The notes beneath the pieces are model-generated. The model had not been told where the DNA came from. It saw nothing but the letters and a program-made list of their open reading frames with translations, and ran no database searches. The position numbers and the translations under genes are program-made. This document shows, one piece after another, positions 1 through 64,000 of a stretch of 64,000 bases of DNA (its first letter is position 1; each line of letters starts with the position of its first letter). The DNA is taken from assembly GCA_964610785.1 (NCBI GenBank), contig CAZSZH010000003.1, positions 11,390-75,389 of the forward strand. The letters are read 5' to 3'. The DNA comes from an uncultured Flavobacterium sp. (lineage in GTDB: Bacteria > Bacteroidota > Bacteroidia > Flavobacteriales > Flavobacteriaceae).

Positions 1-173
1 TAATTGATATCTAAGGGTAGAATTAGCACTTCACATTCTTCGATAGTGTTGACAAAGCAATAGCTACTGTGAATAGGAGAGTTCTCTGTTGTAATCATTT
101 CATGAAAAAGCGGGAAAATTAAATTTTTATTTTCCTTGATTAAGAAACTCTTATCGGTGTAAATTTTAATCAT
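1..173 (-). CDS. 5' part of a gene running off the left edge; possibly an exostosin-like (GT47) glycan protein
   Basis: Not in the ORF track. ATG at 173-171 overlaps the TGA of the upstream GT (ATGA coupling). The frame is open to base 1: MIKIYTDKSFLIKENKNLIFPLFHEMITTENSPIHSSYCFVNTIEECEVLILPLDIN. The product guess rests only on recalled resemblance to Flavobacterium exostosin-domain N-termini. Confidence 0.55.
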   Translation of the reverse strand, partial: MIKIYTDKSFLIKENKNLIFPLFHEMITTENSPIHSSYCFVNTIEECEVLILPLDIN

Positions 174-1294
174 GTACTACTTGATATCAATTTTTGTATT
201 TCATCTTCAAAAAGATTGGTGGTGAAATTTCTTGACCAATGTATCGCCTCTTCAACTTTTTTTTGATACAAACTGTTGTTATTTAACAATTCAATTATTT
301 GCTGAACATCTCTTTCCAAATTCATTTCTAATAGAATTCCTCGTGTTCCTTTATCTAACATATCTGGAATACATGAAACTTTTGACGATATTGGCAAACA
401 TTTCCAAAACATTCCTTCTGCAATAACTTTGGGCCATCCTTCACTCTTAGAGGGTAAAATTACAAAATGACTTTTTATGTATGCTGTTTTAATTACCTCT
501 GAGGTTTGATTTCCTTTTAAAAAAATTATGCTCTCTAATTTATGAGTTTCAATATACTTTTGTAGTTGAGGTTTCAAATTACCATTTCCAAAAATATCTA
601 ATGATATATCTGAATAACTTTTTGAAACTTCTTGAACTATTTTTATTGCATATAGCGGATTTTTACCTTCAGCTAATGTTCCAACAAATACAAATTTCAA
701 TCCATCTTGGAGTGTTTTATTCTCAATCGGAATTTTATCTTTTTCAGCATAGCTTGCTGTAAAAAAAGATTTTATGCTTTTACTTTGATTCTGCCAAGTA
801 CCATAAACCAACACCTGTATATTTCTGGTTAACAATGAATTACTTAATATCCATTTTTGTATTCTATAACTTAACGGTTGTTTAGCTTTTGGATCCCAGT
901 TTCCTGCATACTTAGCAGTCTTGGGTTTATTTGGAAAAAACACTTGTACAAAACAACCCAACAAACCTACATTGCCAGGACATCGCAAATGAATATGATT
1001 TGCTTCTTTCATTGCCTTATAAATAGCAAAAACTATTTTGGGCACCTCCCTAATTGCATGAAATTTTGATTTAGAACCAATTACATTAAACTCATTTATG
1101 GGAATAAATTTTATTCCTTCTTTTTCATAATTAATAGAAATAGATGTTTTTTCTTCTAGCGTTAATGGAGCTACAATAATTAATTCGTCTGTATATCTAG
1201 CCCAGATGTTCATTTCTCTAACGTAAGGAGCATAGGCAAAAAATCTTCCATCTGCATTGCCATGAGGGACATGTGTAATAATTAAAAATTTCAT
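170..1294 (-). CDS. Glycosyltransferase family 4 (GT-B)
   Basis: C-terminal GT4 signature (FVFVGTLAEGKN, ILPSKSEGWPKVIAEGM). Start moved from the track's TTG at 1312 to the ATG at 1294 (MKFLII), which removes the overlap with the upstream stop at 1302. Confidence 0.9.
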   Translation of the reverse strand: MKFLIITHVPHGNADGRFFAYAPYVREMNIWARYTDELIIVAPLTLEEKTSISINYEKEGIKFIPINEFNVIGSKSKFHAIREVPKIVFAIYKAMKEANHIHLRCPGNVGLLGCFVQVFFPNKPKTAKYAGNWDPKAKQPLSYRIQKWILSNSLLTRNIQVLVYGTWQNQSKSIKSFFTASYAEKDKIPIENKTLQDGLKFVFVGTLAEGKNPLYAIKIVQEVSKSYSDISLDIFGNGNLKPQLQKYIETHKLESIIFLKGNQTSEVIKTAYIKSHFVILPSKSEGWPKVIAEGMFWKCLPISSKVSCIPDMLDKGTRGILLEMNLERDVQQIIELLNNNSLYQKKVEEAIHWSRNFTTNLFEDEIQKLISSST

Positions 1295-1301
1295 TAGAAA
1301 A

Positions 1302-2324
1302 TTAATTAACAAGTTTTGGTTTATTAAACCATAAACTTAACCATCCCACAAATCTACCTAAAGTTTCAGTAATCGCCTCTCTTTTTTTATTAGTTGTAAA
1401 AACATTACAAAATCTAACAATCGTAAGTAATACGGTAATGCAATGCCATTTTATTTTTGCTTTTAATGATGGATTTGGATATTTAATCCTCCAAACATAC
1501 CACCCATTTCTAACAACCATTTTTCCGTAAGTATATTTATTGGGTCTTCCAGATTCATCGTGAAAATGCTTAAGTTTGGCGGAAGTGTTTATAAAATTTT
1601 GTCCAAAATTTAACGCTCTTAAAGAAAAATCTGCATCTTCATATAATCCATATCCTTCGAAATAGGATGAAAATTTAATAGTATTGAAAATTTTTCTTCT
1701 AAAATTCATTGACATCCCAACCAGCAAATCTACCGGATATATTTCGCCAGTTAATGGATACGAACATGTTTTTCCATGAGAAAATTCCGGCATAACTCCA
1801 GGTAAAGAAGTTGAATTCAATTTTAATATATTTCTCAATTTATTTCTTGAGGATTCTTCGATATAAAAATTTTTAAAAGTGTATATAGACCTATTGGTAT
1901 CGTAATTATAAATATTTTCTTTCCATTTATTTTCATTAACTGCTACTCCGCCAACCCCAATAGCATCAATATTTGCAGAAAACGTTTCCATTATTTTTTT
2001 AAAATAATCGCTTTGGATTATTGTATCATCATCAAGGAAACAAACAATTTCAGAAGCTACAGAAACTTTAGATATTCCAAAATTTCGTTGTTTTGTTAAT
2101 CCTCTATGATCGTTAGAAACTAAAAAATAAGAAAGGTTTTCAAAACTATTTTCATTCAACATTTCACGAGTCTCATTATTGGTTGACCCGTCAATTATTA
2201 AAATTTCATTTGGATAAAGCTCTTGAAGTTTTACAGAATTTAGTAAATTCAACAAGGCTTTAGGGCGCATATAGGTACAAACCACTAAAGAAAAGAAAAA
2301 ATTATTTTTTTTTATTTCATTCAA
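1302..2324 (-). CDS. Glycosyltransferase family 2
   Basis: SLVVCTYMRP, IIDGS, RNFG and FLDDD (DxD) motifs. The TTG start overlaps the upstream TGA. Confidence 0.9.
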   Translation of the reverse strand: MNEIKKNNFFFSLVVCTYMRPKALLNLLNSVKLQELYPNEILIIDGSTNNETREMLNENSFENLSYFLVSNDHRGLTKQRNFGISKVSVASEIVCFLDDDTIIQSDYFKKIMETFSANIDAIGVGGVAVNENKWKENIYNYDTNRSIYTFKNFYIEESSRNKLRNILKLNSTSLPGVMPEFSHGKTCSYPLTGEIYPVDLLVGMSMNFRRKIFNTIKFSSYFEGYGLYEDADFSLRALNFGQNFINTSAKLKHFHDESGRPNKYTYGKMVVRNGWYVWRIKYPNPSLKAKIKWHCITVLLTIVRFCNVFTTNKKREAITETLGRFVGWLSLWFNKPKLVN

Positions 2325-3064
2325 GGTTTTGTAGAAATAAAAATTAAATTATTGTATCCTTTTTTACGATTGTATGTCTGGTTAAATTTCAAATAATATT
2401 CTTCCAAAGAATAAATTTCAATGTTTTTAAAACCTGCTGCTTCCAAATCTCTTTGTAATCCATTTTTAGTATAATAATATCCTAAAACCTTAAATCCTTT
2501 AAATCCTGTATTTCTATTTCCGACTGTTTCTCCTAAAAATGGTGAAAATAAACTTCTAATTTTAAAATAAAGCGTCTTTAAAGGAGTTCCCACTTGATTG
2601 TGAACTGTTCCTATTATGGATGCATTTGGTTTTAGTATTTCTAACGAAGTTTTAAAAATGGTCAAACGATCACCTCTATTTGGCACATACGTAAGCATAC
2701 TATTAAGCAATGTTACCAGATCAAATGTATTTTTTGTGCCTTGATAGAAAACTGCATTAGAGACTTGAGTTTCCGTAATTGAATCGATACCCCATTCCAC
2801 AATATTAGCTCTACATTTATTAATCATATTTTCCGAAATATCAGATGCCACAATTCGATCAGGATTATAAAAGTTTGCAATGGCGCCTATTTCACGACCT
2901 GTTCCACAACCAAAAATTTTTATTTCCCTTACCTCTCCATATTCTATATATCGTTGCTGCGCCTCTTGAAACATGAATAATTCAAAATCGGCAGCGTTTT
3001 TTTGTATGTCTTGTGTACTTATTATTTGGTCTTTTTCCCAAAAATCTTTATTTTCAATTTTCAC
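2321..3064 (-). CDS. Class I SAM-dependent methyltransferase
   Basis: Motif I FGCGTG, acidic residue in ASDISENM, post-II FDLV, LKPNASI. 4-bp overlaps on both sides. Confidence 0.85.
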   Translation of the reverse strand: MKIENKDFWEKDQIISTQDIQKNAADFELFMFQEAQQRYIEYGEVREIKIFGCGTGREIGAIANFYNPDRIVASDISENMINKCRANIVEWGIDSITETQVSNAVFYQGTKNTFDLVTLLNSMLTYVPNRGDRLTIFKTSLEILKPNASIIGTVHNQVGTPLKTLYFKIRSLFSPFLGETVGNRNTGFKGFKVLGYYYTKNGLQRDLEAAGFKNIEIYSLEEYYLKFNQTYNRKKGYNNLIFISTKP

Positions 3065-4143
3065 TTATTAGTCTTTTTAAATTGTCTCAATAACACCGAA
3101 ATACTTTTCTTGTGCTTTGACAAAATTGTTTTAAAACACAAATATAAATTAAAAAGAAATGGATTAAGAATAAAATAATAAAATGGTTCATCGAATAAAA
3201 TGGTATTTGTATTGAATTTTGATTTAAATTCGATAACACCTTTAGAACCCCCCATGGAGATATTATAACCACGATAACCCAGTTCATAGGATTTCTTTAT
3301 TATTTCCCAATGCAATAAGTACCCTATTTTCAAATCTGGCTTTTCCTTTTTAGTACCACCTGTTATGTAAGTCAAAGCATTTCCTCCTTTTACACAAAAA
3401 GCTACACCCTTGATATCATTGTTGATTTTAGCTATTATAAAATAAGCTTTATTTGCTGTAATTAATTTTAAAATAGTATCCCCAAAATCTTCAAATGATC
3501 GAACGGTATAATTTCCGTTTTTTGCATTTTCAGTTACCAGTTCGTAGGCTAATTTACATTCTTCAATAGTAGTAGCATAAGAAATTTTAGGATTGGATGC
3601 ATAGGATAGCTTAATATTTCGTCTAACTTGAATTGAAAATTGTTTTAAAAGCACTTCTGGAGATTGTGTTTTATTAAAATCAACCCAATTAATGCCATAT
3701 GCACTATAAATATGTTTAAACTTATTTCCCTTTTTATAATTTTTAAAAAATGGTGTAATTGCTTCTTTTGAAAAAGTTTTTGTTGAAATAATTATATTAT
3801 CTGCTGTTGGAATACTAAACTGAACATAACAACAACCTAATTTAGAAGCTCTGCCAACCAATTCTTTACTAACTAGTGGTAAATGTGCTTCCAAACCAGA
3901 ACTAAAAATTGGTCCGCTTGGAATACAATAAAATTTAAAAAAGGCAACTTTAGCAATTACAGAGCCATATCCGCCTACTATTTTCCCCTCTTTTAAACAA
4001 ATGCAAACTTCATAATCGAATCCGTATGAGGAATATGAATTCAACCAATCTGATAAAGAAAAATGATTTCCAATATCGTTTGAAATCAAAAAATCATCCC
4101 ATTTCTCATGCCATTTCGGTTCTTTTGTAAAAAATACTTCCAT
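3061..4143 (-). CDS. FemABX-like / GNAT-fold (lipid II:amino-acid ligase family) transferase
   Basis: IPSGP, LLKQFSIQVRRNIK, YITGG, LLHWEIIK and GVIEFKSKF match Fem-family conserved blocks. No coiled-coil insert, as in FemX. Confidence 0.75.
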   Translation of the reverse strand: MEVFFTKEPKWHEKWDDFLISNDIGNHFSLSDWLNSYSSYGFDYEVCICLKEGKIVGGYGSVIAKVAFFKFYCIPSGPIFSSGLEAHLPLVSKELVGRASKLGCCYVQFSIPTADNIIISTKTFSKEAITPFFKNYKKGNKFKHIYSAYGINWVDFNKTQSPEVLLKQFSIQVRRNIKLSYASNPKISYATTIEECKLAYELVTENAKNGNYTVRSFEDFGDTILKLITANKAYFIIAKINNDIKGVAFCVKGGNALTYITGGTKKEKPDLKIGYLLHWEIIKKSYELGYRGYNISMGGSKGVIEFKSKFNTNTILFDEPFYYFILNPFLFNLYLCFKTILSKHKKSISVLLRQFKKTNK

Positions 4144-5750
4144 TAGATTACGGTTCTGAATAGTAAATCTGTTTTGTTTTTTACAAATATTACACCTTGA
4201 CTATCAATATCCAAAACTAGATTTTCAAAATTTGACCAATAAGCAACTAATTCCTGTAATGTTGGATTCCAAATTTCGTTATTTTTAATTTTTTTACCAA
4301 GGCTTTCGAAGTTTTGTGCCACCTGCACATCAATAGTATTTTCATCTGAAAACAATTTTCCTTGATGATAATCCATGGGAACTGAAAAATAAGTGTGTGC
4401 CATAAAAACACCTTTTTCTTTAATTAAACTGTCAATATTTTTAGGATGTAAGGCTTTTTTGAAATCAAGCATTTCAATAGTTTGAAAAACATAAAATTCT
4501 TTTTGAGCAATAGTATGTTTGAATAAAATTGGAGTGTACTTTGCTAAATTATATGGTTTATTTCTACTGGTTCTCCAATTTAAAAACACAGCTATCAATT
4601 TAAAACTAATTGAAAATATATCCTTTACAAATGAAAAAAAATAGCTTAGTTGTTTATGGGTAATAAACTTTTTAAAGTTTGATGCAGTATTCTTATATTT
4701 CAAAATAAGTTCTTCATCGCCATAATAATGAAAGATAATATTCTTGAGCATTAACTGCAATCGCTTTATAAACGATAAATCTTTGGTTCCATTTAAAAAA
4801 CTCAATAAAGTAAAATGTGAAGGATTCAATTGATTCAGCACTCCAAGAGTAGCGGTGCCAGAGTCGATATAATTCCAAAGTATCCTTATATTCTTTTGAG
4901 ACAAAGCATTTTCATAATCATTATAATCAATGGCATTATTTTGAAAAAGGGAAAAATTATAGGGTTGATATCCGTGGTCAATCCAAGTAGTCGTATTGTG
5001 AAATGGTGGTTGAAAGGAAAAAAAATCATTATAGCTTTCTTCTTCTGATTTAATGGATTGCGATAAAGAGTGGTAACACAACTCATGTCCATCTTCTTTC
5101 CACTTGATCAATTCTTGTTCCTCATTTTTAAAGGAAGCATTATCTTCTCGTTTTGAAAAATGATTTAAAAAAAAGCCTTTTGTGGTTATTATTCCATTTT
5201 TTTTAAAAAATTCACGCTGCAATTTCAAGTTATTGGCAGTATCAAAATCACAATGATCGGTAAACACAGCAATGGCTGAAAAAGGAATCTTAGAACGACT
5301 GAATTCAATAGGTTTATTTGTAATTAATAAAGCTACATTTTCTATATGATGGTATTTTGAAGTAGCTTGCGCAATTGTTTTCTGATTTTTTTCTCCTTTA
5401 TAAATCGTTAAAGGCTTTGAATTAAGAGGGTTAAATCGCCACAACAAAATATTTGGCTTTTTTTTATCGATTTCCCAAATCCCCATAAAGCTATTAGGTT
5501 GAATAAAACTTCCGTTGCTTAATTGTATAATTTTAGGCAAAAATTCGTTAACATTACAACCATGATTTGGTTTAATCCAAGTATAATCGTGATTTCTAAA
5601 CGCTGTAATGGGTTTCGAAAATGTAATTTCTATATCAAAGGAATTTATTTTATCTTCAATAATATTGCTTAAATCTATTGCAACCTTATTGGATTGGTTA
5701 TCACAAAGAAATTGAATTCTTTTTCTATTAATAACTATTGACTGTATCAT
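4143..5750 (-). CDS. Hypothetical protein with a polysaccharide-deacetylase (NodB/CE4)-like central domain
   Basis: 535-aa ORF coupled to both neighbours. AVFTDHCD, GHELCYHS and WIDHG resemble CE4 motifs 1-3. Confidence 0.55.
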   Translation of the reverse strand: MIQSIVINRKRIQFLCDNQSNKVAIDLSNIIEDKINSFDIEITFSKPITAFRNHDYTWIKPNHGCNVNEFLPKIIQLSNGSFIQPNSFMGIWEIDKKKPNILLWRFNPLNSKPLTIYKGEKNQKTIAQATSKYHHIENVALLITNKPIEFSRSKIPFSAIAVFTDHCDFDTANNLKLQREFFKKNGIITTKGFFLNHFSKREDNASFKNEEQELIKWKEDGHELCYHSLSQSIKSEEESYNDFFSFQPPFHNTTTWIDHGYQPYNFSLFQNNAIDYNDYENALSQKNIRILWNYIDSGTATLGVLNQLNPSHFTLLSFLNGTKDLSFIKRLQLMLKNIIFHYYGDEELILKYKNTASNFKKFITHKQLSYFFSFVKDIFSISFKLIAVFLNWRTSRNKPYNLAKYTPILFKHTIAQKEFYVFQTIEMLDFKKALHPKNIDSLIKEKGVFMAHTYFSVPMDYHQGKLFSDENTIDVQVAQNFESLGKKIKNNEIWNPTLQELVAYWSNFENLVLDIDSQGVIFVKNKTDLLFRTVI

Positions 5751-7291
5751 TTTGTACGTTTTCCCAAAGCCATTAATTTTCTTGCGTAAAATACAGACTT
5801 GTTAAATTGTAGTATTCTATATGGTAATTTAATTATTTTAAAAGGTAATTCCCATTTGTTTCCTTTAAAAAAATACATTGAAAAATACTTATGTTTATAT
5901 TCCACAAGCTGTTGTGCTGTAAATTGTTTATGAATTTGATACATAATAGTTGGACTAGGAATAGGTCGGATGTGCTTTACCGGCGTGTCCAATTCCCAGG
6001 GTTGGGTTTTTCGTTTTTTACCCATAATTTTAGCTTGAGATCCCCAAAATCGATAGCCTCCCATTGGTGGCTTTAGATGCAAATTTGTAGAGAATGGATT
6101 ATGAAGAACGGTAACACCAATTTTAGTTAATGAAATTCCAAAATCACTATCTTCACCATAACCTCCATCATAATTGATGTCATTACCCACTAATTGATTT
6201 ACAAATTCTCGCTTCACACATGAATTTGCGTTGCTGAAACTATTTGAGGCTCCTACTACCCATCGATTATCTTTAAAATTGTCTAATTTCAACTGTAAAT
6301 CTATTAAGGTTTGTTTTTCGTGATCGGCTCTTATATCTAATCCATTACAAGCTCCAGCATTGTAGGTTTGTAACAATCGAATATGATTTTCAATAAAATC
6401 GTTGGGAATTCTAATATCGTCATCGCCAAAAACAATATAATCTCCTGTACATAAATCAATCGCTTCATTTCTAGCGCGACAACTCCCTTTAGTCGTTTGC
6501 CATTTAAAAATAACTTCAAACGGATAATTCGATGGCTGATACAAACTCTCATCTCTGCTTCGCTCTGGCGTGGCATCGACCACAATTACTTGAGAAGGAA
6601 GATAAGATTGTTTACTTAAATCATCTAATAAATTTAAAGTAAAATCTTGACGCATCATTGTTGGAATGATGTAACTAACTGTTGGATTTCCCAGAATTTT
6701 ATTAAGTACTTTTGGAGGGATTGTAGGCAATGATTGACGCTTTTCAACATTATTTTTGGCATGTAAAAAAGCATTCCATTCACTTATTTTCCAAAATCCT
6801 TTTCTGTAAAGCATGAATAAAGAATGGTATAATTTGAAATTTTTTCTATAAAAATCATATCGATCTTTAGCAGAAATTGTAATAATATCTTTGTCAGCTA
6901 CTTCAAATAAATTTTTTACATACAATGAAATCGCACCACAATTTGAAATGGCATTAAAAGCAAAATCAAATCCACTTAAAATTAAATTATGATACTCATA
7001 ATCAAAACCTCCCAAATGTTCCCAAACTGATTTCCGAACGGCAAAATGATTTGGATTTAGTCGCCAACTAACACATTCGTCAAGATTATCAAAATCATTA
7101 ACATACCAAAAAAATATACTAGTTTGGTAAACTATATCTGAAAAAGCATTTTTATACCCTTGCTCAAATGAACTATGCCAGATATCACCCGATCCATTAG
7201 AAAGTTCCTCTAACTTTTCTAGATTAGGTGTTCCGTTATACAGAATTATCTCTCCATTTTGAGTAGTATATTCTTTTAAAATTAATGCCAT
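5747..7291 (-). CDS. Glycosyltransferase family 2 with a ~200-aa N-terminal extension
   Basis: VSYIIPT, VIVVDA, ARNEAI, FGDDD and GEDSDF in the C-terminal 310 aa. Confidence 0.88.
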   Translation of the reverse strand: MALILKEYTTQNGEIILYNGTPNLEKLEELSNGSGDIWHSSFEQGYKNAFSDIVYQTSIFFWYVNDFDNLDECVSWRLNPNHFAVRKSVWEHLGGFDYEYHNLILSGFDFAFNAISNCGAISLYVKNLFEVADKDIITISAKDRYDFYRKNFKLYHSLFMLYRKGFWKISEWNAFLHAKNNVEKRQSLPTIPPKVLNKILGNPTVSYIIPTMMRQDFTLNLLDDLSKQSYLPSQVIVVDATPERSRDESLYQPSNYPFEVIFKWQTTKGSCRARNEAIDLCTGDYIVFGDDDIRIPNDFIENHIRLLQTYNAGACNGLDIRADHEKQTLIDLQLKLDNFKDNRWVVGASNSFSNANSCVKREFVNQLVGNDINYDGGYGEDSDFGISLTKIGVTVLHNPFSTNLHLKPPMGGYRFWGSQAKIMGKKRKTQPWELDTPVKHIRPIPSPTIMYQIHKQFTAQQLVEYKHKYFSMYFFKGNKWELPFKIIKLPYRILQFNKSVFYARKLMALGKRTK

Positions 7292-8436
7292 TATTTATTT
7301 TCTAAAATAGTATTATAAAATCTAATGTTTTGTTCCATCACTACTTTGGAGTCAAATGTTGTTTCAACTCTTTTTCGTGCAGCTATGCTCATTGTTTTGC
7401 AAAGTGACTCATCGTATAAAAACTGCAAAATTCGCTTTGAAAACAATTCATGATCTTTCGGATGCGCTAAAAAACCACTGACTTCATCTTCAATAACTTC
7501 GACTGCCCAGCCCACGTTTGAAGCAACTATTGGTTTACCAAGTGCCATCGCTTCAATCCATGAAACGGGTAATGCTTCTGCAAAAGTAGGAAATACACAA
7601 ACTTTAGCTTTACTAATATGTTGTTTTATTGCATCATAAGTAACAGATCCCAAATAAGAAACATTATTCAATGCATCCTTCGAAAATAATGGTTGCATCA
7701 TTTTCCAAGTAGAATTATCTCCCGAAATGACATCTGAGCTGTCTTTACCAATCAATACTAATTTAGCTTTACTATTTTTTTCGTACACTTTGTTAAATAT
7801 CAAAGGTAATTCAAGTAATCCCTTTTTCCGTATTAAGGTTCCAAAATACAAGATAGTATTCTCATCAACCACTGCATTTGTCGGTAGAAAAAATTTAGAA
7901 CTATCAATACTGTTTGGAATGACGGTAAAGTTTCTTTTCAAATTAAAAAGTAAATTCGTCAAATCTCCTGTATATTTACTTACAGATATTATGGCGTCGG
8001 CATTGACCAACATTCTTCTTTCATGAAATTTATTAATCCATTTCACTGGACGATTATCCAAATGACAAAAGTAGGTGTCAGAACCATGTAATCGAACAAT
8101 AACTGGACATGTTGGTTTAATAAAAGAAGTCATTCCCCAATCGGGTGCTTCTACTAAATCTATTTTCTTTGATTTATGAAGTTGATTGATAATACGTTCT
8201 GTTTTTTTTTGTGATAAATACCTTGAAATTCCTTTGAATTTTACATTTTTTATTTTGTGAAAAACGATGCCATTTTCTTCAAATAGTTGATCTTCGTCTT
8301 GACCATAAACCAATACATAAACACCATGACCTGATTTTACAAGTTCATGGGATAAATTAAAAATACTAGTACCAATTCCTCCAGATACATCGAACTTATC
8401 ATTTGGATATTCGGGTGTTAAAAAAGCAATATTCAT
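7291..8436 (-). CDS. Glycosyltransferase family 4
   Basis: GGIGT N-terminal loop, YFGTLIRKKG, FPTFAEALPVSWIEAMALGKPIVAS. Confidence 0.92.
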   Translation of the reverse strand: MNIAFLTPEYPNDKFDVSGGIGTSIFNLSHELVKSGHGVYVLVYGQDEDQLFEENGIVFHKIKNVKFKGISRYLSQKKTERIINQLHKSKKIDLVEAPDWGMTSFIKPTCPVIVRLHGSDTYFCHLDNRPVKWINKFHERRMLVNADAIISVSKYTGDLTNLLFNLKRNFTVIPNSIDSSKFFLPTNAVVDENTILYFGTLIRKKGLLELPLIFNKVYEKNSKAKLVLIGKDSSDVISGDNSTWKMMQPLFSKDALNNVSYLGSVTYDAIKQHISKAKVCVFPTFAEALPVSWIEAMALGKPIVASNVGWAVEVIEDEVSGFLAHPKDHELFSKRILQFLYDESLCKTMSIAARKRVETTFDSKVVMEQNIRFYNTILENK

Positions 8437-9554
8437 TAGGTTTGTTGTTTTAAAAAAGACCTATAACACTGTAAATGTTGGGAAATCATTTTTTCAATAG
8501 TGAATTCAGTTTTAGCTATTTCATGAAGTTTTTTGGCTTTGTCCGTGTATTTTTTTTTATTAGAAATATACTCTATAAGTAATTCTTTTAATTGCAGGTG
8601 ATTGTTGGGTTTAAACAACAATTGCTTGTCTTTTAAAATCTCTGGAATGCCCCCAACATTGGTAGCAAAAACCACTTTGTTCATCAGTAAGGCTTCTACA
8701 ACAGTAAAACCAAAAGCTTCGTTCCATAATGACGGAATAATCACCACATCGGATTGGTTTAACCAATGCGATTGATTCGTAATGTTTCCGAGGAAAGTAA
8801 AAGAATTAGACGCTAAATTTTGCGATGCCAAATCAATCAAATTTGATTTGTACTTTCCATCTCCCGCAATAGTTAAATGAAACGGAATACCTTGTTCTTG
8901 TAGCAATTGACAACTTAAAATAACCGTTTGAAATCCTTTTTCTGGTATTAAATGACCAATGCAAAAAATAGCTAACGATTGATTTTCTTGAAAAACTGGT
9001 ACTACAATATAATTATTCATTTGCAGACCATTATAAATTACTTGTGTTTTTTTGGTCCAAAACGCTCCAATTTCAGATACAATAGATTGTTTAACATAAT
9101 TTGAAACGGCAATTATTTGATCAATTTGATTGAAATATATGATTCCCTTTATAGCATGTTTTATTCTTTTAGAAAAATTAGGATTATTTATAGGGCGAGA
9201 CATGTGGTCAACATAAATACATGCAACGGAATTACCTAAAACATCTTTTATACTTTTAACAATACTGGACTGATAGTCTAAAAAATGACCAATAAACAAA
9301 CTTGTTTCTTTTTTAGTTTCAAGCCATACTAAAAGTTCTTCTTGAAAGTCATCCACATTTTTAACTACTTGAAAATTCAGCCCTTTATCACTATAATGTT
9401 GGGTACTGCCATTACTTCTAAAAAGCCATGTTGGAATATATCCTTCTTGTTTTAAAGCTTGATCCATTTCCCAAAAAAAATAATCCATTCCTCCAATACG
9501 ATCAGTAGTGATTGGATAGCTACAAGCAATAGTAATTTCCTTTAAGAATGGCAT
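8436..9554 (-). CDS. Glycosyltransferase family 4
   Basis: IGHLIPEKG, IPSLWNEAFGFTVVEA, ATNVGGIPE. Confidence 0.92.
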   Translation of the reverse strand: MPFLKEITIACSYPITTDRIGGMDYFFWEMDQALKQEGYIPTWLFRSNGSTQHYSDKGLNFQVVKNVDDFQEELLVWLETKKETSLFIGHFLDYQSSIVKSIKDVLGNSVACIYVDHMSRPINNPNFSKRIKHAIKGIIYFNQIDQIIAVSNYVKQSIVSEIGAFWTKKTQVIYNGLQMNNYIVVPVFQENQSLAIFCIGHLIPEKGFQTVILSCQLLQEQGIPFHLTIAGDGKYKSNLIDLASQNLASNSFTFLGNITNQSHWLNQSDVVIIPSLWNEAFGFTVVEALLMNKVVFATNVGGIPEILKDKQLLFKPNNHLQLKELLIEYISNKKKYTDKAKKLHEIAKTEFTIEKMISQHLQCYRSFLKQQT

Positions 9555-9556
9555 TA

Positions 9557-10957
9557 TTAATTGATTGGAGTGTTATTTTTTAATATTTCTACAATACGTT
9601 TACTGGTCCCTTCTAATGGTTTTCCTATTTGGAGTTTCACCAATTCTCGTTGGCAATTTAATTTTTGATTTGGATTTTTTAAATCCAAATTAATGGCATT
9701 TACTAGTTCATTTTCATTTTTGGCAATGGTAACTGCTCCACTCTCAATAACAGTCATATAATGAGTATAGTTTAAAAATCTTTGATCATCATATAAACCA
9801 TTGATCTTATTTCCAAATGCTGTGTTGATAACTGGCTTATCAAAGAGCATGAAATCTAAACTCATAGTGGAACACATATTAACATTCAAATCAACAAATT
9901 GCAAAATCGACTTTAAATCAATAAAATCCTCTACTGTTGGTATTCTTTGTGACCAATTTTCGGAATGATTTTCTCTTGTTAATTCCCATGCAGGAAAATT
10001 CCAAGCTATTTCAGGAAATTCACTTTTTAAAGATTCAAATCTTTTTCCATCATCCGCTGGAGAAGTTCTTACCAATAATTGTGAATCGCATTCAATCAAA
10101 TTATTTCTTATTGCCAAAGCAATAATTTTAATCACCAAAGCGTCGTTCTGACCAATTGAACTGTCTGCACAACTAAAGCAAATTATTTTTTTAGTGCTAT
10201 TTAATTTAAATTTTTCCAGAAATTTATTTTTATCTACAGAATAAGTGTCCATAGCATAAGGTTCGAATTGTGGAGTTCCAACTATTACTACATTTTCTGG
10301 TTTTGTAGCTGGATAGAAATACAATAACTCTTTTTTCATTAAATCACTCCAAACCAAAAAAGTATCAAAGGTTCCTAACATTCTTCCTTTGGAAGATAAA
10401 TTATCCCAACTAAAAATAAAAGTCCCAACTGGAATTTTCAATTTTAATACACTGTACAAAAATGGAGCTAAATAAGTCGGTCTTTGATGGGTAAAAAAAA
10501 CATAATCAGGCTGATCTTCTTTTAACAATTTTAAATATGTCTTTGTCACTTTATTGTTTGCAAAAGTAAGAAATTGTAGTTTTTCTATTCCTTTTATAAA
10601 TGAGTTTGAGTTAAAAAAACGAGAACTAAAATAAATTAATCGTGTTAAAATAGACTTCGGTGTATATTTTTTTGGCATTCCCATTACTAGCAAATCATTC
10701 ATTCCGTAGAATGTTTTATTTTGCTGTAAATGAGCTGTTTCTTTATATTTTCTAAAAAACCATGTGGTGATTGTTTCTTTAAAAACTTCTAATTCACGTA
10801 TTTCAACCGAAGGATGGTTCAATTTATAAGTTCCTTTAGGAAGCCCTGAGTAAATAATAATTGTATCAAATTGATGGATTGCTTCACTTATAAAATTACT
10901 CATTATGTAATTTCTATATCCAACCCCATCAGTAATTACAATCCCTAATTTTTTCAT
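9557..10957 (-). CDS. Uncharacterised GT-B / CDP-glycerol glycerophosphotransferase-like protein; candidate nonulosonate transferase
   Basis: FSWDNLSSKG, VGTPQFEPY and STMSLDFMLFDKPVI blocks resemble TagF-like / capsule GT-B proteins. Start set at MKKLGIVITDG (10957) rather than the track's 10996. Confidence 0.6.
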   Translation of the reverse strand: MKKLGIVITDGVGYRNYIMSNFISEAIHQFDTIIIYSGLPKGTYKLNHPSVEIRELEVFKETITTWFFRKYKETAHLQQNKTFYGMNDLLVMGMPKKYTPKSILTRLIYFSSRFFNSNSFIKGIEKLQFLTFANNKVTKTYLKLLKEDQPDYVFFTHQRPTYLAPFLYSVLKLKIPVGTFIFSWDNLSSKGRMLGTFDTFLVWSDLMKKELLYFYPATKPENVVIVGTPQFEPYAMDTYSVDKNKFLEKFKLNSTKKIICFSCADSSIGQNDALVIKIIALAIRNNLIECDSQLLVRTSPADDGKRFESLKSEFPEIAWNFPAWELTRENHSENWSQRIPTVEDFIDLKSILQFVDLNVNMCSTMSLDFMLFDKPVINTAFGNKINGLYDDQRFLNYTHYMTVIESGAVTIAKNENELVNAINLDLKNPNQKLNCQRELVKLQIGKPLEGTSKRIVEILKNNTPIN

Positions 10958-11121
10958 TTCAATACCTATCAAAACTATTATTCTTTCAACCTTCAAATAT
11001 CATTGTTTTTTTTGGAATTTAAAAACATTAAGTAGTATAATCAGAAAACTCCGACTTAAATCACAGTATGTTTTGTTGTAGAAGTTAATTGTAAAATTTT
11101 GAAAAATTAAGTATTTCACTT

Positions 11122-12246
11122 CTAAAATTTATCTTTAAACTGCTTTTGGTGATTGATAGTCCAAACTGTTGGACTTTTTAACACATTTAAAAACAATTCG
11201 GTACTGTTTCCTTTTCCAAAATCGTTCCAAGAGGGATGTACCTCATGGTCATCAATTATCTTTAATGCATTTGAAATGCTGTTCATTTGGTAATCAATAT
11301 TAACAATGTCGGCATTTATTGCTCTATTTTGTTGGCGTGTACCAATATTAATAATTGGAATACCATAATAAGGTGCTTCACGAATACCAGCACTGCTGTT
11401 GCCAATGATGAATTGAGAATTTTTAAGAAAGGCTAAAAAATATTCAAATCGAAGGGAGGGAAATACTCTAAAACGTACATTATCTTTTAGTTTTTGGTAA
11501 TTTTTGATGATGTACTGACTTCCTAAATCATTGTTAGGAAAAATTACTATATAGTTATGATGATCCTCCAATAAAGCATTCACAAAATCCGCTGCATAAC
11601 GTTCCATTTGATTAAATTCAGTAGTTACTGGATGAAACATAACCACAGCATATTTAGAAAATGGAATTTGGTAGTATTCTTTAGCCTTTTCCAGACTTGG
11701 TAATTCATTTGAAAACATGATGTCAATATCTGGCGAACCGATGGTGAATATTGAAGATGGTATTTCTCCCATTTGTATTAATCGTTTCGCTGCATCATCA
11801 TTTGAAACAAAATGAATATGACTGAGTTTACTCACACTGTGACGTATCAATTCATCTACAGTTCCCGAAAGTTCACCACCTTCAATATGCGCTACTAAGA
11901 AATTATTTAAGGATCCTACAATGGCTCCTGCGAGGGTTTCGACGCGATCACCATGAACCACAATTAAATCGGGTTGTACTTTTTTACAATAACTAGATAA
12001 TCCTTCTATGGTTTTGGCCAAAGTCAAATCCATGGTAGTTTCGTGGGTGTGATTTTCAAAAGTATGCACATTTTTAAAGTGACATCTTTCAATTTCAATT
12101 AATGTATATCCATATTCTTCTTGTAGGTGCATTCCCGTGACAAATACAAACACTTCAAAATCTTGATTGGTATCAAGAACTGTTACAAGCGATTTTATTT
12201 TACCAAAATCGGCTCTGGTCCCAGTAAGAAAAAGAATCTTTTTCAT
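11122..12246 (-). CDS. neuC: UDP-N-acetylglucosamine 2-epimerase (hydrolysing)
   Basis: TGTRADFG, VHGDR, HIEGGELSGTVD, IRHSVSKLSHIHF, MFHPVTTE and GNSSAGIREA motifs; closely resembles meningococcal SiaA as recalled. Confidence 0.95.
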   Translation of the reverse strand: MKKILFLTGTRADFGKIKSLVTVLDTNQDFEVFVFVTGMHLQEEYGYTLIEIERCHFKNVHTFENHTHETTMDLTLAKTIEGLSSYCKKVQPDLIVVHGDRVETLAGAIVGSLNNFLVAHIEGGELSGTVDELIRHSVSKLSHIHFVSNDDAAKRLIQMGEIPSSIFTIGSPDIDIMFSNELPSLEKAKEYYQIPFSKYAVVMFHPVTTEFNQMERYAADFVNALLEDHHNYIVIFPNNDLGSQYIIKNYQKLKDNVRFRVFPSLRFEYFLAFLKNSQFIIGNSSAGIREAPYYGIPIINIGTRQQNRAINADIVNIDYQMNSISNALKIIDDHEVHPSWNDFGKGNSTELFLNVLKSPTVWTINHQKQFKDKF

Positions 12247-12253
12247 AATTTAA

Positions 12254-13363
12254 TTAACTTATGCGACTTGGATAGCGTCGATCTCGAATATTTAAAAAGT
12301 ACTTTTCAATATAAGTAGTCATAGCTATTCCAATCACTATGCTTGATAAAGAGGATGCAATAAAAATAAAATTTTGGTGCAGTGATTCATGAAAAATCAA
12401 GCTATTAGCCAATCTATAAAAATAGTTTACAAAAGTATGGATGATATAGATTGAATAAGATGAAAAACCAATTTTACTAATAGTATTTACCATTGTATTT
12501 GAAAAGCACTTGTTGAGAGTCTTGTTAATATTTTTGTCAATTAAAAAATAAACCAATACAATTCCAAAACCAATATATAAAAAGGTAAACCCAAAAGTCC
12601 TAATATAAAAAGAATCCATAGGATCAATAATGGGACTAAATGAGACTAATAATAGCGCTAATAGTAATAATATTTTCTTGTAGGAATTGAAAAAATGAGT
12701 TAAAAATTCAGTTCTAAAATAGTATAAATAAGAAACAAATACTCCAGCCAGCAAGGAATCTACTCTAAGATGCGTCATAGTAAAATTTCTTACATTATCA
12801 TTAGGAAAATAGATATTAGAAACTAATCTAAGCCCAAAACAAAGGATCATAATTGCAACAATCAATAGTCCTAATCCGCTAATTTTATGAGACTCTTTTT
12901 TAACATATATCCATTTTTTTTTCAATGCCCAATAAAGTAATAACGCAAAACCAAAATAAAAGTGCTCTTCTACTGCTAACGACCAACTTGCAGCATAAGC
13001 GTAGCCCCAACCTAAAACATAATTTTGCACAAAAAAAACATCCGATAAAAGACCTACCCATTCTAACTTATGTTTTATTAAAATCGGAATTAAATATAAG
13101 AGATAAAAAATAAAATAGATTGGATATATTTTAAAACCTCTTCGAATTAAAAATAATTTAGGCTTTATATTACCATACTTTAAATATTCTTTAAATAGTA
13201 ATCCAGAAACCAAAAATCCACTTAAAACAAAAAATAAATCTACACCAATCCATCCCATATTTTTGGTAAATTGAAATAGATATTGATGTCGCAATAGCAC
13301 TAGAACAATTGCAATTCCTCTCAAAAAATCGAGTTCTCGGAGTCTATTTTTACTTGTACTCAT
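12254..13363 (-). CDS. Acyltransferase-3 (OafA-like) membrane O-acyltransferase
   Basis: LDFLRGIA, GVDLFFVLSGFL, RRGFKIYP, WSLAVEEHFY and SYSIY motifs; multiple TM segments. Confidence 0.9.
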   Translation of the reverse strand: MSTSKNRLRELDFLRGIAIVLVLLRHQYLFQFTKNMGWIGVDLFFVLSGFLVSGLLFKEYLKYGNIKPKLFLIRRGFKIYPIYFIFYLLYLIPILIKHKLEWVGLLSDVFFVQNYVLGWGYAYAASWSLAVEEHFYFGFALLLYWALKKKWIYVKKESHKISGLGLLIVAIMILCFGLRLVSNIYFPNDNVRNFTMTHLRVDSLLAGVFVSYLYYFRTEFLTHFFNSYKKILLLLALLLVSFSPIIDPMDSFYIRTFGFTFLYIGFGIVLVYFLIDKNINKTLNKCFSNTMVNTISKIGFSSYSIYIIHTFVNYFYRLANSLIFHESLHQNFIFIASSLSSIVIGIAMTTYIEKYFLNIRDRRYPSRIS

Positions 13364-14243
13364 TTAACAAATTATTATTGATACCAATGGTCAATTCCCC
13401 TTTATTAAAAAAACTAAAACCATAATTATCAAGAACTTTATATATGTCATTTCTACAATTAAACTCGTCATGAATTTCTAATGCAATGCATTTTGTTATT
13501 TCTAAAAAATCAACATTTGCATTTTCCGAAGTAAATATTTGTTTTTCAGAACCTTCCACATCAATCTTCAGTATATCAATAAGTTCATACTTATACTCTC
13601 TAACTAATTGATTTATAGAATAAGCTTGAACTCCATCTAATTCATTTGTTTCTTCAACTCTAAATGACCAATCTTGTCTATCTCTAAAATCTCTAACAAT
13701 TTTAATTTTTTTATTTGAACTCCAAATTGCAGCATTAATTTTAACTATTTTATGAGTTTCATTGTTTTTTATGTTAAAATCTAAAATTTTAAAATTTTCT
13801 AATTCTGGTTCTAAACATATAATATTTGGTTTATTAAAATGATCTAAAAAAAACAAAGAAGTTAAACCAATATTACTTCCTGCATCAATAATATTAATAC
13901 TATAATCTGAATTCTCATGAAAATGTTGTTTGAATTGTTTGACCACCTCTGAATACTCTTCCCACCCGTAAACTTGTTGAAAAACATCAATATCGCTAGA
14001 TGGTTTTTTTCTTAGCTTTATTATTTTAGTACTATTATTTTTAAATTCTGTTACATAATAATCTGATGTTTCCGATTTGAAATATCCATTTGAATGAATT
14101 AATATATTATAGTAAACATATACTTGAATTTCTTTTTCAGAGGGCTTGATTTTTAAAATAGTTTTAATTAGGTAAATTAAAACAATACCTGCATTTATAA
14201 AATTTAATCTTTTAAGGTTTTTAAATTTATTGGTTTTAGGCAT
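13350..14243 (-). CDS. FkbM-family methyltransferase
   Basis: IIDAGSNIG, LEPELENF and ILKIDVEGSE motifs. Confidence 0.9.
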   Translation of the reverse strand: MPKTNKFKNLKRLNFINAGIVLIYLIKTILKIKPSEKEIQVYVYYNILIHSNGYFKSETSDYYVTEFKNNSTKIIKLRKKPSSDIDVFQQVYGWEEYSEVVKQFKQHFHENSDYSINIIDAGSNIGLTSLFFLDHFNKPNIICLEPELENFKILDFNIKNNETHKIVKINAAIWSSNKKIKIVRDFRDRQDWSFRVEETNELDGVQAYSINQLVREYKYELIDILKIDVEGSEKQIFTSENANVDFLEITKCIALEIHDEFNCRNDIYKVLDNYGFSFFNKGELTIGINNNLLNEYK

Positions 14244-15021
14244 TATTCTTTAATTTTTTGAGAATTTCAAATTTAGTTTTTAAAATGATACTATCATTTA
14301 AAATAGTTTTATAATAATTTTTTGTGTTGGTAATTATTATTTTTTTTACAAATGAAGCTATAATTTTGATTTTAGAGGGAAACTTTTTACCATGCAATTG
14401 GTATTCGGATATTGTTTCGTTTTTAAATCTATTCACCATAGATTTTCGATTTCTCTCAATAAAATAAAAAAAAGTTTCATTAAAATCTAAAATTGTATAT
14501 CCTTCGTTAACAACTCGCTCAGACCATTCTTTATCTTCACTAAAAACTAGTTTTTGATCAAATTTATGTTTCTCCCATACCTCTTTATTAACTAATGCAC
14601 ATCCAGTCATTAATCCAAAATGAAGAGGTTGTTTTACAATAAAATCATTCTCTAAAGCACGATTATAATTTTCAATACTATTGATGTATCTTATTCCAGC
14701 AATTGAATTGGAATTATTTATAGCTTGAAATGAATTTTTGAAAAAACTATTTCCAATAGGAACGGCATGAGAACTTAATAACAAAACATATTTTGATTTT
14801 GCATGCATTATCCCCAAATTAGTTGCTTTTCCGTATGTAAAATTATCAATTGTTACAATTACACAATTAAACTTTTTTGCAATTTCAATGCTGTTATCTT
14901 TCGAATTATTATCTACAACAATAATTTCATGTACATCATCAAAATAAACTTTTTTTAAAATAAATAGTGTCTTTTCTAGAGCCTTAGCTTCATTTTTATT
15001 TCTTATAACAACTGATATCAT
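14236..15021 (-). CDS. Glycosyltransferase family 2
   Basis: ISVVIRNKNE, VVDNNSKD, YGKATNLG and SEDKEW motifs. Confidence 0.88.
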   Translation of the reverse strand: MISVVIRNKNEAKALEKTLFILKKVYFDDVHEIIVVDNNSKDNSIEIAKKFNCVIVTIDNFTYGKATNLGIMHAKSKYVLLLSSHAVPIGNSFFKNSFQAINNSNSIAGIRYINSIENYNRALENDFIVKQPLHFGLMTGCALVNKEVWEKHKFDQKLVFSEDKEWSERVVNEGYTILDFNETFFYFIERNRKSMVNRFKNETISEYQLHGKKFPSKIKIIASFVKKIIITNTKNYYKTILNDSIILKTKFEILKKLKNNA

Positions 15022-15038
15022 AATTTAAAAATTAAAAT

Positions 15039-16079
15039 TTATTCGAAATCTTTAAAATCTAATTGCTCATCATTATTTATATCTCTAGTAGCTTTTTTAC
15101 CTAGTAAACTATCAAAATGCTCTGCCAAAATCTTTCCCGTTCCTGGGCGCTTTACCCAAATGTTATCATTGGTTAACGTTTCGCCTTTTTTAATAGCCGA
15201 AATGCAACATACGGTTGCAAAAGCAAAGTCTATCGTAACTTGTTCTTCTTGAGCAGGGACTTTAGTTCCGCCTCGCATTTGCCAAATCTCATTAGAAGAA
15301 ACAATGAGTTCGTTACAAGCTTTTTCATCCATGCTGCATACAATATCTGGACCCTTGCGTTGCATATGATCGGTAAAATGACGTTCTAGAATACTAGCCC
15401 CCAGCGCAACAGCTCCAAGACAAGCATTGTTATTCAAAGTATGGTCTGAAAGTCCGAATACCTTATCCGGGAAAGCTTGATGCAATTGGGTCATGGCACC
15501 AAATCGAACCAAATGAATGGGCGTTGGATATAAATTTGTAGTATGCAATAACGCTAGAGGAATGTTATGCTTATTAAAAATTGCTACAGCTTTGCTAACA
15601 CTTTCAATAGTATTCATACCCGTGCTCAATATAACAGGCTTACCAAAAGAACAAATGTGTTCTAACAAGGGATAGTTATTACATTCACCAGAACCAATCT
15701 TATAGGCAGGAATATCAAATTTATTCAACCGCTCTGCAGCCGCACGAGAGAATGGTGTAGAAATAAATATCATGCCCTTGCTTTCAACATAATTCTTTAA
15801 CTCAAACTCCTCATTTTCATTAAGAGAACACCGCTCCATGATTTCATAAATAGAAATATTAGCATTACCAGGAATGACTTTCTTGGCAGCACCACTCATT
15901 TCATCTTCAACAATATGCGTTTGATGCTTTACTACCTCAACTCCAGATCTATGAGCCGCATCGACCATTTCTTTAGCTACTTTAAGTGAGCCATCGTGAT
16001 TAATTCCTATTTCGGCAATCACTAGTGGCTGAAAATCGGGACCTATCTTTCTTCCTGCTATTTCTATGTAAGGTCTCAT
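15039..16079 (-). CDS. neuB: N-acetylneuraminate synthase with a C-terminal SAF domain
   Basis: [51 protein letters not shown] and WVKRPG motifs. Confidence 0.96.
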
Positions 16080-16082
16080 ATT

Positions 16083-17201
16083 CTATTGCTTTTCGTTAAT
16101 AAAAAGGCTAAATCTTGATTTATATCTCAATATTGGTTTCTCAAAAAAAGCATACGATAAATGAGAAACGATAACAGTTAAAATAATGGAGCTTGAATAA
16201 ATTAATATATTATTTAATTGTTCAAACTTATTAAAATATTTAAGTAGAATATTAATAAAAAAAACAATTATTATTTGATGATACATGTAAATTCCGTATG
16301 AAATTTTTCCTAAATAATTTAAGAGTTGATTTTCAAAGATATTTTCTAATTTTTTATTTCCAACTAAGTTCAAAATTATAATAATAAATAAGATTGCATA
16401 AAATAATCTGAAAAATTCATACAAATTTGGCATATATATGTATAATAAAACTATTGCTATTATTGAAGCTATAAAAACAAATGAGTTATAAAAAAAATGT
16501 AGTCTTTTATCTTTTTCATAGAATAATACCGCTCCAAAAGCACCAACAGACAGTAAATCAAATTTAAGTAATCTATAATAATTTTTTAATAATTCGATGT
16601 AAGGAAGGTTGTTCAAAAAACTTAAGTGAAGACATCCATAAAATATCCAATATATTATTATACAACTTAAAAAAATAGTTTTATACTTATTAAATTGATT
16701 TACAATTATGGGCCAGATAATATAAAACTGTTCTTCAGTACCTATAGACCATGCCTGAGCGGCAAAAGGAATTGGAATAATTAAATACAAAAGATTCGGC
16801 AACATCAAAATAAACATAACAATTACCTTAATAAGCTCTTTAGAGTCATAATCAAAATACGCGCCATTTATATAAAAAAGAGAAAAATTAGGAAGAATAA
16901 ATAAAGACAATATTATAATAAAATAGTATAGCGGCCAAATTTTTAAAATCCTCCTTAAATAGAACTTTTTAAAACTAATAAAAGAATATATCTCTTTTTC
17001 TTTTAAAAGTAAAATCGTTATTAAAAACCCACTTAACACAAAAAATAAATCTACACCAACATCCCCCAAATACCTTAATTGCTCACGATAATTGGTTAAT
17101 AAAAAATATTTTTTATTTAATTCAATATGACAAATAACAACCATCAATGCGGCAAAAAAACGCAATCCATTTAAGTTGTTGAAATATAATTTTTCTTTCA
17201 T
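16083..17201 (-). CDS. Acyltransferase-3 membrane O-acyltransferase
   Basis: LNGLRFFAA, GVDLFFVLSGFLIT, RRILKIWPLYY, WSIGTEEQFY and LGKISYGIY motifs. Confidence 0.9.
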   Translation of the reverse strand: MKEKLYFNNLNGLRFFAALMVVICHIELNKKYFLLTNYREQLRYLGDVGVDLFFVLSGFLITILLLKEKEIYSFISFKKFYLRRILKIWPLYYFIIILSLFILPNFSLFYINGAYFDYDSKELIKVIVMFILMLPNLLYLIIPIPFAAQAWSIGTEEQFYIIWPIIVNQFNKYKTIFLSCIIIYWIFYGCLHLSFLNNLPYIELLKNYYRLLKFDLLSVGAFGAVLFYEKDKRLHFFYNSFVFIASIIAIVLLYIYMPNLYEFFRLFYAILFIIIILNLVGNKKLENIFENQLLNYLGKISYGIYMYHQIIIVFFINILLKYFNKFEQLNNILIYSSSIILTVIVSHLSYAFFEKPILRYKSRFSLFINEKQ

Positions 17202-17203
17202 AT

Positions 17204-17860
17204 TTATTGTCTTATTGCATATTCAGCATAATCTAAATCTTGTTGATTATCAATGTCAACATTTGCATACATATGATTTACTTCAAAAGGAATTGCGTTT
17301 TCTGAAATTATTATTTCTTTTAAAATTAATTTAGCTTTAGTAATATAAAGTAATCCATTTTCAAAATAAAGAGGATCTAAATCTTGGCTTCTTTGACCAA
17401 TAATGTAGTTAAACGGAATAAATTTATTATTTACTATTTTACCAAACTTTTGATAATTTCTAGTAACCGTAAACAAACTATCTGAATTATTTTCTTCATA
17501 TACTTCGAAAGCCTCTGTCAAAATATTTTTTGGGCGTAATGGATTAGTAGCTTGCAATAAAATAACATTTTCAACCTCATCATCAATAGTTTGTAAAACA
17601 TGCTTTAAAACAGTAACTGTAGGCTCAAAATCTCCTGACAAATTTTGAGGTCTGTCTATTACTTTAACTCCATACTGTAACGCGCAACTTTTAATATGTT
17701 CATCATCTGTTGAAACATAAATTTCATTAATTATTGAAGAATTATCTTGCGCAAACAATATACTGTGAGCCATTAAAGGAATTCCTCCTAGAGGAAGAAT
17801 ATTTTTATTTTGAAGTCTTTTTGAACCACCGCGCACTGGAATAATTGCTATTGTTTTCAT
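17204..17860 (-). CDS. neuA: Acylneuraminate cytidylyltransferase (CMP-Neu5Ac synthetase, single domain)
   Basis: IIPVRGGSKRLQNKN, VSTDD, RP, LQATNPLR, RSQDL, ENG and DID motifs. Confidence 0.92.
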   Translation of the reverse strand: MKTIAIIPVRGGSKRLQNKNILPLGGIPLMAHSILFAQDNSSIINEIYVSTDDEHIKSCALQYGVKVIDRPQNLSGDFEPTVTVLKHVLQTIDDEVENVILLQATNPLRPKNILTEAFEVYEENNSDSLFTVTRNYQKFGKIVNNKFIPFNYIIGQRSQDLDPLYFENGLLYITKAKLILKEIIISENAIPFEVNHMYANVDIDNQQDLDYAEYAIRQ

Positions 17861-17863
17861 AAA

Positions 17864-18502
17864 TTAAAGTTTTTTTGCTAAAATTCCGTAACTCAATCCT
17901 TTGGCTTGAATATCCCTACTTTCAATATATATCTCAATAAATCTTTTAATTCTTTCTTTTAAAGTTTGAGGTTTTGATGGCTCATCAATTATAGCATATT
18001 CTAATAATTCAAAACCGCTTTCTTTTAAAAAATATTCCACGATATGAAACCAAGGTGCAAAAACATGATGTTCTTCTAAATGTTTTGGTTGAAAGGAAAA
18101 AAGTGTTCCTTTAAAAAACATATTTAATCTACTTCTACTCCAAGAGGGATTAGGCACTGAAAGTATTAAATAGCCTCCTTTTTCAATATGGTTACTTATA
18201 TTATTGATTCCAATTAACGGATTGGCTAAGTGTTCTAAAACCTCTAAAAAAAGAACAATTCCTGCTTTTTGAACATCATCTGGTTCAGAATTATTAAGAT
18301 CCCAAATAATCGATTTATCAATCTTTTTAAAATAATCAAAGGGTTGCCAAGTTGCACCAAGTCCTTCAATTTTTGCTTGCATATGACCAAATCCTGCGCC
18401 TACATCGCTTACAATTTTATTAGGAGCGAGAGAAAATAATTCGTCTAATTTCTGATTTGCAAATTGAACCCTATGATTGTAAATCGTATTTTTTTTTATC
18501 AT
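17864..18502 (-). CDS. SAM-dependent methyltransferase-domain protein
   Basis: DVGAGFG motif I, LEVLEHL and GGYLILSVPN. Confidence 0.8.
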   Translation of the reverse strand: MIKKNTIYNHRVQFANQKLDELFSLAPNKIVSDVGAGFGHMQAKIEGLGATWQPFDYFKKIDKSIIWDLNNSEPDDVQKAGIVLFLEVLEHLANPLIGINNISNHIEKGGYLILSVPNPSWSRSRLNMFFKGTLFSFQPKHLEEHHVFAPWFHIVEYFLKESGFELLEYAIIDEPSKPQTLKERIKRFIEIYIESRDIQAKGLSYGILAKKL

Positions 18503-18519
18503 TTAAGATTAAAATGTAT

Positions 18520-19434
18520 TTATTGTTTTGGTTTCCAAAAAATCTTTGAAGCGGGCAATGTTTCAAATTTTCTAAACTCATTATAGGAGAACCTATTACT
18601 ATTTTTGACCAATTTAGGCAAATTAATTAACACGTCAAAAATTGCTTGAATAATTGCAATAGTAGCTTTAATATCCCCTTTAAAAGTTTTGGCTTTTAGT
18701 TGAATCCACATAGTGTAAGCTATCTTTTTGGGTATCAAAGACCATGGAAAAAAAAGCAAATACAAATACCATCCAGACCGTAAACTTCTTCGCAATCGCA
18801 ATTGATAATCGTTATTATTTTTCCTTAAAAGCACGTCAACTCTATGGTGAACTAAAATTGAAGGCTCATATATTATTTGTTTATTTATTTTAAATAATTG
18901 ATAGGATGCAAATTCTTCTTCTCCATAAAAAATAAACCATTCTGGATAATTTGGAATTTCTCTCCAAGCTTGCATTCGCCATACATGTCCACACCCAACA
19001 AACCCATTTACTTGTTCTGATTTTTCATTTGTACCAAGAGTTTTTGGCAACTCCATACCCCAAAAAATCCGAAAAGCAATTAATCCACAATTAGGATGTT
19101 CAATAAATTTTTGCTCGATAATTTCTAACGGGTTTTTAGCAACAAAATGAGCATCATCATCTAATGAAATGGCATAGGTTGCTTTTGTCTCACTGAGCAT
19201 TTTATTTCTACAAAATAAATATCCCTTAGATGCTTCATTTCTAATAAGTTTAACTTTTGGAAATTGTTGCTTTACAGATTCAAATGTTTGATCAGTTGAG
19301 CCATCATCGAAGACCATACATTCTACATCATTCCTTTTTATAATAGAATCAATCTTAGCTAAAGTAAAAAGGAGATCTTCACTCCTGTTTTTTGTCGAAA
19401 TTAATATAGAAAACAATGGATAATCTTTATTCAT
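18520..19434 (-). CDS. Glycosyltransferase family 2
   Basis: SILISTKNR, FDDGSTD, RNKML, SLDDDA and YGEE motifs. Confidence 0.9.
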   Translation of the reverse strand: MNKDYPLFSILISTKNRSEDLLFTLAKIDSIIKRNDVECMVFDDGSTDQTFESVKQQFPKVKLIRNEASKGYLFCRNKMLSETKATYAISLDDDAHFVAKNPLEIIEQKFIEHPNCGLIAFRIFWGMELPKTLGTNEKSEQVNGFVGCGHVWRMQAWREIPNYPEWFIFYGEEEFASYQLFKINKQIIYEPSILVHHRVDVLLRKNNNDYQLRLRRSLRSGWYLYLLFFPWSLIPKKIAYTMWIQLKAKTFKGDIKATIAIIQAIFDVLINLPKLVKNSNRFSYNEFRKFETLPASKIFWKPKQ

Positions 19435-19435
19435 A

Positions 19436-20452
19436 CTAAAAATTATTTATCATTTCATTAGACAGTTTTTTCCATTTTAAAAAAACTTTATGAATTACTT
19501 TATGAAATAATATCTTATGGAATAATTTATTTTTTACAAAGTAACTTGGTTTTGAGATTTTTTTTTGTTTGTGAAATCCACTACTTAAAGATTCCAAATT
19601 AGCTTTCATAAGTCTACTCACTTCAACCTCCATCCAATCTTCGATAGTGTTTCCCATATGGTAAGCATAATTATCCTCGGTAGTAACCCTCCAATAATCT
19701 TTTTCTAAAGGCAATAAATCAAGATATCCTTCGCTTGTTCCTCCGAGTTTAAAACCAATATAAGAAACTAGATTTTCAAAAATATCTTTTTTATAAGTGG
19801 CTACAAAATGACCCGAACCAAGAAATACTTTACCTGAATTAGGTAACTCCAAGCCAAGGCTGTATTTTAAATAATTTTGATTATAGTCTCTCTTCCATCC
19901 AATACTATCATAAAATTTGATGAGGGCAGCTTGGTTTTTAATGGAATAGAATTGGAGTCTTTTATTAAAAAAATTACTCCAAATAGCATTGGAGCTGTTG
20001 GATTTATAAAGTGTAAATTGAGGAACTATTCCTACTACTCCAACTTTGGGTAGTTGGCTAAATATAGTATTCGTTTCAGATTGCCAGTTGGATAGAAAAA
20101 GCACATCTGCATCTGAAATGGTAACTAATTCAATGTTATTGCCTGCAAGTCCTTTTAATATTGCATTAAGTTTTCCGATATTTTCAGTATGAATAAGCTC
20201 GTGAATTTTATTAGCAGCAAAAAAGTCATCTAAATATTCTTTTACTTCTACGCAACTTCCATTATTAACAATGGTTATAAAAGTTTTATCATGAACCGTT
20301 TTAAAAAGGGACTGCAAACAAAGTTGAAATATTTTAAAACTATCTTTAAAATACCCATTTTGGTTGGGAATGTAAACCGGAATAATTATTTGATGTAAAT
20401 ACTCTGATTTATCGTGAGGTATATCTTTATGTGGATTGTATCCTACTCGCAT
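19436..20452 (-). CDS. Glycosyltransferase family 2 / GT-A fold
   Basis: IIIPVY, IVNNGS, NIGK and SDADV motifs. Confidence 0.8.
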   Translation of the reverse strand: MRVGYNPHKDIPHDKSEYLHQIIIPVYIPNQNGYFKDSFKIFQLCLQSLFKTVHDKTFITIVNNGSCVEVKEYLDDFFAANKIHELIHTENIGKLNAILKGLAGNNIELVTISDADVLFLSNWQSETNTIFSQLPKVGVVGIVPQFTLYKSNSSNAIWSNFFNKRLQFYSIKNQAALIKFYDSIGWKRDYNQNYLKYSLGLELPNSGKVFLGSGHFVATYKKDIFENLVSYIGFKLGGTSEGYLDLLPLEKDYWRVTTEDNYAYHMGNTIEDWMEVEVSRLMKANLESLSSGFHKQKKISKPSYFVKNKLFHKILFHKVIHKVFLKWKKLSNEMINNF

Positions 20453-20461
20453 TATTGCAGA

Positions 20462-21310
20462 TTAATTATTTTGAATACTTGCAATGGCGTCTCTTCCTTT
20501 AATAAAAATATAATCAGCACTTCCGTCATAATCTTCAACCAAAATCAAGCTGGCTTTATCATCAATTTTATAAATATGTTCAAAATTTTTTTCTTTTAGA
20601 GAAGTTATGATTTCTTTACAAATTTCTATACCATTAATTTCTGTAACTAATTCAATTATTAAAATACAATTATCAAATTTTTTAAAAATTTCATCAGCTC
20701 CTTGTATTACTTCTCTTTCAAACCCTTCAACATCAATCTTTACAATAAAATTTTCACCTATTATATTATCTCTAAAAGCATTTAATTTAGTTACGGGAAT
20801 AATAATTCTCTCATTAAAGTTTTGATCAAAATTTACTTTTATTGAATGTTTACCCTTGTTCCATCCTTTGTTTACGTTTAGTACATTGTTGCCAATAACA
20901 TCACCTAAACCCATTCTAAAAGGTCTAATATTCTCAATATTGTTTAATCCAATATTTTTAATAAAACTCAAAAAATTAGTAGGTTCTGGTTCAAAAGAAA
21001 AAACTTCTATTTTATTATTTATGGTTGCAGCAGTTAAAGAGTGAATTCCAATATTAGCACCGATATCAATTAAATTATAATTTTTAGTTGCATATTTTTT
21101 TATCAAATCTAAGATAATTTGTTCTGAATAACCTCCAAATATTATACTGGATTCTATTGCTGAATTATTACTCAAATAAATTTTAAATCCATTAAAATTC
21201 ATAATAATTTTTTTATCTCCTATTATAATCTTTATTACCTTTTTAAATCTATTTTTTTTTAAATAAAAATTATAAATTTTAAGAAGAATTTTTATTATTA
21301 GTTGTCTCAT
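20462..21310 (-). CDS. FkbM-family methyltransferase
   Basis: IDIGANIG, FEPEP and VKIDVEGFE motifs. Confidence 0.9.
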   Translation of the reverse strand: MRQLIIKILLKIYNFYLKKNRFKKVIKIIIGDKKIIMNFNGFKIYLSNNSAIESSIIFGGYSEQIILDLIKKYATKNYNLIDIGANIGIHSLTAATINNKIEVFSFEPEPTNFLSFIKNIGLNNIENIRPFRMGLGDVIGNNVLNVNKGWNKGKHSIKVNFDQNFNERIIIPVTKLNAFRDNIIGENFIVKIDVEGFEREVIQGADEIFKKFDNCILIIELVTEINGIEICKEIITSLKEKNFEHIYKIDDKASLILVEDYDGSADYIFIKGRDAIASIQNN

Positions 21311-21318
21311 TTTTTTGT

Positions 21319-22584
21319 TTAACTAAAAATCATATCAAAATCCATTAGAATTTTGCTTTGTTTTTCTGGCACAATCTTTCCATTATTAAAAAAATCACCA
21401 GATTCAACGATTATCTGAAATGCATTTTCAATAAAATCTGATACCTCATCATCAACAGTCAAAAATATAGTTGCAAAATAGATTCCATTATTAAAATTAT
21501 TTCTTGGATAATGAATCAAAATAGATTCAGGAACTAGTTCATTGTTAATTTTAACTAAACTAGAGCTCACCCAAGAATAACGTTGTCCAAAATCATCCTC
21601 AATTCGAACATCAAATCTAATTCTATTACATGAAATACTATGATTATTTTGTAACTTAAACAAAATATTTAACTTTTGCCCGGAAACTACATTTTGTAAT
21701 TCATCATTACCAAAAATAGTTACCTTCTCAAATTTAACAATTCCATTACCTTTTCGACCTCTAGAATTTATAAGTTCATTTGAAAATGAATTTCCTTGCA
21801 AATACTTAGAAATAGATTCATTAATAGCTCCATCAAATACTAACTGACCATTCTCAAGAATTATTCCTTTATCACACAAATTCTTAACTGCTGCCATATT
21901 ATGGCTAACAAATAATACGGTTCGTCCATCACCTTTGCTAATATCTCCCATTTTACCGAGGCATTTCTTTTGGAAATCAGCATCGCCTACTGCAAGTACT
22001 TCGTCTACAATTAGGATTTCACTCTCTAAATGAGCCGCAACGGCAAAAGCCAAACGAACGTACATAACGGAAGAGTATCGTTTTACAGGTGTGTCTATGT
22101 ACCGCTCGACTCCCGAAAAATCGATGATTTCGTCTAACTTTCTAGTGATTTCCTTTTTTCGCATTCCGAGAATAGCTCCATTCAAATAAATGTTTTCTCG
22201 TCCTGATAACTCCGGATGGAAACCTGTACCCACCTCAAGTAAACTTGCAATTCTTCCTTTTACTTTAATTTCACCAGTTGTTGGACTAGTTACGCGAGAA
22301 AGCAATTTTAACAAGGTACTTTTTCCTGCTCCATTCTTACCAATAATTCCAACAGCATCTCCCTGATTGATTTCGAAATTTATATCTTTCAAAGACCAAA
22401 CAATGTCACTTTTCCCTTTAGTGCTTCTATCATTACTTTCGCCAATTTTAAGAAATGGATCTTCTTTTCCTAAAATTTTAGTTACCCAAAATCGCTCTAA
22501 ATCGCGCGAAATAGTTCCAGTACCAATTTGTCCAATTTGGTAAGCTTTTGATAAGTTTCCGACTTGTATTACTGGTTTACTCAT
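21319..22584 (-). CDS. wzt: Polysaccharide ABC transporter ATP-binding protein with a C-terminal Wzt_C-type domain; atypical signature YSSVM
   Basis: Walker A GKNGAGKST, Walker B ILIVDE, H-loop VSHN, GFHPELSGRENI and a ~170-aa C-terminal extension. The signature reads YSSVM instead of YSSGM. Confidence 0.93.
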   Translation of the reverse strand: MSKPVIQVGNLSKAYQIGQIGTGTISRDLERFWVTKILGKEDPFLKIGESNDRSTKGKSDIVWSLKDINFEINQGDAVGIIGKNGAGKSTLLKLLSRVTSPTTGEIKVKGRIASLLEVGTGFHPELSGRENIYLNGAILGMRKKEITRKLDEIIDFSGVERYIDTPVKRYSSVMYVRLAFAVAAHLESEILIVDEVLAVGDADFQKKCLGKMGDISKGDGRTVLFVSHNMAAVKNLCDKGIILENGQLVFDGAINESISKYLQGNSFSNELINSRGRKGNGIVKFEKVTIFGNDELQNVVSGQKLNILFKLQNNHSISCNRIRFDVRIEDDFGQRYSWVSSSLVKINNELVPESILIHYPRNNFNNGIYFATIFLTVDDEVSDFIENAFQIIVESGDFFNNGKIVPEKQSKILMDFDMIFS

Positions 22585-23459
22585 TATATAGTATCAACAA
22601 AATTCTTTTCGGTTTTATTGAAAATTAGGATCCCCAAAAACAAAATAATTAGTGTGATTATTGATGAATAACCTATACTCCAAAGACTAAATTCTCCTTT
22701 CCCTAAAAAGGAATATCTAAACGCTTCAATTATTCCAGTCATCGGATTATATTCTATTAATTTTGACATTTCTCCAAATTTTTTTCTGGCTTCACTTAAT
22801 GGATAAATAACCGTTGTTGAATACATTAACAACTGAACACCAAAGGTTACTAAAAAAGTTAAATCTTTATATTTAGTTGTCATTGCTGTAATGACTAATC
22901 CAATTCCTAAGCCTAATAAAGCCATTAAAATAACTAGAAATGGAACAATTAAAACACCATACGTAATAGTAAAAGTTGCACTGCCTTGTGGAAAAATATA
23001 AAAATAAATCATCATCAACACAAACAATAACATCTGAACTCCAAATCGTACCAAGTTACTCACGACGATACTCAATGGCATAATTAATCTTGGAAAATAT
23101 ACTTTACCAAAAATACTGGCATTGTCTTTAAAAACAGTACTGGTTTTAGTTAAACAATCTGAAAAATAATTCCAAGAAGTAATTCCCGCTAAATAGAATA
23201 ATTGTTGTGGCAAACCATCTGTACTCATTCCAGCAAGATTACCAAAAATAAATGTAAAAACTAATGTTGTAAATATGGGTTGAATAAAAAACCAAAGTGG
23301 ACCAAGAATAGTTTGTTTATAGAAACTAACAAAATCTCTCTTCACAAACATTACCAATAAGTCTCTGTAAGCCCAAAGATCTTTGAATTTTAAATCAAAA
23401 AGGGAGGTATGTCCTTTTATTACTAAATCCCAATCTGATAATTCATGTGTAGATTTCAT
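22584..23459 (-). CDS. wzm: Polysaccharide ABC transporter permease
   Basis: YKQTILGPLW, KVYFPR and NPMTGIIEAFR motifs; about 6 TM segments; 1-bp overlap with wzt. Confidence 0.93.
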   Translation of the reverse strand: MKSTHELSDWDLVIKGHTSLFDLKFKDLWAYRDLLVMFVKRDFVSFYKQTILGPLWFFIQPIFTTLVFTFIFGNLAGMSTDGLPQQLFYLAGITSWNYFSDCLTKTSTVFKDNASIFGKVYFPRLIMPLSIVVSNLVRFGVQMLLFVLMMIYFYIFPQGSATFTITYGVLIVPFLVILMALLGLGIGLVITAMTTKYKDLTFLVTFGVQLLMYSTTVIYPLSEARKKFGEMSKLIEYNPMTGIIEAFRYSFLGKGEFSLWSIGYSSIITLIILFLGILIFNKTEKNFVDTI

Positions 23460-23509
23460 TTATATTAATTTCACAAAAGAATTAAACTTTTGTATTTTAT
23501 ATATACTGG

Positions 23510-23517
23510 CAAATATA
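23510..23517 (-). promoter_or_regulatory. Bacteroidota -7 promoter box (TATATTTG) for the wzm-led operon
   Basis: Exact TAnnTTTG 50 nt upstream of the wzm ATG in a 135-bp intergenic gap. Confidence 0.65.
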
Positions 23518-23594
23518 ATAATTAAAGAGAATTAATTAGGAATTTTTACCTTATTGAATATAAAAAATCTATTTGATAAAACAATTGAATATAT

Positions 23595-25571
23595 CTATTG
23601 TAAATTATCTAGAGTTTGAAAAACAGAATTTAAACTCTTATATTCTGGAACAATTTTTTTCATTTTTGTAACCAATTCTGTTGGATTCGCTTCAATTGCA
23701 CTTTGAATTAATTCTTCCACTTTCTGATTTACAACCTTATACTCATCACATACTTCTTGAGCAATCATAATTTTTTCATGATATGTGGCAAGGTTTTTTG
23801 CGGAATCATTTAATAATTCTTCAAATAATTTTTCACCTGGTCTTAATCCGACAATTTTTATTGATATGTCTTTATCAGGAATGAATCCAGCTAAACGAAT
23901 CATCTTTCTAGCTAAATCTATAATCTTTACCGGTTTTCCCATATCAAATATGTATATTTCACCTCCATTTCCCATTGTTCCTGCTTCCAATACTAATTGA
24001 CAAGCTTCAGGAATGGTCATAAAATAGCGAATAATATCAGGATGAGTAATTGTTATTGGTCCTCCTTCTTGAATTTGTTTGGTAAATAATGGTACAACCG
24101 AACCATTAGACCCTAAAACATTCCCGAAACGAGTGGTGATAAATTTGGTAAAACGTTCAGAATTGTTTTTTTCATGTTTAAAATGTTTTGATTGTACATA
24201 CATTTCAGCAATTCTTTTACTGGCACCCATTATACTACTTGGATTTACAGCTTTATCTGTAGAAACCATTACAAATCGATCCACGTTGTGTTTGTTAGAT
24301 AAATCAGCAATATTTTTAGTCCCTAACACATTTGTTAAAATAGCTTGTGACGGATTTTCTTCCATCATTGGAACATGCTTATACGCTGCAGCATGATAAA
24401 CTACATCAGGTGAATACTTTTCAAAGATTTTATCTAAAACTTTATAATCCCTTACATCAGCTATTACGTTAAAAACTTTTATTTTATGATTTTTTTCTAA
24501 AATCTCTAAAGATAATGAATGAAGTGGAGTTTCTGCTTGATCTAATATTATTATCTTCTTTGGTTGAAATAAAAGAACTTGTCTTACTATTTCACTTCCA
24601 ATTGAACCTCCTGCTCCAGATACTAATATAGATTTACCTTTTAAGTTTGACGATATAGTTTCAGTATTCAATACAATTGGTTTACGTTCTAATAAGTCGT
24701 GAATTTCAAAGTTTTTAATTTTTTTTGAAATCTCTTTTTTATCATCCCAGTCAGAAACTAAAGGTAATGTAAATACTTTAAATCCATATTCAATACATTC
24801 ATCAACCAAAATTAATCGTTCCTCTTTTGATAAACTATTGTCAGCAATGATTAATGCCTCTACTTTTTCATGTCGCATTAATACTGAAATTGTTTTCTTC
24901 ACTTGAAAAATAGGAAGATCTAAAATACGCTTTGTTGAGTTTTGATTATTCTTATCGATGAAACCAACTAGTTTAAATCTACAAGGAGTTTCAGATTTAA
25001 GAGCGTTAGCAACAGCTATTGCATTAGCATCTGACCCATAAATGATAGCTGGCATTTTCTTATGGACACCAGCTTCAACAAATAGTTTTTCATAAGTCTG
25101 TTTTACAATTATTCTATATATAAATAATAAACTAAATGACAATACAGAATTTATAAAAGCTCCAGTTGTTAAAAAAAATTTATGCTTGTCAAATAATAAA
25201 ATTATAGTGTTTAACACTATCAAAAATATAAAGGTAGCAAACTGTGCAAAAAATAATTTTAATGCGTCTGTATAAGAGGAATGTCTAATAATGCCCGAAT
25301 AAGTTTTAAAAATCCAAAAAAAGAATAAATTAATTAACACATAAAAAACTAATCCATGTGAAAAATATTTACTCGAAATATATTCTAAATTCAGTCCATT
25401 AAACAATCTAATAGTAATAACGCTTGAAATTAAAACAATTGAAATATCGAGAACCAAAATCATCCATCTAGGAAGATAGTTTAAGTTTTTCATATTAAAA
25501 CGTAAGTTAATCTTTACTAGCGTATTAAAAAAATCGGACCAAAAGGAATTGTTAGTAGTTTTATTCAACAT
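23595..25571 (-). CDS. Membrane-bound UDP-GlcNAc 4,6-dehydratase (PglF/CapD/WbpM family)
   Basis: N-terminal TM helices, IYGS, VSGAGGSIGSE, HAAAYKHVP, STDKAVNP, RFGNVLGSNGSV and GLRPGEKL. The true start may be a downstream Met. Confidence 0.93.
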   Translation of the reverse strand: MLNKTTNNSFWSDFFNTLVKINLRFNMKNLNYLPRWMILVLDISIVLISSVITIRLFNGLNLEYISSKYFSHGLVFYVLINLFFFWIFKTYSGIIRHSSYTDALKLFFAQFATFIFLIVLNTIILLFDKHKFFLTTGAFINSVLSFSLLFIYRIIVKQTYEKLFVEAGVHKKMPAIIYGSDANAIAVANALKSETPCRFKLVGFIDKNNQNSTKRILDLPIFQVKKTISVLMRHEKVEALIIADNSLSKEERLILVDECIEYGFKVFTLPLVSDWDDKKEISKKIKNFEIHDLLERKPIVLNTETISSNLKGKSILVSGAGGSIGSEIVRQVLLFQPKKIIILDQAETPLHSLSLEILEKNHKIKVFNVIADVRDYKVLDKIFEKYSPDVVYHAAAYKHVPMMEENPSQAILTNVLGTKNIADLSNKHNVDRFVMVSTDKAVNPSSIMGASKRIAEMYVQSKHFKHEKNNSERFTKFITTRFGNVLGSNGSVVPLFTKQIQEGGPITITHPDIIRYFMTIPEACQLVLEAGTMGNGGEIYIFDMGKPVKIIDLARKMIRLAGFIPDKDISIKIVGLRPGEKLFEELLNDSAKNLATYHEKIMIAQEVCDEYKVVNQKVEELIQSAIEANPTELVTKMKKIVPEYKSLNSVFQTLDNLQ

Positions 25572-25609
25572 ATTTATTTTAGTAGGTAAATTTATAAATA
25601 AATATCAAG

Positions 25610-26758
25610 TTAAAAGTTAAAAGATTCAAGACATTTTTTAATTCGATTTTTATCTTCTGATGTCAAATTTGACCCCGAAGGAAGACACAATCCATCTTCA
25701 AACAATTGCTCAGAAACTTTTCCGCCGTAATAGGGTGCTTCCGAAAAAATAGGTTGTAAATGCATTGGTTTCCATAGCGGACGACTTTCTATATTCTCGC
25801 TTTCAAGTAATAATCTTAAATCTTCTCTAGTTTTATGTAATATTTTTTTTGAATCAATAATAATCGCAGATAACCAATGATTTGAAAAATAATCTTGATT
25901 TGGTTCAGAAAACAGTTCTATTCCTTCAATAGAAGAGAAGATTTCTTTGTAAAACTGATGCATCTCTCTTCTTTTAGCAACATGTTCATCTAAAACCTCC
26001 ATCTGTCCTCTTCCAATTCCCGCACAAATATTACTCATTCTATAATTATATCCTATCTCACTATGCTGATAATGAGGCGCATTATCTCTAGCTTGAGTCG
26101 CTAAAAAAACTGCTTTTTCTTTTATTTCTTTAGTTTTAGAAACAATTGCGCCACCACCAGAAGTAGTAATAATTTTATTTCCATTAAAAGACAATACGCT
26201 TATATCACCAAAAGTTCCACATTTGTCACCCTTATAAATGCTACCAAGCGCTTCTGCACTATCTTCCAAAATTGGAATCTCATATTGGTTAGCAATTTGT
26301 CTAATTTCATCCACTTTAAAGGGCATTCCATACAAATGGACGGCAATAATAACTTTAGGTTTCTTCCCTTTTGAAATTCTGGCTTTTATGGCTTCTTCAA
26401 GAACATTTGGACAAATATTCCAAGTTTCTGGTTCACTATCTATAAAAACAGGTGTTGCACCCAAATAAGCAATGGGATTAGCAGATGCAGAGAATGTCAT
26501 ACTCTGACAAATTACTTCATCTCCGGCTTTTACACCTAATAAAATCAATCCAAGATGAAGTGCAGCGGTTCCTGAACTTAATGCACCCACAAAAACATCT
26601 TCACTTAAATAATTTTCTAAATCCTGCTCAAAACCAGTAACATTAGGTCCTAATGGAGCTACCCAATTGGCATCAAAAGCTTCTTTGATATATTTTTGTT
26701 CATTTCCTCCCATATGAGGGGAAGAAAGCCAAATTTTTGAATTAGAAATAATACCCAT
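25610..26758 (-). CDS. DegT/DnrJ/EryC1/StrS PLP-dependent aminotransferase (PglE-like)
   Basis: SSGTAALHL, VHLYG, EDSAEALG, SFNGNKIITTSGGG (PLP Lys), GYNYRMSN and CLPSG motifs. Confidence 0.93.
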   Translation of the reverse strand: MGIISNSKIWLSSPHMGGNEQKYIKEAFDANWVAPLGPNVTGFEQDLENYLSEDVFVGALSSGTAALHLGLILLGVKAGDEVICQSMTFSASANPIAYLGATPVFIDSEPETWNICPNVLEEAIKARISKGKKPKVIIAVHLYGMPFKVDEIRQIANQYEIPILEDSAEALGSIYKGDKCGTFGDISVLSFNGNKIITTSGGGAIVSKTKEIKEKAVFLATQARDNAPHYQHSEIGYNYRMSNICAGIGRGQMEVLDEHVAKRREMHQFYKEIFSSIEGIELFSEPNQDYFSNHWLSAIIIDSKKILHKTREDLRLLLESENIESRPLWKPMHLQPIFSEAPYYGGKVSEQLFEDGLCLPSGSNLTSEDKNRIKKCLESFNF

Positions 26759-26787
26759 AAATTAGTATTTTTATAAAATTATAGATA

Positions 26788-26795
26788 CAAATGTA
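26788..26795 (-). promoter_or_regulatory. -7 promoter box (TACATTTG) for the aminotransferase-dehydratase pair
   Basis: Exact TAnnTTTG 29 nt upstream of the ATG at 26758, in a divergent intergenic region. Confidence 0.65.
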
Positions 26796-26861
26796 ATATA
26801 TATTAGCCATCTTAAATAAAATTAATACTAATATTTATTTTATTTAAAATACCATTTATAG

Positions 26862-27635
26862 ATGATTAATATTTCATTATTTTTACAAAAAAATACTTTG
26901 ATACATTTTTTTAAGCAAAAACCTTACTTACAAGATTTAATTCCAGATAATTATATTGACATTCACTCTCATTTAATGCCAGGTATTGATGATGGTGCAC
27001 CAACAATTAATGAAACTACACAACTCATAAAAGGTTTAGAAAAAATAGGTTTTACCAAATTTATTACGACACCTCATGTTATGGGAGAAGTTTGGAATAA
27101 TTCAAAAAAATTAATTGAAGAAACTTACTCCGATACTATAACTAAACTTACTATTCCAAATATTGATTCAAAATTGAAAGTTGCCGCGGAATATATGATT
27201 GACAATGAATTTAGAGAACTATTTAAAAAAGAACCTCTACTTACCTTAAAAGACAATTACGTATTAGTAGAAATGTCTTATTTAAATCCGCCGTTTCAAT
27301 TATTTGAAATATTGTATGAACTTCAAGAATATGGATACCAGCCCGTGTTAGCTCATCCTGAACGCTATAATTTTTATCACAATTCAATACATAATTACAA
27401 AAAACTGAAAGAAATTGGATGTCTCTTTCAATTAAACATGCTGTCTACTGTAGGTTATTACGGCAAAAATGTGTCTAAAATTAGTGATGATTTAATTTCT
27501 AATAATCTAATAGATTTTATAGGTTCAGATGTACATCATTTCAAACATTTAGAAAGTATTAAGAAAAAAGTAATTATAAAAAAACATGATTATTTAACAC
27601 CAATTTTTGTAAATAATCATATTTTTAATTTCTAG
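26862..27635 (+). CDS. CpsB/CapC-family (PHP) protein-tyrosine phosphatase
   Basis: DIHSHLMPGIDDGA, TPH, LAHPERY and GSDVH motifs. The only plus-strand gene in the polysaccharide region. The start may be the TTG at 26898. Confidence 0.92.
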   Translation: MINISLFLQKNTLIHFFKQKPYLQDLIPDNYIDIHSHLMPGIDDGAPTINETTQLIKGLEKIGFTKFITTPHVMGEVWNNSKKLIEETYSDTITKLTIPNIDSKLKVAAEYMIDNEFRELFKKEPLLTLKDNYVLVEMSYLNPPFQLFEILYELQEYGYQPVLAHPERYNFYHNSIHNYKKLKEIGCLFQLNMLSTVGYYGKNVSKISDDLISNNLIDFIGSDVHHFKHLESIKKKVIIKKHDYLTPIFVNNHIFNF

Positions 27636-27655
27636 ATTATTCTTTTGCTTAACAG

Positions 27656-27694
27656 TAAAAAGGTAGTTTCATGAATCATGAAACTACCTTTTTA
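27656..27694. terminator. Bidirectional intrinsic terminator between the convergent phosphatase and wzc genes
   Basis: Perfect 18-bp inverted repeat TAAAAAGGTAGTTTCATG-aat-CATGAAACTACCTTTTTA with A/T tails on both sides. Confidence 0.85.
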
Positions 27695-27712
27695 TTTTTT
27701 AAAGAATTCTTA

Positions 27713-30130
27713 TTATTTTTTCTTTCTTATAAAAAACGAAAATATTTTTTTTAATAAAGATTTTTTTACATCATTATCTCCTCCATAGCCATAGCCATAG
27801 CCATAATTATATTTGTAAGCATATTTATATCCATATCCGTAAGAATCAGACATCCCAATATTGTTTACAAGATATACTAGGTTTTTAAGTTTATTTTGCT
27901 CGCTCAAACCTAAAGAATATTCTAAAATGCCTTTTGGTGTAAATCCAGCTCTAACAATATACAAAGTAGTATCTGCTAATTGGGAAATCATCAAAGTATC
28001 TGCCACCAATAATGTTGGAGCTGTATCAAAAATAATAAGATCATACACTTTTTTAGCTTCTTCTAATAATTTTTCTAATCTACCATTAGATAATAATTCA
28101 GCAGGATTTGGTGGTATTTTACCAGAAAAAATAATATCTAAATTATCATTACCTAACTGATTAATATTAGTAATGTCTTTCAAATTAATAGATGTATTAT
28201 GAAGAAAATCCTGCAATCCAATCGATTCCTTTTTAACATTAACATAATTATGTAATTGTGGATTTCTTAAATCGGAACCTATCAACAAGACTTTTTTATT
28301 CATTAAGGAATATGAAATTGCTAAATTGATTGTCGCAAAAGTTTTTCCTTCCCCTTTAATTGTCGATGTAACTAAAATTACTTGCCCAAGATTATCCGGT
28401 TTTAAAGGTAAGACGTAAGATAAATTAGTTCTCAATATCCTAAAAGCTTCTCCAAGAAGTGATCGATCATTTACGCCTGTTAATCTCTCCTCAGAATCAA
28501 TATGAGGAATCTCGGCAATTACAATTTTATTTTTTACTCTTTTAAGAAGGTCCTCTTTTGTATGAATTTTATCATCTAACAAGAAAATTGTAAATAAAAT
28601 TAAAAATGGTATCGCTAATCCTGCTAAAATTGAACCCGAAATATAAATTGATTTTACAGGTGCAACCGGAATTGAATCGGTCAAAGCGTAATCAACAACT
28701 TTAACAGTTGAAGAAGTAATAGCTAAATTTATAGCTGCTTCTTCTCGTTTTTGAAGCAACAAAATATATAATGCTTCTTTAATAGCTCTTTGTCGTTCAA
28801 TTGCATTTAATACTTTTTCATCATTAGGAATAGCACTAAATTTATCCGAAGTTACCTTTTTAAAATAATTATTTTTAGAAAGTGAAACTTCCATTTCAGC
28901 TTGATAAGACTTTAGCGATTGCAAAATGTTTTTTTGGAGTTGGCTTAATTTGTCATTAATAGCAGTAACTACAGGATTTTTAGCGCCTCCACTTACTAAT
29001 ATTCGTTCGCGCTCTAAAACAACAGAATTATAGTCGGCAATAATTTTATTTACTTCTTCACTAAACACACCAATATTACTTGGAATTAAATCATGTTTTG
29101 AATCAGTTTTTACAGTTTGCTCCAATATTTTGGATAATGCTATTTGTGTTTCAATTTGAAAAACATCATTTTTCTTCAAAATCTTTTGCTCTGAAATAGA
29201 GCCAGCATCAGCTTCTAAAAAAGTTAATTCATTATCTTTTTTATACCTTGCTTTATCAGTTTCTATGGAATCAAGATCTTGTTCGATAGATTTAAAACGA
29301 TTATTTATAAAATCAATTGTTTTTTGATACACTAATCTTCGATCTATAACTCCATCATTTTCATATTGTTTAATGATTTCATTAATTACTGCTTCTATTT
29401 TATCTTTATTAGCACCCTTAATAGAAATAGTTAAAATATCTGCTTTTTCATTAGTATTAACAATTTTTATATCACTCAAGAGCCCAAGTATCTCATTATT
29501 TATTGAAGAATGATTAATTAAAAATTTTTGCCCATTTAATATTTTCAAATCTACGCCGATTTGCTTAGAAAGTTTAAATTTAAACTTATCTATATTTTCA
29601 ACTACATTAAAATGACAATCTTTATTAGTTACCCCTTCGTTGAATTTAGTAATTTTATATCCGCTATTGGTAATTTCAATTTCAAATGAAATACTTGTAT
29701 TATCCATCTCTACTGATGAATCCATCCATTCAATGGTAAAGGGTCTATTTTTCCACAATTCTATATTGTTAAAATAACCTACTTTATAATATTGAGTATT
29801 TAAATTTAGACTTCTACATACTTTCTCTTGAATTCTATGAGAATAAAATATTGCAATTTCATTATCCAAATTTACCCCTGTTTTCCCAAAAAAAGAAAGT
29901 CCACCATTTGAAGTAGGCATTGAAAAATCGCTTTTTGAATCATCTATAATCTTTACTGAAGCTTTGGATTCATAAACAGACACTGTGTGATTTAAATAAT
30001 ACTTTACTGCAAAAAAGCAAATGATTACTGATATCAAAAAAAAGTACCAATAACGTAAATAACTAAAAACCAATCGAATAATGTCAAAACTATTTTCTTT
30101 TTCATTATTTTCAAATTGAACATTTTCCAT
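27713..30130 (-). CDS. wzc: Polysaccharide co-polymerase / BY-kinase (copy 1)
   Basis: Two TM helices flanking a periplasmic domain, EAFRILRTN, Walker A GEGKT, DLRNP, PPNPAELL, DTAP and a Tyr-rich tail YGYGYKYAYKYNYGYGYGY. Confidence 0.93.
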   Translation of the reverse strand: MENVQFENNEKENSFDIIRLVFSYLRYWYFFLISVIICFFAVKYYLNHTVSVYESKASVKIIDDSKSDFSMPTSNGGLSFFGKTGVNLDNEIAIFYSHRIQEKVCRSLNLNTQYYKVGYFNNIELWKNRPFTIEWMDSSVEMDNTSISFEIEITNSGYKITKFNEGVTNKDCHFNVVENIDKFKFKLSKQIGVDLKILNGQKFLINHSSINNEILGLLSDIKIVNTNEKADILTISIKGANKDKIEAVINEIIKQYENDGVIDRRLVYQKTIDFINNRFKSIEQDLDSIETDKARYKKDNELTFLEADAGSISEQKILKKNDVFQIETQIALSKILEQTVKTDSKHDLIPSNIGVFSEEVNKIIADYNSVVLERERILVSGGAKNPVVTAINDKLSQLQKNILQSLKSYQAEMEVSLSKNNYFKKVTSDKFSAIPNDEKVLNAIERQRAIKEALYILLLQKREEAAINLAITSSTVKVVDYALTDSIPVAPVKSIYISGSILAGLAIPFLILFTIFLLDDKIHTKEDLLKRVKNKIVIAEIPHIDSEERLTGVNDRSLLGEAFRILRTNLSYVLPLKPDNLGQVILVTSTIKGEGKTFATINLAISYSLMNKKVLLIGSDLRNPQLHNYVNVKKESIGLQDFLHNTSINLKDITNINQLGNDNLDIIFSGKIPPNPAELLSNGRLEKLLEEAKKVYDLIIFDTAPTLLVADTLMISQLADTTLYIVRAGFTPKGILEYSLGLSEQNKLKNLVYLVNNIGMSDSYGYGYKYAYKYNYGYGYGYGGDNDVKKSLLKKIFSFFIRKKK

Positions 30131-30137
30131 GTTTTAA

Positions 30138-30899
30138 CTATTTTTTTAGTAATAAAATTAAGGTAAGAGCAAAAGAAACAACACTAAATAAGGTTCCAAT
30201 ATTAGTAATATAGCCTGCCGTCATGACTTTAGGCCCATTAGGATTCACTATAATGACATCATTTTGTTTTACATAATAATAAGGACCATTAAACCATTTC
30301 GAAGAAGTTAGATCTAGTTTAATATATGTTCGAACACCATTAATTTCTCTAATTAGCAATACATCTTTTCTTGATCCATTAATTGTTAAATCTGATGCGT
30401 AGCCAATGGCTTGATTCAATGAAATATTTTGCTCATCAAAAGGATAGGTTCCAGGTGCTTTAACCTCTCCAAGGACAGAAACTTTATTATTTACAATTCT
30501 AACACTGACGGTTGGCTCTTTTACATAATCTTTATCAATGAGCATTTTTGAAATCATATTTTGTACATCCGAAGGGCTTTTCCCTGAAACTTTAATATTT
30601 CCTAATACAGGAAAAGTTATGGTTCCATCTTGCAACACCAAATATCCTTGCAATCTATAAACTCCTAGGTTTGTATTATTTAATGAGCTAGTTTGAATAT
30701 TAAATGGTTCCACAGATTCTGGAATTAAAGCTGCAACCTTGATGTATAAAATATCATTAACCTCAATATTACCGGCAAGGTAATTAATATTATTTTGACC
30801 TCCACTAACAACGTCTTGGTAGTATAAAATATCTTTTTTATTGGCACAAGAGGCAAAAAATAAACTAATAAAAATTAATAGAAGTAGTTTTTTTAACAT
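30138..30899 (-). CDS. wza: Polysaccharide export lipoprotein (Wza/OPX family, copy 1)
   Basis: Lipobox FASC, DGTITFPVLG, VLGEVKAPG, LIRE and DVIIV motifs. Confidence 0.9.
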   Translation of the reverse strand: MLKKLLLLIFISLFFASCANKKDILYYQDVVSGGQNNINYLAGNIEVNDILYIKVAALIPESVEPFNIQTSSLNNTNLGVYRLQGYLVLQDGTITFPVLGNIKVSGKSPSDVQNMISKMLIDKDYVKEPTVSVRIVNNKVSVLGEVKAPGTYPFDEQNISLNQAIGYASDLTINGSRKDVLLIREINGVRTYIKLDLTSSKWFNGPYYYVKQNDVIIVNPNGPKVMTAGYITNIGTLFSVVSFALTLILLLKK

Positions 30900-30945
30900 A
30901 TTTTAAAGAATATTATAGTGTGGTTTATTATGTACATTTTGACTG

Positions 30946-30953
30946 CGAAATTA
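30946..30953 (-). promoter_or_regulatory. Variant -7 box (TAATTTCG) upstream of wza copy 1
   Basis: One mismatch to TAnnTTTG, 46 nt upstream of the ATG in a 104-bp gap. Confidence 0.45.
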
Positions 30954-31003
30954 CAATTTTGTTTTTTGTTTTTATACGTTTGTTCGGAAAATTGATAAAA
31001 TAT

Positions 31004-31630
31004 TTATTTATCCTGATCATTGAATTTTATTATTTTTGAAGGATTTCCGACGGCTATTGCATAATCGGGAATATCTCTCAAAACCACAGCACCCGCTCCA
31101 ATAGTCACCCATTTGCCAATTTTCACCCCTTGTATAATGCAGGCCCCTATCCCTATATGACTTCCCTCTCCTACTGATACATTACCTGCTAATGCTGCAC
31201 CAGGTGAAATATGTACAAAATTTTCTAAAACACAATCGTGCTCAACGATTGCGCCAGTATTTATTATACAATGATTTCCAACAACGACATCTGGATTGAT
31301 AATTGCTCCTGCCATTATCACAGTCCCATTTCCTATATTAGAATACTCTGAAACAATCGAATTGAGGTGAATAGCTGTTGTAAAATTTACATTTAAAAGA
31401 GTATGAGAAATCTTTTTTCTAATCTTATTATTTCCAATAGAAATTATTAAATTATTAATACCATCAAAATTGATGTTAGAAGTTTTTATGATTGAAACTC
31501 CCATAATAGTAGCTTCTTTAGGATTATCATCTATAACTACATCGACATGAACCGAATTACTTTTAAGAATATCGATGATTACTTTACCATGCCCACTAGC
31601 GCCAAAAAGTGTTACACTATCTTCCATCAA
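31004..31630 (-). CDS. Hexapeptide-repeat sugar acetyltransferase (PglD/NeuD family)
   Basis: FGASGHGKV, IGNN, left-handed beta-helix repeats (IINTGAIVEHDC) and GNPSK. Confidence 0.92.
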   Translation of the reverse strand: MMEDSVTLFGASGHGKVIIDILKSNSVHVDVVIDDNPKEATIMGVSIIKTSNINFDGINNLIISIGNNKIRKKISHTLLNVNFTTAIHLNSIVSEYSNIGNGTVIMAGAIINPDVVVGNHCIINTGAIVEHDCVLENFVHISPGAALAGNVSVGEGSHIGIGACIIQGVKIGKWVTIGAGAVVLRDIPDYAIAVGNPSKIIKFNDQDK

Positions 31631-32219
31631 AAGGTTCTATTGTTGCAGCATTTGCAGCGTTAATTCCATCACTTTTTATAACTTTTAAAATAGTTTTAAA
31701 AAAAATTTTAACATCTAAAAAAAATGATATATGATCAACATACCAAACATCGTATTCAAATTTTTTATCCCATGAAATGGCATTTCTACCATTAACTTGT
31801 GCCCAACCCGTTATCCCAGGTTTTACTTCATGCCTTCTATTTTGAAAATCACTATATAAATGCAAGTATTCCGGTAACAATGGTCTTGGTCCTATTAAAC
31901 TCATATCACCTTTTAAAACATTTAGTAACTGAGGAATTTCGTCTATGGAAGTTTTACGTACAAAACGTCCCACATTAGTAAGTCGCTCGGCGTCTGAAAG
32001 CAATTGACCATTTTCGTTTTTCCTATCATTCATCGTTTTAAACTTTATTATTTTAAAACTCTTACCTTTTTCCCCTGGACGAATTTGAACAAAAAAAGGC
32101 TTACCTCCATTAGCAAAATACAACAATATTGTAACAGCCATAAATACAGGAAAAAGCAACACTAATCCAATAAAAGCCAATATAATATCAAATAACCTTT
32201 TTAAAAAAAATCTATACAT
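31617..32219 (-). CDS. Undecaprenyl-phosphate sugar phosphotransferase (PglC-like small monotopic PGT)
   Basis: KRLFD, RPG, KFKTM, DELP-type DEIPQL, GDMSLIGPRP, RHEVKPGITGWAQV and YDVWY motifs. Start set at MYRFFLKR (32219), just after the upstream stop. Confidence 0.93.
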   Translation of the reverse strand: MYRFFLKRLFDIILAFIGLVLLFPVFMAVTILLYFANGGKPFFVQIRPGEKGKSFKIIKFKTMNDRKNENGQLLSDAERLTNVGRFVRKTSIDEIPQLLNVLKGDMSLIGPRPLLPEYLHLYSDFQNRRHEVKPGITGWAQVNGRNAISWDKKFEYDVWYVDHISFFLDVKIFFKTILKVIKSDGINAANAATIEPFDGR

Positions 32220-32221
32220 TG

Positions 32222-33373
32222 CTACTGGACTTTTTGGTATTCTTTCAAAATCGATAGCCAAACTACTTTTTGCTCATATCGTTTCAATATCATTTCTCTA
32301 GCCGCTTTTTTCATTTCGTTGAATAATTCTACATCCGAAATGACCAATTTCATTGTCTCAAAAATAACATTTTGATTCTTAACTGGAATTATTAATCCAT
32401 TTTTATTTTGAACTATTATTTCGTTACATCCATTTATGTCTGAAACTATACAAGGCAAACTCATGGCACCTGCCTGCATAACTACATTAGGAAAACCTTC
32501 CCTATAACTAGGAAAAACCAAACAGTCTGCAATAGCAAAAAAAGAGCGCACATCATTTTGAAATCCTACCGATATAATAGATTTATTTTGTTTGATAATT
32601 TGAATAGTCAGGGGAGATAAAGGATCTAAATCATTTTCATAATCTCCTACTAATAATAATTTTGCCAAAGGCTGTTCTTTTTCAAGTTTTTCAAAAGCAA
32701 TTACTAATTCATTTATCCCTTTATCAGTTACCAAACGGCCGACAAAAATAAAAACAAAATCATCGCTTGAAATATGTAATAGTCTTCTCAATTTTTTATT
32801 ATCTGCTTCAGGAAACAAATCTCTTGAAAAAAATGAGGTATCAATTCCGTTTGTACTCCCGTTGGCTAACACTTTAAGTTTAGTTGAAGAACAATAGTTA
32901 TTATTTTCAATAATATTTTTTAAACCAAAAGAGTTTGGATACACTTTGGTGGCAAAATGATAAGTTAGTCTCTCTACAAAATCTAAAATTTTTCTTTTAA
33001 AACCAGATTCTTCGAGCAATGGCATTCCTGCAACAGTATGAAATCTATTGGGGACCCTAGCCAAAAAAGCCGCTAACATACCAACTATTCCTGCTTTTGG
33101 AGTATGTGTGTGAACAATTAAAGGTTTTTCTTTTCTTAAAAATAAAACTAATTTTAATACTGCAAAAACATCTTGAATAGGTGTTATCTTTCTAGACATT
33201 TCCAAATGAAAAGTAGCAACGTTTTCTTTCTTTCCAATTTTTGCTAAATATTCCTTCTCCGAAGAAACCGCAATAACATCATAAAACGAATTCATAAACT
33301 TCAATTGTCCTGATAATAATTTATCTAACGAGATAGGAACAGTTGTAATTCGGATTAATTTGGATTTAGTCAT
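32222..33373 (-). CDS. Glycosyltransferase family 4
   Basis: HTHTPKAG, VGRLVTDKG, FPSYREGFPNVVMQA and SDINGCNE motifs. Confidence 0.93.
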   Translation of the reverse strand: MTKSKLIRITTVPISLDKLLSGQLKFMNSFYDVIAVSSEKEYLAKIGKKENVATFHLEMSRKITPIQDVFAVLKLVLFLRKEKPLIVHTHTPKAGIVGMLAAFLARVPNRFHTVAGMPLLEESGFKRKILDFVERLTYHFATKVYPNSFGLKNIIENNNYCSSTKLKVLANGSTNGIDTSFFSRDLFPEADNKKLRRLLHISSDDFVFIFVGRLVTDKGINELVIAFEKLEKEQPLAKLLLVGDYENDLDPLSPLTIQIIKQNKSIISVGFQNDVRSFFAIADCLVFPSYREGFPNVVMQAGAMSLPCIVSDINGCNEIIVQNKNGLIIPVKNQNVIFETMKLVISDVELFNEMKKAAREMILKRYEQKVVWLSILKEYQKVQ

Positions 33374-33424
33374 TTTAGTTTATTATAGATAAATTAAAGC
33401 TTTCAGTTTATTAAATATTTACAC

Positions 33425-34591
33425 TTAATTTGATTTTAATCTTTTTACTTTCTCAATGGCTACTTGTTTTTTATATGATAAAGACCATAAAATAAATATG
33501 AGTAACCCCGGTAAAAACATATTTCGCATTCTAATCATAATTCCTAAATTACCAAGTGACTGACTAAATGCCAAAGTTCCAATAATCAGAAAGAAAACTA
33601 AACCTTTTATAACAAAAGGCGAGTTCTTAAAAGTTTTTATTGGATTATTCGTAAAAACTTTGATGGTTAAAATAAGTAAAAATAAATTTTCAATAGACGC
33701 CACTAGAGAAGGAATTCCATTTACATCAAAAAAAAGAGGTCGAAATAAAAAAGTAAATACTTTTAATGGAAAGGGATAAGAAGAAATGTCAATTTTTGAG
33801 CCTGTAGATGCCCTACTTAATAAAGAAGCTTTGTCACCTGCAAACTTATTAAAACTTTCAATGGAAGCATTCTCTACTTTTGCAAATTTTAGAACACTAG
33901 GAAGGATTAGGATTATGACGATTATCATTGCTGAACTAAAAACAATCCTTTGAAATTTTGATATTTTAGATCCCGTCATATAAGATAATCCAAACCCCAT
34001 AACCATAAACAAAGCCATGTGAGGCCTTATAAAATAAGATAATAAAAGTGCTAAAACTATCATAGGAATTCTTTTAAATGGTTTTATAATTCCATAAAAG
34101 AATATCCCTATACAAAAAAACAATAAAGTATCTTTTCCAACTCCAGAACTCCAAAAATGAAGCATTGGTAAAAAAAAAAGCAATGGAAATAATTTAACGT
34201 TATTCAGTTTAGAATTATAAGGTATTAATTCTAAAGCAATTAAATAGAAATAGGTTAATCCAATAAATCCAAATAAGCTATAAAGCATTGTTCCCGATAG
34301 ATAAGACAATCCTAAAACATTGGACGGAAAATAATTTAATGCAATTAAAAAAAAGGTTCCTTCTGAATTATGAAAGTATTCAACTGCTTGTTTAAAATTA
34401 ATTGATTTTGGTACCCTCCAATATCCTATTGAATCTCCTTGAATAAAAAAACAATAATATACCCCAAAAATCAAATGGTAAAAAAAAAGTTTTTGAAGTA
34501 TGGAAATATTATAGGATTCTAGCTTTGTTTTAAAACTATTTATGAATAACAATCCTAAACCTATTATAAAAAGTATAAATAAAATATCCAT
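33425..34591 (-). CDS. Polytopic membrane protein; putative Wzy-type polysaccharide polymerase
   Basis: About 10 hydrophobic segments with GDSIGY, WSSGVGKD, IRPH and NLGIMIRMR in loops. Position within a wzx cluster; no other polymerase candidate in the window. Confidence 0.6.
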   Translation of the reverse strand: MDILFILFIIGLGLLFINSFKTKLESYNISILQKLFFYHLIFGVYYCFFIQGDSIGYWRVPKSINFKQAVEYFHNSEGTFFLIALNYFPSNVLGLSYLSGTMLYSLFGFIGLTYFYLIALELIPYNSKLNNVKLFPLLFFLPMLHFWSSGVGKDTLLFFCIGIFFYGIIKPFKRIPMIVLALLLSYFIRPHMALFMVMGFGLSYMTGSKISKFQRIVFSSAMIIVIILILPSVLKFAKVENASIESFNKFAGDKASLLSRASTGSKIDISSYPFPLKVFTFLFRPLFFDVNGIPSLVASIENLFLLILTIKVFTNNPIKTFKNSPFVIKGLVFFLIIGTLAFSQSLGNLGIMIRMRNMFLPGLLIFILWSLSYKKQVAIEKVKRLKSN

Positions 34592-34658
34592 TTAATTAAT
34601 TTTAATAGGTTATTTAATGATTTATGAATTTTAGAAGTAACTAAATAAACTGTTCAAT

Positions 34659-35888
34659 TTAGTTCTCTAATATTGACACATGTGATTTATAACTCAATTC
34701 TTTTGAAGTAAAACTTATATTATTTTTGTATTTTTCTTTTAGGAAATCAAAATTTTCTATGCCAAATTGTATTGATTTAGCTAAACTTTCTATGCTAGAA
34801 GGCTTAAAATCAATAGATAAAAATTCATTCACATTTACTTCTTTTACACTTTTAAAGCTACCATTAATGACTATTTTACCAGAGATCAATGCATCTAGAT
34901 ACTTAACATGGATAATTAATTCCGAATAAATATTTTGTTTATCGGGGCATACAATAATATCCGCTAAATCTTGATAGGTTCTTAAATGACAATAGGGAAT
35001 TCTGCCAATAAATACAACTTTATCGTTTATTTCTTTTTCTCCTACAATTGAAATACACTCCTCCATAGTTGGACCATCTCCAACAATTAAAAGCCTTGTA
35101 TTGTAGTATTTAACAATTTTTGAAAATGCCAAAATTAAATCAGGAACACCACCTGTTTTTTTAAAAGCTCCAGCAAAAAAAATTATCTTTTCATCTGTCT
35201 TAATGTTGAATTTTGTCAACAATTCACTTTTTAATTCAAAATCAACTTTATCTAAAATTGCATCTGAACTCAATACATAAGGAATAATATAATTATGCTT
35301 TTCATTAACCTTAGGATATTGATTGCAAAAAAAATCTTTCATTGCTTGACTAGCAAATATCAATGATTTAGCATTACTAAAAACTTTTTTATCTAATAAA
35401 TTTGAAATGAAATATTTATTATTAAACTTAATTTTATCCATTATTGATTTAGCATGATTTGCTTGAAATTTAAACTCTAAAGTTGCAACACCGTGTAAAT
35501 CATTAATATAATCTTCTATAATTTTTTGATGTTTTAAGCAATATCCAATAGAATTATCTAAATATTCAAAAAAGTAAATTGGCTCTTTATCAAACCTATC
35601 TTTAATAATATCCCTTAATCTGTTAAATAATTTTAAGTATTTAATTTTAATTAATGACATTGGCAATATCCCTAACAATCCTTGAAAAATTCTTTTGTCG
35701 CTTCTAGAAAACAAAAAGTCAATAAAAAAATGTTGAATATTATTTTCAAAAAGATGGTATTTCTTTGTATTAGAAATAAAAATTACCTCATGCCCTTTTT
35801 TAGAAAGTTCATTCATTATACCTTGCATGCGAATAGTTCCCCCACCCTCATGACTAAAATCATTCATTGAAAAAAAAACAAATCTCAT
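34659..35888 (-). CDS. Glycosyltransferase family 4
   Basis: EGGGTIR, FAGAFKKTGG, LLIVGDGP and FIGRIP motifs. Confidence 0.85.
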   Translation of the reverse strand: MRFVFFSMNDFSHEGGGTIRMQGIMNELSKKGHEVIFISNTKKYHLFENNIQHFFIDFLFSRSDKRIFQGLLGILPMSLIKIKYLKLFNRLRDIIKDRFDKEPIYFFEYLDNSIGYCLKHQKIIEDYINDLHGVATLEFKFQANHAKSIMDKIKFNNKYFISNLLDKKVFSNAKSLIFASQAMKDFFCNQYPKVNEKHNYIIPYVLSSDAILDKVDFELKSELLTKFNIKTDEKIIFFAGAFKKTGGVPDLILAFSKIVKYYNTRLLIVGDGPTMEECISIVGEKEINDKVVFIGRIPYCHLRTYQDLADIIVCPDKQNIYSELIIHVKYLDALISGKIVINGSFKSVKEVNVNEFLSIDFKPSSIESLAKSIQFGIENFDFLKEKYKNNISFTSKELSYKSHVSILEN

Positions 35889-35890
35889 AA

Positions 35891-37024
35891 TTATTTGAAT
35901 AACCCTTTTGCCTTCATTTCTTCAATAGATTTCGAATAGTTATCTTCCATGATCTTTTGAGATTTTACCCACTCAACAAATTTAGAGACTCCTGTATTAA
36001 AATTGTGTTGAGCTTGAAACCCTAACTTATTTTTAATTTTATCCAAATCAGCGAAATTATGTCTTATATCTCCCAATCGAAAATTCTTGGTAATATTAAT
36101 TTCTACATTTGAATTGTAGAACTCTTTTAGTCTACGAGCTACTTCGATTACAGGAGTTGCCACACCAGATCCTACATTAAAAATTTCATAATTAGCCTCA
36201 TCTTTTTGAATACCGAGAATTGTAGCATTAACAACATCGTCAATATAAACAAAATCTCTACTTTCTAATCCGTCTTCAAAAATATTAATATTATTTCCAT
36301 TTCTAATTTGTGTTGAAAATATAGAAAGAATTCCAGTGTAAGGATTTTTTAGTGACTGTCCTGGTCCATAAACATTCTGATATCTGTAAGCCACAGCAGG
36401 AACAGCTATCGATTTACATACATTTAAGACCATTTGCTCTTGATTTTGTTTAGTTATTCCATAAACTGATGAAGGATGAATTTTAGAATCTTCATCAGTA
36501 GCGAGAATTTTGGTCGTTGTTTTACATATTGGACATTTTGGTTCAAAATCTGCTTTTAATAAATCTTCTTCCAATCTTTCTGTTGGGTATACATTACCAT
36601 GAGTGTCACATTTATATTTTCCTTCTCCATATATTGCTCTTGATGAAGCAATTATGACTTTATTAATATTATTCTTTTTATTAACCAAATAATCCAAAAA
36701 AATTGCAGTTCCATTAATATTTACATCAACATATTTTTGTACCTCATACATTGATTGCCCTGTTCCTGTTTCAGCTGCCAAATGAACAACAATATTTTGA
36801 TTTTCAAGAGCTTGATACCAATCTGATTTATTTCTTACATCTCCTTTAATAAATCTAACCTTACCTTTTATTGATTGGTATAGGCTAGAATCTTCTGATT
36901 TTCCATGAATCTGTTCCGATAAATTATCTAAAACAGTCACATTATAGCCTAGACTATTCAGTTTATTAGCTAAATTTGATCCTATAAATCCTGCACCGCC
37001 AGTAATTAAAACATTATTATTCAT
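35891..37024 (-). CDS. NAD-dependent epimerase/dehydratase, WbiB-like subfamily with a Cys/His insert
   Basis: [35 protein letters not shown] (YxxxK) and QNVYGPGQS. Start set at MNNNVLITGG (37024). Confidence 0.9.
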   Translation of the reverse strand: MNNNVLITGGAGFIGSNLANKLNSLGYNVTVLDNLSEQIHGKSEDSSLYQSIKGKVRFIKGDVRNKSDWYQALENQNIVVHLAAETGTGQSMYEVQKYVDVNINGTAIFLDYLVNKKNNINKVIIASSRAIYGEGKYKCDTHGNVYPTERLEEDLLKADFEPKCPICKTTTKILATDEDSKIHPSSVYGITKQNQEQMVLNVCKSIAVPAVAYRYQNVYGPGQSLKNPYTGILSIFSTQIRNGNNINIFEDGLESRDFVYIDDVVNATILGIQKDEANYEIFNVGSGVATPVIEVARRLKEFYNSNVEINITKNFRLGDIRHNFADLDKIKNKLGFQAQHNFNTGVSKFVEWVKSQKIMEDNYSKSIEEMKAKGLFK

Positions 37025-37052
37025 TGTTACATTTATTATTTTTTTGCAAATA

Positions 37053-38243
37053 TTATAATAATTTATTGAAAGAACGCATATAACTCTCAACACTTTTTTC
37101 TATTGAAAAATATTGAATGCCATACGCTCTAATTTTGTTGTGATCAACATCTGAAAGGTTTTCTATAAATGAAATCGCATTTTGCATACTTTCTTGATCA
37201 TGATTAAATAAAAAACAATTTGGTATACTACTAATTATTTCATCACTATCACCAATACCCATTGAGGCTATAGTCGGAAGTCCCATAAGTAAATATTCCC
37301 CTAATTTTATGGGTGCCACCCCTTGCATACTGAATTTTGGTTCTCTGATGGCAAAAGCCACATCTGCCGCTGATAAATATTGTGGAACTTGTTCAAATGG
37401 AACTTTTTTAACTATTATTTTATCTGAAATGTCATCTGGAATTCTTTCTTGGGCAAATTCTATATTTCCTGTTAAAATTAAAAATTTTGAATGGTCATAA
37501 ATTTTTAATGACGCTCTAAAAATAGCAATCATTTCACTCCAACCATATTGAGGTCCTAAAGACCCACAATAGACAAATACCTTTGTCTGCTCTGATATAT
37601 TCAATTCGTTTCTCATTGAATTTCTTAACGAATTATTTGAATTGAAAAAATCAATATTTCTGCCATTAAAAACAACAGAAAATTTTTCTGAAAAATTATT
37701 TCCAATAGTTTTTAAATGAATGTCAACAGCTTTTTTAGAGCGTGTTACTACAGCATCCGCATTTAAAAGCATTTTTGTTTCTTCATATTTAAAGAACTTA
37801 TATTGTTTGCTTGTTTTTAAAAGTCCAGAAAAATCAACTCGTTCTTCTATTGGCAATCCATCAGCATCAAAAACAATTTTAAAATTTTTCTTTCTAATTC
37901 TGTTGACCATTATAGAAGGCAGGGTACTTCTTGGCATTACAATATTAATACTATTATTTTTAATATATTTTTGAATGTATTGTATTCCTTTATATAATGT
38001 TAATAAACTACCAATAGTAGCAATAGGCTTTCTTATGATAGGTTTTGCTGTATAGACTATATTTAATTCTTTAGCCTTATTCCTTGTAATTGCAACTCTT
38101 TCTTCAGACCCCCAAGTAAACTGAATTACATGAAATTCATACTTACTTTTATCTTGCATAGCACTAAATATAGGCATAAATAATCCTTCCATATAGCTGG
38201 TTTGTGGGCCGTCCCAAGTTATGAAAAGTGCTCTTTTTGTCAT
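37053..38243 (-). CDS. Glycosyltransferase (GT4-like)
   Basis: VYCGSLG, VPFEQVPQYL and PIKLGEYLLMGLP motifs. Confidence 0.85.
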   Translation of the reverse strand: MTKRALFITWDGPQTSYMEGLFMPIFSAMQDKSKYEFHVIQFTWGSEERVAITRNKAKELNIVYTAKPIIRKPIATIGSLLTLYKGIQYIQKYIKNNSINIVMPRSTLPSIMVNRIRKKNFKIVFDADGLPIEERVDFSGLLKTSKQYKFFKYEETKMLLNADAVVTRSKKAVDIHLKTIGNNFSEKFSVVFNGRNIDFFNSNNSLRNSMRNELNISEQTKVFVYCGSLGPQYGWSEMIAIFRASLKIYDHSKFLILTGNIEFAQERIPDDISDKIIVKKVPFEQVPQYLSAADVAFAIREPKFSMQGVAPIKLGEYLLMGLPTIASMGIGDSDEIISSIPNCFLFNHDQESMQNAISFIENLSDVDHNKIRAYGIQYFSIEKSVESYMRSFNKLL

Positions 38244-39328
38244 TCGCTTTCTGATTGTGCTCTACTCGGAGAGCTTTTGATAATAGTAAAACGTTGTTTA
38301 AATTTCAAAAATGGTTTTTCAAAATAATTATAGGAAACAAAGGATATACTAATTGTTAGGACATAAACTAACACGCACAAAAACAAAACATTAACTTTTA
38401 TTTCATAATAGTTAAACAATAAGGAAAAGAGATAGATAGCAATAGGATTATAGATATATATTCCAAAAGATATTTTTCCTAAAAAATCCATTACATTATT
38501 CTCTAAATTTATTACTGGTTTTTCGGATACGAGTTGCGACAGAATTATTCCTAAAGTAATAAATGAAACAATTTCACTATTTATTATTGTATAGACATTA
38601 AAAATGTTAAATAAAAACAAAATTAACCCCCCCCAAAGAAATAATACAATATAAGTGTTCTTAAATAAGTTTATAATGCTATTTTTATTATAAAATAATG
38701 TTGCTCCAATTGCTCCAATTGCTAAACAGGAAAATCTTGTATAATTAAAAATAGAACGTAAAATAATTGGTCCATCAAAAATCGTAAGACCAAACTTAAT
38801 TACCATAAAAAAAAGTAAAAAAAGAAATATAAACTTTTTAACATTTCTAATTTTTTTGATAAAAATTGGCCAAAAAGCATAAAACTGTTCTTCTACACCA
38901 AGTGACCAATAATGTCCTAATAAGGGATAAGTTATTAATAAACCAAAAGCAGCATTACGTGCAAACTCAAAGTTTGGAATAATAAAAATATAATAAAATA
39001 TGTCTTTATTATATAGATAACCTCCAATAATAAAAGCTACAATTAAGTAAAAGTAATACAAGGGCCAAATTCTTAAAATCCTTCTTAAATAGAAATTTTT
39101 AACATCTATTGTATTGGTTTTTTGTTTTTCGTGAAGTAATAAATAAGTAATTAAAAATCCACTCAAAGTAAAAAAAATAGTTACAGAATATCCTGCAAAT
39201 GAATCCAAAAACGTATTTTTTTCTTGATGAAACAAATACAGTCTTTCGAGCACATGTCCAAAAACAACTGCAGAAGCGGCTATTGACCTTAATCCATTCA
39301 AACCTGGTAAATAAATTTTGCTATTCAT
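38240..39328 (-). CDS. Acyltransferase-3 membrane O-acyltransferase
   Basis: LNGLRSIAA, FFTLSGFLIT, RRILRIWPLYY, WSLGVEEQFY and LGKISFGIY motifs; contains a G8 tract. Confidence 0.9.
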   Translation of the reverse strand: MNSKIYLPGLNGLRSIAASAVVFGHVLERLYLFHQEKNTFLDSFAGYSVTIFFTLSGFLITYLLLHEKQKTNTIDVKNFYLRRILRIWPLYYFYLIVAFIIGGYLYNKDIFYYIFIIPNFEFARNAAFGLLITYPLLGHYWSLGVEEQFYAFWPIFIKKIRNVKKFIFLFLLFFMVIKFGLTIFDGPIILRSIFNYTRFSCLAIGAIGATLFYNKNSIINLFKNTYIVLFLWGGLILFLFNIFNVYTIINSEIVSFITLGIILSQLVSEKPVINLENNVMDFLGKISFGIYIYNPIAIYLFSLLFNYYEIKVNVLFLCVLVYVLTISISFVSYNYFEKPFLKFKQRFTIIKSSPSRAQSESE

Positions 39329-39346
39329 GTTTTTTAAAGTATTAAA

Positions 39347-40411
39347 TCATCTGATAAGACTAATATAAAAATCTTCTAATGTTCTAACATACCTTTCAAT
39401 TGTAAATTTATCTGAAATAAAATCTTTTCCCCTTTGCGCAATTGAATTCATTTCAGAATTTGGAAGTTCTACAATTTTGTTTAATTTTTCAATTAATTCT
39501 AATTCATAATTTGGATCAAACAACCAACCCGTTACTCCATCTGTAATAAACTCCGGAATTCCGCCAACATTGGTGCACAAACATGCCACTCCCTGTTGCA
39601 TTGCTTCAACAACTGCAATGCCGAATCCTTCCGACAAGGAGGGCAGAACAAATATACTAGACTGCGCAATGTAATACTCTGGATTGTTTACAAAACCTGT
39701 TAATGTAACTCTATTGTTTAAATTTAATTCCGAAATTAATTGCTCAATAGAGTCTCGTTCTCGACCATCTCCCACTAAAATCAATTTTGAAGATTTATTT
39801 TCTAATTTTGAAAAAGCTTTAATAAGTAATTCTTGATTCTTTATTTTTTCAAAACGACCGACACTAACTATCGTAAATTCATTTGGTTCAATTCTTGTAA
39901 CGGTTGACTTTTTACTCACCGGATTATAAATTACATATCCTTTACTAGAATCTATTTCCTGTATTGCAATTAAAAAATCTCGAACAGATCTGGACACACA
40001 AATAACCTTTTTAGTATATTTATAGAGATTCCTGAAAACAAACCTTGCTTTATTAGAATGACTTGGAAAACCAATCTCTTCGGCAATTATATTTTTTACA
40101 CCCGCCAACTTTGCTGCTATAATGCCATGAAAATTGGCTTCTGCAGCGGCTGTATGAACGATATCCGGCTTTTCAACTTTAAACCATTTATACAATGTCC
40201 AAATATTTTTTACATTAGAAATACTTGGATTATTATTAAAAATTTTTACTTGAAACCCTTCGTCTAATAGTATTTTTTCTGCATGACCACCATGTCCTAG
40301 AGCGGCAAAAATATAATTATTTTTAAAGTAAGTTTTCCCTTCAACAAAGGATATATATTGTTGTTCTTGACCCCCAAAATCAAGAAGTGTAGTTAGCTTT
40401 ACTATTTTCAT
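39347..40411 (-). CDS. Glycosyltransferase family 4
   Basis: GGQE, VGRFEKIKN, LPSLSEGFGIAVVEAM and TNVGGIPE motifs. Confidence 0.93.
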   Translation of the reverse strand: MKIVKLTTLLDFGGQEQQYISFVEGKTYFKNNYIFAALGHGGHAEKILLDEGFQVKIFNNNPSISNVKNIWTLYKWFKVEKPDIVHTAAAEANFHGIIAAKLAGVKNIIAEEIGFPSHSNKARFVFRNLYKYTKKVICVSRSVRDFLIAIQEIDSSKGYVIYNPVSKKSTVTRIEPNEFTIVSVGRFEKIKNQELLIKAFSKLENKSSKLILVGDGRERDSIEQLISELNLNNRVTLTGFVNNPEYYIAQSSIFVLPSLSEGFGIAVVEAMQQGVACLCTNVGGIPEFITDGVTGWLFDPNYELELIEKLNKIVELPNSEMNSIAQRGKDFISDKFTIERYVRTLEDFYISLIR

Positions 40412-41829
40412 TATATATTAGTTAATATTAATTTCTTTTTTATTAGAAAAAACCAAGATAAAATTATCAATAAAACAAATAAAATTATTGTGCTAACAAT
40501 TTTGTATATTATTAAAATATCTTTCAAAAAATAACATACAATTGTTAAAAAAACAGTGGCAAATAACCAAATTAAAGGATAATAGTTTATAGTTGTATGC
40601 TTTTTAAAATCATTAAGAAAATAACCAGAATATCCCATAAGCATTAAACTTAAAAAAGTAGTTACTGCTGCAACCTTATAACCAAAAAAAGGGATTAGCA
40701 CAAAATTCATAACTACATTAGTTAATCCAGCAAAAAAAGTGATTTTCCATAATATACTGGTTTTCTCTAAATAGAACAATTTATTAATTGAACCATAATA
40801 CATTGCTCTATAGTTATAAGCCATAACTATAATTATTCCTATTGGATAAGTAGCAGCTAAATCTTTATTTTTAATAAGTAGTTGAAATATTTCTTTAAGC
40901 CAAATACTTATTATGAAAGAAGTTATAAAAAATACTGTTTGCAGAACAAACACCAATCTTCTAGCTCCGTTTTCATCTTTATTTTTATAACATTCGTTCA
41001 TCAAAGGCCTTATTGCAAACCCACTAACCATTCCTATAGAATTAAAAAAATTACCCACTGTATAGGCAGCGTTGTACTTCCCAATGTCATTAATAGATAT
41101 AGATAATCGTTGCATTACAATTTTATCAGAAGTATCCAGCAAGAAAGAAGAATAATAGTGAGGAATAGTTGGCAAGGTTATTTTGAGATATGACTTTATT
41201 CTTCTGTTAGATATTTTAAATAAGGGTCTTAATTTATAAGTAAACATTAGCGGATAAATATAAGATGCATTAATTAAAACCGAGACGATAAATGCTGAAG
41301 CAAACCAGCCTAAATAACCCAGTTTAAGATACGCAATAAATATCACATTCAGCAAAACAGTTAATATTCCAAATATAATTATTCTCGTAGCAATAGGTAA
41401 AGGCTTTTGATTAACTAGAAAAAAGTTAAACCCTATGGCGGCAGTAGGTCCAAAAAAAAGCCCTGCACCAATATTTAAAAAAATAACAAGAGGAACGTTA
41501 ATGACTCCTATAGGCATTACAAGCCATAAGAATATTATTTTAAAAAACATGAATATTACATTCCATATCATTAAAAATCCATAAATTTCGCGCCACACCT
41601 TTATATACCAATTAGGGTGTTTGTAAAAGGCATTAACTAAAACTATTTCCAGTCCCAGAGAACTTAATATTTCTATTGCTCCTATGTATGAAGTTATCAA
41701 TCCGAATATGCCATAATCCTTTTCAGTGAGATACTTTGTAATAAATGGCAGGGTAAACAACCCTGCTATTTTCGGGATTTGATTGGCAAACCCATAAATA
41801 AGTGTATGTGAAAATAGTTTTTTTAACAT
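40411..41829 (-). CDS. wzx: Polysaccharide flippase (MOP family)
   Basis: KHT-type start, LPFITKYL, YGIFG, PTIPH, DKIV and GKYNAA motifs; 12-14 TM segments. Confidence 0.88.
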   Translation of the reverse strand: MLKKLFSHTLIYGFANQIPKIAGLFTLPFITKYLTEKDYGIFGLITSYIGAIEILSSLGLEIVLVNAFYKHPNWYIKVWREIYGFLMIWNVIFMFFKIIFLWLVMPIGVINVPLVIFLNIGAGLFFGPTAAIGFNFFLVNQKPLPIATRIIIFGILTVLLNVIFIAYLKLGYLGWFASAFIVSVLINASYIYPLMFTYKLRPLFKISNRRIKSYLKITLPTIPHYYSSFLLDTSDKIVMQRLSISINDIGKYNAAYTVGNFFNSIGMVSGFAIRPLMNECYKNKDENGARRLVFVLQTVFFITSFIISIWLKEIFQLLIKNKDLAATYPIGIIIVMAYNYRAMYYGSINKLFYLEKTSILWKITFFAGLTNVVMNFVLIPFFGYKVAAVTTFLSLMLMGYSGYFLNDFKKHTTINYYPLIWLFATVFLTIVCYFLKDILIIYKIVSTIILFVLLIILSWFFLIKKKLILTNI

Positions 41830-41860
41830 ATTTACCTTCTTGTCTTGAGTTATACTAACT

Positions 41861-42172
41861 TTAATTTCTTAATATTAATTCTTTGGAATAATTTTCATAT
41901 TCCTTATTTACGGTGCTACAATAATATTTAGCATTATTGTGTTGTTGATCTATGTCCTTTTCCTCAAGCTGTTCAATCTGTTGAGGCAAAAGTTCAACAT
42001 TTTCAACAAAAGTAGTTATTCCATTTTTAATAAAACCATATAAGTAAAAACAAGCCACTTTATCATCTATATAATAGGTTTTATTTTCATTAAAGTAGCT
42101 TCTAAAATAATGGAAACTACCAAATTGTTGCGTTTTTAGCAATTTTATTTGATTATACATCAGCTGATACAT
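41861..42172 (-). other. Orphan 103-codon ORF; possible remnant of a decayed gene
   Basis: Co-oriented ORF between the WxcM pseudogene and wzx, with no recognisable motif, preceded by about 330 bp of very AT-rich DNA. Confidence 0.35.
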
Positions 42173-42508
42173 GTATCATTTTTTTTTTAAATGAACTAAT
42201 AAATCTAATAAACCGATTAAAGTCAATGGTAGAATAATAAATACATAATTAAGTACTTCCACTTAATAAAAAATAACTTTAAACTTAAAGTTAAAAACAA
42301 TATTAAATGAAACAAATCAATTAATGTTTTGAACCTATTTAATTGATTCCACAACTACAACTTTATATAAACCTAACAAATTATTCACTTTAATATTTTT
42401 CATAACAAATTAAAAGAAATATTACTATGAATTATAACTTAATACATTTTTTATTTATTTTTATACTTTAAAAAAACAAATTATTAGAAATAAAAACTTC
42501 TATTGAGT

Positions 42509-42927
42509 TCATTTTGTTGATTTTTTAAAAATTTCAAAATCTCTTATATAATCCTCTTTAGAAAATTTCATACTTGACAAATGTAGTCTAAATGAATTTG
42601 TTGAAAAATTTTCAATGTGACACCATATTAGTTGAGGCAAATAAAGTCCATAATAAGATCTATTTAATGAAAATTTTTCAGTTTGTCCTTCTATATCGGT
42701 TACTATCAAATCAAAACTCCCTCCTAAAGCAATGATGATTTCTTCTTGAGAAGAGAAGCATCTCCACCTCTAATTTCTCCTCCAGGCACATCATAAGTCC
42801 AAAAAGTTCGTTTTATTTCAAAAGGAATTTGATTTGGATTTTGCAAAAAAGTCAAATTACCCCTAGGATCTTGAATTTTAGGCAATTGAATTATTTTAGG
42901 TTTAGTCAAATCCTGATGTTGTTCCAT
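42509..42927 (-). pseudogene. Frameshifted WxcM/FdtA/QdtA-like sugar 3,4-ketoisomerase (cupin)
   Basis: Frame 1 gives LPKIQDPRGNLTF...TYDVPGGEIRGGDA. After a shift near 42750 the sequence continues QEEIIIALGGSFDLIV...LNRSYYGLYLP...WCHIENFSTNS...DYIRDF. The conserved His of RGGH is replaced by Asp. Confidence 0.85.
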
Positions 42928-42964
42928 TTTTAATTTGAATTATTATTTTTGTAAATAAATTAAT

Positions 42965-44011
42965 TTACTCGTACTGTTTATGATAATACCTCGCATATTC
43001 CCCAGAAGTAACATTCTTCAACCATTCCTCATTAGAAAGAAACCAATCAATCGTTTTTTCTAAACCTTGCTCAAAAGTAACCGATGGTTTCCAACCTAAT
43101 TCTTTATTAATTTTAGTGGCATCAATAGCATAACGCAAATCATGTCCAGGTCTATCTTTTACATAGGTAATCAATTTTTCAGACTCTCCGCTAACTCTGC
43201 CCAATTTTTTATCCATTTGCTGGCATAATAATTTTACTAGCTCAATATTTTGCCATTCATTAAAGCCCCCAATATTGTAGGTTTCGTGATTCTTCCCTTC
43301 ATGAAAAACTAAATCAATTGCTACTGCATGATCTTCTACAAACAACCAATCGCGGGTGTATTTTCCATCACCATATACTGGCAAAGGCTTGTTATTAATA
43401 ATATTATTAATGAATAAAGGAATTAATTTTTCTGGAAAATGATTAGGCCCGTAATTATTAGAACAATTGGTAATAACATAAGGTAGACCATAAGTTTCTC
43501 CGTAAGCTCGAACAAAATGATCCGAACTTGCTTTTGAGGCAGAGTATGGTGAATTTGGATCGTAGGCTGTTGTTTCCTTGAATAAACCTGTAGCTCCTAG
43601 ACTGCCATAAACCTCATCAGTAGAAATATGATAAAAACGTTTCCCTTCAAAATTGTCTTTCCAAATGGTTTTAGCGGCGTTCAGGAGATTCATCGTTCCA
43701 ATGACATTAGTTTTAACGAAACTTAAGGGATCAGTTATTGATCTATCTACATGAGATTCTGCTGCTAAATGCAATACTCCGTCAAATTTATGTTCTTGAA
43801 ATAATGCATTAATAAAATCGGCATCTACAATATCTCCTTTAACAAAAGTATAATTAGGTGCTTTTTCGATATCGGAAATATTTTCTAAATTTCCAGCATA
43901 GGTTAAAGCATCTAAATTAAAAATTTGATACTCGGGATACTTATTTACAAACCTTCGTACAACATGAGAACCTATGAAACCCGCTCCTCCTGTGATTACT
44001 ATTTTTTTCAT
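42965..44011 (-). CDS. rfbB: dTDP-glucose 4,6-dehydratase
   Basis: [48 protein letters not shown] and DRPGHDLRYA motifs. Confidence 0.96.
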   Translation of the reverse strand: MKKIVITGGAGFIGSHVVRRFVNKYPEYQIFNLDALTYAGNLENISDIEKAPNYTFVKGDIVDADFINALFQEHKFDGVLHLAAESHVDRSITDPLSFVKTNVIGTMNLLNAAKTIWKDNFEGKRFYHISTDEVYGSLGATGLFKETTAYDPNSPYSASKASSDHFVRAYGETYGLPYVITNCSNNYGPNHFPEKLIPLFINNIINNKPLPVYGDGKYTRDWLFVEDHAVAIDLVFHEGKNHETYNIGGFNEWQNIELVKLLCQQMDKKLGRVSGESEKLITYVKDRPGHDLRYAIDATKINKELGWKPSVTFEQGLEKTIDWFLSNEEWLKNVTSGEYARYYHKQYE

Positions 44012-44136
44012 ATATAAAATCTAAAAGGTATACACAAAATATTGAATTTTTTTAAAGCTATCTTAAATATTTTATTTAATCAATACTTGTTGAGTCTGCT
44101 TTCTTATAAAATAAACTTTTAACAAGGAAATTATTA

Positions 44137-45414
44137 TTATAATTTTCCATCTATTTGTCCTTTCAAAACACCTTTAACATCATAAACTACTGAATTCAAA
44201 TTTTTAAATTGTTCTAAATCTAAATCAAGAAACTCATTATGAGCCACACCTAAAACAATCGAATCAAACTTTTGATTAGGTAAATTCTTTGTAGTTATTA
44301 AATTATATTCATGTAAAACTTCGTTAGGATTTGCCCAAGGATCATAAACAGACACCTCAATTCCATAATCTTTCAAAGCCCTTATCACATCAACAATTTT
44401 AGTATTTCTAACATCGGGACAATTTTCTTTAAACGTAATTCCTAGCATCAATAATTTTGAATGGTTTACAGGAATTCCTTTTTTAATCATTAATTTAACG
44501 ATTCTAGAAGCAACATATTCCCCCATACTATCGTTCAATCTTCTTCCTGCTAAGATAATTTCTGGATGATATCCTGCTTCTTGAGCTTTTTGGGCTAAAT
44601 AATAAGGATCAACCCCGATGCAATGGCCACCAACCAAACCTGGTTTAAAATTTAAAAAATTCCATTTTGTCCCAGCGGCTTCAAGAACAGCATGAGTATC
44701 AATATCTAGAATATTAAAAATTTTAGCTAATTCATTTACAAAGGCAATATTAATATCGCGTTGCGAATTCTCGATTACTTTAGCTGCTTCAGCTACTTTT
44801 ATTGATGGTGCTAAATGGGTTCCAGCAGTAATAACCGACTTGTATAATTCATTTACTTTAATCCCAATTTCTGGCGTAGAACCAGCAGTTATTTTTAAAA
44901 TTTTATCAACTGTATGTTCTTTATCTCCTGGATTAATTCTTTCTGGAGAGTATCCTGCAAAGAAATCAATATTAAATTTTAAACCGCTCACTTTTTCTAA
45001 AACTGGTACACATTCTTCTTCCGTAAGTCCTGGATAAACTGTAGATTCATAGACAACAATATCCCCTTTTTTAAGAACTTTAGCGACGGCCTCACTAGAT
45101 TTATAAAGAGGTGTCAAATCAGGCCTGTTATTTTTATCAACTGGAGTTGGCACTGTCACGATATAAACATTACATTCGGATATATCCTCTAATTTTGTGG
45201 AACAAAACAATCCTATTCCATTCAATCGTTTATTTGTTAATACTCCTTTTAACGTAACCTCATCCACTTCTAAAGTAGAGTCATTTCCTGAATTTAAAGC
45301 ATCAACTCTATTTTGATTGATATCAAATCCAACGACTGGGTACTTTGTAGCAAATAATCTTGCTAATGGTAATCCAACATATCCCAATCCTATAATTCCA
45401 ATTTTTGTTTTCAT
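44137..45414 (-). CDS. UDP-N-acetylhexosamine 6-dehydrogenase (WbpO/TviB/WecC family)
   Basis: GLGYVGLP, VTVPTP, ESTVYPG, GYSPERINPG, GGHCIGVDP (catalytic Cys) and FKENCPD motifs. Confidence 0.93.
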   Translation of the reverse strand: MKTKIGIIGLGYVGLPLARLFATKYPVVGFDINQNRVDALNSGNDSTLEVDEVTLKGVLTNKRLNGIGLFCSTKLEDISECNVYIVTVPTPVDKNNRPDLTPLYKSSEAVAKVLKKGDIVVYESTVYPGLTEEECVPVLEKVSGLKFNIDFFAGYSPERINPGDKEHTVDKILKITAGSTPEIGIKVNELYKSVITAGTHLAPSIKVAEAAKVIENSQRDINIAFVNELAKIFNILDIDTHAVLEAAGTKWNFLNFKPGLVGGHCIGVDPYYLAQKAQEAGYHPEIILAGRRLNDSMGEYVASRIVKLMIKKGIPVNHSKLLMLGITFKENCPDVRNTKIVDVIRALKDYGIEVSVYDPWANPNEVLHEYNLITTKNLPNQKFDSIVLGVAHNEFLDLDLEQFKNLNSVVYDVKGVLKGQIDGKL

Positions 45415-45423
45415 AATTAATAT

Positions 45424-46818
45424 TTAAGAGCCAATAGCTTGATAGTAAAATCCTATTTCCTTCATTTTTTGCGAATTTAGTAAATTTCTTCCATCAAAAA
45501 TAAAAGCTGGCTTTAACATATTGTTATATATTTTATGCCAATCACATTCTTTAAATTCATCCCATTCAGTTAATATTGCAATGGCATGAGCATTTTCGCA
45601 TACTTCATATATATTTTCATGAGATGAAATATGTTTTTCATTTAGTTCTGAACTTCTTGTTTCCAGATAATTCAAATCAGACAAAACTTGTTTATGATTT
45701 ACTTTAGGGTCATAAACAGCAATATTTGCTTGTTCATTTATTAAATCATCAGCAACATAAATAGCAGTAGATTCTCTTGTATCATTAGTATCTTTTTTAA
45801 ATGCCCAACCCAAAAAGGCAATTTTTTTATCTGCAACCGTGTTGTAAAGAGTATTGACAATATTTTTTGAAAATCTTCTCTTTTGGTGATCGTTCATAAT
45901 AATAACTTGTTCCCAATAGTCGGCTACTTCTTGAAGGCCAAATGATTTCGAAATATACACTAAATTCAATATATCTTTTTGAAAACAAGATCCACCAAAT
46001 CCAACCGATGCCTTTAGAAATTTAGAACCAATTCTGCTATCCATTCCAATAGCTTTTGCGACTTCATTTACATTTGCACCGGTCTTTTCGCATAATTCTG
46101 ATATCGCATTGACAGAAGAAACTCTTTGTGCTAAAAAGGCATTTGCTGTCAGTTTAGATAATTCGGACGACCATACATTAGTAGTTAAAATTCGTTCTTT
46201 TGAAACCCAATTAGCATATACATCCACAAGCGCCTGTATCGCTTCTTTACCCTCGATTGAATCATCTCCCCCAATCAATACTCGGTCGGGCGCTAGTAAA
46301 TCTTCAACTGCAGTACCTTCGGCTAAAAATTCTGGATTGGAAAGAATTTGAAATTGTACACCATTTCCTGTATTATCCAAGATATTTTTAATTGCTTCGG
46401 CTGTTCTTACTGGCAAAGTAGATTTTTCAACAACAATTTTATTGTTTTTTGAAACTCTAGCAATTTGTCTTGCACATAATTCAATATATTTTAAATCTGC
46501 TGCCATTCCTTTTCCAGAACCATAAGTCTTCGTTGGTGTATTCACAGAAATAAAAATAAGTTCTGCTTCATCAATGGCTTTATCAACTTCGGTTGAAAAA
46601 AATAAATTTCTTCCTCTTGCCTCACTGACAATTGAAGATAAACCTGGTTCGTATATCGGAATATTGTTTACATCTTCATCATTCCACCTTGCTATTCTAT
46701 CTTCATTTAAGTCTACAACAGTAACATTTATATGCGGACATTTTTGAGCTATGACAGCCATCGTTGGCCCTCCTACATAACCCGCACCAATACAACAAAT
46801 ATTAGTAATTTTTATCAT
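45424..46818 (-). CDS. ugd: UDP-glucose 6-dehydrogenase
   Basis: [43 protein letters not shown] and FKKDTND motifs. Confidence 0.95.
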
Positions 46819-46819
46819 T

Positions 46820-47785
46820 TTATTTTAAATTTTCCCAATACCAATTCACCGCTTCCTTTAAACCCTCATTGAATGAATATTTGGGAGCGTAAGATAGTAA
46901 TTTTTTTGCTTTATCAATATTTGCTAATGAATGCGGTATATCACCTACTCTATTCGGACCATATTTTATTTCAACCTTGGCAATAGAAGAATCAAATTCA
47001 GATAGGTATTTTTTTAAGTAATAAACCATATCATTTAAGGTTGTTCTGTCTCCAAAGGCAGTGTTATAAACCGTATTAATAGCATCCTTATTTTGCGTCA
47101 ACATAGCAATTTCATTCATTTGAATAACATTGTCAATATAAGTAAAATCTCTGGAATAATTTCCGTCTCCGTTAATAATAGGACTCTCTTTTTTCATTAA
47201 CTGCATGACAAATTTAGGTATTACTGCAGCATAAGCACCATTGGGATCTTGTTTTCTTCCAAAAACATTAAAATATCTTAATCCTATCGTCTGCATTCCA
47301 TAAGTTTTACTAAAGACATCTGCATATAATTCGTTTACATATTTTGTCACCGCATATGGAGATAGGGGTTTCCCTATTACATCTTCAACTTTAGGAAGTG
47401 ATTGAGAATCACCATAAGTTGAAGAACTTGCGGCATAAACAAACCTTTTTACTCCATTATCTCTAGAAGCAATTAACATATTTAAAAAACCAGAAATATT
47501 TACATCATTTGAAGTTTTAGGATCAGTAATCGAACGAGGGACAGAACCTAATGCTGCTTGATGTAATACATAATCAACACTTATGGTTGCATTTAAACAT
47601 TCATCAATATTTCGAATATCTCCTTCAACGAGATTAAACTTTTTATTTGATAATAAATGTTCAATATTATGACGGTGACCTGTAGCAAAATTATCTAAGC
47701 AGGTGACTTCATAGTCTTTATTCAAAAAGTATTCGCATAAATTTGAACCAATAAAACCTGCTCCGCCTGTTATCAATATTTTCAT
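46820..47785 (-). CDS. UDP-GlcNAc(A) C4-epimerase (WbpP/TviC-like SDR)
   Basis: [36 protein letters not shown] and GDIPHS motifs. Confidence 0.9.
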
Positions 47786-47791
47786 GATTAA

Positions 47792-50254
47792 TTATTTTTT
47801 ATTTTTATTTATGAAATTATTTATTGCCTTGTAAAATATATTTTTTGGCTTATCTTCTTCATGGTACCCATTGGAATAACTCCCATAACTATATCCATAA
47901 CCATAGCTTCGACCATATCCATATTTTGCTTTATTTTGAAAGCCATTTAAAACTATACTAACATTAGTAAGTTCCTCCCTTTTTACTCGATTATTGAGTA
48001 AATTTACCATTTCTTTTTTGGTGTAATTTTGTCTCATTATATACAACGTTACATCAGCATAAATGGACAATTCAACTGCATCTGTAACTAATCCGACTGG
48101 TGGAGTATCTAACACAATATAATCATAACTAATTTTCAATTCTTCTATAAACTCTCTCATACTGTCGCCCATAATTAACTCTGAAGGATTCGGGGGGATA
48201 GGCCCACAAGTTATTACATCAAGATAAGGTATTTTAGTTTTTTGAACAATATTCTCAAGATTAGACTCACCAATTAAATAATTTACAATACCCTTTTCAT
48301 TCTTCAAATCAAAATCTTGGAATATTTTGGGTTTCCTCAAATCTAAACCTACAATAACTGTCTTTTTCTCACTCATTGCAAAAACTGTAGCAATGTTAAC
48401 ACTACAAAAAGTCTTCCCTTCACCACTTACAGAGGAAGTAACCATAAGTGTTTTAGTGCCTAAAACATTTTGTTTCTTATATAAAAACTGTAAAGATGAT
48501 CTTATAGCTCGAAATGATTCTGCAAGAGCTGATTTTGGTTTATCATACACAGATAAATTAGTTTCTGAATGCTTAAGTCCAACGACACCTATTAAGGGTA
48601 AAGAAGTTAAATTAGAAATATCATCGGTATTTTGAATCGAATTGTTTACAAAAAAAATTAAAAATACTATAAGTAGTGGTATCAATATCCCTAAAAAAAT
48701 TGCGATTACATAATTCACTCCTGTTCTAGGGCCAATCAAACCTCCACCAATATCTTTTGCAGGGTCAATAAATTGAATATCTGATAAGTTAGCTGCTTTT
48801 ACAACTTGAGCTTCAGTTCTTTTTTGAAGATAAGTCTGATAAATACCATTGCTTAAATCATACTTTCTCATGATTTTAACGTATTCTTGCTTATCTTCTG
48901 GAAGATATTTTATCTTATTTTCAACTAAATTTAATTTTCCCTTTATTCGAGATGATTCATATTGAATTGCAGATTTAGCCGAGTTTATATTTTCTAAAAG
49001 TACATTTTTTACTGATACAATTTCGTTATCAATATTTTTGAACATTAAGTCACTTTTTACAGAATAAACCATTTCTGCTCTTCTAACAGACAATTCTACT
49101 AATTTTGAAACATTTATAATAATATTAGGATCTTCTATTCCAGCAACAGTTGGTGCTGGCAATTTAGAAAAGTCAGTACTTTTTTTAAGGTAATTGCTTA
49201 AATTATTATAATAGTTTATCTTTCTATTTACATCTTCATTAGCTTTATCTAATTCTGTTATTTGAGTTTGAAAATTCTCTCCACCACTTTCTATTTGAGT
49301 TATGTTTTTATTTTGACTGAACTCTTTCAAATCTTGATTTGACCTTTTTAAGTCTCCTTCCATGTTATGAAGGGTTGTGTCAATAAATTTAATAGTGTTT
49401 TCAGCAAATTTATTTTTATTTTCTAATTGCCTTTTTATTAATGTTTTTACTGTTTCGTTAAGATAATCAACAATCCTTGCCTTATTGGTTCCCTCAAGAG
49501 ATAATTTTATTATTGATGGTGACTTTTCATCAATTCCAATTTTTATATTTTTATATTTAGATACAATTTCATCAAATGAATTGAAAGCGACCATATATTC
49601 ACTTCCTACAAATTTTCCAGAGTTGGGTTTAACCTCTAAAATCCAGTTAAGAAACGGCAATACAACTCTTTGCCCAATTCTAAATCTTTTAGCTATTTTA
49701 GAATCAGATAGCAACACTGAATTTTTGGTGTTTTCAAAATAATTAATTACTGGAATAGAGTTCGAATTTGATTTTATTGTTATTTCATACTCTTTGCTTG
49801 AGATAAACTTTATATATATTGGAGTTTTATAAATCTGATTTTTAGATTTATCAATTTTAATAATGAATGGTGTACTTCCATAAACATCTTTAACAAAATA
49901 TTCTTTTTGCTGTAAATAATCAATATAAAAATCAAGTTTATTCACAACACTTTCATTATGAGACCTTGATTTTATTGTAGTTGCGATTGTTTGAACTTGA
50001 TCTGAAGTACCTCCCCAATTAAAAATCAAACTAGTACTTGAAGTAAAGAGTGGATTATTTTGTTCTTTTATGGCAATAGTAGTATCTAAAGAATAGATTT
50101 TTTGTTTACGAACATTAACTTGATGAGCAATAATCAAACAAGTAGTTAAACCTAACAAAAACCATTTCCAATAACTTCCAGTTTTTATTAAAAACCCTTT
50201 AAAATCAAAACTATTTTGGTTTTCGAAAAAAGAAAAATCCTTTATATCTAACAT
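47792..50254 (-). CDS. wzc: Polysaccharide co-polymerase / BY-kinase (copy 2)
   Basis: Two TM helices, ESFRAIRS, Walker A GEGKT, DLRKP, PPNPSEL, DTPP and a Tyr-rich tail YGYGRSYGYGYSYGSY. Confidence 0.93.
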   Translation of the reverse strand: MLDIKDFSFFENQNSFDFKGFLIKTGSYWKWFLLGLTTCLIIAHQVNVRKQKIYSLDTTIAIKEQNNPLFTSSTSLIFNWGGTSDQVQTIATTIKSRSHNESVVNKLDFYIDYLQQKEYFVKDVYGSTPFIIKIDKSKNQIYKTPIYIKFISSKEYEITIKSNSNSIPVINYFENTKNSVLLSDSKIAKRFRIGQRVVLPFLNWILEVKPNSGKFVGSEYMVAFNSFDEIVSKYKNIKIGIDEKSPSIIKLSLEGTNKARIVDYLNETVKTLIKRQLENKNKFAENTIKFIDTTLHNMEGDLKRSNQDLKEFSQNKNITQIESGGENFQTQITELDKANEDVNRKINYYNNLSNYLKKSTDFSKLPAPTVAGIEDPNIIINVSKLVELSVRRAEMVYSVKSDLMFKNIDNEIVSVKNVLLENINSAKSAIQYESSRIKGKLNLVENKIKYLPEDKQEYVKIMRKYDLSNGIYQTYLQKRTEAQVVKAANLSDIQFIDPAKDIGGGLIGPRTGVNYVIAIFLGILIPLLIVFLIFFVNNSIQNTDDISNLTSLPLIGVVGLKHSETNLSVYDKPKSALAESFRAIRSSLQFLYKKQNVLGTKTLMVTSSVSGEGKTFCSVNIATVFAMSEKKTVIVGLDLRKPKIFQDFDLKNEKGIVNYLIGESNLENIVQKTKIPYLDVITCGPIPPNPSELIMGDSMREFIEELKISYDYIVLDTPPVGLVTDAVELSIYADVTLYIMRQNYTKKEMVNLLNNRVKREELTNVSIVLNGFQNKAKYGYGRSYGYGYSYGSYSNGYHEEDKPKNIFYKAINNFINKNKK

Positions 50255-50266
50255 TAATTAGCAGTA

Positions 50267-51052
50267 TTATTTTTTTAATAATAAAAATGTTGTGGTAGCT
50301 AATGATAAAATTGTAATCAAGGTTCCTAAAGATTCAATTCCAGTTTTACCAGTTCCCCATGATTTTTGTTTCAAAGGTTTTACATATATATAATCATTGG
50401 GTTGCAAGTAATAACATGGAGATTGCATTGCCTTTGAATCTGTTAAATCAATACTATACATTTCTGCACCTTGAGGAAACTGTCGTATCACTTTAACATC
50501 TTTTCTATCACCAACAATAGTAATATCTCCAGAGTTAGCAATTGCTTCCATAATATTCACTTTATCTTGATACAATATCTTAGACCCAGTGCTTCCTACT
50601 TCTCCATTAACTGTATATCTAAAACCAGACAATTTAACATTGACATAAATCCCAGCCTCAGGCTTAAAATGATCTTTAAGCAGCAACATTTCTAATTTCT
50701 GTCTTACCTCATCAACGGTAAAACCCAAAACATTAACCTCACCTAAAATTGGCATTCTTATATTACCATGATCGTCAACTGAATATCCTTTAAGATATAA
50801 TGATTGATCTGAACCTACTGTTTGAGTAGAATTTTCACTATTAAAAATTTCAACTAATTTTGGATCAATTGCCTTAATAGTAATGCTTAATATGTCATTC
50901 GTTTGAAGTCTGTAGGGCTTTAAAGAAACTGGTGTTAAATCTTTATCTGGAGTATTTCCTTTTTTTTGAAGATAAATTAAATCTTGCGAAGGAACACATG
51001 ATGTAAAGAAGATTCCTGTTAGAAGTAAAATAAAAAATATTCTAATGTTCAT
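50267..51052 (-). CDS. wza: Polysaccharide export lipoprotein (Wza/OPX family, copy 2)
   Basis: Lipobox FTSC, YRLQTND, GNIRMPILG, VNGEV and LQPNDYIYV. Start set at MNIRIFF (51052). Confidence 0.9.
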   Translation of the reverse strand: MNIRIFFILLLTGIFFTSCVPSQDLIYLQKKGNTPDKDLTPVSLKPYRLQTNDILSITIKAIDPKLVEIFNSENSTQTVGSDQSLYLKGYSVDDHGNIRMPILGEVNVLGFTVDEVRQKLEMLLLKDHFKPEAGIYVNVKLSGFRYTVNGEVGSTGSKILYQDKVNIMEAIANSGDITIVGDRKDVKVIRQFPQGAEMYSIDLTDSKAMQSPCYYLQPNDYIYVKPLKQKSWGTGKTGIESLGTLITILSLATTTFLLLKK

Positions 51053-51073
51053 TATTAACTTTAATTTAGCAAA

Positions 51074-51081
51074 CAAAGATA
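51074..51081 (-). promoter_or_regulatory. -7 box (TATCTTTG) heading the polysaccharide locus
   Basis: Exact TAnnTTTG 21 nt upstream of the wza2 ATG. Confidence 0.7.
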
Positions 51082-51122
51082 GCTTTTCAAATGTAAAATA
51101 AAAAAAGATATTACTTTATCTC

Positions 51123-51743
51123 TTAATTATTTTGCATTGAACTTTCAAAAGGAACTCTTTGCAATATACTTCGACCCAATGTAATTTCATCGGCATACTC
51201 TAATTCATCTCCTACCGCAATACCTCGTGCAATTGTTGACGTTTTTATTTTAAAGTCTTTTATCTGTTTATAGATGTAAAAATTCGTTGTATCGCCTTCC
51301 ATGGTTGAACTTAATGCAAAAATAAGCTCCTCAATTGTACCAAATTTTACTTTTTCAATCAACGTAATGATGTTTAACTGACTAGGGCCAACTCCATCAA
51401 TAGGTGATATCTTTCCTCCTAGGACGTGGTAAATCCCTTTAAACTGATTCGTATTTTCAATAGCCATAACGTCACGAATATCTTCAACAACACAAATTAT
51501 TTTATGATTTCTTGATTGATTATTACAAATTTCACAAACTTCAACATCAGATATATTATGACAACTTTTACAGAATTTTATTTCGTCGCGCATCGAAGTT
51601 AATGCTTGAGATAGAAAGTGTGTTTGTTCCACTGGTTGTTTTAATAAATGTAAAACCAATCGCAAGGCCGTTCGTTTTCCTATTCCGGGCAGTTGTGATA
51701 TTTCGTTTACCGCTTTTTCGAGAAGTTTTGATGAAAATTCCAT
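51123..51743 (-). CDS. recR: Recombination mediator RecR
   Basis: [13 protein letters not shown]4 zinc finger CKSC-x8-CEIC, Toprim VVEDIRD, YHVLGG, EGDTT and GDELEYAD. Start set at MEFSSK (51743). Confidence 0.97.
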
Positions 51744-51747
51744 TTTG

Positions 51748-51755
51748 CAAAGGTA
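51748..51755 (-). promoter_or_regulatory. -7 box (TACCTTTG) immediately before the recR start codon
   Basis: Sequence reads TACCTTTG-CAAA-ATG. Confidence 0.7.
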
Positions 51756-51885
51756 ATTAATTAGAAATTTATCAATTAGATAACGGGAGGATTTTATTTT
51801 AGACTTTTTTAGATTCAATTTTCTATTAACTAAAAACTTCTAACTTGTAACTTTTTTCTATTTTAGCCCAAATAAAAATAAAACG

Positions 51886-53382
51886 ATGTCACCAATAGCT
51901 ATTTTAACTTTAATCATTGTTTACTTTGGATTATTAATTCTGATTTCAAGGGTTGTAAGCAAGAAAAGTTCGGATAACGATACCTTTTTCAAAGCTAACA
52001 AAAACTCTAAATGGTATTTGGTAGCTTTTGGAATGATTGGAACGGCCATTTCTGGAATCACCTTTATTTCAGTTCCCGGAGAAGTTGGAAATCCCGATTT
52101 ACAATTCAAATATTTTCAATTTATAATAGGCTGTGCCATCGGTTTTATTATAGTTGCCAAAGTGTTACTCCCTTTGTATTACCGAATGAATTTAACCTCG
52201 ATATACGGATATATTGAACAGCGCTTGGGTGCAGTAAGTTATAAAACAGCAGCGACTATCTTTTTGATCGGAAGAACTATTGGCTCTGCTTTTAGATTGT
52301 ATTTGGTTATTTTTGTATTACAACGTTATGTATTCGATTATTATAATGTTCCATTTGCAATAACAGTATTAATTTCATTAGGATTAATATTTGGGTATAC
52401 CTATCGTGGCGGATTGAAAACTATAATCATTACCGATACTTTGCAGACATTCTTCTTAATCTCTTCCGTTTTTTTAACGATATATTTTATTTGTAACAGC
52501 TTGGATTATTCAATGATTGATGCTTTTGAGGCAGTAAAAAAAAGCAATTATTCAAGAGTTTTTTTCTTTGATGATTATTTTAAGGATACTTATTTCTGGA
52601 AACAACTACTGGGAGGGATTTTTATAACAATTGCTACCGTAGGATTAGACCAAGATTTAATGCAAAAAAACCTGAGTTGTAAAAACATTGCTGAAGCTCA
52701 AAAAAACATGTTCACTTTTACAGCAGTATTTGTATTAATAAATATTTTCTTTTTAAGTGTAGGAGCTTTGTTATATCTATATGCAGCTAAAAACAGCATT
52801 GAAGTTCCTATAGTAAATAATGTCCAAAGAACAGACTTGTTGTTCCCTGAGATTGCTATTAATCATTTGAGTATTATTCCAACTATTGTATTTTTGTTAG
52901 GATTAACAGCGGCTACATTTGCAACAACAGATAGTGCTTTAACAGCTTTAACCACCTCCTTTTGTGTAGATTTTTTAAGCATGGATAAATCCGAAAATCA
53001 AAATAACCCCAATACTGTTCGAACAAGACATTGGGTACATGTTGGTTTTTCGTTACTGATGTTTGTGGTCATTGTGATTTTTAATGCAATAAATGACAGA
53101 TCTGTAGTTGATATGGTTTTTAAAATTGCATCCTATACTTATGGTCCTCTTTTAGGACTTTATGGCTTTGGTTTATTTATAAAAAATAAAACTGTTAAAG
53201 ATCATTTCGTTCCAATAATATGTTTACTTGCACCTGCTATATGTTTATATCTGAATATAAACTCTAAATTATTGTTCGGAAATTATACGATTGGAAATGA
53301 ATTAATCATCCTTAACGGTCTACTTACCTTTATTGGATTAGTAGCAATCAGTAAGCCAGCTACTACCCAAACCAAGTTTTAA
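51886..53382 (+). CDS. Sodium:solute symporter (SSS family)
   Basis: About 13 TM segments; FFKANK, ISGITFISVPG, SIYGYIEQRLG, YTYRGG, GLDQDLMQK and DSALTAL motifs. Confidence 0.9.
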   Translation: MSPIAILTLIIVYFGLLILISRVVSKKSSDNDTFFKANKNSKWYLVAFGMIGTAISGITFISVPGEVGNPDLQFKYFQFIIGCAIGFIIVAKVLLPLYYRMNLTSIYGYIEQRLGAVSYKTAATIFLIGRTIGSAFRLYLVIFVLQRYVFDYYNVPFAITVLISLGLIFGYTYRGGLKTIIITDTLQTFFLISSVFLTIYFICNSLDYSMIDAFEAVKKSNYSRVFFFDDYFKDTYFWKQLLGGIFITIATVGLDQDLMQKNLSCKNIAEAQKNMFTFTAVFVLINIFFLSVGALLYLYAAKNSIEVPIVNNVQRTDLLFPEIAINHLSIIPTIVFLLGLTAATFATTDSALTALTTSFCVDFLSMDKSENQNNPNTVRTRHWVHVGFSLLMFVVIVIFNAINDRSVVDMVFKIASYTYGPLLGLYGFGLFIKNKTVKDHFVPIICLLAPAICLYLNINSKLLFGNYTIGNELIILNGLLTFIGLVAISKPATTQTKF

Positions 53383-53744
53383 TATTGATTGGTAGTTAAT
53401 AAGACTAAAGTACAAGCCTCTTCTACCTTAATGTTGTTGGATATTAAAAGTTGATAAAACTCGGGGTTTTCTGTACCAGGATTAAAAATAACACGTTTGG
53501 GTTTGATTTCTAAAATATAATTATAGTAATCTCGCTGACGCAGCGGATTTAAATACAATGTTACAGTATCAATATTTTTTAAAGGGATATTTTTGGTTCT
53601 AATAGAAACTCCGGCAACTTCTCCTTGGTTTTGCCCAAGAGCCATAACGGAATGTCCTTTTTCAACTAACATTGAAATGGCTTTAAAAGCATATCGTTCT
53701 GGTTTTGTCGAAGCACCAAGTACTAACGTTTTCTTATTTTTCAT
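53379..53744 (-). CDS. CoA-binding domain protein (YccU-like)
   Basis: VLGASTKPERYA, DTVTLY, VIFNPGTEN and ACTLV motifs. Confidence 0.88.
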   Translation of the reverse strand: MKNKKTLVLGASTKPERYAFKAISMLVEKGHSVMALGQNQGEVAGVSIRTKNIPLKNIDTVTLYLNPLRQRDYYNYILEIKPKRVIFNPGTENPEFYQLLISNNIKVEEACTLVLLTTNQY

Positions 53745-53748
53745 TTGC

Positions 53749-53808
53749 CAAAATTAGTGAATAATGTTTTTATTTTAACCTTGTGGTTTTATTCTTTATC
53801 TATCTTTG
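53749..53808. promoter_or_regulatory. Divergent -7 boxes: TAATTTTG (minus, 53749-53756) for the CoA-binding gene and TATCTTTG (plus, 53801-53808) for marC
   Basis: Two exact TAnnTTTG matches, each oriented toward its adjacent gene. Confidence 0.7.
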
Positions 53809-53834
53809 CCAGATATTAATCCTATTTTTAAAAA

Positions 53835-54470
53835 ATGACTGTTTTTCTTAATACATTTCTAATATTACTAGGAGGTTTATTCTCTGTTTTAAATCCAATT
53901 GGAGTTATTCCTTTTTTTGTAGGATTGACGCAAGATTATAATAAATCAGAACGTTCAAGAGTTTCTTTTTGGACAGCTATAAACGTGGGAATTATTTTAT
54001 TAATTTCATTTTTTGCTGGTGAATATGTTTTACGTTTTTTTGGAATTACCATTTCTGCATTGCGAATAGCCGGAGGAATATTAATTGCAAGTTCTGGATT
54101 TGGTTTGTTGAATGCCAATCCTAAAAAAAGAAAAGGAATTAGTAAAGAAGTAGAAGAAGATTTACAAAACCGAAATTCAATTGCACTAACACCACTTGCT
54201 ATGCCAATGCTTGCTGGACCTGGTTCTATATCATTATTGATTGCATTCAACCAAGATCATACTAGCACTTTAGAAATTTTAGCTTCTTCATTTTCAATCA
54301 TTATCGTATCACTTTTGATATTTTTCATTTTAAGAAGCGCTCATTATTTAGCAAAATATTTAGGGGCTTCAGGAATTGTAGCTATTTCTAGAATTGTTGG
54401 CTTTTTAACTGTAGCCATTGGAATCCAATATATCATCAGTTCAGTTTTGACAATAATTAGAGGAATTTAA
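53835..54470 (+). CDS. marC: MarC-family inner membrane protein
   Basis: LNPIG, GITISALRIAGG, PLAMPMLAGPG and RIVG motifs; 6 TM segments. Confidence 0.9.
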   Translation: MTVFLNTFLILLGGLFSVLNPIGVIPFFVGLTQDYNKSERSRVSFWTAINVGIILLISFFAGEYVLRFFGITISALRIAGGILIASSGFGLLNANPKKRKGISKEVEEDLQNRNSIALTPLAMPMLAGPGSISLLIAFNQDHTSTLEILASSFSIIIVSLLIFFILRSAHYLAKYLGASGIVAISRIVGFLTVAIGIQYIISSVLTIIRGI

Positions 54471-54622
54471 ACATGATTTAAATCTGTAACAACTCATTAT
54501 CACATAATACATTTTCAAGCAATTTCTATCAAAATACTATTCCGAAAGGCTGGTAAATAATTTATTATTAAAGTTTGTTTTCATTTTAATTAACTACATT
54601 ATCAAAAGTAGTATTAAACGAA

Positions 54623-54650
54623 AAAATCCCGAACAGCTGCTCGGGATTTT
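54623..54650. terminator. Intrinsic terminator between the convergent marC and PPIase genes
   Basis: AAAATCCCGA-acagctgc-TCGGGATTTT, a 10-bp inverted repeat, 21 nt past the PPIase stop. Confidence 0.8.
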
Positions 54651-54671
54651 ATATTTATGTGCTAAAATCTA

Positions 54672-56768
54672 CTAGTAAAATTCTAATCTATTGTCATCAA
54701 TTTTAGCATCTGACTTCAAGGCTGGGAAAACTCTACCCGAGGCTTGAGCAGCATTTGCTTTTAACTTCTTAACATAATCATCATAGTTTGGCAATTTAGG
54801 CGCTTTAGTTACGGATTTAGTCATTACTACATAGACACCAGAATTTCCTTCAACAGGAGCAGATACTTTGTTAGGAGCAGTTGCAAAAGCAGCACCAACT
54901 ACTTTCGGCTCAGCACCTACATTAGCTAAACCAGAGTTTTCAACAGAAGCAGTAGGAGCATTTTGAACGGTTGTTTCATTAGCTTTAGCAATTGCATCTA
55001 ATGACGAACCTTTCATTTTTGCCATAATTTTCTCTGCTTTCTTTTTATTTTTAATAATTCCTTCTACTGAAGGCTTAGCATCCTCGACTGTCATTAATCC
55101 TTTTTCATTGATTTTTTTCAAACGAGCAATGATGTTCCCAACATTAACAACTTCAAACCTTTTAACATCACCAACATTAGTATCTTTAGTATATGCCCAC
55201 TTAATAATTTGTCTTTGGTTTCCAGCGGCACCAAATGATTCATCCATTGCTTTAGCTTTTATAGCAGGATTTACAGTCAATTTTGCCTTTTTAGCAACCG
55301 CCACAAAATCTTTATTCTTGTTAGCATCCATTTCAAATTGAGTTGCTTTTGTATAGACTTCATTTGAAGTAGCTTCAGATGGCTCAATTTTTTGAGCAAC
55401 GGTAGCCAAACGAATTGCGTCTTGTTTATCGGTTACATTAATAATGTGATATCCAAATTCTGATTCTACTAAACCAATTTTTCCAACAGGATTATTGAAA
55501 ACAAAATCATTGAATGGTTTTACCATTTGACCAGGACCGAAATAACCTAAATCGCCTCCTTGTTGAGCAGACGAATCATCAGAATTTGTTAGTGCCAACA
55601 TCATGAAACTGCTTGGATTCGCTTGTGCTTGAGCCAATAATGTTTCTGCTTTTGCTTTGGCTTGTTCTTTAGTTCTTTTCTCTTTCTTGTTAGGTACTTT
55701 GGTTCCTTCCCAACTAATTAAGATATGACTAGCTTTAGCTTTCGCACCAGCTTTTCTTCCCATTGCTTTTGAAAGGCAATAGTATTTTCCGTTAATGTAA
55801 GGCCCATAAATTTCGCCAGCTGCTAAACCAAATAATTTATCTGCATGTTCCGCTGGTAAATCTTGTTTGGTTACATAAGTAGAGTCATATGGTTTATCAG
55901 AATTTGCTCCAACAAATTCAGCAACATTCTTTGCGGCAGTGAAACTTGGAATAGTATCATATTTTCCGTCTTTAAACTCTACTCTTCCGCTCAATAATCC
56001 GGTGATTTTAGCTTTTATTTCTTCTTCGTCTTTTGCTGAAGGTTTGTCTTCAATTACCACGTATTCAATTTCGCGAGTTTCTTCAGATTTGAATTTTTTC
56101 TCATTTTTTTTCATGTAATCCAAAACATCAGCATCGGTAACTTTTACATCGCTGTCTTTAATTGTTGAATATAAAACCGAAACATAATCAAAATTTACTT
56201 TATCAGCTTCCAATCTATATTTAAATTTTCCATCAGCATTAGTAACGTACATACCCGCCTTAATCATGGTGCTGTATATTTGAAACTTAGAATTCACCTC
56301 AGCATCAGTTTGTCTATCTTGAAATGCTTTGGCTTGCTCAGGATTTGATTTGAAAAAGTCTTTAAACTTAGCTAAATCAAATTTACCTAATTGGTTTAAG
56401 AATTGCGGATTTTGACCAATATTAGGATCTTTTTTAAACACTTCGATAATATTATTTTCGCTAGTACGAATTCCTGCTTTTTCAAATTGATCGGTAAATA
56501 ATGCCAACGCAATCTCTTGATCCCAAACCTGATTAGCGGCTTGTGTTTGAGTAGTTGAGCGTCCATTTTGACCATTCTTTTCAGCATTGGCTACTTTAAT
56601 TCTAAATTGATCAAATGAAACGTCTTTCCCATTAATACTTCCCACGTTTTTAGACTGACTTCTCATCCCTTTTGTGAATAAATCTTGCACCACAAAAGCT
56701 AATAAAGCAAATCCAATAGCTAGTAAAAGTAATCCGGAACGTTTTCTAATTTTTTGTAAAACTGCCAT
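54672..56768 (-). CDS. Membrane-anchored peptidyl-prolyl isomerase / chaperone (PpiD-like; SurA-N plus parvulin)
   Basis: N-terminal TM anchor MAVLQKIR..LLAF and a parvulin core KASHILI...GGDLGYF..GQMVKPF...ESEFGYHII. Confidence 0.88.
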   Translation of the reverse strand: MAVLQKIRKRSGLLLLAIGFALLAFVVQDLFTKGMRSQSKNVGSINGKDVSFDQFRIKVANAEKNGQNGRSTTQTQAANQVWDQEIALALFTDQFEKAGIRTSENNIIEVFKKDPNIGQNPQFLNQLGKFDLAKFKDFFKSNPEQAKAFQDRQTDAEVNSKFQIYSTMIKAGMYVTNADGKFKYRLEADKVNFDYVSVLYSTIKDSDVKVTDADVLDYMKKNEKKFKSEETREIEYVVIEDKPSAKDEEEIKAKITGLLSGRVEFKDGKYDTIPSFTAAKNVAEFVGANSDKPYDSTYVTKQDLPAEHADKLFGLAAGEIYGPYINGKYYCLSKAMGRKAGAKAKASHILISWEGTKVPNKKEKRTKEQAKAKAETLLAQAQANPSSFMMLALTNSDDSSAQQGGDLGYFGPGQMVKPFNDFVFNNPVGKIGLVESEFGYHIINVTDKQDAIRLATVAQKIEPSEATSNEVYTKATQFEMDANKNKDFVAVAKKAKLTVNPAIKAKAMDESFGAAGNQRQIIKWAYTKDTNVGDVKRFEVVNVGNIIARLKKINEKGLMTVEDAKPSVEGIIKNKKKAEKIMAKMKGSSLDAIAKANETTVQNAPTASVENSGLANVGAEPKVVGAAFATAPNKVSAPVEGNSGVYVVMTKSVTKAPKLPNYDDYVKKLKANAAQASGRVFPALKSDAKIDDNRLEFY

Positions 56769-56800
56769 TTTTATATCTGTTAATTTTTTATTTCAGTTTG

Positions 56801-56808
56801 CGAAAATA
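56801..56808 (-). promoter_or_regulatory. Variant -7 box (TATTTTCG) upstream of the PPIase gene
   Basis: One mismatch to consensus, 32 nt upstream of the ATG. Confidence 0.5.
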
Positions 56809-56877
56809 CAATTATCTATGAAATATTTATAGAAGTTGTGTTATATTTTACGATAAAAAAGTTTTTTTTTTTTATTT

Positions 56878-58137
56878 TTAGTCTGAAATAGTCATTTTTA
56901 CTACTTCTATTTTTGTATTTGTAGCTTCTTCAATTACAAAATGAAAGTTTTCAATCACTATTTTATCACCTTTTTCGGGTATTTCTTTAGACGAATTCAC
57001 TATAAAGCCGCCAAGCGTTCCATAGGAATCATTTTCGGGTATATTCAATTTGTATTGCTCGTTAATATATTCTACGTCCAATCGTGCAGAAAAAAGATAC
57101 GTATTCACATCAATCTGTTTTTCTATAAGCGCTTCATCGCTATCATGTTCGTCTTCAATCTCACCAAAAAGTTCTTCGATGATATCTTCAATAGTAATAA
57201 TTCCGGCAGTTCCTCCATATTCATCCAGAACAACAGCGACACTTTTTCGCTTTTTTGTTAATAGATTCAACCCATCTTTTATAAAGATTGTTTCGGGAAC
57301 AAACTCTACTGGAATTAAAATTGACTTGATACTTTTTGGTTTTTTAAACAATTCAAACGAATGTACATATCCAATAATATCATCAATAGAATTCTCATAA
57401 ACTATAATCTTGGAATAACCAGTATTTATGAATAATTCTCTCAATTCAGCAATAGAATCGAAGACATCAATTGCCGCTAATTCAGTTCTTGGCGTCATAA
57501 TATCACGTGCCTTCACTCCTGAGAATTCGAGAGCATTTTGAAATATTTGAATTTCTGAATCGACTTCTTCATGATCTTGAACAGAACTCATTTGCTCGTT
57601 AATGTAATTTCCTAATTCAACTTTACTAAAAAAAGAAGGTACATAATCGCCTTCGGTGTTAAAGAATTTTTTAAGAATAAAATCAGAAATCCAAATTACA
57701 AATGTGGATATAAAATTGAAGGTGATGTAAAATATATAACTTGGTATCGCAAAAAATTTCATCAAACTATTAGAATAGACTTGAAAAAATACTTTTGGCA
57801 AGAACTCCGAAGTGATTAATACGATTAAGGTTGAAATTAGTGTTTGAATCAATAAACTTGCAAAGTTAGATAACTGAAAAGGAAATGATTGAATCCATTT
57901 CATTACAATATCTCCCATAAAAAAACCATAAACAACCATAGAAATGTTATTTCCTACAAGCATGGTTGCAATAAACTTTGATGGTTTTTCAGTAAGTTTT
58001 GTTAGTATGTTGGAAAGAAAATTATCTTGTTTTTTTTCGATTTCGAGATAGATTTTGTTTGAAGAAACAAAGGCTATTTCCATTCCAGAAAAGAAAGCAC
58101 AAAGAAGTAAACAAATTATAATAATAGCTACTTCCAT
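56878..58137 (-). CDS. Hemolysin-family CNNM/CBS/CorC protein
   Basis: FFSGMEIAFVS, LVGNN, SEFLPK, IMTPR, VLDEYGGTAGIITIEDIIEELFGEI and a CorC_HlyC tail. Confidence 0.92.
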   Translation of the reverse strand: MEVAIIIICLLLCAFFSGMEIAFVSSNKIYLEIEKKQDNFLSNILTKLTEKPSKFIATMLVGNNISMVVYGFFMGDIVMKWIQSFPFQLSNFASLLIQTLISTLIVLITSEFLPKVFFQVYSNSLMKFFAIPSYIFYITFNFISTFVIWISDFILKKFFNTEGDYVPSFFSKVELGNYINEQMSSVQDHEEVDSEIQIFQNALEFSGVKARDIMTPRTELAAIDVFDSIAELRELFINTGYSKIIVYENSIDDIIGYVHSFELFKKPKSIKSILIPVEFVPETIFIKDGLNLLTKKRKSVAVVLDEYGGTAGIITIEDIIEELFGEIEDEHDSDEALIEKQIDVNTYLFSARLDVEYINEQYKLNIPENDSYGTLGGFIVNSSKEIPEKGDKIVIENFHFVIEEATNTKIEVVKMTISD

Positions 58138-58142
58138 AATAA

Positions 58143-58343
58143 TTATTTGGAATTATTTTGTTTGTCTCGAGCTTCAAATTTTTTAGCAAATTTACTTCTA
58201 AAAAAGAATGTAAAAAATGCCAAACCAGCAAGAATAATGCTTAACCAAGGTTTATCGACATCATTCCATTTGGAAGCAGCATCATAAACCATAACAAAAC
58301 CGATAACCAAATAAATGTACTTTGTAATATTAAGATAATTCAT
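58143..58343 (-). CDS. Small two-TM hypothetical protein (66 aa)
   Basis: Fits the gap between lptC (3-bp spacing) and the CNNM gene (5-bp spacing); two hydrophobic helices and a basic tail. Confidence 0.75.
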   Translation of the reverse strand: MNYLNITKYIYLVIGFVMVYDAASKWNDVDKPWLSIILAGLAFFTFFFRSKFAKKFEARDKQNNSK

Positions 58344-58346
58344 ATA

Positions 58347-58898
58347 TTATTGTTTTTCAACTTCTCCAGAAACATTTTGAGAATTGATAATTTTAAAATC
58401 TTTACTAAAATCAATACCTTCGCCAAAAGAAACCCCTTTTGGGTCTGTAAATTTATATCTTTTTTCGGTATAAAACCATTCATTTTTTTGGTCAAAATAT
58501 AATTGTTCCGTTTCAAAGATTTGCCCGGTTTCATTTGTGATTTTGACTTTGCCTTGCAAGTCGATTAAATCTGTATTCTTGAAAGTGACAGCATATTTTG
58601 AATTCACAAACGTTCTTTTACCGTGATCATCGTATAGCGTCACATTCACGCCTTTTGGAAATTCTGTAAAAGGAAATTCCACACTAGCATAGTCAAGCAT
58701 TTTTGGGCTAATTAAAATTGATTTTATCTTGCCCGAATCAGTATACTTTATATTGATTGAATCGGCTTCTCCGCTCGCATTAAATTCGGCAAAAGTAGAT
58801 TTTTGAACTTCTTTAAAATTGTCCTTACAAGAAAAAAGCGTGCAAACAACCAATGCGGTTAAGATGCGAACTATTATTTTTCTTTGGATAGGAATCAT
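58347..58898 (-). CDS. lptC: LPS export periplasmic protein LptC
   Basis: YTDSGK, EFPKGV, SKYA, LQGKV, TEQLYFD and G-GF-type beta-jellyroll pattern; conserved Bacteroidota operon position; LFSC lipobox. Confidence 0.8.
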   Translation of the reverse strand: MIPIQRKIIVRILTALVVCTLFSCKDNFKEVQKSTFAEFNASGEADSINIKYTDSGKIKSILISPKMLDYASVEFPFTEFPKGVNVTLYDDHGKRTFVNSKYAVTFKNTDLIDLQGKVKITNETGQIFETEQLYFDQKNEWFYTEKRYKFTDPKGVSFGEGIDFSKDFKIINSQNVSGEVEKQ

Positions 58899-58902
58899 TA
58901 TT

Positions 58903-60153
58903 TTAAAATTGAACTGTTTGATTGATCCAACAACGCAAATGCACCGATTTTACTTTACTTTTAGAATCAAAAACTACATTTTTTAAATAGTCTTTCGACA
59001 TATTTTCGGCTGTAATTTTATATCTTGGCTCAATATTGATAGCTTTCAAGGCCGTATCGGATGCCAATTTATACATTCCTTTTTTCTCAATATCAGTAGA
59101 AGCGCAGTCATTAATAGCGTTTGCATATAAATTTGCCAGAAAAATATAATATTTGCCATTTGAAGGATTATTTTCCATGGCAACTAACATCATTTCTTTT
59201 GATTTGGCTTTATCAGAACTCGCTAAAATAGAGGCCAGGGTGTATGCCGTTGTAGCTTTTTCATTTTTATCGGAAGTTAATTCAATAGATTCTTTAAAAA
59301 AAGCTATTGATTTATCTTGATTTCCCGTATTCAAATAGTAGGTAGCCAAGTAATAAGCCGATTTAGAGGATGGTTTGGTATTGTGCAGCTCTAATGCAAT
59401 CGTTTCAAATATAGGTTTATTATTGCATTTAACTGAAAGTGCTTGAGCAGCAGCCAACAACCAATTTACATCCGATTTATTACTTTCAAAGTTTTTTTGT
59501 GCATAGGGAACTAAATTTTCACAAATCAATAGATTTTGCATATAAGAATCCATGCCCGATGCCACTCTACTATACTCATTTATTTTGGCAGGAAACTGTA
59601 GTCGATTGAACTCAAGCAATGAATTAATATCAGTATATTTTTCAAGTAAATTATCAATGCTGATTGAAGATTTTTCTAATTTATATTTTTCAAAATACAT
59701 TTCAAAATAAATCAAAAGTGCTTGCGGATTTGAAAATGATTTTTTTTGTTTACTAAAGGCCTGATCTAAATAACTGTATATTTCATCATTTGTTCCAACT
59801 TTACTTTCATATAAAGCCATAGCTCTTTTTTCAAAATTACCATTTCTGTTTTCAGGAAAGTTTTTGTCGAATTGATTGTAAAGTTTAAGTAATTCTCGAA
59901 CCTCTTTTTCTTTATCTTTAGAATCGGCAATTTCGATATTATATTGCAAAACTTTATTTCCTAGAAGATAAACATTTTCACTAAAAGAGGGACATTCAAC
60001 CTTTATTTCATTCCAAACCTCATTCGCTTTTTCATAATCATTTTCGGCAATAAATTGACTTAATTGTTTTTCTTTAGTCCCACAATTTTCCTTCTGCGCA
60101 CTGGCAAAAAAGGTTAAAAACATATACAAAAGAAAGAACACTTTAGTTTTCAT
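58903..60153 (-). CDS. Secreted TPR-like helical repeat protein
   Basis: Signal peptide (..FASAQ); helical repeats such as AYYLATYY..GNQDKS and YIFLANLYA. Confidence 0.7.
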   Translation of the reverse strand: MKTKVFFLLYMFLTFFASAQKENCGTKEKQLSQFIAENDYEKANEVWNEIKVECPSFSENVYLLGNKVLQYNIEIADSKDKEKEVRELLKLYNQFDKNFPENRNGNFEKRAMALYESKVGTNDEIYSYLDQAFSKQKKSFSNPQALLIYFEMYFEKYKLEKSSISIDNLLEKYTDINSLLEFNRLQFPAKINEYSRVASGMDSYMQNLLICENLVPYAQKNFESNKSDVNWLLAAAQALSVKCNNKPIFETIALELHNTKPSSKSAYYLATYYLNTGNQDKSIAFFKESIELTSDKNEKATTAYTLASILASSDKAKSKEMMLVAMENNPSNGKYYIFLANLYANAINDCASTDIEKKGMYKLASDTALKAINIEPRYKITAENMSKDYLKNVVFDSKSKVKSVHLRCWINQTVQF

Positions 60154-60171
60154 ACCATTATAAAATTAAAA

Positions 60172-61446
60172 TTAATTATATTTTCTTTTAATAAACCATT
60201 GATCATTTAATGATAAGCCAATACTAAAATTCATGTAATTTTCTTTCACCAATCCTGCCGACTGAGTTCCTCTGTTACCCAATTCAAATCCGAAATTAAC
60301 ATTAGAGAACGTTCCTCGTAATGGCAATCCTAAACCTAGTGTTAATGCTGCATCTTTGATAGATTGGTCATTGATAATTAAACCTGTGTTTTCATATCTA
60401 AAACCTCCTCGATAAACAACTTTATTAAAAAAATTATTATATGATTTATAGTTAGGGATATAATAACCCCCAAGGACAAATCTTGTTGAATTTTCATACC
60501 TCACCGTTGTGACATCATTAAAACGACTACCAAAACTGCTAGTTCCTTGCTTGGTTATTTGAGTTCCGATGATCCATTTTTTTACTTCTCCAATTCCGAT
60601 CCCGAAAGTAAACTTAGATGGTAATTTCAAAATTGTGTTATCTACAGGAACATCTACTACATCGCCAAGAACTGATTCTACAGTACCACTAAATGCTTGA
60701 ATCAATGCTAATGTTCTGCCATTACTTAAATACAAATTAGCCTCTGGAGAATATGTCAAACTTGAAAAAAGTGAAATCTTTTTATTCAATTTTGATTGAT
60801 AAGAAAGTCCCATATTAAAATTAACGCCTCTAACTTGAGAACTATTAATCTCTCTAGTGCCATACTGTATTTGGGTTCCGTCGGGCATATATTGCATACT
60901 AATAGTTTTAGTATTAATCTTTCCAAAATTATATTGAGCATCGGCTCCGAAACTTAATTTTTTAGAAATTTTAAATCCTAATCCTAGAAAAACTTTATTA
61001 ATTCCACCATCACCACTGTAATAATTATCGGTTCTAAAACCACTACCATCAGTAACTGAATTTCCTACGTTATATCCGACCGACGAATAGGGAATCAATC
61101 CAAAACCAACACCGATTCTTTTTAATGGCAATCCAACAGCTAGATAATCAAGGGTAGTTCTTTTTGCTTTTTCGGTTTGCGAATCAGAACTTAACTTATT
61201 GACAGAGACATTACCTCCCAAAGCATATGTAGTTAATCTTAAACTAGAATACATCGCAGGATTTTCTATATTCAAGTGAATACTATCTGGTATAATAGAC
61301 AATCCACTCATGGAACGATTTTCGATTGTCCCTCTAAAACGAACTTCTCCTATTCCGTAAAATGAATACGGCGAGGAAGTACCCTGTTGAGCAACTAAAA
61401 CTACCGAAAAAAGTAAACTAATACTTACTATAAATTTTTTAATCAT
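60172..61446 (-). CDS. Outer-membrane beta-barrel protein (FadL/PorV-like family)
   Basis: Signal peptide, SPYSFYGIG, NPA, GFGLIPYSSVGY, alternating beta-strands and C-terminal FSIGLSLNDQWF. Confidence 0.7.
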   Translation of the reverse strand: MIKKFIVSISLLFSVVLVAQQGTSSPYSFYGIGEVRFRGTIENRSMSGLSIIPDSIHLNIENPAMYSSLRLTTYALGGNVSVNKLSSDSQTEKAKRTTLDYLAVGLPLKRIGVGFGLIPYSSVGYNVGNSVTDGSGFRTDNYYSGDGGINKVFLGLGFKISKKLSFGADAQYNFGKINTKTISMQYMPDGTQIQYGTREINSSQVRGVNFNMGLSYQSKLNKKISLFSSLTYSPEANLYLSNGRTLALIQAFSGTVESVLGDVVDVPVDNTILKLPSKFTFGIGIGEVKKWIIGTQITKQGTSSFGSRFNDVTTVRYENSTRFVLGGYYIPNYKSYNNFFNKVVYRGGFRYENTGLIINDQSIKDAALTLGLGLPLRGTFSNVNFGFELGNRGTQSAGLVKENYMNFSIGLSLNDQWFIKRKYN

Positions 61447-62170
61447 CGTGATTGTATTGAAAAATTTGGTTTAAACTTTCTAAAAGAAAATTTGAATTGG
61501 CAAATATGGTATTTTTTAATCGTTCAGCCAAAAAATCTGCATCTCCACCCGTTAAAATTATGATAAAGTTATCATTTCTATTTAAATTGAAGTTAATAAA
61601 CCCATCTAATTCCATAAGCACCCCATTAATTACTCCCGAATGTATCGATTGTTCTGTAGAATTCCCTATGAGTTGCTTTGGTGCATTGATTGACAATAGT
61701 GGTAATTTTGCAGTATAGCTGTGTAATGATTCATATCGTAGTCTAATTCCTGGCGAAATTGCTCCTCCAAGATAGTTGTCCTCGGCATCTACATAATCAT
61801 AAGTAATGCAGGTTCCTGCATCGATTATGAGCCTGTTTACATTGGGATACTGTAATACAGCGCCAGATGCCAAAATCATTCTATCAACTCCAAGCGTTTC
61901 AGGAGAAGCATACAAATTTTTAAAAGGAAATCGACTTTGCTTACTAATAAATACCACGATAAGCAAAGCATTAAACTCTAAAAAGTCTTTTTCAGTAAGT
62001 TTTCCAACAGAAGAAATAACCAAATCCGTAATTTTTGGAAAGTTTATTATAATTTTATTTAGTGAATTTTTCCAATCCGAGTAGTTAATAATTTCTTTGT
62101 ATACTATTGTATTCTGTTCAAAAACAGCCCCTTTAATTTGCGTATTTCCTACATCGATGGCTAAAAGCAT
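61439..62170 (-). CDS. coaX: Type III pantothenate kinase
   Basis: AIDVGNT, SSV, LGVDR, IDAGTCITYD, GGAISPG and LTGGDA. Start set at MLLAIDVGNT (62170). Confidence 0.95.
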   Translation of the reverse strand: MLLAIDVGNTQIKGAVFEQNTIVYKEIINYSDWKNSLNKIIINFPKITDLVISSVGKLTEKDFLEFNALLIVVFISKQSRFPFKNLYASPETLGVDRMILASGAVLQYPNVNRLIIDAGTCITYDYVDAEDNYLGGAISPGIRLRYESLHSYTAKLPLLSINAPKQLIGNSTEQSIHSGVINGVLMELDGFINFNLNRNDNFIIILTGGDADFLAERLKNTIFANSNFLLESLNQIFQYNHDD

Positions 62171-62188
62171 AGTTGTTGATTTGTGATG

Positions 62189-62196
62189 CAAAGTTA
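62189..62196 (-). promoter_or_regulatory. -7 box (TAACTTTG) for the coaX operon
   Basis: Exact consensus 18 nt upstream of the coaX ATG. Confidence 0.7.
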
Positions 62197-62221
62197 CAAA
62201 TAGATTTTTTTTAAAATTTGT

Positions 62222-62252
62222 TTTGGATAAATTAAAAATGATTCTATATTTG
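62222..62252 (+). promoter_or_regulatory. Bacteroidota housekeeping promoter for tRNA-Phe
   Basis: TTTG (62222-62225), a 19-nt spacer and TATATTTG (62245-62252) match the -33/-7 consensus. Confidence 0.8.
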
Positions 62253-62313
62253 CACCCGCAATGAAGCTCATTGAACTCCGACAAAAATTAAGAGTATGAT
62301 GGCTTAGTGGCAA

Positions 62314-62386
62314 GGTACCTTAGCTCAGATGGTAGAGCAATGGACTGAAAATCCATGTGTCCCTGGTTCGATCCCTGGAGGTACCA
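62314..62386 (+). tRNA. trnF: tRNA-Phe (GAA)
   Basis: 73 nt. Acceptor stem GGTACCT/AGGTACC plus discriminator A, D-arm TAGCTCAGATGGTAGAGC, anticodon arm ATGGA-CTGAAAA-TCCAT and T-loop GGTTCGATCC. CCA is not encoded. Confidence 0.98.
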
Positions 62387-62394
62387 CTTAAATT

Positions 62395-62434
62395 TCCCTA
62401 ATAACTTTAAAACAAAGTAGTTAGGGATTTTTTG
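62395..62434 (+). terminator. Probable terminator after tRNA-Phe
   Basis: Imperfect stem TCCCTAATAACT...AGTAGTTAGGGA followed by a T-run. Confidence 0.6.
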
Positions 62435-62599
62435 TTTTCTGTGCAATCAATTTTATACCCCCTCATGATTGTTTTTCATAGATTTCGAATAACATCCTTG
62501 CAATTGAGTTGATTAAGTCTTTTTTGTACTTCTGCTTAAAAAGAAGATAAATTCCTCAAGATTTCTGTAACATTACAAACATTCTACTTACTAATAACA

Positions 62600-62607
62600 T
62601 AAATTTG
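62600..62607 (+). promoter_or_regulatory. -7 box (TAAATTTG) for the ABC permease gene
   Basis: Exact consensus 19 nt upstream of the ATG at 62627. Confidence 0.65.
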
Positions 62608-62626
62608 ACCACGAAATAAAACCGTT

Positions 62627-63877
62627 ATGCTTGTTTATCTACGATTATTAAGTGAAAGTTTTGGCTTTGCAATGAACGCATTGCGAAACAACAAGTTGCG
62701 TACGCTACTCTCGCTTCTCGGCGTTACAATTGGAATATTTTCTATAATTGCTGTTTTAGCCGCAGTTGATTCATTAGATCGAAAAATTAAAAAAGATTTG
62801 AGCAGTTTAGATAAAAATACTATTTATTTATTTAAAGGTTCGTTTGGACCTTCAACTGTTCCCAGATGGAAACGGCAACAATTTCCTGATGTAACTTACA
62901 CTGAATACGAGTACTTAAAAGGTGCACTTCCTGAAGCTCAAGAAATGTGTTACCAACTTTTTGTGAAAAATGAAATCATCAAATATGAAAAAAAATCCGT
63001 AAGTAGCGTTAATGTAGTTCCAGTTTCACATGAATTTATAGACATTCAAGGATTAGAATTTTCAGAAGGTCGATTCTACAATGAAGCTGAGGCTAATTCA
63101 GGTGCCGCAGTGGTTGTAATTGGAGATGAACTAGCTAATAGCCTTTTTGAAAATGTAGATCCAATTGGAAAGCAAGTACGTTTATATGGACAGCGCTTCA
63201 CTATAATAGGCGTATTAAAAAAGCAAGGCGCAGGAATGTTTGGCGACAGTAATGATACTTCTGCTTTTATTCCAGTAAATTTTTTACGCAGAATGTATGG
63301 TGATAATAACGATTCTATGACGCCTGTAATTGTAATTAAACCTCAAAAAAAGATTGATATGGACGCATTTAAAGCCGAAATATCTCAAAAGTTACGAGCA
63401 TTGCGTGGAGTAAAAACAGGTGAAATTGATAATTTCTTCATCAATGTTCTTTCTGGTTTCACGGATTTATTGGACGGAATCATTGCAAACATGAATTTAG
63501 GAGGTTGGATCATTGCCGGATTTTCTCTACTTGTTGGAGGTTTTGGTGTCGCTAACATCATGTTCGTTTCAGTTAAAGAACGAACCAACTTAATTGGTAT
63601 TCAAAAATCCCTTGGGGCCAAAAATCGATTTATATTATTTCAATTTTTATTTGAAGCAGTAATCTTATGTTTGATTGGAGGATTAATCGGAATTTTATTA
63701 GTCTGGTTAATTGCAATCGGGTTGACAAAACTATTAGACTTTGAGTTTGTCTTAAGTTTTAGTAATGTGATTTTGGGCTCTGGTTTGGCTATTGCCATTG
63801 GATTAATTGCTGGAATTTTACCGGCTATTTCTGCTGCTAAACTAGATCCCGTAGAAGCTATTAGAAGTGGAATGTAA
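62627..63877 (+). CDS. ABC transporter permease (MacB/FtsX family)
   Basis: LRTLLSLLGVTIGI, a MacB periplasmic domain, GGFGVANIMFVSVKERT.EIG-type block and LDPVEAIR end. Confidence 0.92.
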   Translation: MLVYLRLLSESFGFAMNALRNNKLRTLLSLLGVTIGIFSIIAVLAAVDSLDRKIKKDLSSLDKNTIYLFKGSFGPSTVPRWKRQQFPDVTYTEYEYLKGALPEAQEMCYQLFVKNEIIKYEKKSVSSVNVVPVSHEFIDIQGLEFSEGRFYNEAEANSGAAVVVIGDELANSLFENVDPIGKQVRLYGQRFTIIGVLKKQGAGMFGDSNDTSAFIPVNFLRRMYGDNNDSMTPVIVIKPQKKIDMDAFKAEISQKLRALRGVKTGEIDNFFINVLSGFTDLLDGIIANMNLGGWIIAGFSLLVGGFGVANIMFVSVKERTNLIGIQKSLGAKNRFILFQFLFEAVILCLIGGLIGILLVWLIAIGLTKLLDFEFVLSFSNVILGSGLAIAIGLIAGILPAISAAKLDPVEAIRSGM

Positions 63878-63904
63878 TGTTCATTTAGATTTCCATAATC
63901 AATT

Positions 63905-64000
63905 TTATACTGCCACTACGCCCTTAATATGAGGATGTGGATCGTACCCTTCTAACGTGAAATCGTCAAAAGTAAAATCAAAAATGTTTTTGATATTTGG
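63905..64000 (-). CDS. thyA: Thymidylate synthase, 3' end (gene enters from the right edge)
   Basis: Not in the ORF track. The minus strand reads [31 protein letters not shown]-stop, the characteristic ThyA C-terminus. Confidence 0.9.

Follow-up and report, generated by a model that had tools for sequence, protein, structure and literature searches.

O-antigens and capsules contain amino sugars decorated with amino acids. The closest described systems to the one reported here join a putative deacetylase to a FemAB-like transferase. In Porphyromonas gingivalis and Tannerella forsythia, the CE4-type protein VimE, with a CE4 match reported at E 1e-83, is a proposed sugar deacetylase that would remove a 2-N-acetyl group, and the FemAB-like VimA, reported as a match to TIGR03019 (pep-cterm_femAB), adds Ser or Gly to yield the T9SS linking sugar (PMC7468200). 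In these oral Bacteroidota the deacetylase/Fem pair makes the sugar by which secreted virulence proteins are anchored (PMC7468200). The linking-sugar pathway differs in Prevotella, where the route of alanine onto a deoxy-amino-hexose was stated in 2025 to be unknown (PMC11969387). A comparable pair, a TIGR03006 deacetylase and a TIGR03019 FemAB protein, is that of PEP-CTERM/exosortase EPS.

Enzymes of the CE4/NodB type, metal-dependent de-N- or de-O-acetylases, have a distorted (beta/alpha)7-8 barrel and normally a D-H-H metal triad. GH57 glycoside hydrolases combine a (beta/alpha)7 barrel with a Glu nucleophile and an Asp acid/base. In CE4 enzymes several sequence motifs line up with these roles. 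Motif 1 (TFDD) holds the catalytic-base Asp and a metal-binding Asp, and motif 2 (H[ST]xxH) two metal-binding His; the Arg of motif 3 (RxPY) positions the catalytic base, and motif 5 (LxH), on the last strand, provides the catalytic-acid His.

Here we analyse a locus of an uncultured Flavobacterium sp. in which an unannotated protein (termed X) is encoded directly before a FemAB-like transferase (termed Fem). The window is the whole stretch of DNA that was analysed, 64,000 nucleotides in length. We hold it reasonably probable that X is a divergent CE4/NodB-type 'glycoside hydrolase/deacetylase' barrel protein supplying the amine onto which the coupled Fem places an amino acid, with a capping step to follow.

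THE LOCUS AND ITS FEATURES

The ORF of X is uninterrupted on the minus strand, and the plus-strand frame across the same interval is riddled with stops. The glycosyltransferase gene upstream and X share an ATGA stop-start overlap, and X and fem share one of the form TAATG, the latter already noticed in the original prediction. Coordinates are collected in Table 1. Fem passes two Pfam models, FemAB (PF02388; E 9e-13, 48.2 bits against a cut-off of 24) and Acetyltransf_6 (E 4e-6, 27.5 against 22). Fem matched no NCBIfam model at E <= 0.1, and no protein of the genome matched TIGR03019. The genome has no second member of the Fem family; its one other FemAB_like gene (contig C60) is unrelated. The same locus also encodes two AT3-type acyltransferases and a Wzm/Wzt ABC transporter, and among the scanned ORFs of the window a DegT aminotransferase and a Polysacc_synt_2 dehydratase were present; no WbpA- or WbpB-type gene was found there.

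Table 1. Positions in the window of the genes around X and of the domains and motifs of X
Feature	Position	Strand	Basis
GT1-family glycosyltransferase, 380 aa; conserved cassette end	170..1312	-	Pfam Glycos_transf_1, 1e-20; co-conserved
GT2 glycosyltransferase, 340 aa; bounds the variable slot on its downstream side	1302..2324	-	Pfam
Class I SAM methyltransferase, 247 aa; likely third ('capping') step	2321..3064	-	Pfam Methyltransf_25/12/11
Fem, FemAB-like/GNAT (Acetyltransf_6) transferase, 360 aa	3061..4143	-	Pfam; translationally coupled to X
X, 535 aa; two-domain, probably cytoplasmic, highly divergent CE4-like putative N-deacetylase	4143..5750	-	ORF, AF2 model, fold matches
X, catalytic-type (beta/alpha) barrel, residues 156-535, with helical insert ~315-405	4146..5285	-	VIA-align ranges 156-509; hhalign
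X, AHTY (451-454), last barrel strand; candidate equivalent of CE4 motif 5 (LxH)	4389..4400	-	H452, Y454 invariant; equivalence by position only
X, hydrophobic helix 368-392 inside the helical insert	4575..4649	-	Kyte-Doolittle 19-residue mean 1.66; model helices 346-365, 368-390
X, LWNYID (291-296), aligned to the CE4 W...D / YDSS region	4863..4880	-	W292, D296 invariant; hhalign
X, WIDHGYQPY (256-264), PY on the PY of CE4 motif 3 (RxPY)	4959..4985	-	hhalign; H259 invariant; D258, G260, Y264 nearly so
X, GHELCYHS (221-228), counterpart of CE4 motif 2 GHEIxxH[ST]xxH	5067..5090	-	hhalign; E223, H227 invariant
X, TDHCDFD (164-170), at the place of CE4 motif 1 TFDD, the C-terminal end of barrel strand 1	5241..5261	-	D165, H166, D168, D170 invariant; model secondary structure
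X, N-terminal beta-sandwich domain (residues 1-150)	5301..5750	-	All-beta in whole-protein and isolated-domain models (domain pLDDT 85)
GT2 glycosyltransferase, 514 aa, ~200-aa N-terminal extension; upstream cassette partner	5747..7291	-	Pfam Glycos_transf_2, 8e-15, residues 206-362

DOMAINS AND PREDICTED FOLD

Sequence searches with X against Pfam (E <= 0.1), NCBIfam and the PDB gave no match, and a profile of 19 sequences matched nothing in the PDB. Its homologues, mostly from Flavobacterium, number 642 at 90% clustering and fall into 266 clusters at 50% identity; some are named 'NodB homology domain-containing' in UniRef. Among the 54 relatives aligned for conservation, which reach down to 17-20% identity, sub-threshold matches were obtained to DUF2334 in four and to Polysacc_deac_1 in four (best E 0.046), and none of the 54 matched Pfam Glyco_hydro_57. 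The nearest language-model look-alikes are unnamed clusters; the first named one, DUF2334/Polysacc_deac_1 at 0.81, is used as a lead only.

The AF2 model of X (pLDDT 79, pTM 0.83) consists of an N-terminal beta-sandwich and a barrel. The N-terminal ~150 residues, which the original prediction left unassigned, are modelled as a beta-rich domain of their own. When folded alone this domain had weak matches (Z <= 6.7) to mutarotase-like accessory domains of GH31, GH36, GH2 and GH38, all below Z 8 and so without a fold assignment. In a 495-aa relative (P0237) the matched stretch begins only at position 146 of the profile.

For the barrel of the predicted model (residues 156-509) the closest solved structures found by VIA-align are CE4-type deacetylases. 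The top structural matches, at Z 11.8-14.9 over ~207-216 residues, are the PuuE-like PA1517 (1z7a; Z 14.9, rmsd 3.3, 216 aligned), HpPgdA (3qbu; Z 14.0), MSMEG 3rxz (Z 13.7) and ArnD (8t0j; Z 11.8), and further ones include a chitin deacetylase (5z34; Z 12.8) and PelA (Z 11.3). In all, ~30 entries annotated as CE4-type or deacetylase reach Z >= 8; the fold matches also include the acetylxylan esterases 7fbw and 2cc0 and the CE4 pseudoenzyme 7bkf (Z 9.9). GH57 entries score slightly lower (Z 11-12.6: 7e1y at Z 12.6, and 1k1w, 9jlr and 2b5d). The model is therefore a barrel of the CE4/GH57 type and not an unrelated fold, as had been anticipated from the motifs. A whole-model Foldseek search instead placed GH36, GH31 and GH97 entries at the top of its list; these were dismissed, with TM 0.17-0.30 and rmsd 8-19 A, and we read their ranking as an effect of the beta-sandwich-plus-barrel layout.

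The CE4 subgroup of 3qbu, 1z7a, 3rxz and 8t0j has three elements in common with X: the strand KxTxF and the motifs GHE..H and YDS(S). X differs from these proteins in being only 6-12% identical and twice as long, in adding the beta-sandwich and a ~90-residue helical insert, and in having Gln for the second His of motif 2. By annotation, ArnD is a cytoplasmic enzyme whose substrate is a lipid-linked amino sugar, and a like setting is proposed for X, which is probably cytoplasmic, judging from its sequence, because its most hydrophobic windows include no N-terminal stretch.

MOTIFS AND PUTATIVE METAL SITE

The three motifs that drew attention to X, TDHCD (residues 164-168), ELCYHS (223-228) and WIDHG (256-260), are all present in the protein, and they are not due to chance, since each contains residues that are invariant across the 54 sequences, which reach 17-20% identity. 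Fourteen residues of this alignment are invariant down to 17% identity: D165, H166, D168, D170, K191, F194, E223, H227, H259, W292, D296, G447, H452 and Y454. That so many residues, mostly polar, persist at this distance argues for X as an active enzyme.

X has no significant match to the sequence model PF01522 (gathering score 23.1 bits); the remote homology is seen by profile-profile alignment, and a profile was required on both sides. With hhalign, X aligned to TIGR03006-like CE4s at E 1.8e-5 and a probability of 78%, pairing TKGFF with KATFF, GHELCYH with GHEIxxH, QPY with (R)xPY and YIDS with YDSS. The same register was found against short canonical CE4s (E 7.8e-4), and the single sequence of Escherichia coli ArnD gave no signal (probability 0.06%).

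In motif 2 (GHELCYH227SLSQ231) H227 takes the place of the first metal-binding His. The second is replaced by Gln231, a position that is Gln in the close X family and Q, H, P and others in distant members. The metal triad of X is therefore not the canonical D-H-H. The deacetylase-like metal motifs of the original prediction agree with CE4 in that GHELCYHS falls on motif 2 with H227 kept, and depart from it at the second His. A comparable loss is seen in the metal-independent PuuE allantoinases. The Arg of motif 3 is also absent from X: P263-Y264 align on PY, and the Arg position is Gln262 or a gap. TDHCDFD is a candidate counterpart of TFDD by its position after strand 1, in a region where hhalign has no confidence. 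I450-A451-H452 lie on strand 448-453 of the model, outside the confidently aligned region.

GENE LINKAGE ACROSS GENOMES

In 200 sampled Flavobacterium species X was found in 31 and Fem in 27; 24 of the 31 carriers of X have both, adjacent in 22. Among the 72 X loci with enough downstream sequence, Fem lies directly downstream of X in 51. About 29% of loci are without it; in the 20 counted as having no Fem, a different, 289-aa methyltransferase-like gene takes its place (17 loci) or X leads straight to the GT2 gene (three). Homologues of X thus mostly have a Fem-like neighbour, the partnership on which the original prediction was built. The slot is bounded: a GT2 of the 514-aa type stands upstream of X in most cassette-type loci, and in related loci the 340-aa GT2 follows Fem and the methyltransferase, the 289-aa gene, or X itself.

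The adjacent methyltransferase had been put forward as a possible third step, and the comparison supports this: a methyltransferase follows Fem in 28 of the 51 loci, and in most of the others a small GNAT-like ORF stands there instead. No such small ORF was found in the source genome, which is 92% complete. In distant relatives and in another genus, X, Fem and the small GNAT-like ORF occur together in shuffled orders (X-Fem-small, small-X-Fem, Fem-small-X and Fem-X-small). One distant relative of X neighbours radical-SAM genes instead of Fem.

COMPARISON WITH KNOWN SYSTEMS

The likeness to VimE/VimA of the Wbp/Vim pathway, drawn from the published description of VimE, is that of a putative deacetylase with a FemAB-like transferase in Bacteroidota; in the X-Fem loci a deacetylase-fold gene stands beside a FemAB-like/GNAT gene, and this arrangement is conserved across genomes. 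In the Vim system the Wbp genes (WbpA/B/E/D) make the di-N-acetyl uronic acid that serves as substrate. Wbp-type gene families lie near the distant X-Fem pairs P0160 and P0216; one distant X-Fem pair adjoins AsnB-like, Epimerase_2 and GFO/IDH/MocA genes, which are families of the Wbp pathway. Unlike VimE, X lacks any family match and has an N-terminal domain and a helical insert; unlike VimA, Fem falls short of TIGR03019, yet it passes Pfam FemAB and Acetyltransf_6. X-Fem is also distinguished by its methyltransferase or small GNAT-like ORF, which may cap the amino acid. A region reached through TIGR03019 matches (G117) was considered as a genuine vimA-vimE locus and was not recognisable as one.

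The PEP-CTERM/exosortase pair is likewise a deacetylase with a FemAB-like protein, and its TIGR03006 side is what X approaches in profile alignment; neither X nor Fem, however, reaches the TIGR03006 or TIGR03019 model. In eight Bacteroidota genomes an HMM search found no Fem homologue within 6 kb of the TIGR03006-like genes, so these deacetylases cannot simply be equated with VimE. Elsewhere, in another Bacteroidota genome (G065, locus L166), a Wzx/Wzy polysaccharide locus has neighbouring genes for a methyltransferase, a FemAB protein and a canonical CE4 (PF01522), in the order methyltransferase-Fem-CE4. The FemAB protein there is matched by the Flavobacterium Fem profile at 4e-21; the deacetylase, in contrast to X, is a common Polysacc_deac_1 protein of 251 aa.

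PROPOSED FUNCTION OF THE X-FEM PAIR

Computation gave the fold prediction for X, its residue conservation and its linkage to neighbouring genes, and these support the original reading of the locus as one that deacetylates, then aminoacylates, then caps. Since X is predicted to have a deacetylase-type fold and Fem is its near-constant neighbour, the two probably work together to replace an acetyl group of a surface sugar by an amino acid. The amino sugar would most likely still be at the inner membrane face, bound to a nucleotide or a lipid, when X strips off its N-acetyl (or a similar N-acyl) group and exposes the amine. The coupled Fem would place an amino acid on the freed amine, with aminoacyl-tRNA as the presumed donor. 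A third enzyme would cap or further modify the product; here this is the methyltransferase, and in many other genomes it is a small acetyltransferase of GNAT-like type. The glycosyltransferases on either side would incorporate the decorated sugar into a surface polysaccharide, for export by the Wzm/Wzt transporter of the locus. Within this scheme four points are inferred: that X deacetylates, which donor brings the amino acid, which sugar is the target (of HexNAc or sialic-acid type) and in what order the steps stand to glycosyl transfer.

X could instead have this fold and hydrolytic activity but catalyse another reaction, for instance as an O-acetyl esterase, an ArnD-like deformylase or another N-acyl amidase; it would then not feed Fem and would be linked to it through a shared decoration cassette. 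CE4 does include O-deacetylases, the two acetylxylan esterases matched by the barrel among them, as well as the deformylase ArnD; this reading is also favoured by the X loci that lack Fem and by the two AT3-type acyltransferases. We think it unlikely nonetheless, given that the adjacency of Fem survives several permutations of gene order, down to 17-20% identity, that a canonical N-deacetylase-type CE4 occupies the same slot beside a Fem homologue elsewhere (the G065 locus), and that the range of partners found downstream (Fem, methyltransferases, radical SAM) suits the modification of a newly exposed amine.

The scores of the GH57 entries, the head of the Foldseek list and the weak resemblance of the beta-sandwich to GH31/36/2/38 accessory domains could together be taken to mean that X is a GH57/GH38-like glycoside hydrolase or transglycosylase that trims or remodels the glycan. 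This is very unlikely in our judgement: the Foldseek superpositions are poor and the N-domain matches stay under Z 8, the sequence signal is that of CE4 motifs (GHE..H, PY, YDS) and not of GH57, and X is apparently cytoplasmic and lies among biosynthetic genes. As for activity itself, the incomplete D-H-H triad and the lost motif 3 Arg, the pseudoenzyme precedent of 7bkf and the tight translational coupling would fit a catalytically dead CE4-like protein that assists Fem by binding the sugar or by acting as a scaffold. The 14 invariant residues, chiefly Asp, His, Glu and Lys, cluster at the barrel strand ends, however, and X is retained in the 20 loci without Fem, which makes a dead partner highly improbable.

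A different question is the destination of the sugar. If X-Fem did in Flavobacterium what VimE/VimA do, the surface polysaccharide would contain a 'linking sugar' bearing an amino acid, and the T9SS sortase PorU would attach cargo proteins to the amine of this sugar. To our knowledge, the linking-sugar pathway is known from Porphyromonas and Tannerella alone. In favour we count this precedent in Bacteroidota and the stand-alone trios of X, Fem and small ORF that lie among T9SS cargo genes with Por_Secre_tail domains; these neighbourhoods are one syntenic region and hence not independent cases. Against it we count that X is present in just ~15% of Flavobacterium species and that Fem is almost always followed by a gene, for a methyltransferase or a GNAT-like protein, whose product may cap the amine. 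On balance we give this destination very little credence.

If X is the deacetylase of an acetyl-to-amino-acid swap, several hundred 'hypothetical proteins' unrecognised by domain libraries gain a name and a testable role, and the deacetylase slot of such modules can hold a very divergent, two-domain CE4-like predicted enzyme with an altered metal-site motif. The unit of three genes that recurs here, one deacetylase-like, one Fem-like and one for a cap (methyltransferase or small GNAT-like), would then be usable as a predictor of amino-acid-modified glycans from genomes. The X cassette is also present in F. johnsoniae, in the order GT2-X-Fem-MT-GT2 (MT, methyltransferase). Finally, the hydrophobic helix in the insert of X is a possible membrane-association element; 7 of 14 sampled relatives have their hydrophobic maximum (1.19-2.52) in the same place, near residues ~370-392.

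Gene and locus

The 535-residue protein considered here (X) is encoded within a run of minus-strand genes; only that strand is open, the plus-strand translation being stop-ridden. The ORF of the original prediction, its three motifs (TDHCD, residues 164–168; ELCYHS, 223–228; WIDHG, 256–260) and its downstream overlap are confirmed, with the strand corrected. The TAA stop of X and the ATG of the Fem-like gene (Fem) have the last A in common (TAATG), and the ATG of X overlaps the stop of an upstream GT2 gene (ATGA), so that X is translationally coupled on both sides. Fem scores above the Pfam cut-offs for FemAB (9e-13) and Acetyltransf_6 (4e-6), and Pfam identifies the following ORF (MT) as a class I SAM methyltransferase.

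Judged by its gene content, this is a surface-polysaccharide locus, with several glycosyltransferases (GT1, GT2 and GT4), a NeuC-like 2-epimerase, a NeuB, a CMP-sugar synthetase, two AT3 acyltransferases, FkbM-type methyltransferases, a Wzm/Wzt ABC exporter, a Polysacc_synt_2 dehydratase, a DegT aminotransferase and a Wzc-like protein. The protein adjoining the NeuC-like gene has a sub-threshold match (4.6e-8) to the BFO_1060 family glycosyltransferase model, and its homologue directly follows X-Fem-MT in seven related loci. Elsewhere the genome carries three ordinary CE4 genes and a second Acetyltransf_6-bearing gene that is unrelated to Fem; the contig of the latter has gldN at its end, and the gene context is unrelated to polysaccharide synthesis.

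Coordinates of X, its neighbours and related features
Feature	Location	Strand	Description
X	window 4143–5750	-	535 aa
Fem	window 3061–4143	-	FemAB-like/GNAT transferase
MT	window 2321–3064	-	247 aa
NeuC-adjoining protein	window 9557–10996		479 aa
Second Acetyltransf_6 gene	G000:C60:4378–5523 (L128)		window's genome; FemAB_like (PF04339)
Replacement protein	L012:8567–9436		289 aa
Replacement protein	L007:8620–9489		289 aa
Genes upstream of X-Fem	L066:5158–6911		Polysacc_deac_1 (canonical, 306 aa) and GNAT gene (278 aa)
Decayed X	G315:C27:36239–37822		Flavobacterium genome; many in-frame stops
Small ORF	L035:9687–10151		
Small ORF	L159:6499–7020		
Small ORF	L161:7943–8419		
Small ORF	L164:8897–9403		
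Small ORF	L174		
Small ORF	L175		

A divergent family of putative deacetylases

Sequence searches of Pfam, NCBIfam and the PDB returned no match to X. A 90%-clustered protein collection gave 642 matches, nearly all Flavobacterium ‘hypothetical proteins’; a few carry the UniRef name ‘NodB homology domain-containing’. Searched with a profile, 1.84 billion representatives yielded 266 clusters, including a distant group of 600–680 residues. Fourteen positions are invariant in a 54-sequence alignment reaching down to 17–20% identity (D165, H166, D168, D170, K191, F194, E223, H227, H259, W292, D296, G447, H452 and Y454), and the three motifs are therefore a conserved family core rather than chance.

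The AlphaFold model (pLDDT 79, pTM 0.83) comprises an all-beta domain (residues 1–150) and an alpha/beta barrel (~159–510) that holds a helical insert of ~90 residues (~315–405). An exhaustive VIA-align search with this model returned mostly CE4-type deacetylases, the barrel anticipated in the original prediction: 1z7a (PA1517, PuuE-like; Z 14.9, rmsd 3.3, 216 aligned), 3qbu (HpPgdA; 14.0), 3rxz (putative polysaccharide deacetylase, Mycobacterium smegmatis; 13.7), 5z34 (Bombyx chitin deacetylase; 12.8), 8t0j (ArnD; 11.8) and 9cgy (PelA; 11.3), with many further CE4s lower in the list. Foldseek matches of the whole model to GH36, GH31 and GH97 were poor (TM 0.17–0.30) and were set aside. Folded alone (pLDDT 85), the N-terminal domain matched mutarotase-like accessory sandwiches of glycosidases at Z ≤ 6.7, too weak for assignment.

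Eight TIGR03006-like CE4 proteins of Bacteroidota were combined into a profile, which the catalytic part of the X family matched in hhalign (E 1.8e-5, probability 78%); a profile of 14 short canonical CE4s was matched in identical register (E 7.8e-4). The aligned blocks pair TKGFF with KATFF, GHELCYHSLSQ with GHEIxxHxxxH, QPY with the PY of RxPY, and YIDS with YDSS. By this alignment ELCYHS is CE4 motif 2, with H227 the predicted counterpart of the first metal-binding histidine. The second is Gln231 in X, a position variable in distant members, and the motif 3 arginine is absent. TDHCDFD, after strand 1, and IAH452, on the last strand, fall at the places expected of TFDD and LxH, outside the confidently aligned region. 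The D-H-H metal motifs originally proposed are thus partly right: X resembles CE4 enzymes, yet its site departs from the canonical triad. H166 and H259, both invariant, may serve as substitutes.

No N-terminal hydrophobic stretch is found among the most hydrophobic windows of X, which is therefore probably cytoplasmic. The insert contains a hydrophobic helix (368–392) that about half of the sampled relatives also have close to this position; such a helix would suit action on a lipid-linked sugar at the membrane, the role annotated for ArnD.

Gene partnership

From 80 species-level X loci we counted the 72 with at least 3 kb downstream of X. Fem lies directly 3′ of X in 51, followed by MT or a short GNAT-like ORF (small ORF) in all but one. 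Among 200 sampled Flavobacterium species, X occurs in 31, Fem in 27 and both in 24 (adjacent in 22), as against ~4 expected were they independent, related genomes not being independent samples. The expected pairing of X with a Fem-like gene is thus borne out. X is a patchy accessory gene, present in ~15% of Flavobacterium species and in six of 400 sampled Bacteroidota genomes.

Genes downstream of X in the 72 loci
Arrangement	Loci
Fem - MT - GT2 (as in the window)	18
Fem - MT - candidate nonulosonate transferase	7
Fem - small ORF (154 aa)	21
Fem - small ORF - GT2	1
Fem - MT - MT - small ORF - GT2	3
Fem - GT2	1
Different methyltransferase-like gene (289 aa), without Fem	17
GT2 directly	3
Small ORF only	1

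In L012, L007 and 15 other loci one protein, with weak methyltransferase-domain matches, replaces Fem and MT in the slot between X and GT2. In the NeuC-adjacent cassette of L066, a canonical deacetylase gene and a GNAT gene directly precede X-Fem, making two consecutive deacetylase/acyltransferase pairs. The decayed X copy in G315 is in keeping with X being accessory and dispensable. A full Flavobacterium-type cassette, GT4-GT2-X-Fem-MT-GT2-GT1, its X being 51% identical, lies on a contig whose title names a Bifidobacterium breve MAG (L070, CALPIE020000013.1); the contig is probably mis-binned or mislabelled.

About twenty Flavobacterium species have a stand-alone X-Fem-small ORF trio with glycosyltransferases absent nearby (e.g. 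L035, L027, L032, L037, L039 and L058), between citrate synthase and ADI/DDAH genes and beside T9SS cargo genes; being a single syntenic site, these count as one case. The trios are flanked by proteins bearing the C-terminal sorting domain of T9SS, one of which is a C25 (gingipain-family) peptidase. Among distant relatives the order is Fem-small-X (P0205 and P0222, ~18% identity), Fem-X-small (P0216, in a Wzx/Wzy locus with UDP-sugar dehydrogenase and hexapeptide acetyltransferase), X-Fem-small (P0160, with AsnB-like, Epimerase_2 and GFO/IDH/MocA genes) and, in another genus, small-X-Fem. Every Fem protein of these trios is a homologue of the Fem in the window (E 1e-13 to 1e-25), and homology likewise links the small ORFs (E 1e-7 to 1e-21). 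Membership is constant while order is shuffled, good evidence for a joint role of these genes. The small ORF family (154–175 aa, its C-terminal motif GNAT-like, its Pfam GNAT matches weak and sub-threshold) accompanies both genes in varied arrangements across distant lineages; none was found in the window's genome, where MT follows Fem instead.

As exceptions, P0237 is without Fem and has radical-SAM and methyltransferase neighbours, and in G037, a further X carrier, Fem is absent within the short flanks covered. The P0247 gene is at a contig start, its upstream side off the contig. In a Wzx/Wzy locus of another Bacteroidota genome, a Fem homologue (4e-21 against the Flavobacterium Fem profile) has a methyltransferase on one side and an ordinary Polysacc_deac_1 deacetylase of 251 aa on the other; this locus is predicted to encode the same three activities, a canonical CE4 occupying the slot of X.

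Proposed function

The deacetylate-then-aminoacylate reading, with a capping step, comes through the comparisons of both fold and Fem partnership, and we consider it the probable one: X would N-deacetylate a sugar, the Fem-like aminoacyl transferase would act on the product, and the methyltransferase would cap it. That X is a hydrolase of another chemistry we think unlikely. GH57 enzymes (7e1y and others) also match the model, at Z 11–12.6, among mostly CE4 hits; a GH57-like glycosidase seems distinctly improbable. Least likely is a non-catalytic partner, to be set between the loss of canonical CE4 residues and the invariance of 14 positions.

This deacetylation and aminoacylation by X and Fem would follow the logic of a known kind of system. 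VimE is described as a putative member of CE4, and for VimA matches to N-acetyltransferases and to TIGR03019 are reported; Tannerella forsythia vimA switches the linking sugar of Porphyromonas gingivalis from seryl to glycyl, and it was proposed that VimE takes off the 2-N-acetyl group before VimA attaches the amino acid (Veith et al., PMC7468200). PEP-CTERM loci also hold deacetylase/FemAB pairs (PMC7468200). Prevotella, which lacks VimA and VimE, has an N-alanyl deoxyhexosamine linker, the route of alanine transfer to such a sugar being stated as unknown (PMC11969387). Unlike these proteins, X is not recognisable as a VimE-type CE4 and the window's Fem falls below the TIGR03019 model. Two things are new here: the divergent enzyme family, which has two domains and an altered motif at the metal site, and a third ‘cap’ gene that recurs. 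That the sugar anchoring T9SS cargo in Flavobacterium comes from this module is very unlikely, because X is found in only ~15% of species and the amino acid is probably capped.

Follow-up and report, generated by a model that had tools for sequence, protein, structure and literature searches.

A valine codon at the signature glycine of Wzt in an uncultured Flavobacterium: a probably real and recent change that may disable glycan export

Introduction

A single codon in the wzt gene of an uncultured Flavobacterium raises the question of whether one base has silenced the exporter of a surface glycan, or whether that base is an error in the assembled sequence. Wzt is the ATPase of a polysaccharide ABC exporter. 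In the ABC dimer, ATP bound by one nucleotide-binding domain (NBD) is covered by the signature motif of its partner, whose serine side chain and glycine main-chain N bond the gamma-phosphate. In the 64,000-nucleotide stretch of DNA analysed here (the window), the fourth residue of this motif is Val in place of Gly. An earlier note, made from the letters of the window, had proposed that this point mutation may disable the exporter of an entire glycan cluster while all synthesis genes stay intact. Here, we compare the codon with its homologues and with assemblies of the same population, and weigh the readings that it allows.

Results

Codon 173 of wzt encodes valine

Codon 173 of wzt (window 22068-22066, minus strand) is GTT, which encodes Val, and the minus strand around it reads CGA TAC TCT TCC GTT ATG TAC. 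The reading of YSSVM for YSSGM in the earlier note is thus correct. The gene, its motifs and its permease partner are arranged as follows.

21319..22584, minus strand: wzt, 421-aa polysaccharide ABC exporter ATPase with an NBD and a C-terminal Wzt_C-like domain
22318..22341, minus strand: Walker A, GKNGAGKS, residues 82-89, intact, fitting GxxGxGK[ST]
22063..22077, minus strand: ABC signature (C-loop), YSSVM, residues 170-174, encoded by TAC TCT TCC GTT ATG
22066..22068, minus strand: codon 173, whose middle base, window 22067, is the variant base
22000..22017, minus strand: Walker B with the catalytic Glu, ILIVDE, residues 190-195, intact
21898..21906, minus strand: H-loop, SHN, residues 227-229, intact
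21400..21756, minus strand: Wzt_C-like putative carbohydrate-binding domain (PF14524, below the Pfam gathering score), residues 277-395
22584..23459, minus strand: wzm, ABC-2 permease partner (PF01061, 4.5e-17)

The NBD of Wzt matches ABC_tran (PF00005) at 6.2e-20, and a D-loop (AVGD, residues 198-201) follows Walker B. The C-terminal match to PF14524 (Wzt_C), the domain with which Wzt-type exporters read a modification at the chain end, is weak, with a score of 28.1 bits vs a gathering cutoff of 30.4. One base is shared between the stop codon of wzm and the start of wzt.

The closest system of known structure is Wzm-Wzt of Aquifex aeolicus (6oih, 6m96, 7k2t, 8dku), which resembles the window Wzt across the NBD (residues 60-359, E about 5e-62). 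The two agree in Walker A, Walker B, the D-loop, the H-loop and the position of the signature, and both have an ABC-2 partner and a C-terminal extension. Since YSSGM of A. aeolicus Wzt aligns exactly over YSSVM, residue 173 is the fourth position of the ABC signature (LSGGQ), as had been claimed. The claim that Walker A, Walker B and the H-loop are intact also holds, as all three were located in Wzt and aligned with the solved protein. The systems differ in the signature itself (YSSGM there, YSSVM here), in the strength of the Wzt_C match, which is weak here, and in the predicted substrate, which in the window system is a different, nonulosonic-acid-containing glycan. The NBD similarity to A. 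aeolicus Wzt and the adjacent ABC-2 permease identify the protein as a Wzt-type export ATPase. Walker A, Walker B, the D-loop and the H-loop of an ABC NBD are all present, and the Gly at signature position 4 is missing. The window Wzt is a member of the ABC family by descent, but catalytically it is probably not one.

Wzm-Wzt is the only exporter within an intact glycan cluster

The exporter genes lie in an ABC-transporter-dependent glycan cluster, upstream of which is a separate Wzx/Wzy-type locus.

170..23459, minus strand: ABC-transporter-dependent glycan cluster, all ORFs intact
11122-12246, in the glycan cluster: NeuC-like 2-epimerase
15039-16079, in the glycan cluster: NeuB
17204-17860, in the glycan cluster: CMP-sugar cytidylyltransferase
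20462..21310, minus strand: FkbM-type methyltransferase, directly downstream of wzt
26862-27635, plus strand: CpsB-like phosphatase, divergently oriented
27713-30130: Wzc
30138-30899: Wza
31004-41829: separate Wzx/Wzy-type locus, upstream of the ABC cluster
31617-32261: initiating sugar transferase
40411-41829: flippase of the Wzx/Wzy locus

The glycan cluster also encodes nine glycosyltransferases, two FkbM-type and two other methyltransferases, two AT3 acyltransferases and a FemAB-like protein. Every ORF in 170-21310 is intact, in agreement with the earlier statement that the synthesis genes are undamaged. The description of the locus as a sialylated-glycan cluster is supported by NeuB, the CMP-sugar cytidylyltransferase, the NeuC-like epimerase and the position of Wzm-Wzt as the only exporter inside the cluster. 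Judged by gene content, a nonulosonic-acid glycan exported by Wzm-Wzt would be a fair description of the predicted product.

The FkbM methyltransferase beside wzt is a possible candidate for a chain-terminating enzyme. Similarly, Wzt of E. coli O9a and Klebsiella is an exporter ATPase with a C-terminal domain that adjoins a methyltransferase. Terminal methylation in those systems is of the WbdD type, whereas the window encodes an FkbM-type methyltransferase and not WbdD. The second polysaccharide region (27713-41829) also contains a PglD-like acetyltransferase. Because the Wzx/Wzy locus with Wza and Wzc adjoins the cluster, the cell keeps a route to surface polysaccharide.

Glycine is invariant at signature position 4

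Gly occupies position 4 in 409 of 409 homologous signature motifs inspected (42-94% identity). The best 120 homologues (58-94% identity) all carry YSSGM, and the 13 full-length members of the 90% cluster to which this Wzt belongs all have Gly. A search with residues 153-200 alone, which is biased towards V-containing words, likewise gave Gly in 120/120 among the matches listed. The more distant relatives were sampled as 150 representatives of 50%-identity clusters (42-77% identity), taken from 18,342 at E <= 1e-30. Their motifs vary at signature positions 1 and 3 (YSSGM 141, YSTGM 7, FSSGM 5, YSAGM 2, FSTGM 1), and position 4 is Gly in 156/156.

The Val form was also sought as the DNA pattern of YSSVMxxRLAF. 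In 185,579 species genomes, the pattern identified no Wzt and all six of its matches were chance occurrences, while the Gly version gave at least 120 matches in the same genomes. A scan of 241 million JGI metagenome records with the Val pattern yielded 11 matches, two of which derive from Wzt. Both are gene remnants from unrelated lineages. In Ga0182030_10636201, YSSVM lies in a 135-aa fragment that begins past the Walker A region and follows an unrelated gene, and in Ga0299915_10349148 it occurs among scattered wzt pieces. Across these homologues, species genomes and JGI records, Val was seen at signature position 4 in no intact relative. These homologue sets and pattern searches rule out that YSSVM is the normal variant of some Wzt lineage; far from being common among functional homologues, the motif is absent from all 409 inspected.

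The substitution appears to be isolated and recent

The closest relatives are Flavobacterium metagenome genomes, identical at 93-94% of amino acids and 86% of DNA positions. At codon 173 they read GGC or GGT, which bears out the earlier remark that GTT is one base from GGT and makes the difference a one-base G>T. Against these relatives, wzt has a pairwise dN/dS of 0.047, compared with 0.09 for wzm and 0.18 for the methyltransferase. An alignment of 129 full-length homologues contains 133 near-invariant positions (at least 98% conserved), and the window departs at two of them, namely G173V, which 0/129 share, and E203D, a conservative change that 2/129 share. From these comparisons, G173V appears to be a single isolated radical change in a gene under strong constraint until very recently. 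Since the remainder of wzt shows strong purifying selection, the change is regarded as very recent.

Other origins for the codon were considered and rejected. A decaying or long-standing pseudogene is contradicted by the full-length ORF, by the low dN/dS of wzt and by the one radical departure among the near-invariant positions. A quasi-palindrome-templated mutation through a 7-nt inverted repeat fails, as the change does not improve pairing. A diversity-generating retroelement or phase variation seems unlikely, given the lack of a repeat tract and changes that are not adenine-specific.

The segment shared with the closest relatives is limited to window 20121-23435 (86% nucleotide identity), which covers wzm, wzt, the FkbM methyltransferase and the beginning of the next glycosyltransferase; the other ~20 kb of glycan genes differ. 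This pattern indicates that modular exchange has probably taken place around a conserved export and terminator cassette. At 0.34, the dS of the methyltransferase is half the value for wzt and wzm (0.73-0.89), a possible sign of a nearby recombination boundary.

Assemblies of the same population differ at codon 173

Near-identical contigs (99.97-100% to the window) were found by exact look-up of neighbouring proteins. They come from the ENA metagenome assemblies ERZ4223250, ERZ4201038 and ERZ4224321, from NCBI assembly GCA_037138175.1 and from the Logan runs SRR12676969 and SRR12676970. The ENA contigs have SPAdes-style names and k-mer coverages of 3.4-5.0. Exact look-ups of the window Wzt and of the epimerase at window 35891-37093 returned no record. 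The recurrence of the sequence in several low-coverage metagenome assemblies points to an environmental population, and the lab-adapted origin that the earlier note had offered as an example is unlikely.

One contig, NODE_7615 of ERZ4223250, spans wzt, with two differences from the window in 8,629 nt, and reads GTT at codon 173 as the window does. At codon 171 it has TCT>TTT (S171F, window 22073), so that its motif becomes YFSVM and lacks the invariant serine of the signature, which lies 6 nt from the Val codon. This is either a second change in the same motif or a low-coverage error. The same contig carries AAA>TAA at window 20335, a stop in the GT2 gene that directly follows the FkbM methyltransferase gene, which could be a synthesis-blocking suppressor or an assembly error.

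In ERZ4201038, the sequence breaks at the very codon. NODE_5737 of this assembly and contig 45 of GCA_037138175.1 agree with the window at 6,392/6,392 nt before terminating at wzt nt 518 in a G, not a T (window 22067; ...TCT TCC GG). NODE_2184 of ERZ4201038 begins at wzt nt 520 (ATG TAC...). Ends at nt 518 and 520 fit a de Bruijn one-base bubble at nt 519 on a G518 background, as we infer, and suggest that the ancestral Gly allele is also present in the population. A random difference, at ~2e-4 per nt, would fall on this pre-specified base and restore Gly with a chance of roughly 5e-5, so Gly-type reads almost certainly exist in the ERZ4201038 sample. The evidence for the Gly allele is one terminal base together with the geometry of the contig break. 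Since the strain's own full-length Wzt with Gly at residue 173 is absent from a collection of 15 billion proteins, no full-length Gly allele of this strain is public; a pattern search of genome contigs with the strain's own DNA around codon 173 gave no match. Comparison of Wzt between sister strains, a check proposed in the earlier note, therefore gives a mixed answer: ERZ4223250 shares the Val, whereas ERZ4201038 breaks at the codon with a Gly-type GG. At best, the change is confined to a fraction of the population.

A sequencing or assembly artefact is unlikely to explain the codon

The strongest competing explanation is that the codon is GGT in all cells and that the T reached the consensus through read damage or miscalling where coverage is low or errors are frequent; S171F in ERZ4223250 and the contig break in ERZ4201038 would then share this local cause. 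We consider it possible but unlikely. The reliability of the assemblies bears on it directly, and their differences from the window (490-28459 and 52789-64000 compared) are as follows.

ERZ4223250: 6 differences in 29.0 kb (S171F; K40* in the GT2 gene, 20335; A37S; V30V; G400S; E500G)
ERZ4201038: 6 differences in 35.9 kb (H235Y, F137C, G289C, N5H, G39V, N50K), and the end at codon 173
GCA_037138175.1: 1 private difference (R174S), and F137C, G289C, G39V and N50K in common with ERZ4201038
ERZ4224321: 0 differences in 11.8 kb
Logan runs: 0 differences in 4.6 kb

The rate is ~2 differences per 10 kb, and it is equal in the glycan cluster and in a housekeeping stretch (2 differences in 8.5 kb). 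Twelve of the 13 differences change a protein, one of them by a stop codon, and one is synonymous; transversions outnumber transitions by 8 to 5 and include four G>T. G>T is a classic class of oxidative damage. Read errors or DNA damage at low coverage would give such a spectrum, and so would very young mutations not yet filtered. The spectrum resembles errors or damage more closely than selected polymorphism, and suggests either damaged or erroneous reads at 3-5x coverage or a transversion-prone lineage. An artefact is favoured by this rate and spectrum, by the low k-mer coverage, and by 3 conflicting sites in 20 kb between ERZ4201038 and GCA_037138175.1. The latter looks like a second assembly of the ERZ4201038 data; the length of its contig 7, 24,803 nt, equals 25,472 - 872 + 203. 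The position of the anomalies is also suggestive, as a stretch of 8 nt holds all three (nt 512, nt 518 and the 518/520 break) and lies beside the arm of the 7-nt inverted repeat at 22060-22066. Three anomalies in 8 nt fit equally a coverage split between two real alleles and a spot that is troublesome to sequence.

Against an artefact, the T occurs in two assemblies of very different contiguity (an 84-kb vs a 10-kb contig), and random errors do not recur at one base. To our knowledge, no systematic Illumina error turns CGGT into CGTT. Furthermore, the window sides with the majority at 10 of the 10 other variable sites that could be checked in a third assembly, so its 84-kb contig can be taken as the best consensus. 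At four sites it is ERZ4201038 that stands apart, and this same assembly bears the ancestral base at codon 173. Every supporting contig apart from that of the window belongs to a 3-5x metagenome assembly. The assembly of the window and ERZ4223250 may share reads and hence be non-independent, and a systematic error at this spot could also have produced the T. Weighing this evidence, we consider the Val allele probably real.

Two further irregularities were noted in these contigs. The tip of an ERZ4223250 contig (window 6044-6187) has 22 mismatches in ~145 nt, and either is an error-laden end or reflects recombination within the GT2 gene (5747-7291); such a tip indicates that contig ends are unreliable. 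In JBAXIX010000007.1 of GCA_037138175.1, 203 nt of unrelated DnaJ_C-coding sequence is fused inside the FkbM methyltransferase gene at window 21193, where the ENA assembly of apparently the same data runs on into wzt. This join is likely a chimeric contig end.

Valine would probably impair ATP hydrolysis

The earlier note held that the signature Gly contacts the ATP gamma-phosphate, and this is borne out by CFTR, in which the main-chain N of G551 forms such a bond and G551D abolishes ATP-dependent gating (PMC2606936). Its further claim, that bulky substitutions cripple hydrolysis, stands in part. In homodimeric ABCB10, G602V (LSGGQ>LSGVQ) and G602D lower hydrolysis and keep nucleotide binding (PMC4459825), and CFTR G551D points the same way, but CFTR G551A and G551C keep ATP dependence (PMC2606936). 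By analogy, it is likely, though not certain, that Wzt with V173 is crippled. No assay of any Wzt signature mutant was found in the literature.

ABCB10 G602V is the nearest parallel, with the same Gly to Val change at the same residue of a homodimeric ABC transporter; unlike the Wzt allele, it is an engineered mutant (as is G602D) and belongs to a mitochondrial type IV exporter, not to an ABC-2 (type V) system. CFTR G551D, and likewise G1349D, affects the same signature glycine. Unlike in the present case, the two sites of CFTR are different and only one is affected, and G551A and G551C show that size and charge matter.

In Wzt, both ATP sites would carry Val, since the window and the relatives' loci compared have one wzt per wzm. 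A tblastn search identified one Wzt-like NBD in the 64-kb window, and thus no second NBD with a consensus signature, as a heterodimer with one degenerate site would have, is encoded there. The mutant analogues and the absolute conservation of the Gly together suggest that a severe defect in ATPase activity and export in the Wzt homodimer is the most likely outcome.

Alternatively, the change may be real but tolerated, with V173 Wzt keeping enough ATPase activity or being compensated, and export merely slower or chain length altered. The preserved ATP dependence of CFTR G551A and G551C and the hydrolysis of ABCB10 G602V, which is reduced and not demonstrably zero, are in line with tolerance, as are the intact synthesis genes, which are expected of a pathway in use. 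The same intact genes are, however, equally expected if the mutation is very recent. Val is larger than Ala or Cys and beta-branched, both sites of the homodimer are hit, and the other natural YSSVM copies occur only in gene remnants. All 409 motifs keep Gly although neighbouring motif positions vary. Tolerance of the Val therefore appears improbable.

Discussion

Our preferred explanation is a real, derived, recent and unfixed G173V that entails loss of export, which we hold, as a whole, with a confidence slightly above even. A G>T change in wzt would have turned GGT into GTT and the signature Gly into Val. In the Wzt homodimer, the signature motif is expected to close over the ATP on the partner's Walker A, with the main-chain NH of the Gly bonding the gamma-phosphate, and the mutation would place a beta-branched Val at both ATP sites. 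Binding of ATP would remain possible, but a marked fall would be expected in productive closure of the NBDs and in hydrolysis. The nonulosonic-acid glycan that the genes in 170-21310 produce would consequently be exported by Wzm-Wzt in small amounts or not at all. The mutation would be very recent and unfixed, and a near-identical sister strain or sub-population would retain the Gly codon. Cells with the Val allele would retain the second polysaccharide system (Wzx/Wzy, Wza/Wzc). That the codon is no read artefact, and that ATPase activity and export are lost, is what we infer from the comparisons above. G173V is an ordinary, textbook kind of loss-of-function mutation. Loss of Wzt can be survived, because a delta-wzt mutant of K. 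pneumoniae grows without O-antigen and resists O-antigen-dependent phages (PMC11795761).

A more far-reaching interpretation is that the Wzt signature is repeatedly hit in a wild, near-clonal population, in which export-dead alleles are selected, for example by phages or grazers that recognise the glycan. It builds on three states of the motif: G173V in the window, the pair G173V and S171F in a second sample, and Gly in a third. On this reading, silencing of the exporter by a point mutation, in place of deletion of the cluster, would keep the loss reversible. We regard it as improbable. Selection for loss of this cluster in particular is rejected, because differences are as frequent in the housekeeping stretch as in the cluster, which is no special target. 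Phage escape, which the earlier note had offered as an example, is likewise speculative.

If the codon proves to be an artefact, it would caution that single 'inactivating' substitutions in low-coverage metagenome genomes need read-level support before a biological reading, since the assemblies of this population differ at ~2 sites per 10 kb, mostly in ways that alter a protein. If G173V is real, it would represent a natural, single-base and probably reversible shut-off of an entire ABC-dependent surface-glycan pathway in an uncultured, freshwater-type Flavobacterium, with the Val allele coexisting with a functional one. The allele could then serve as a catalytic-dead control for Wzt biochemistry, and the locus would offer a small, clean case for the loss and regain of surface glycans in wild populations.
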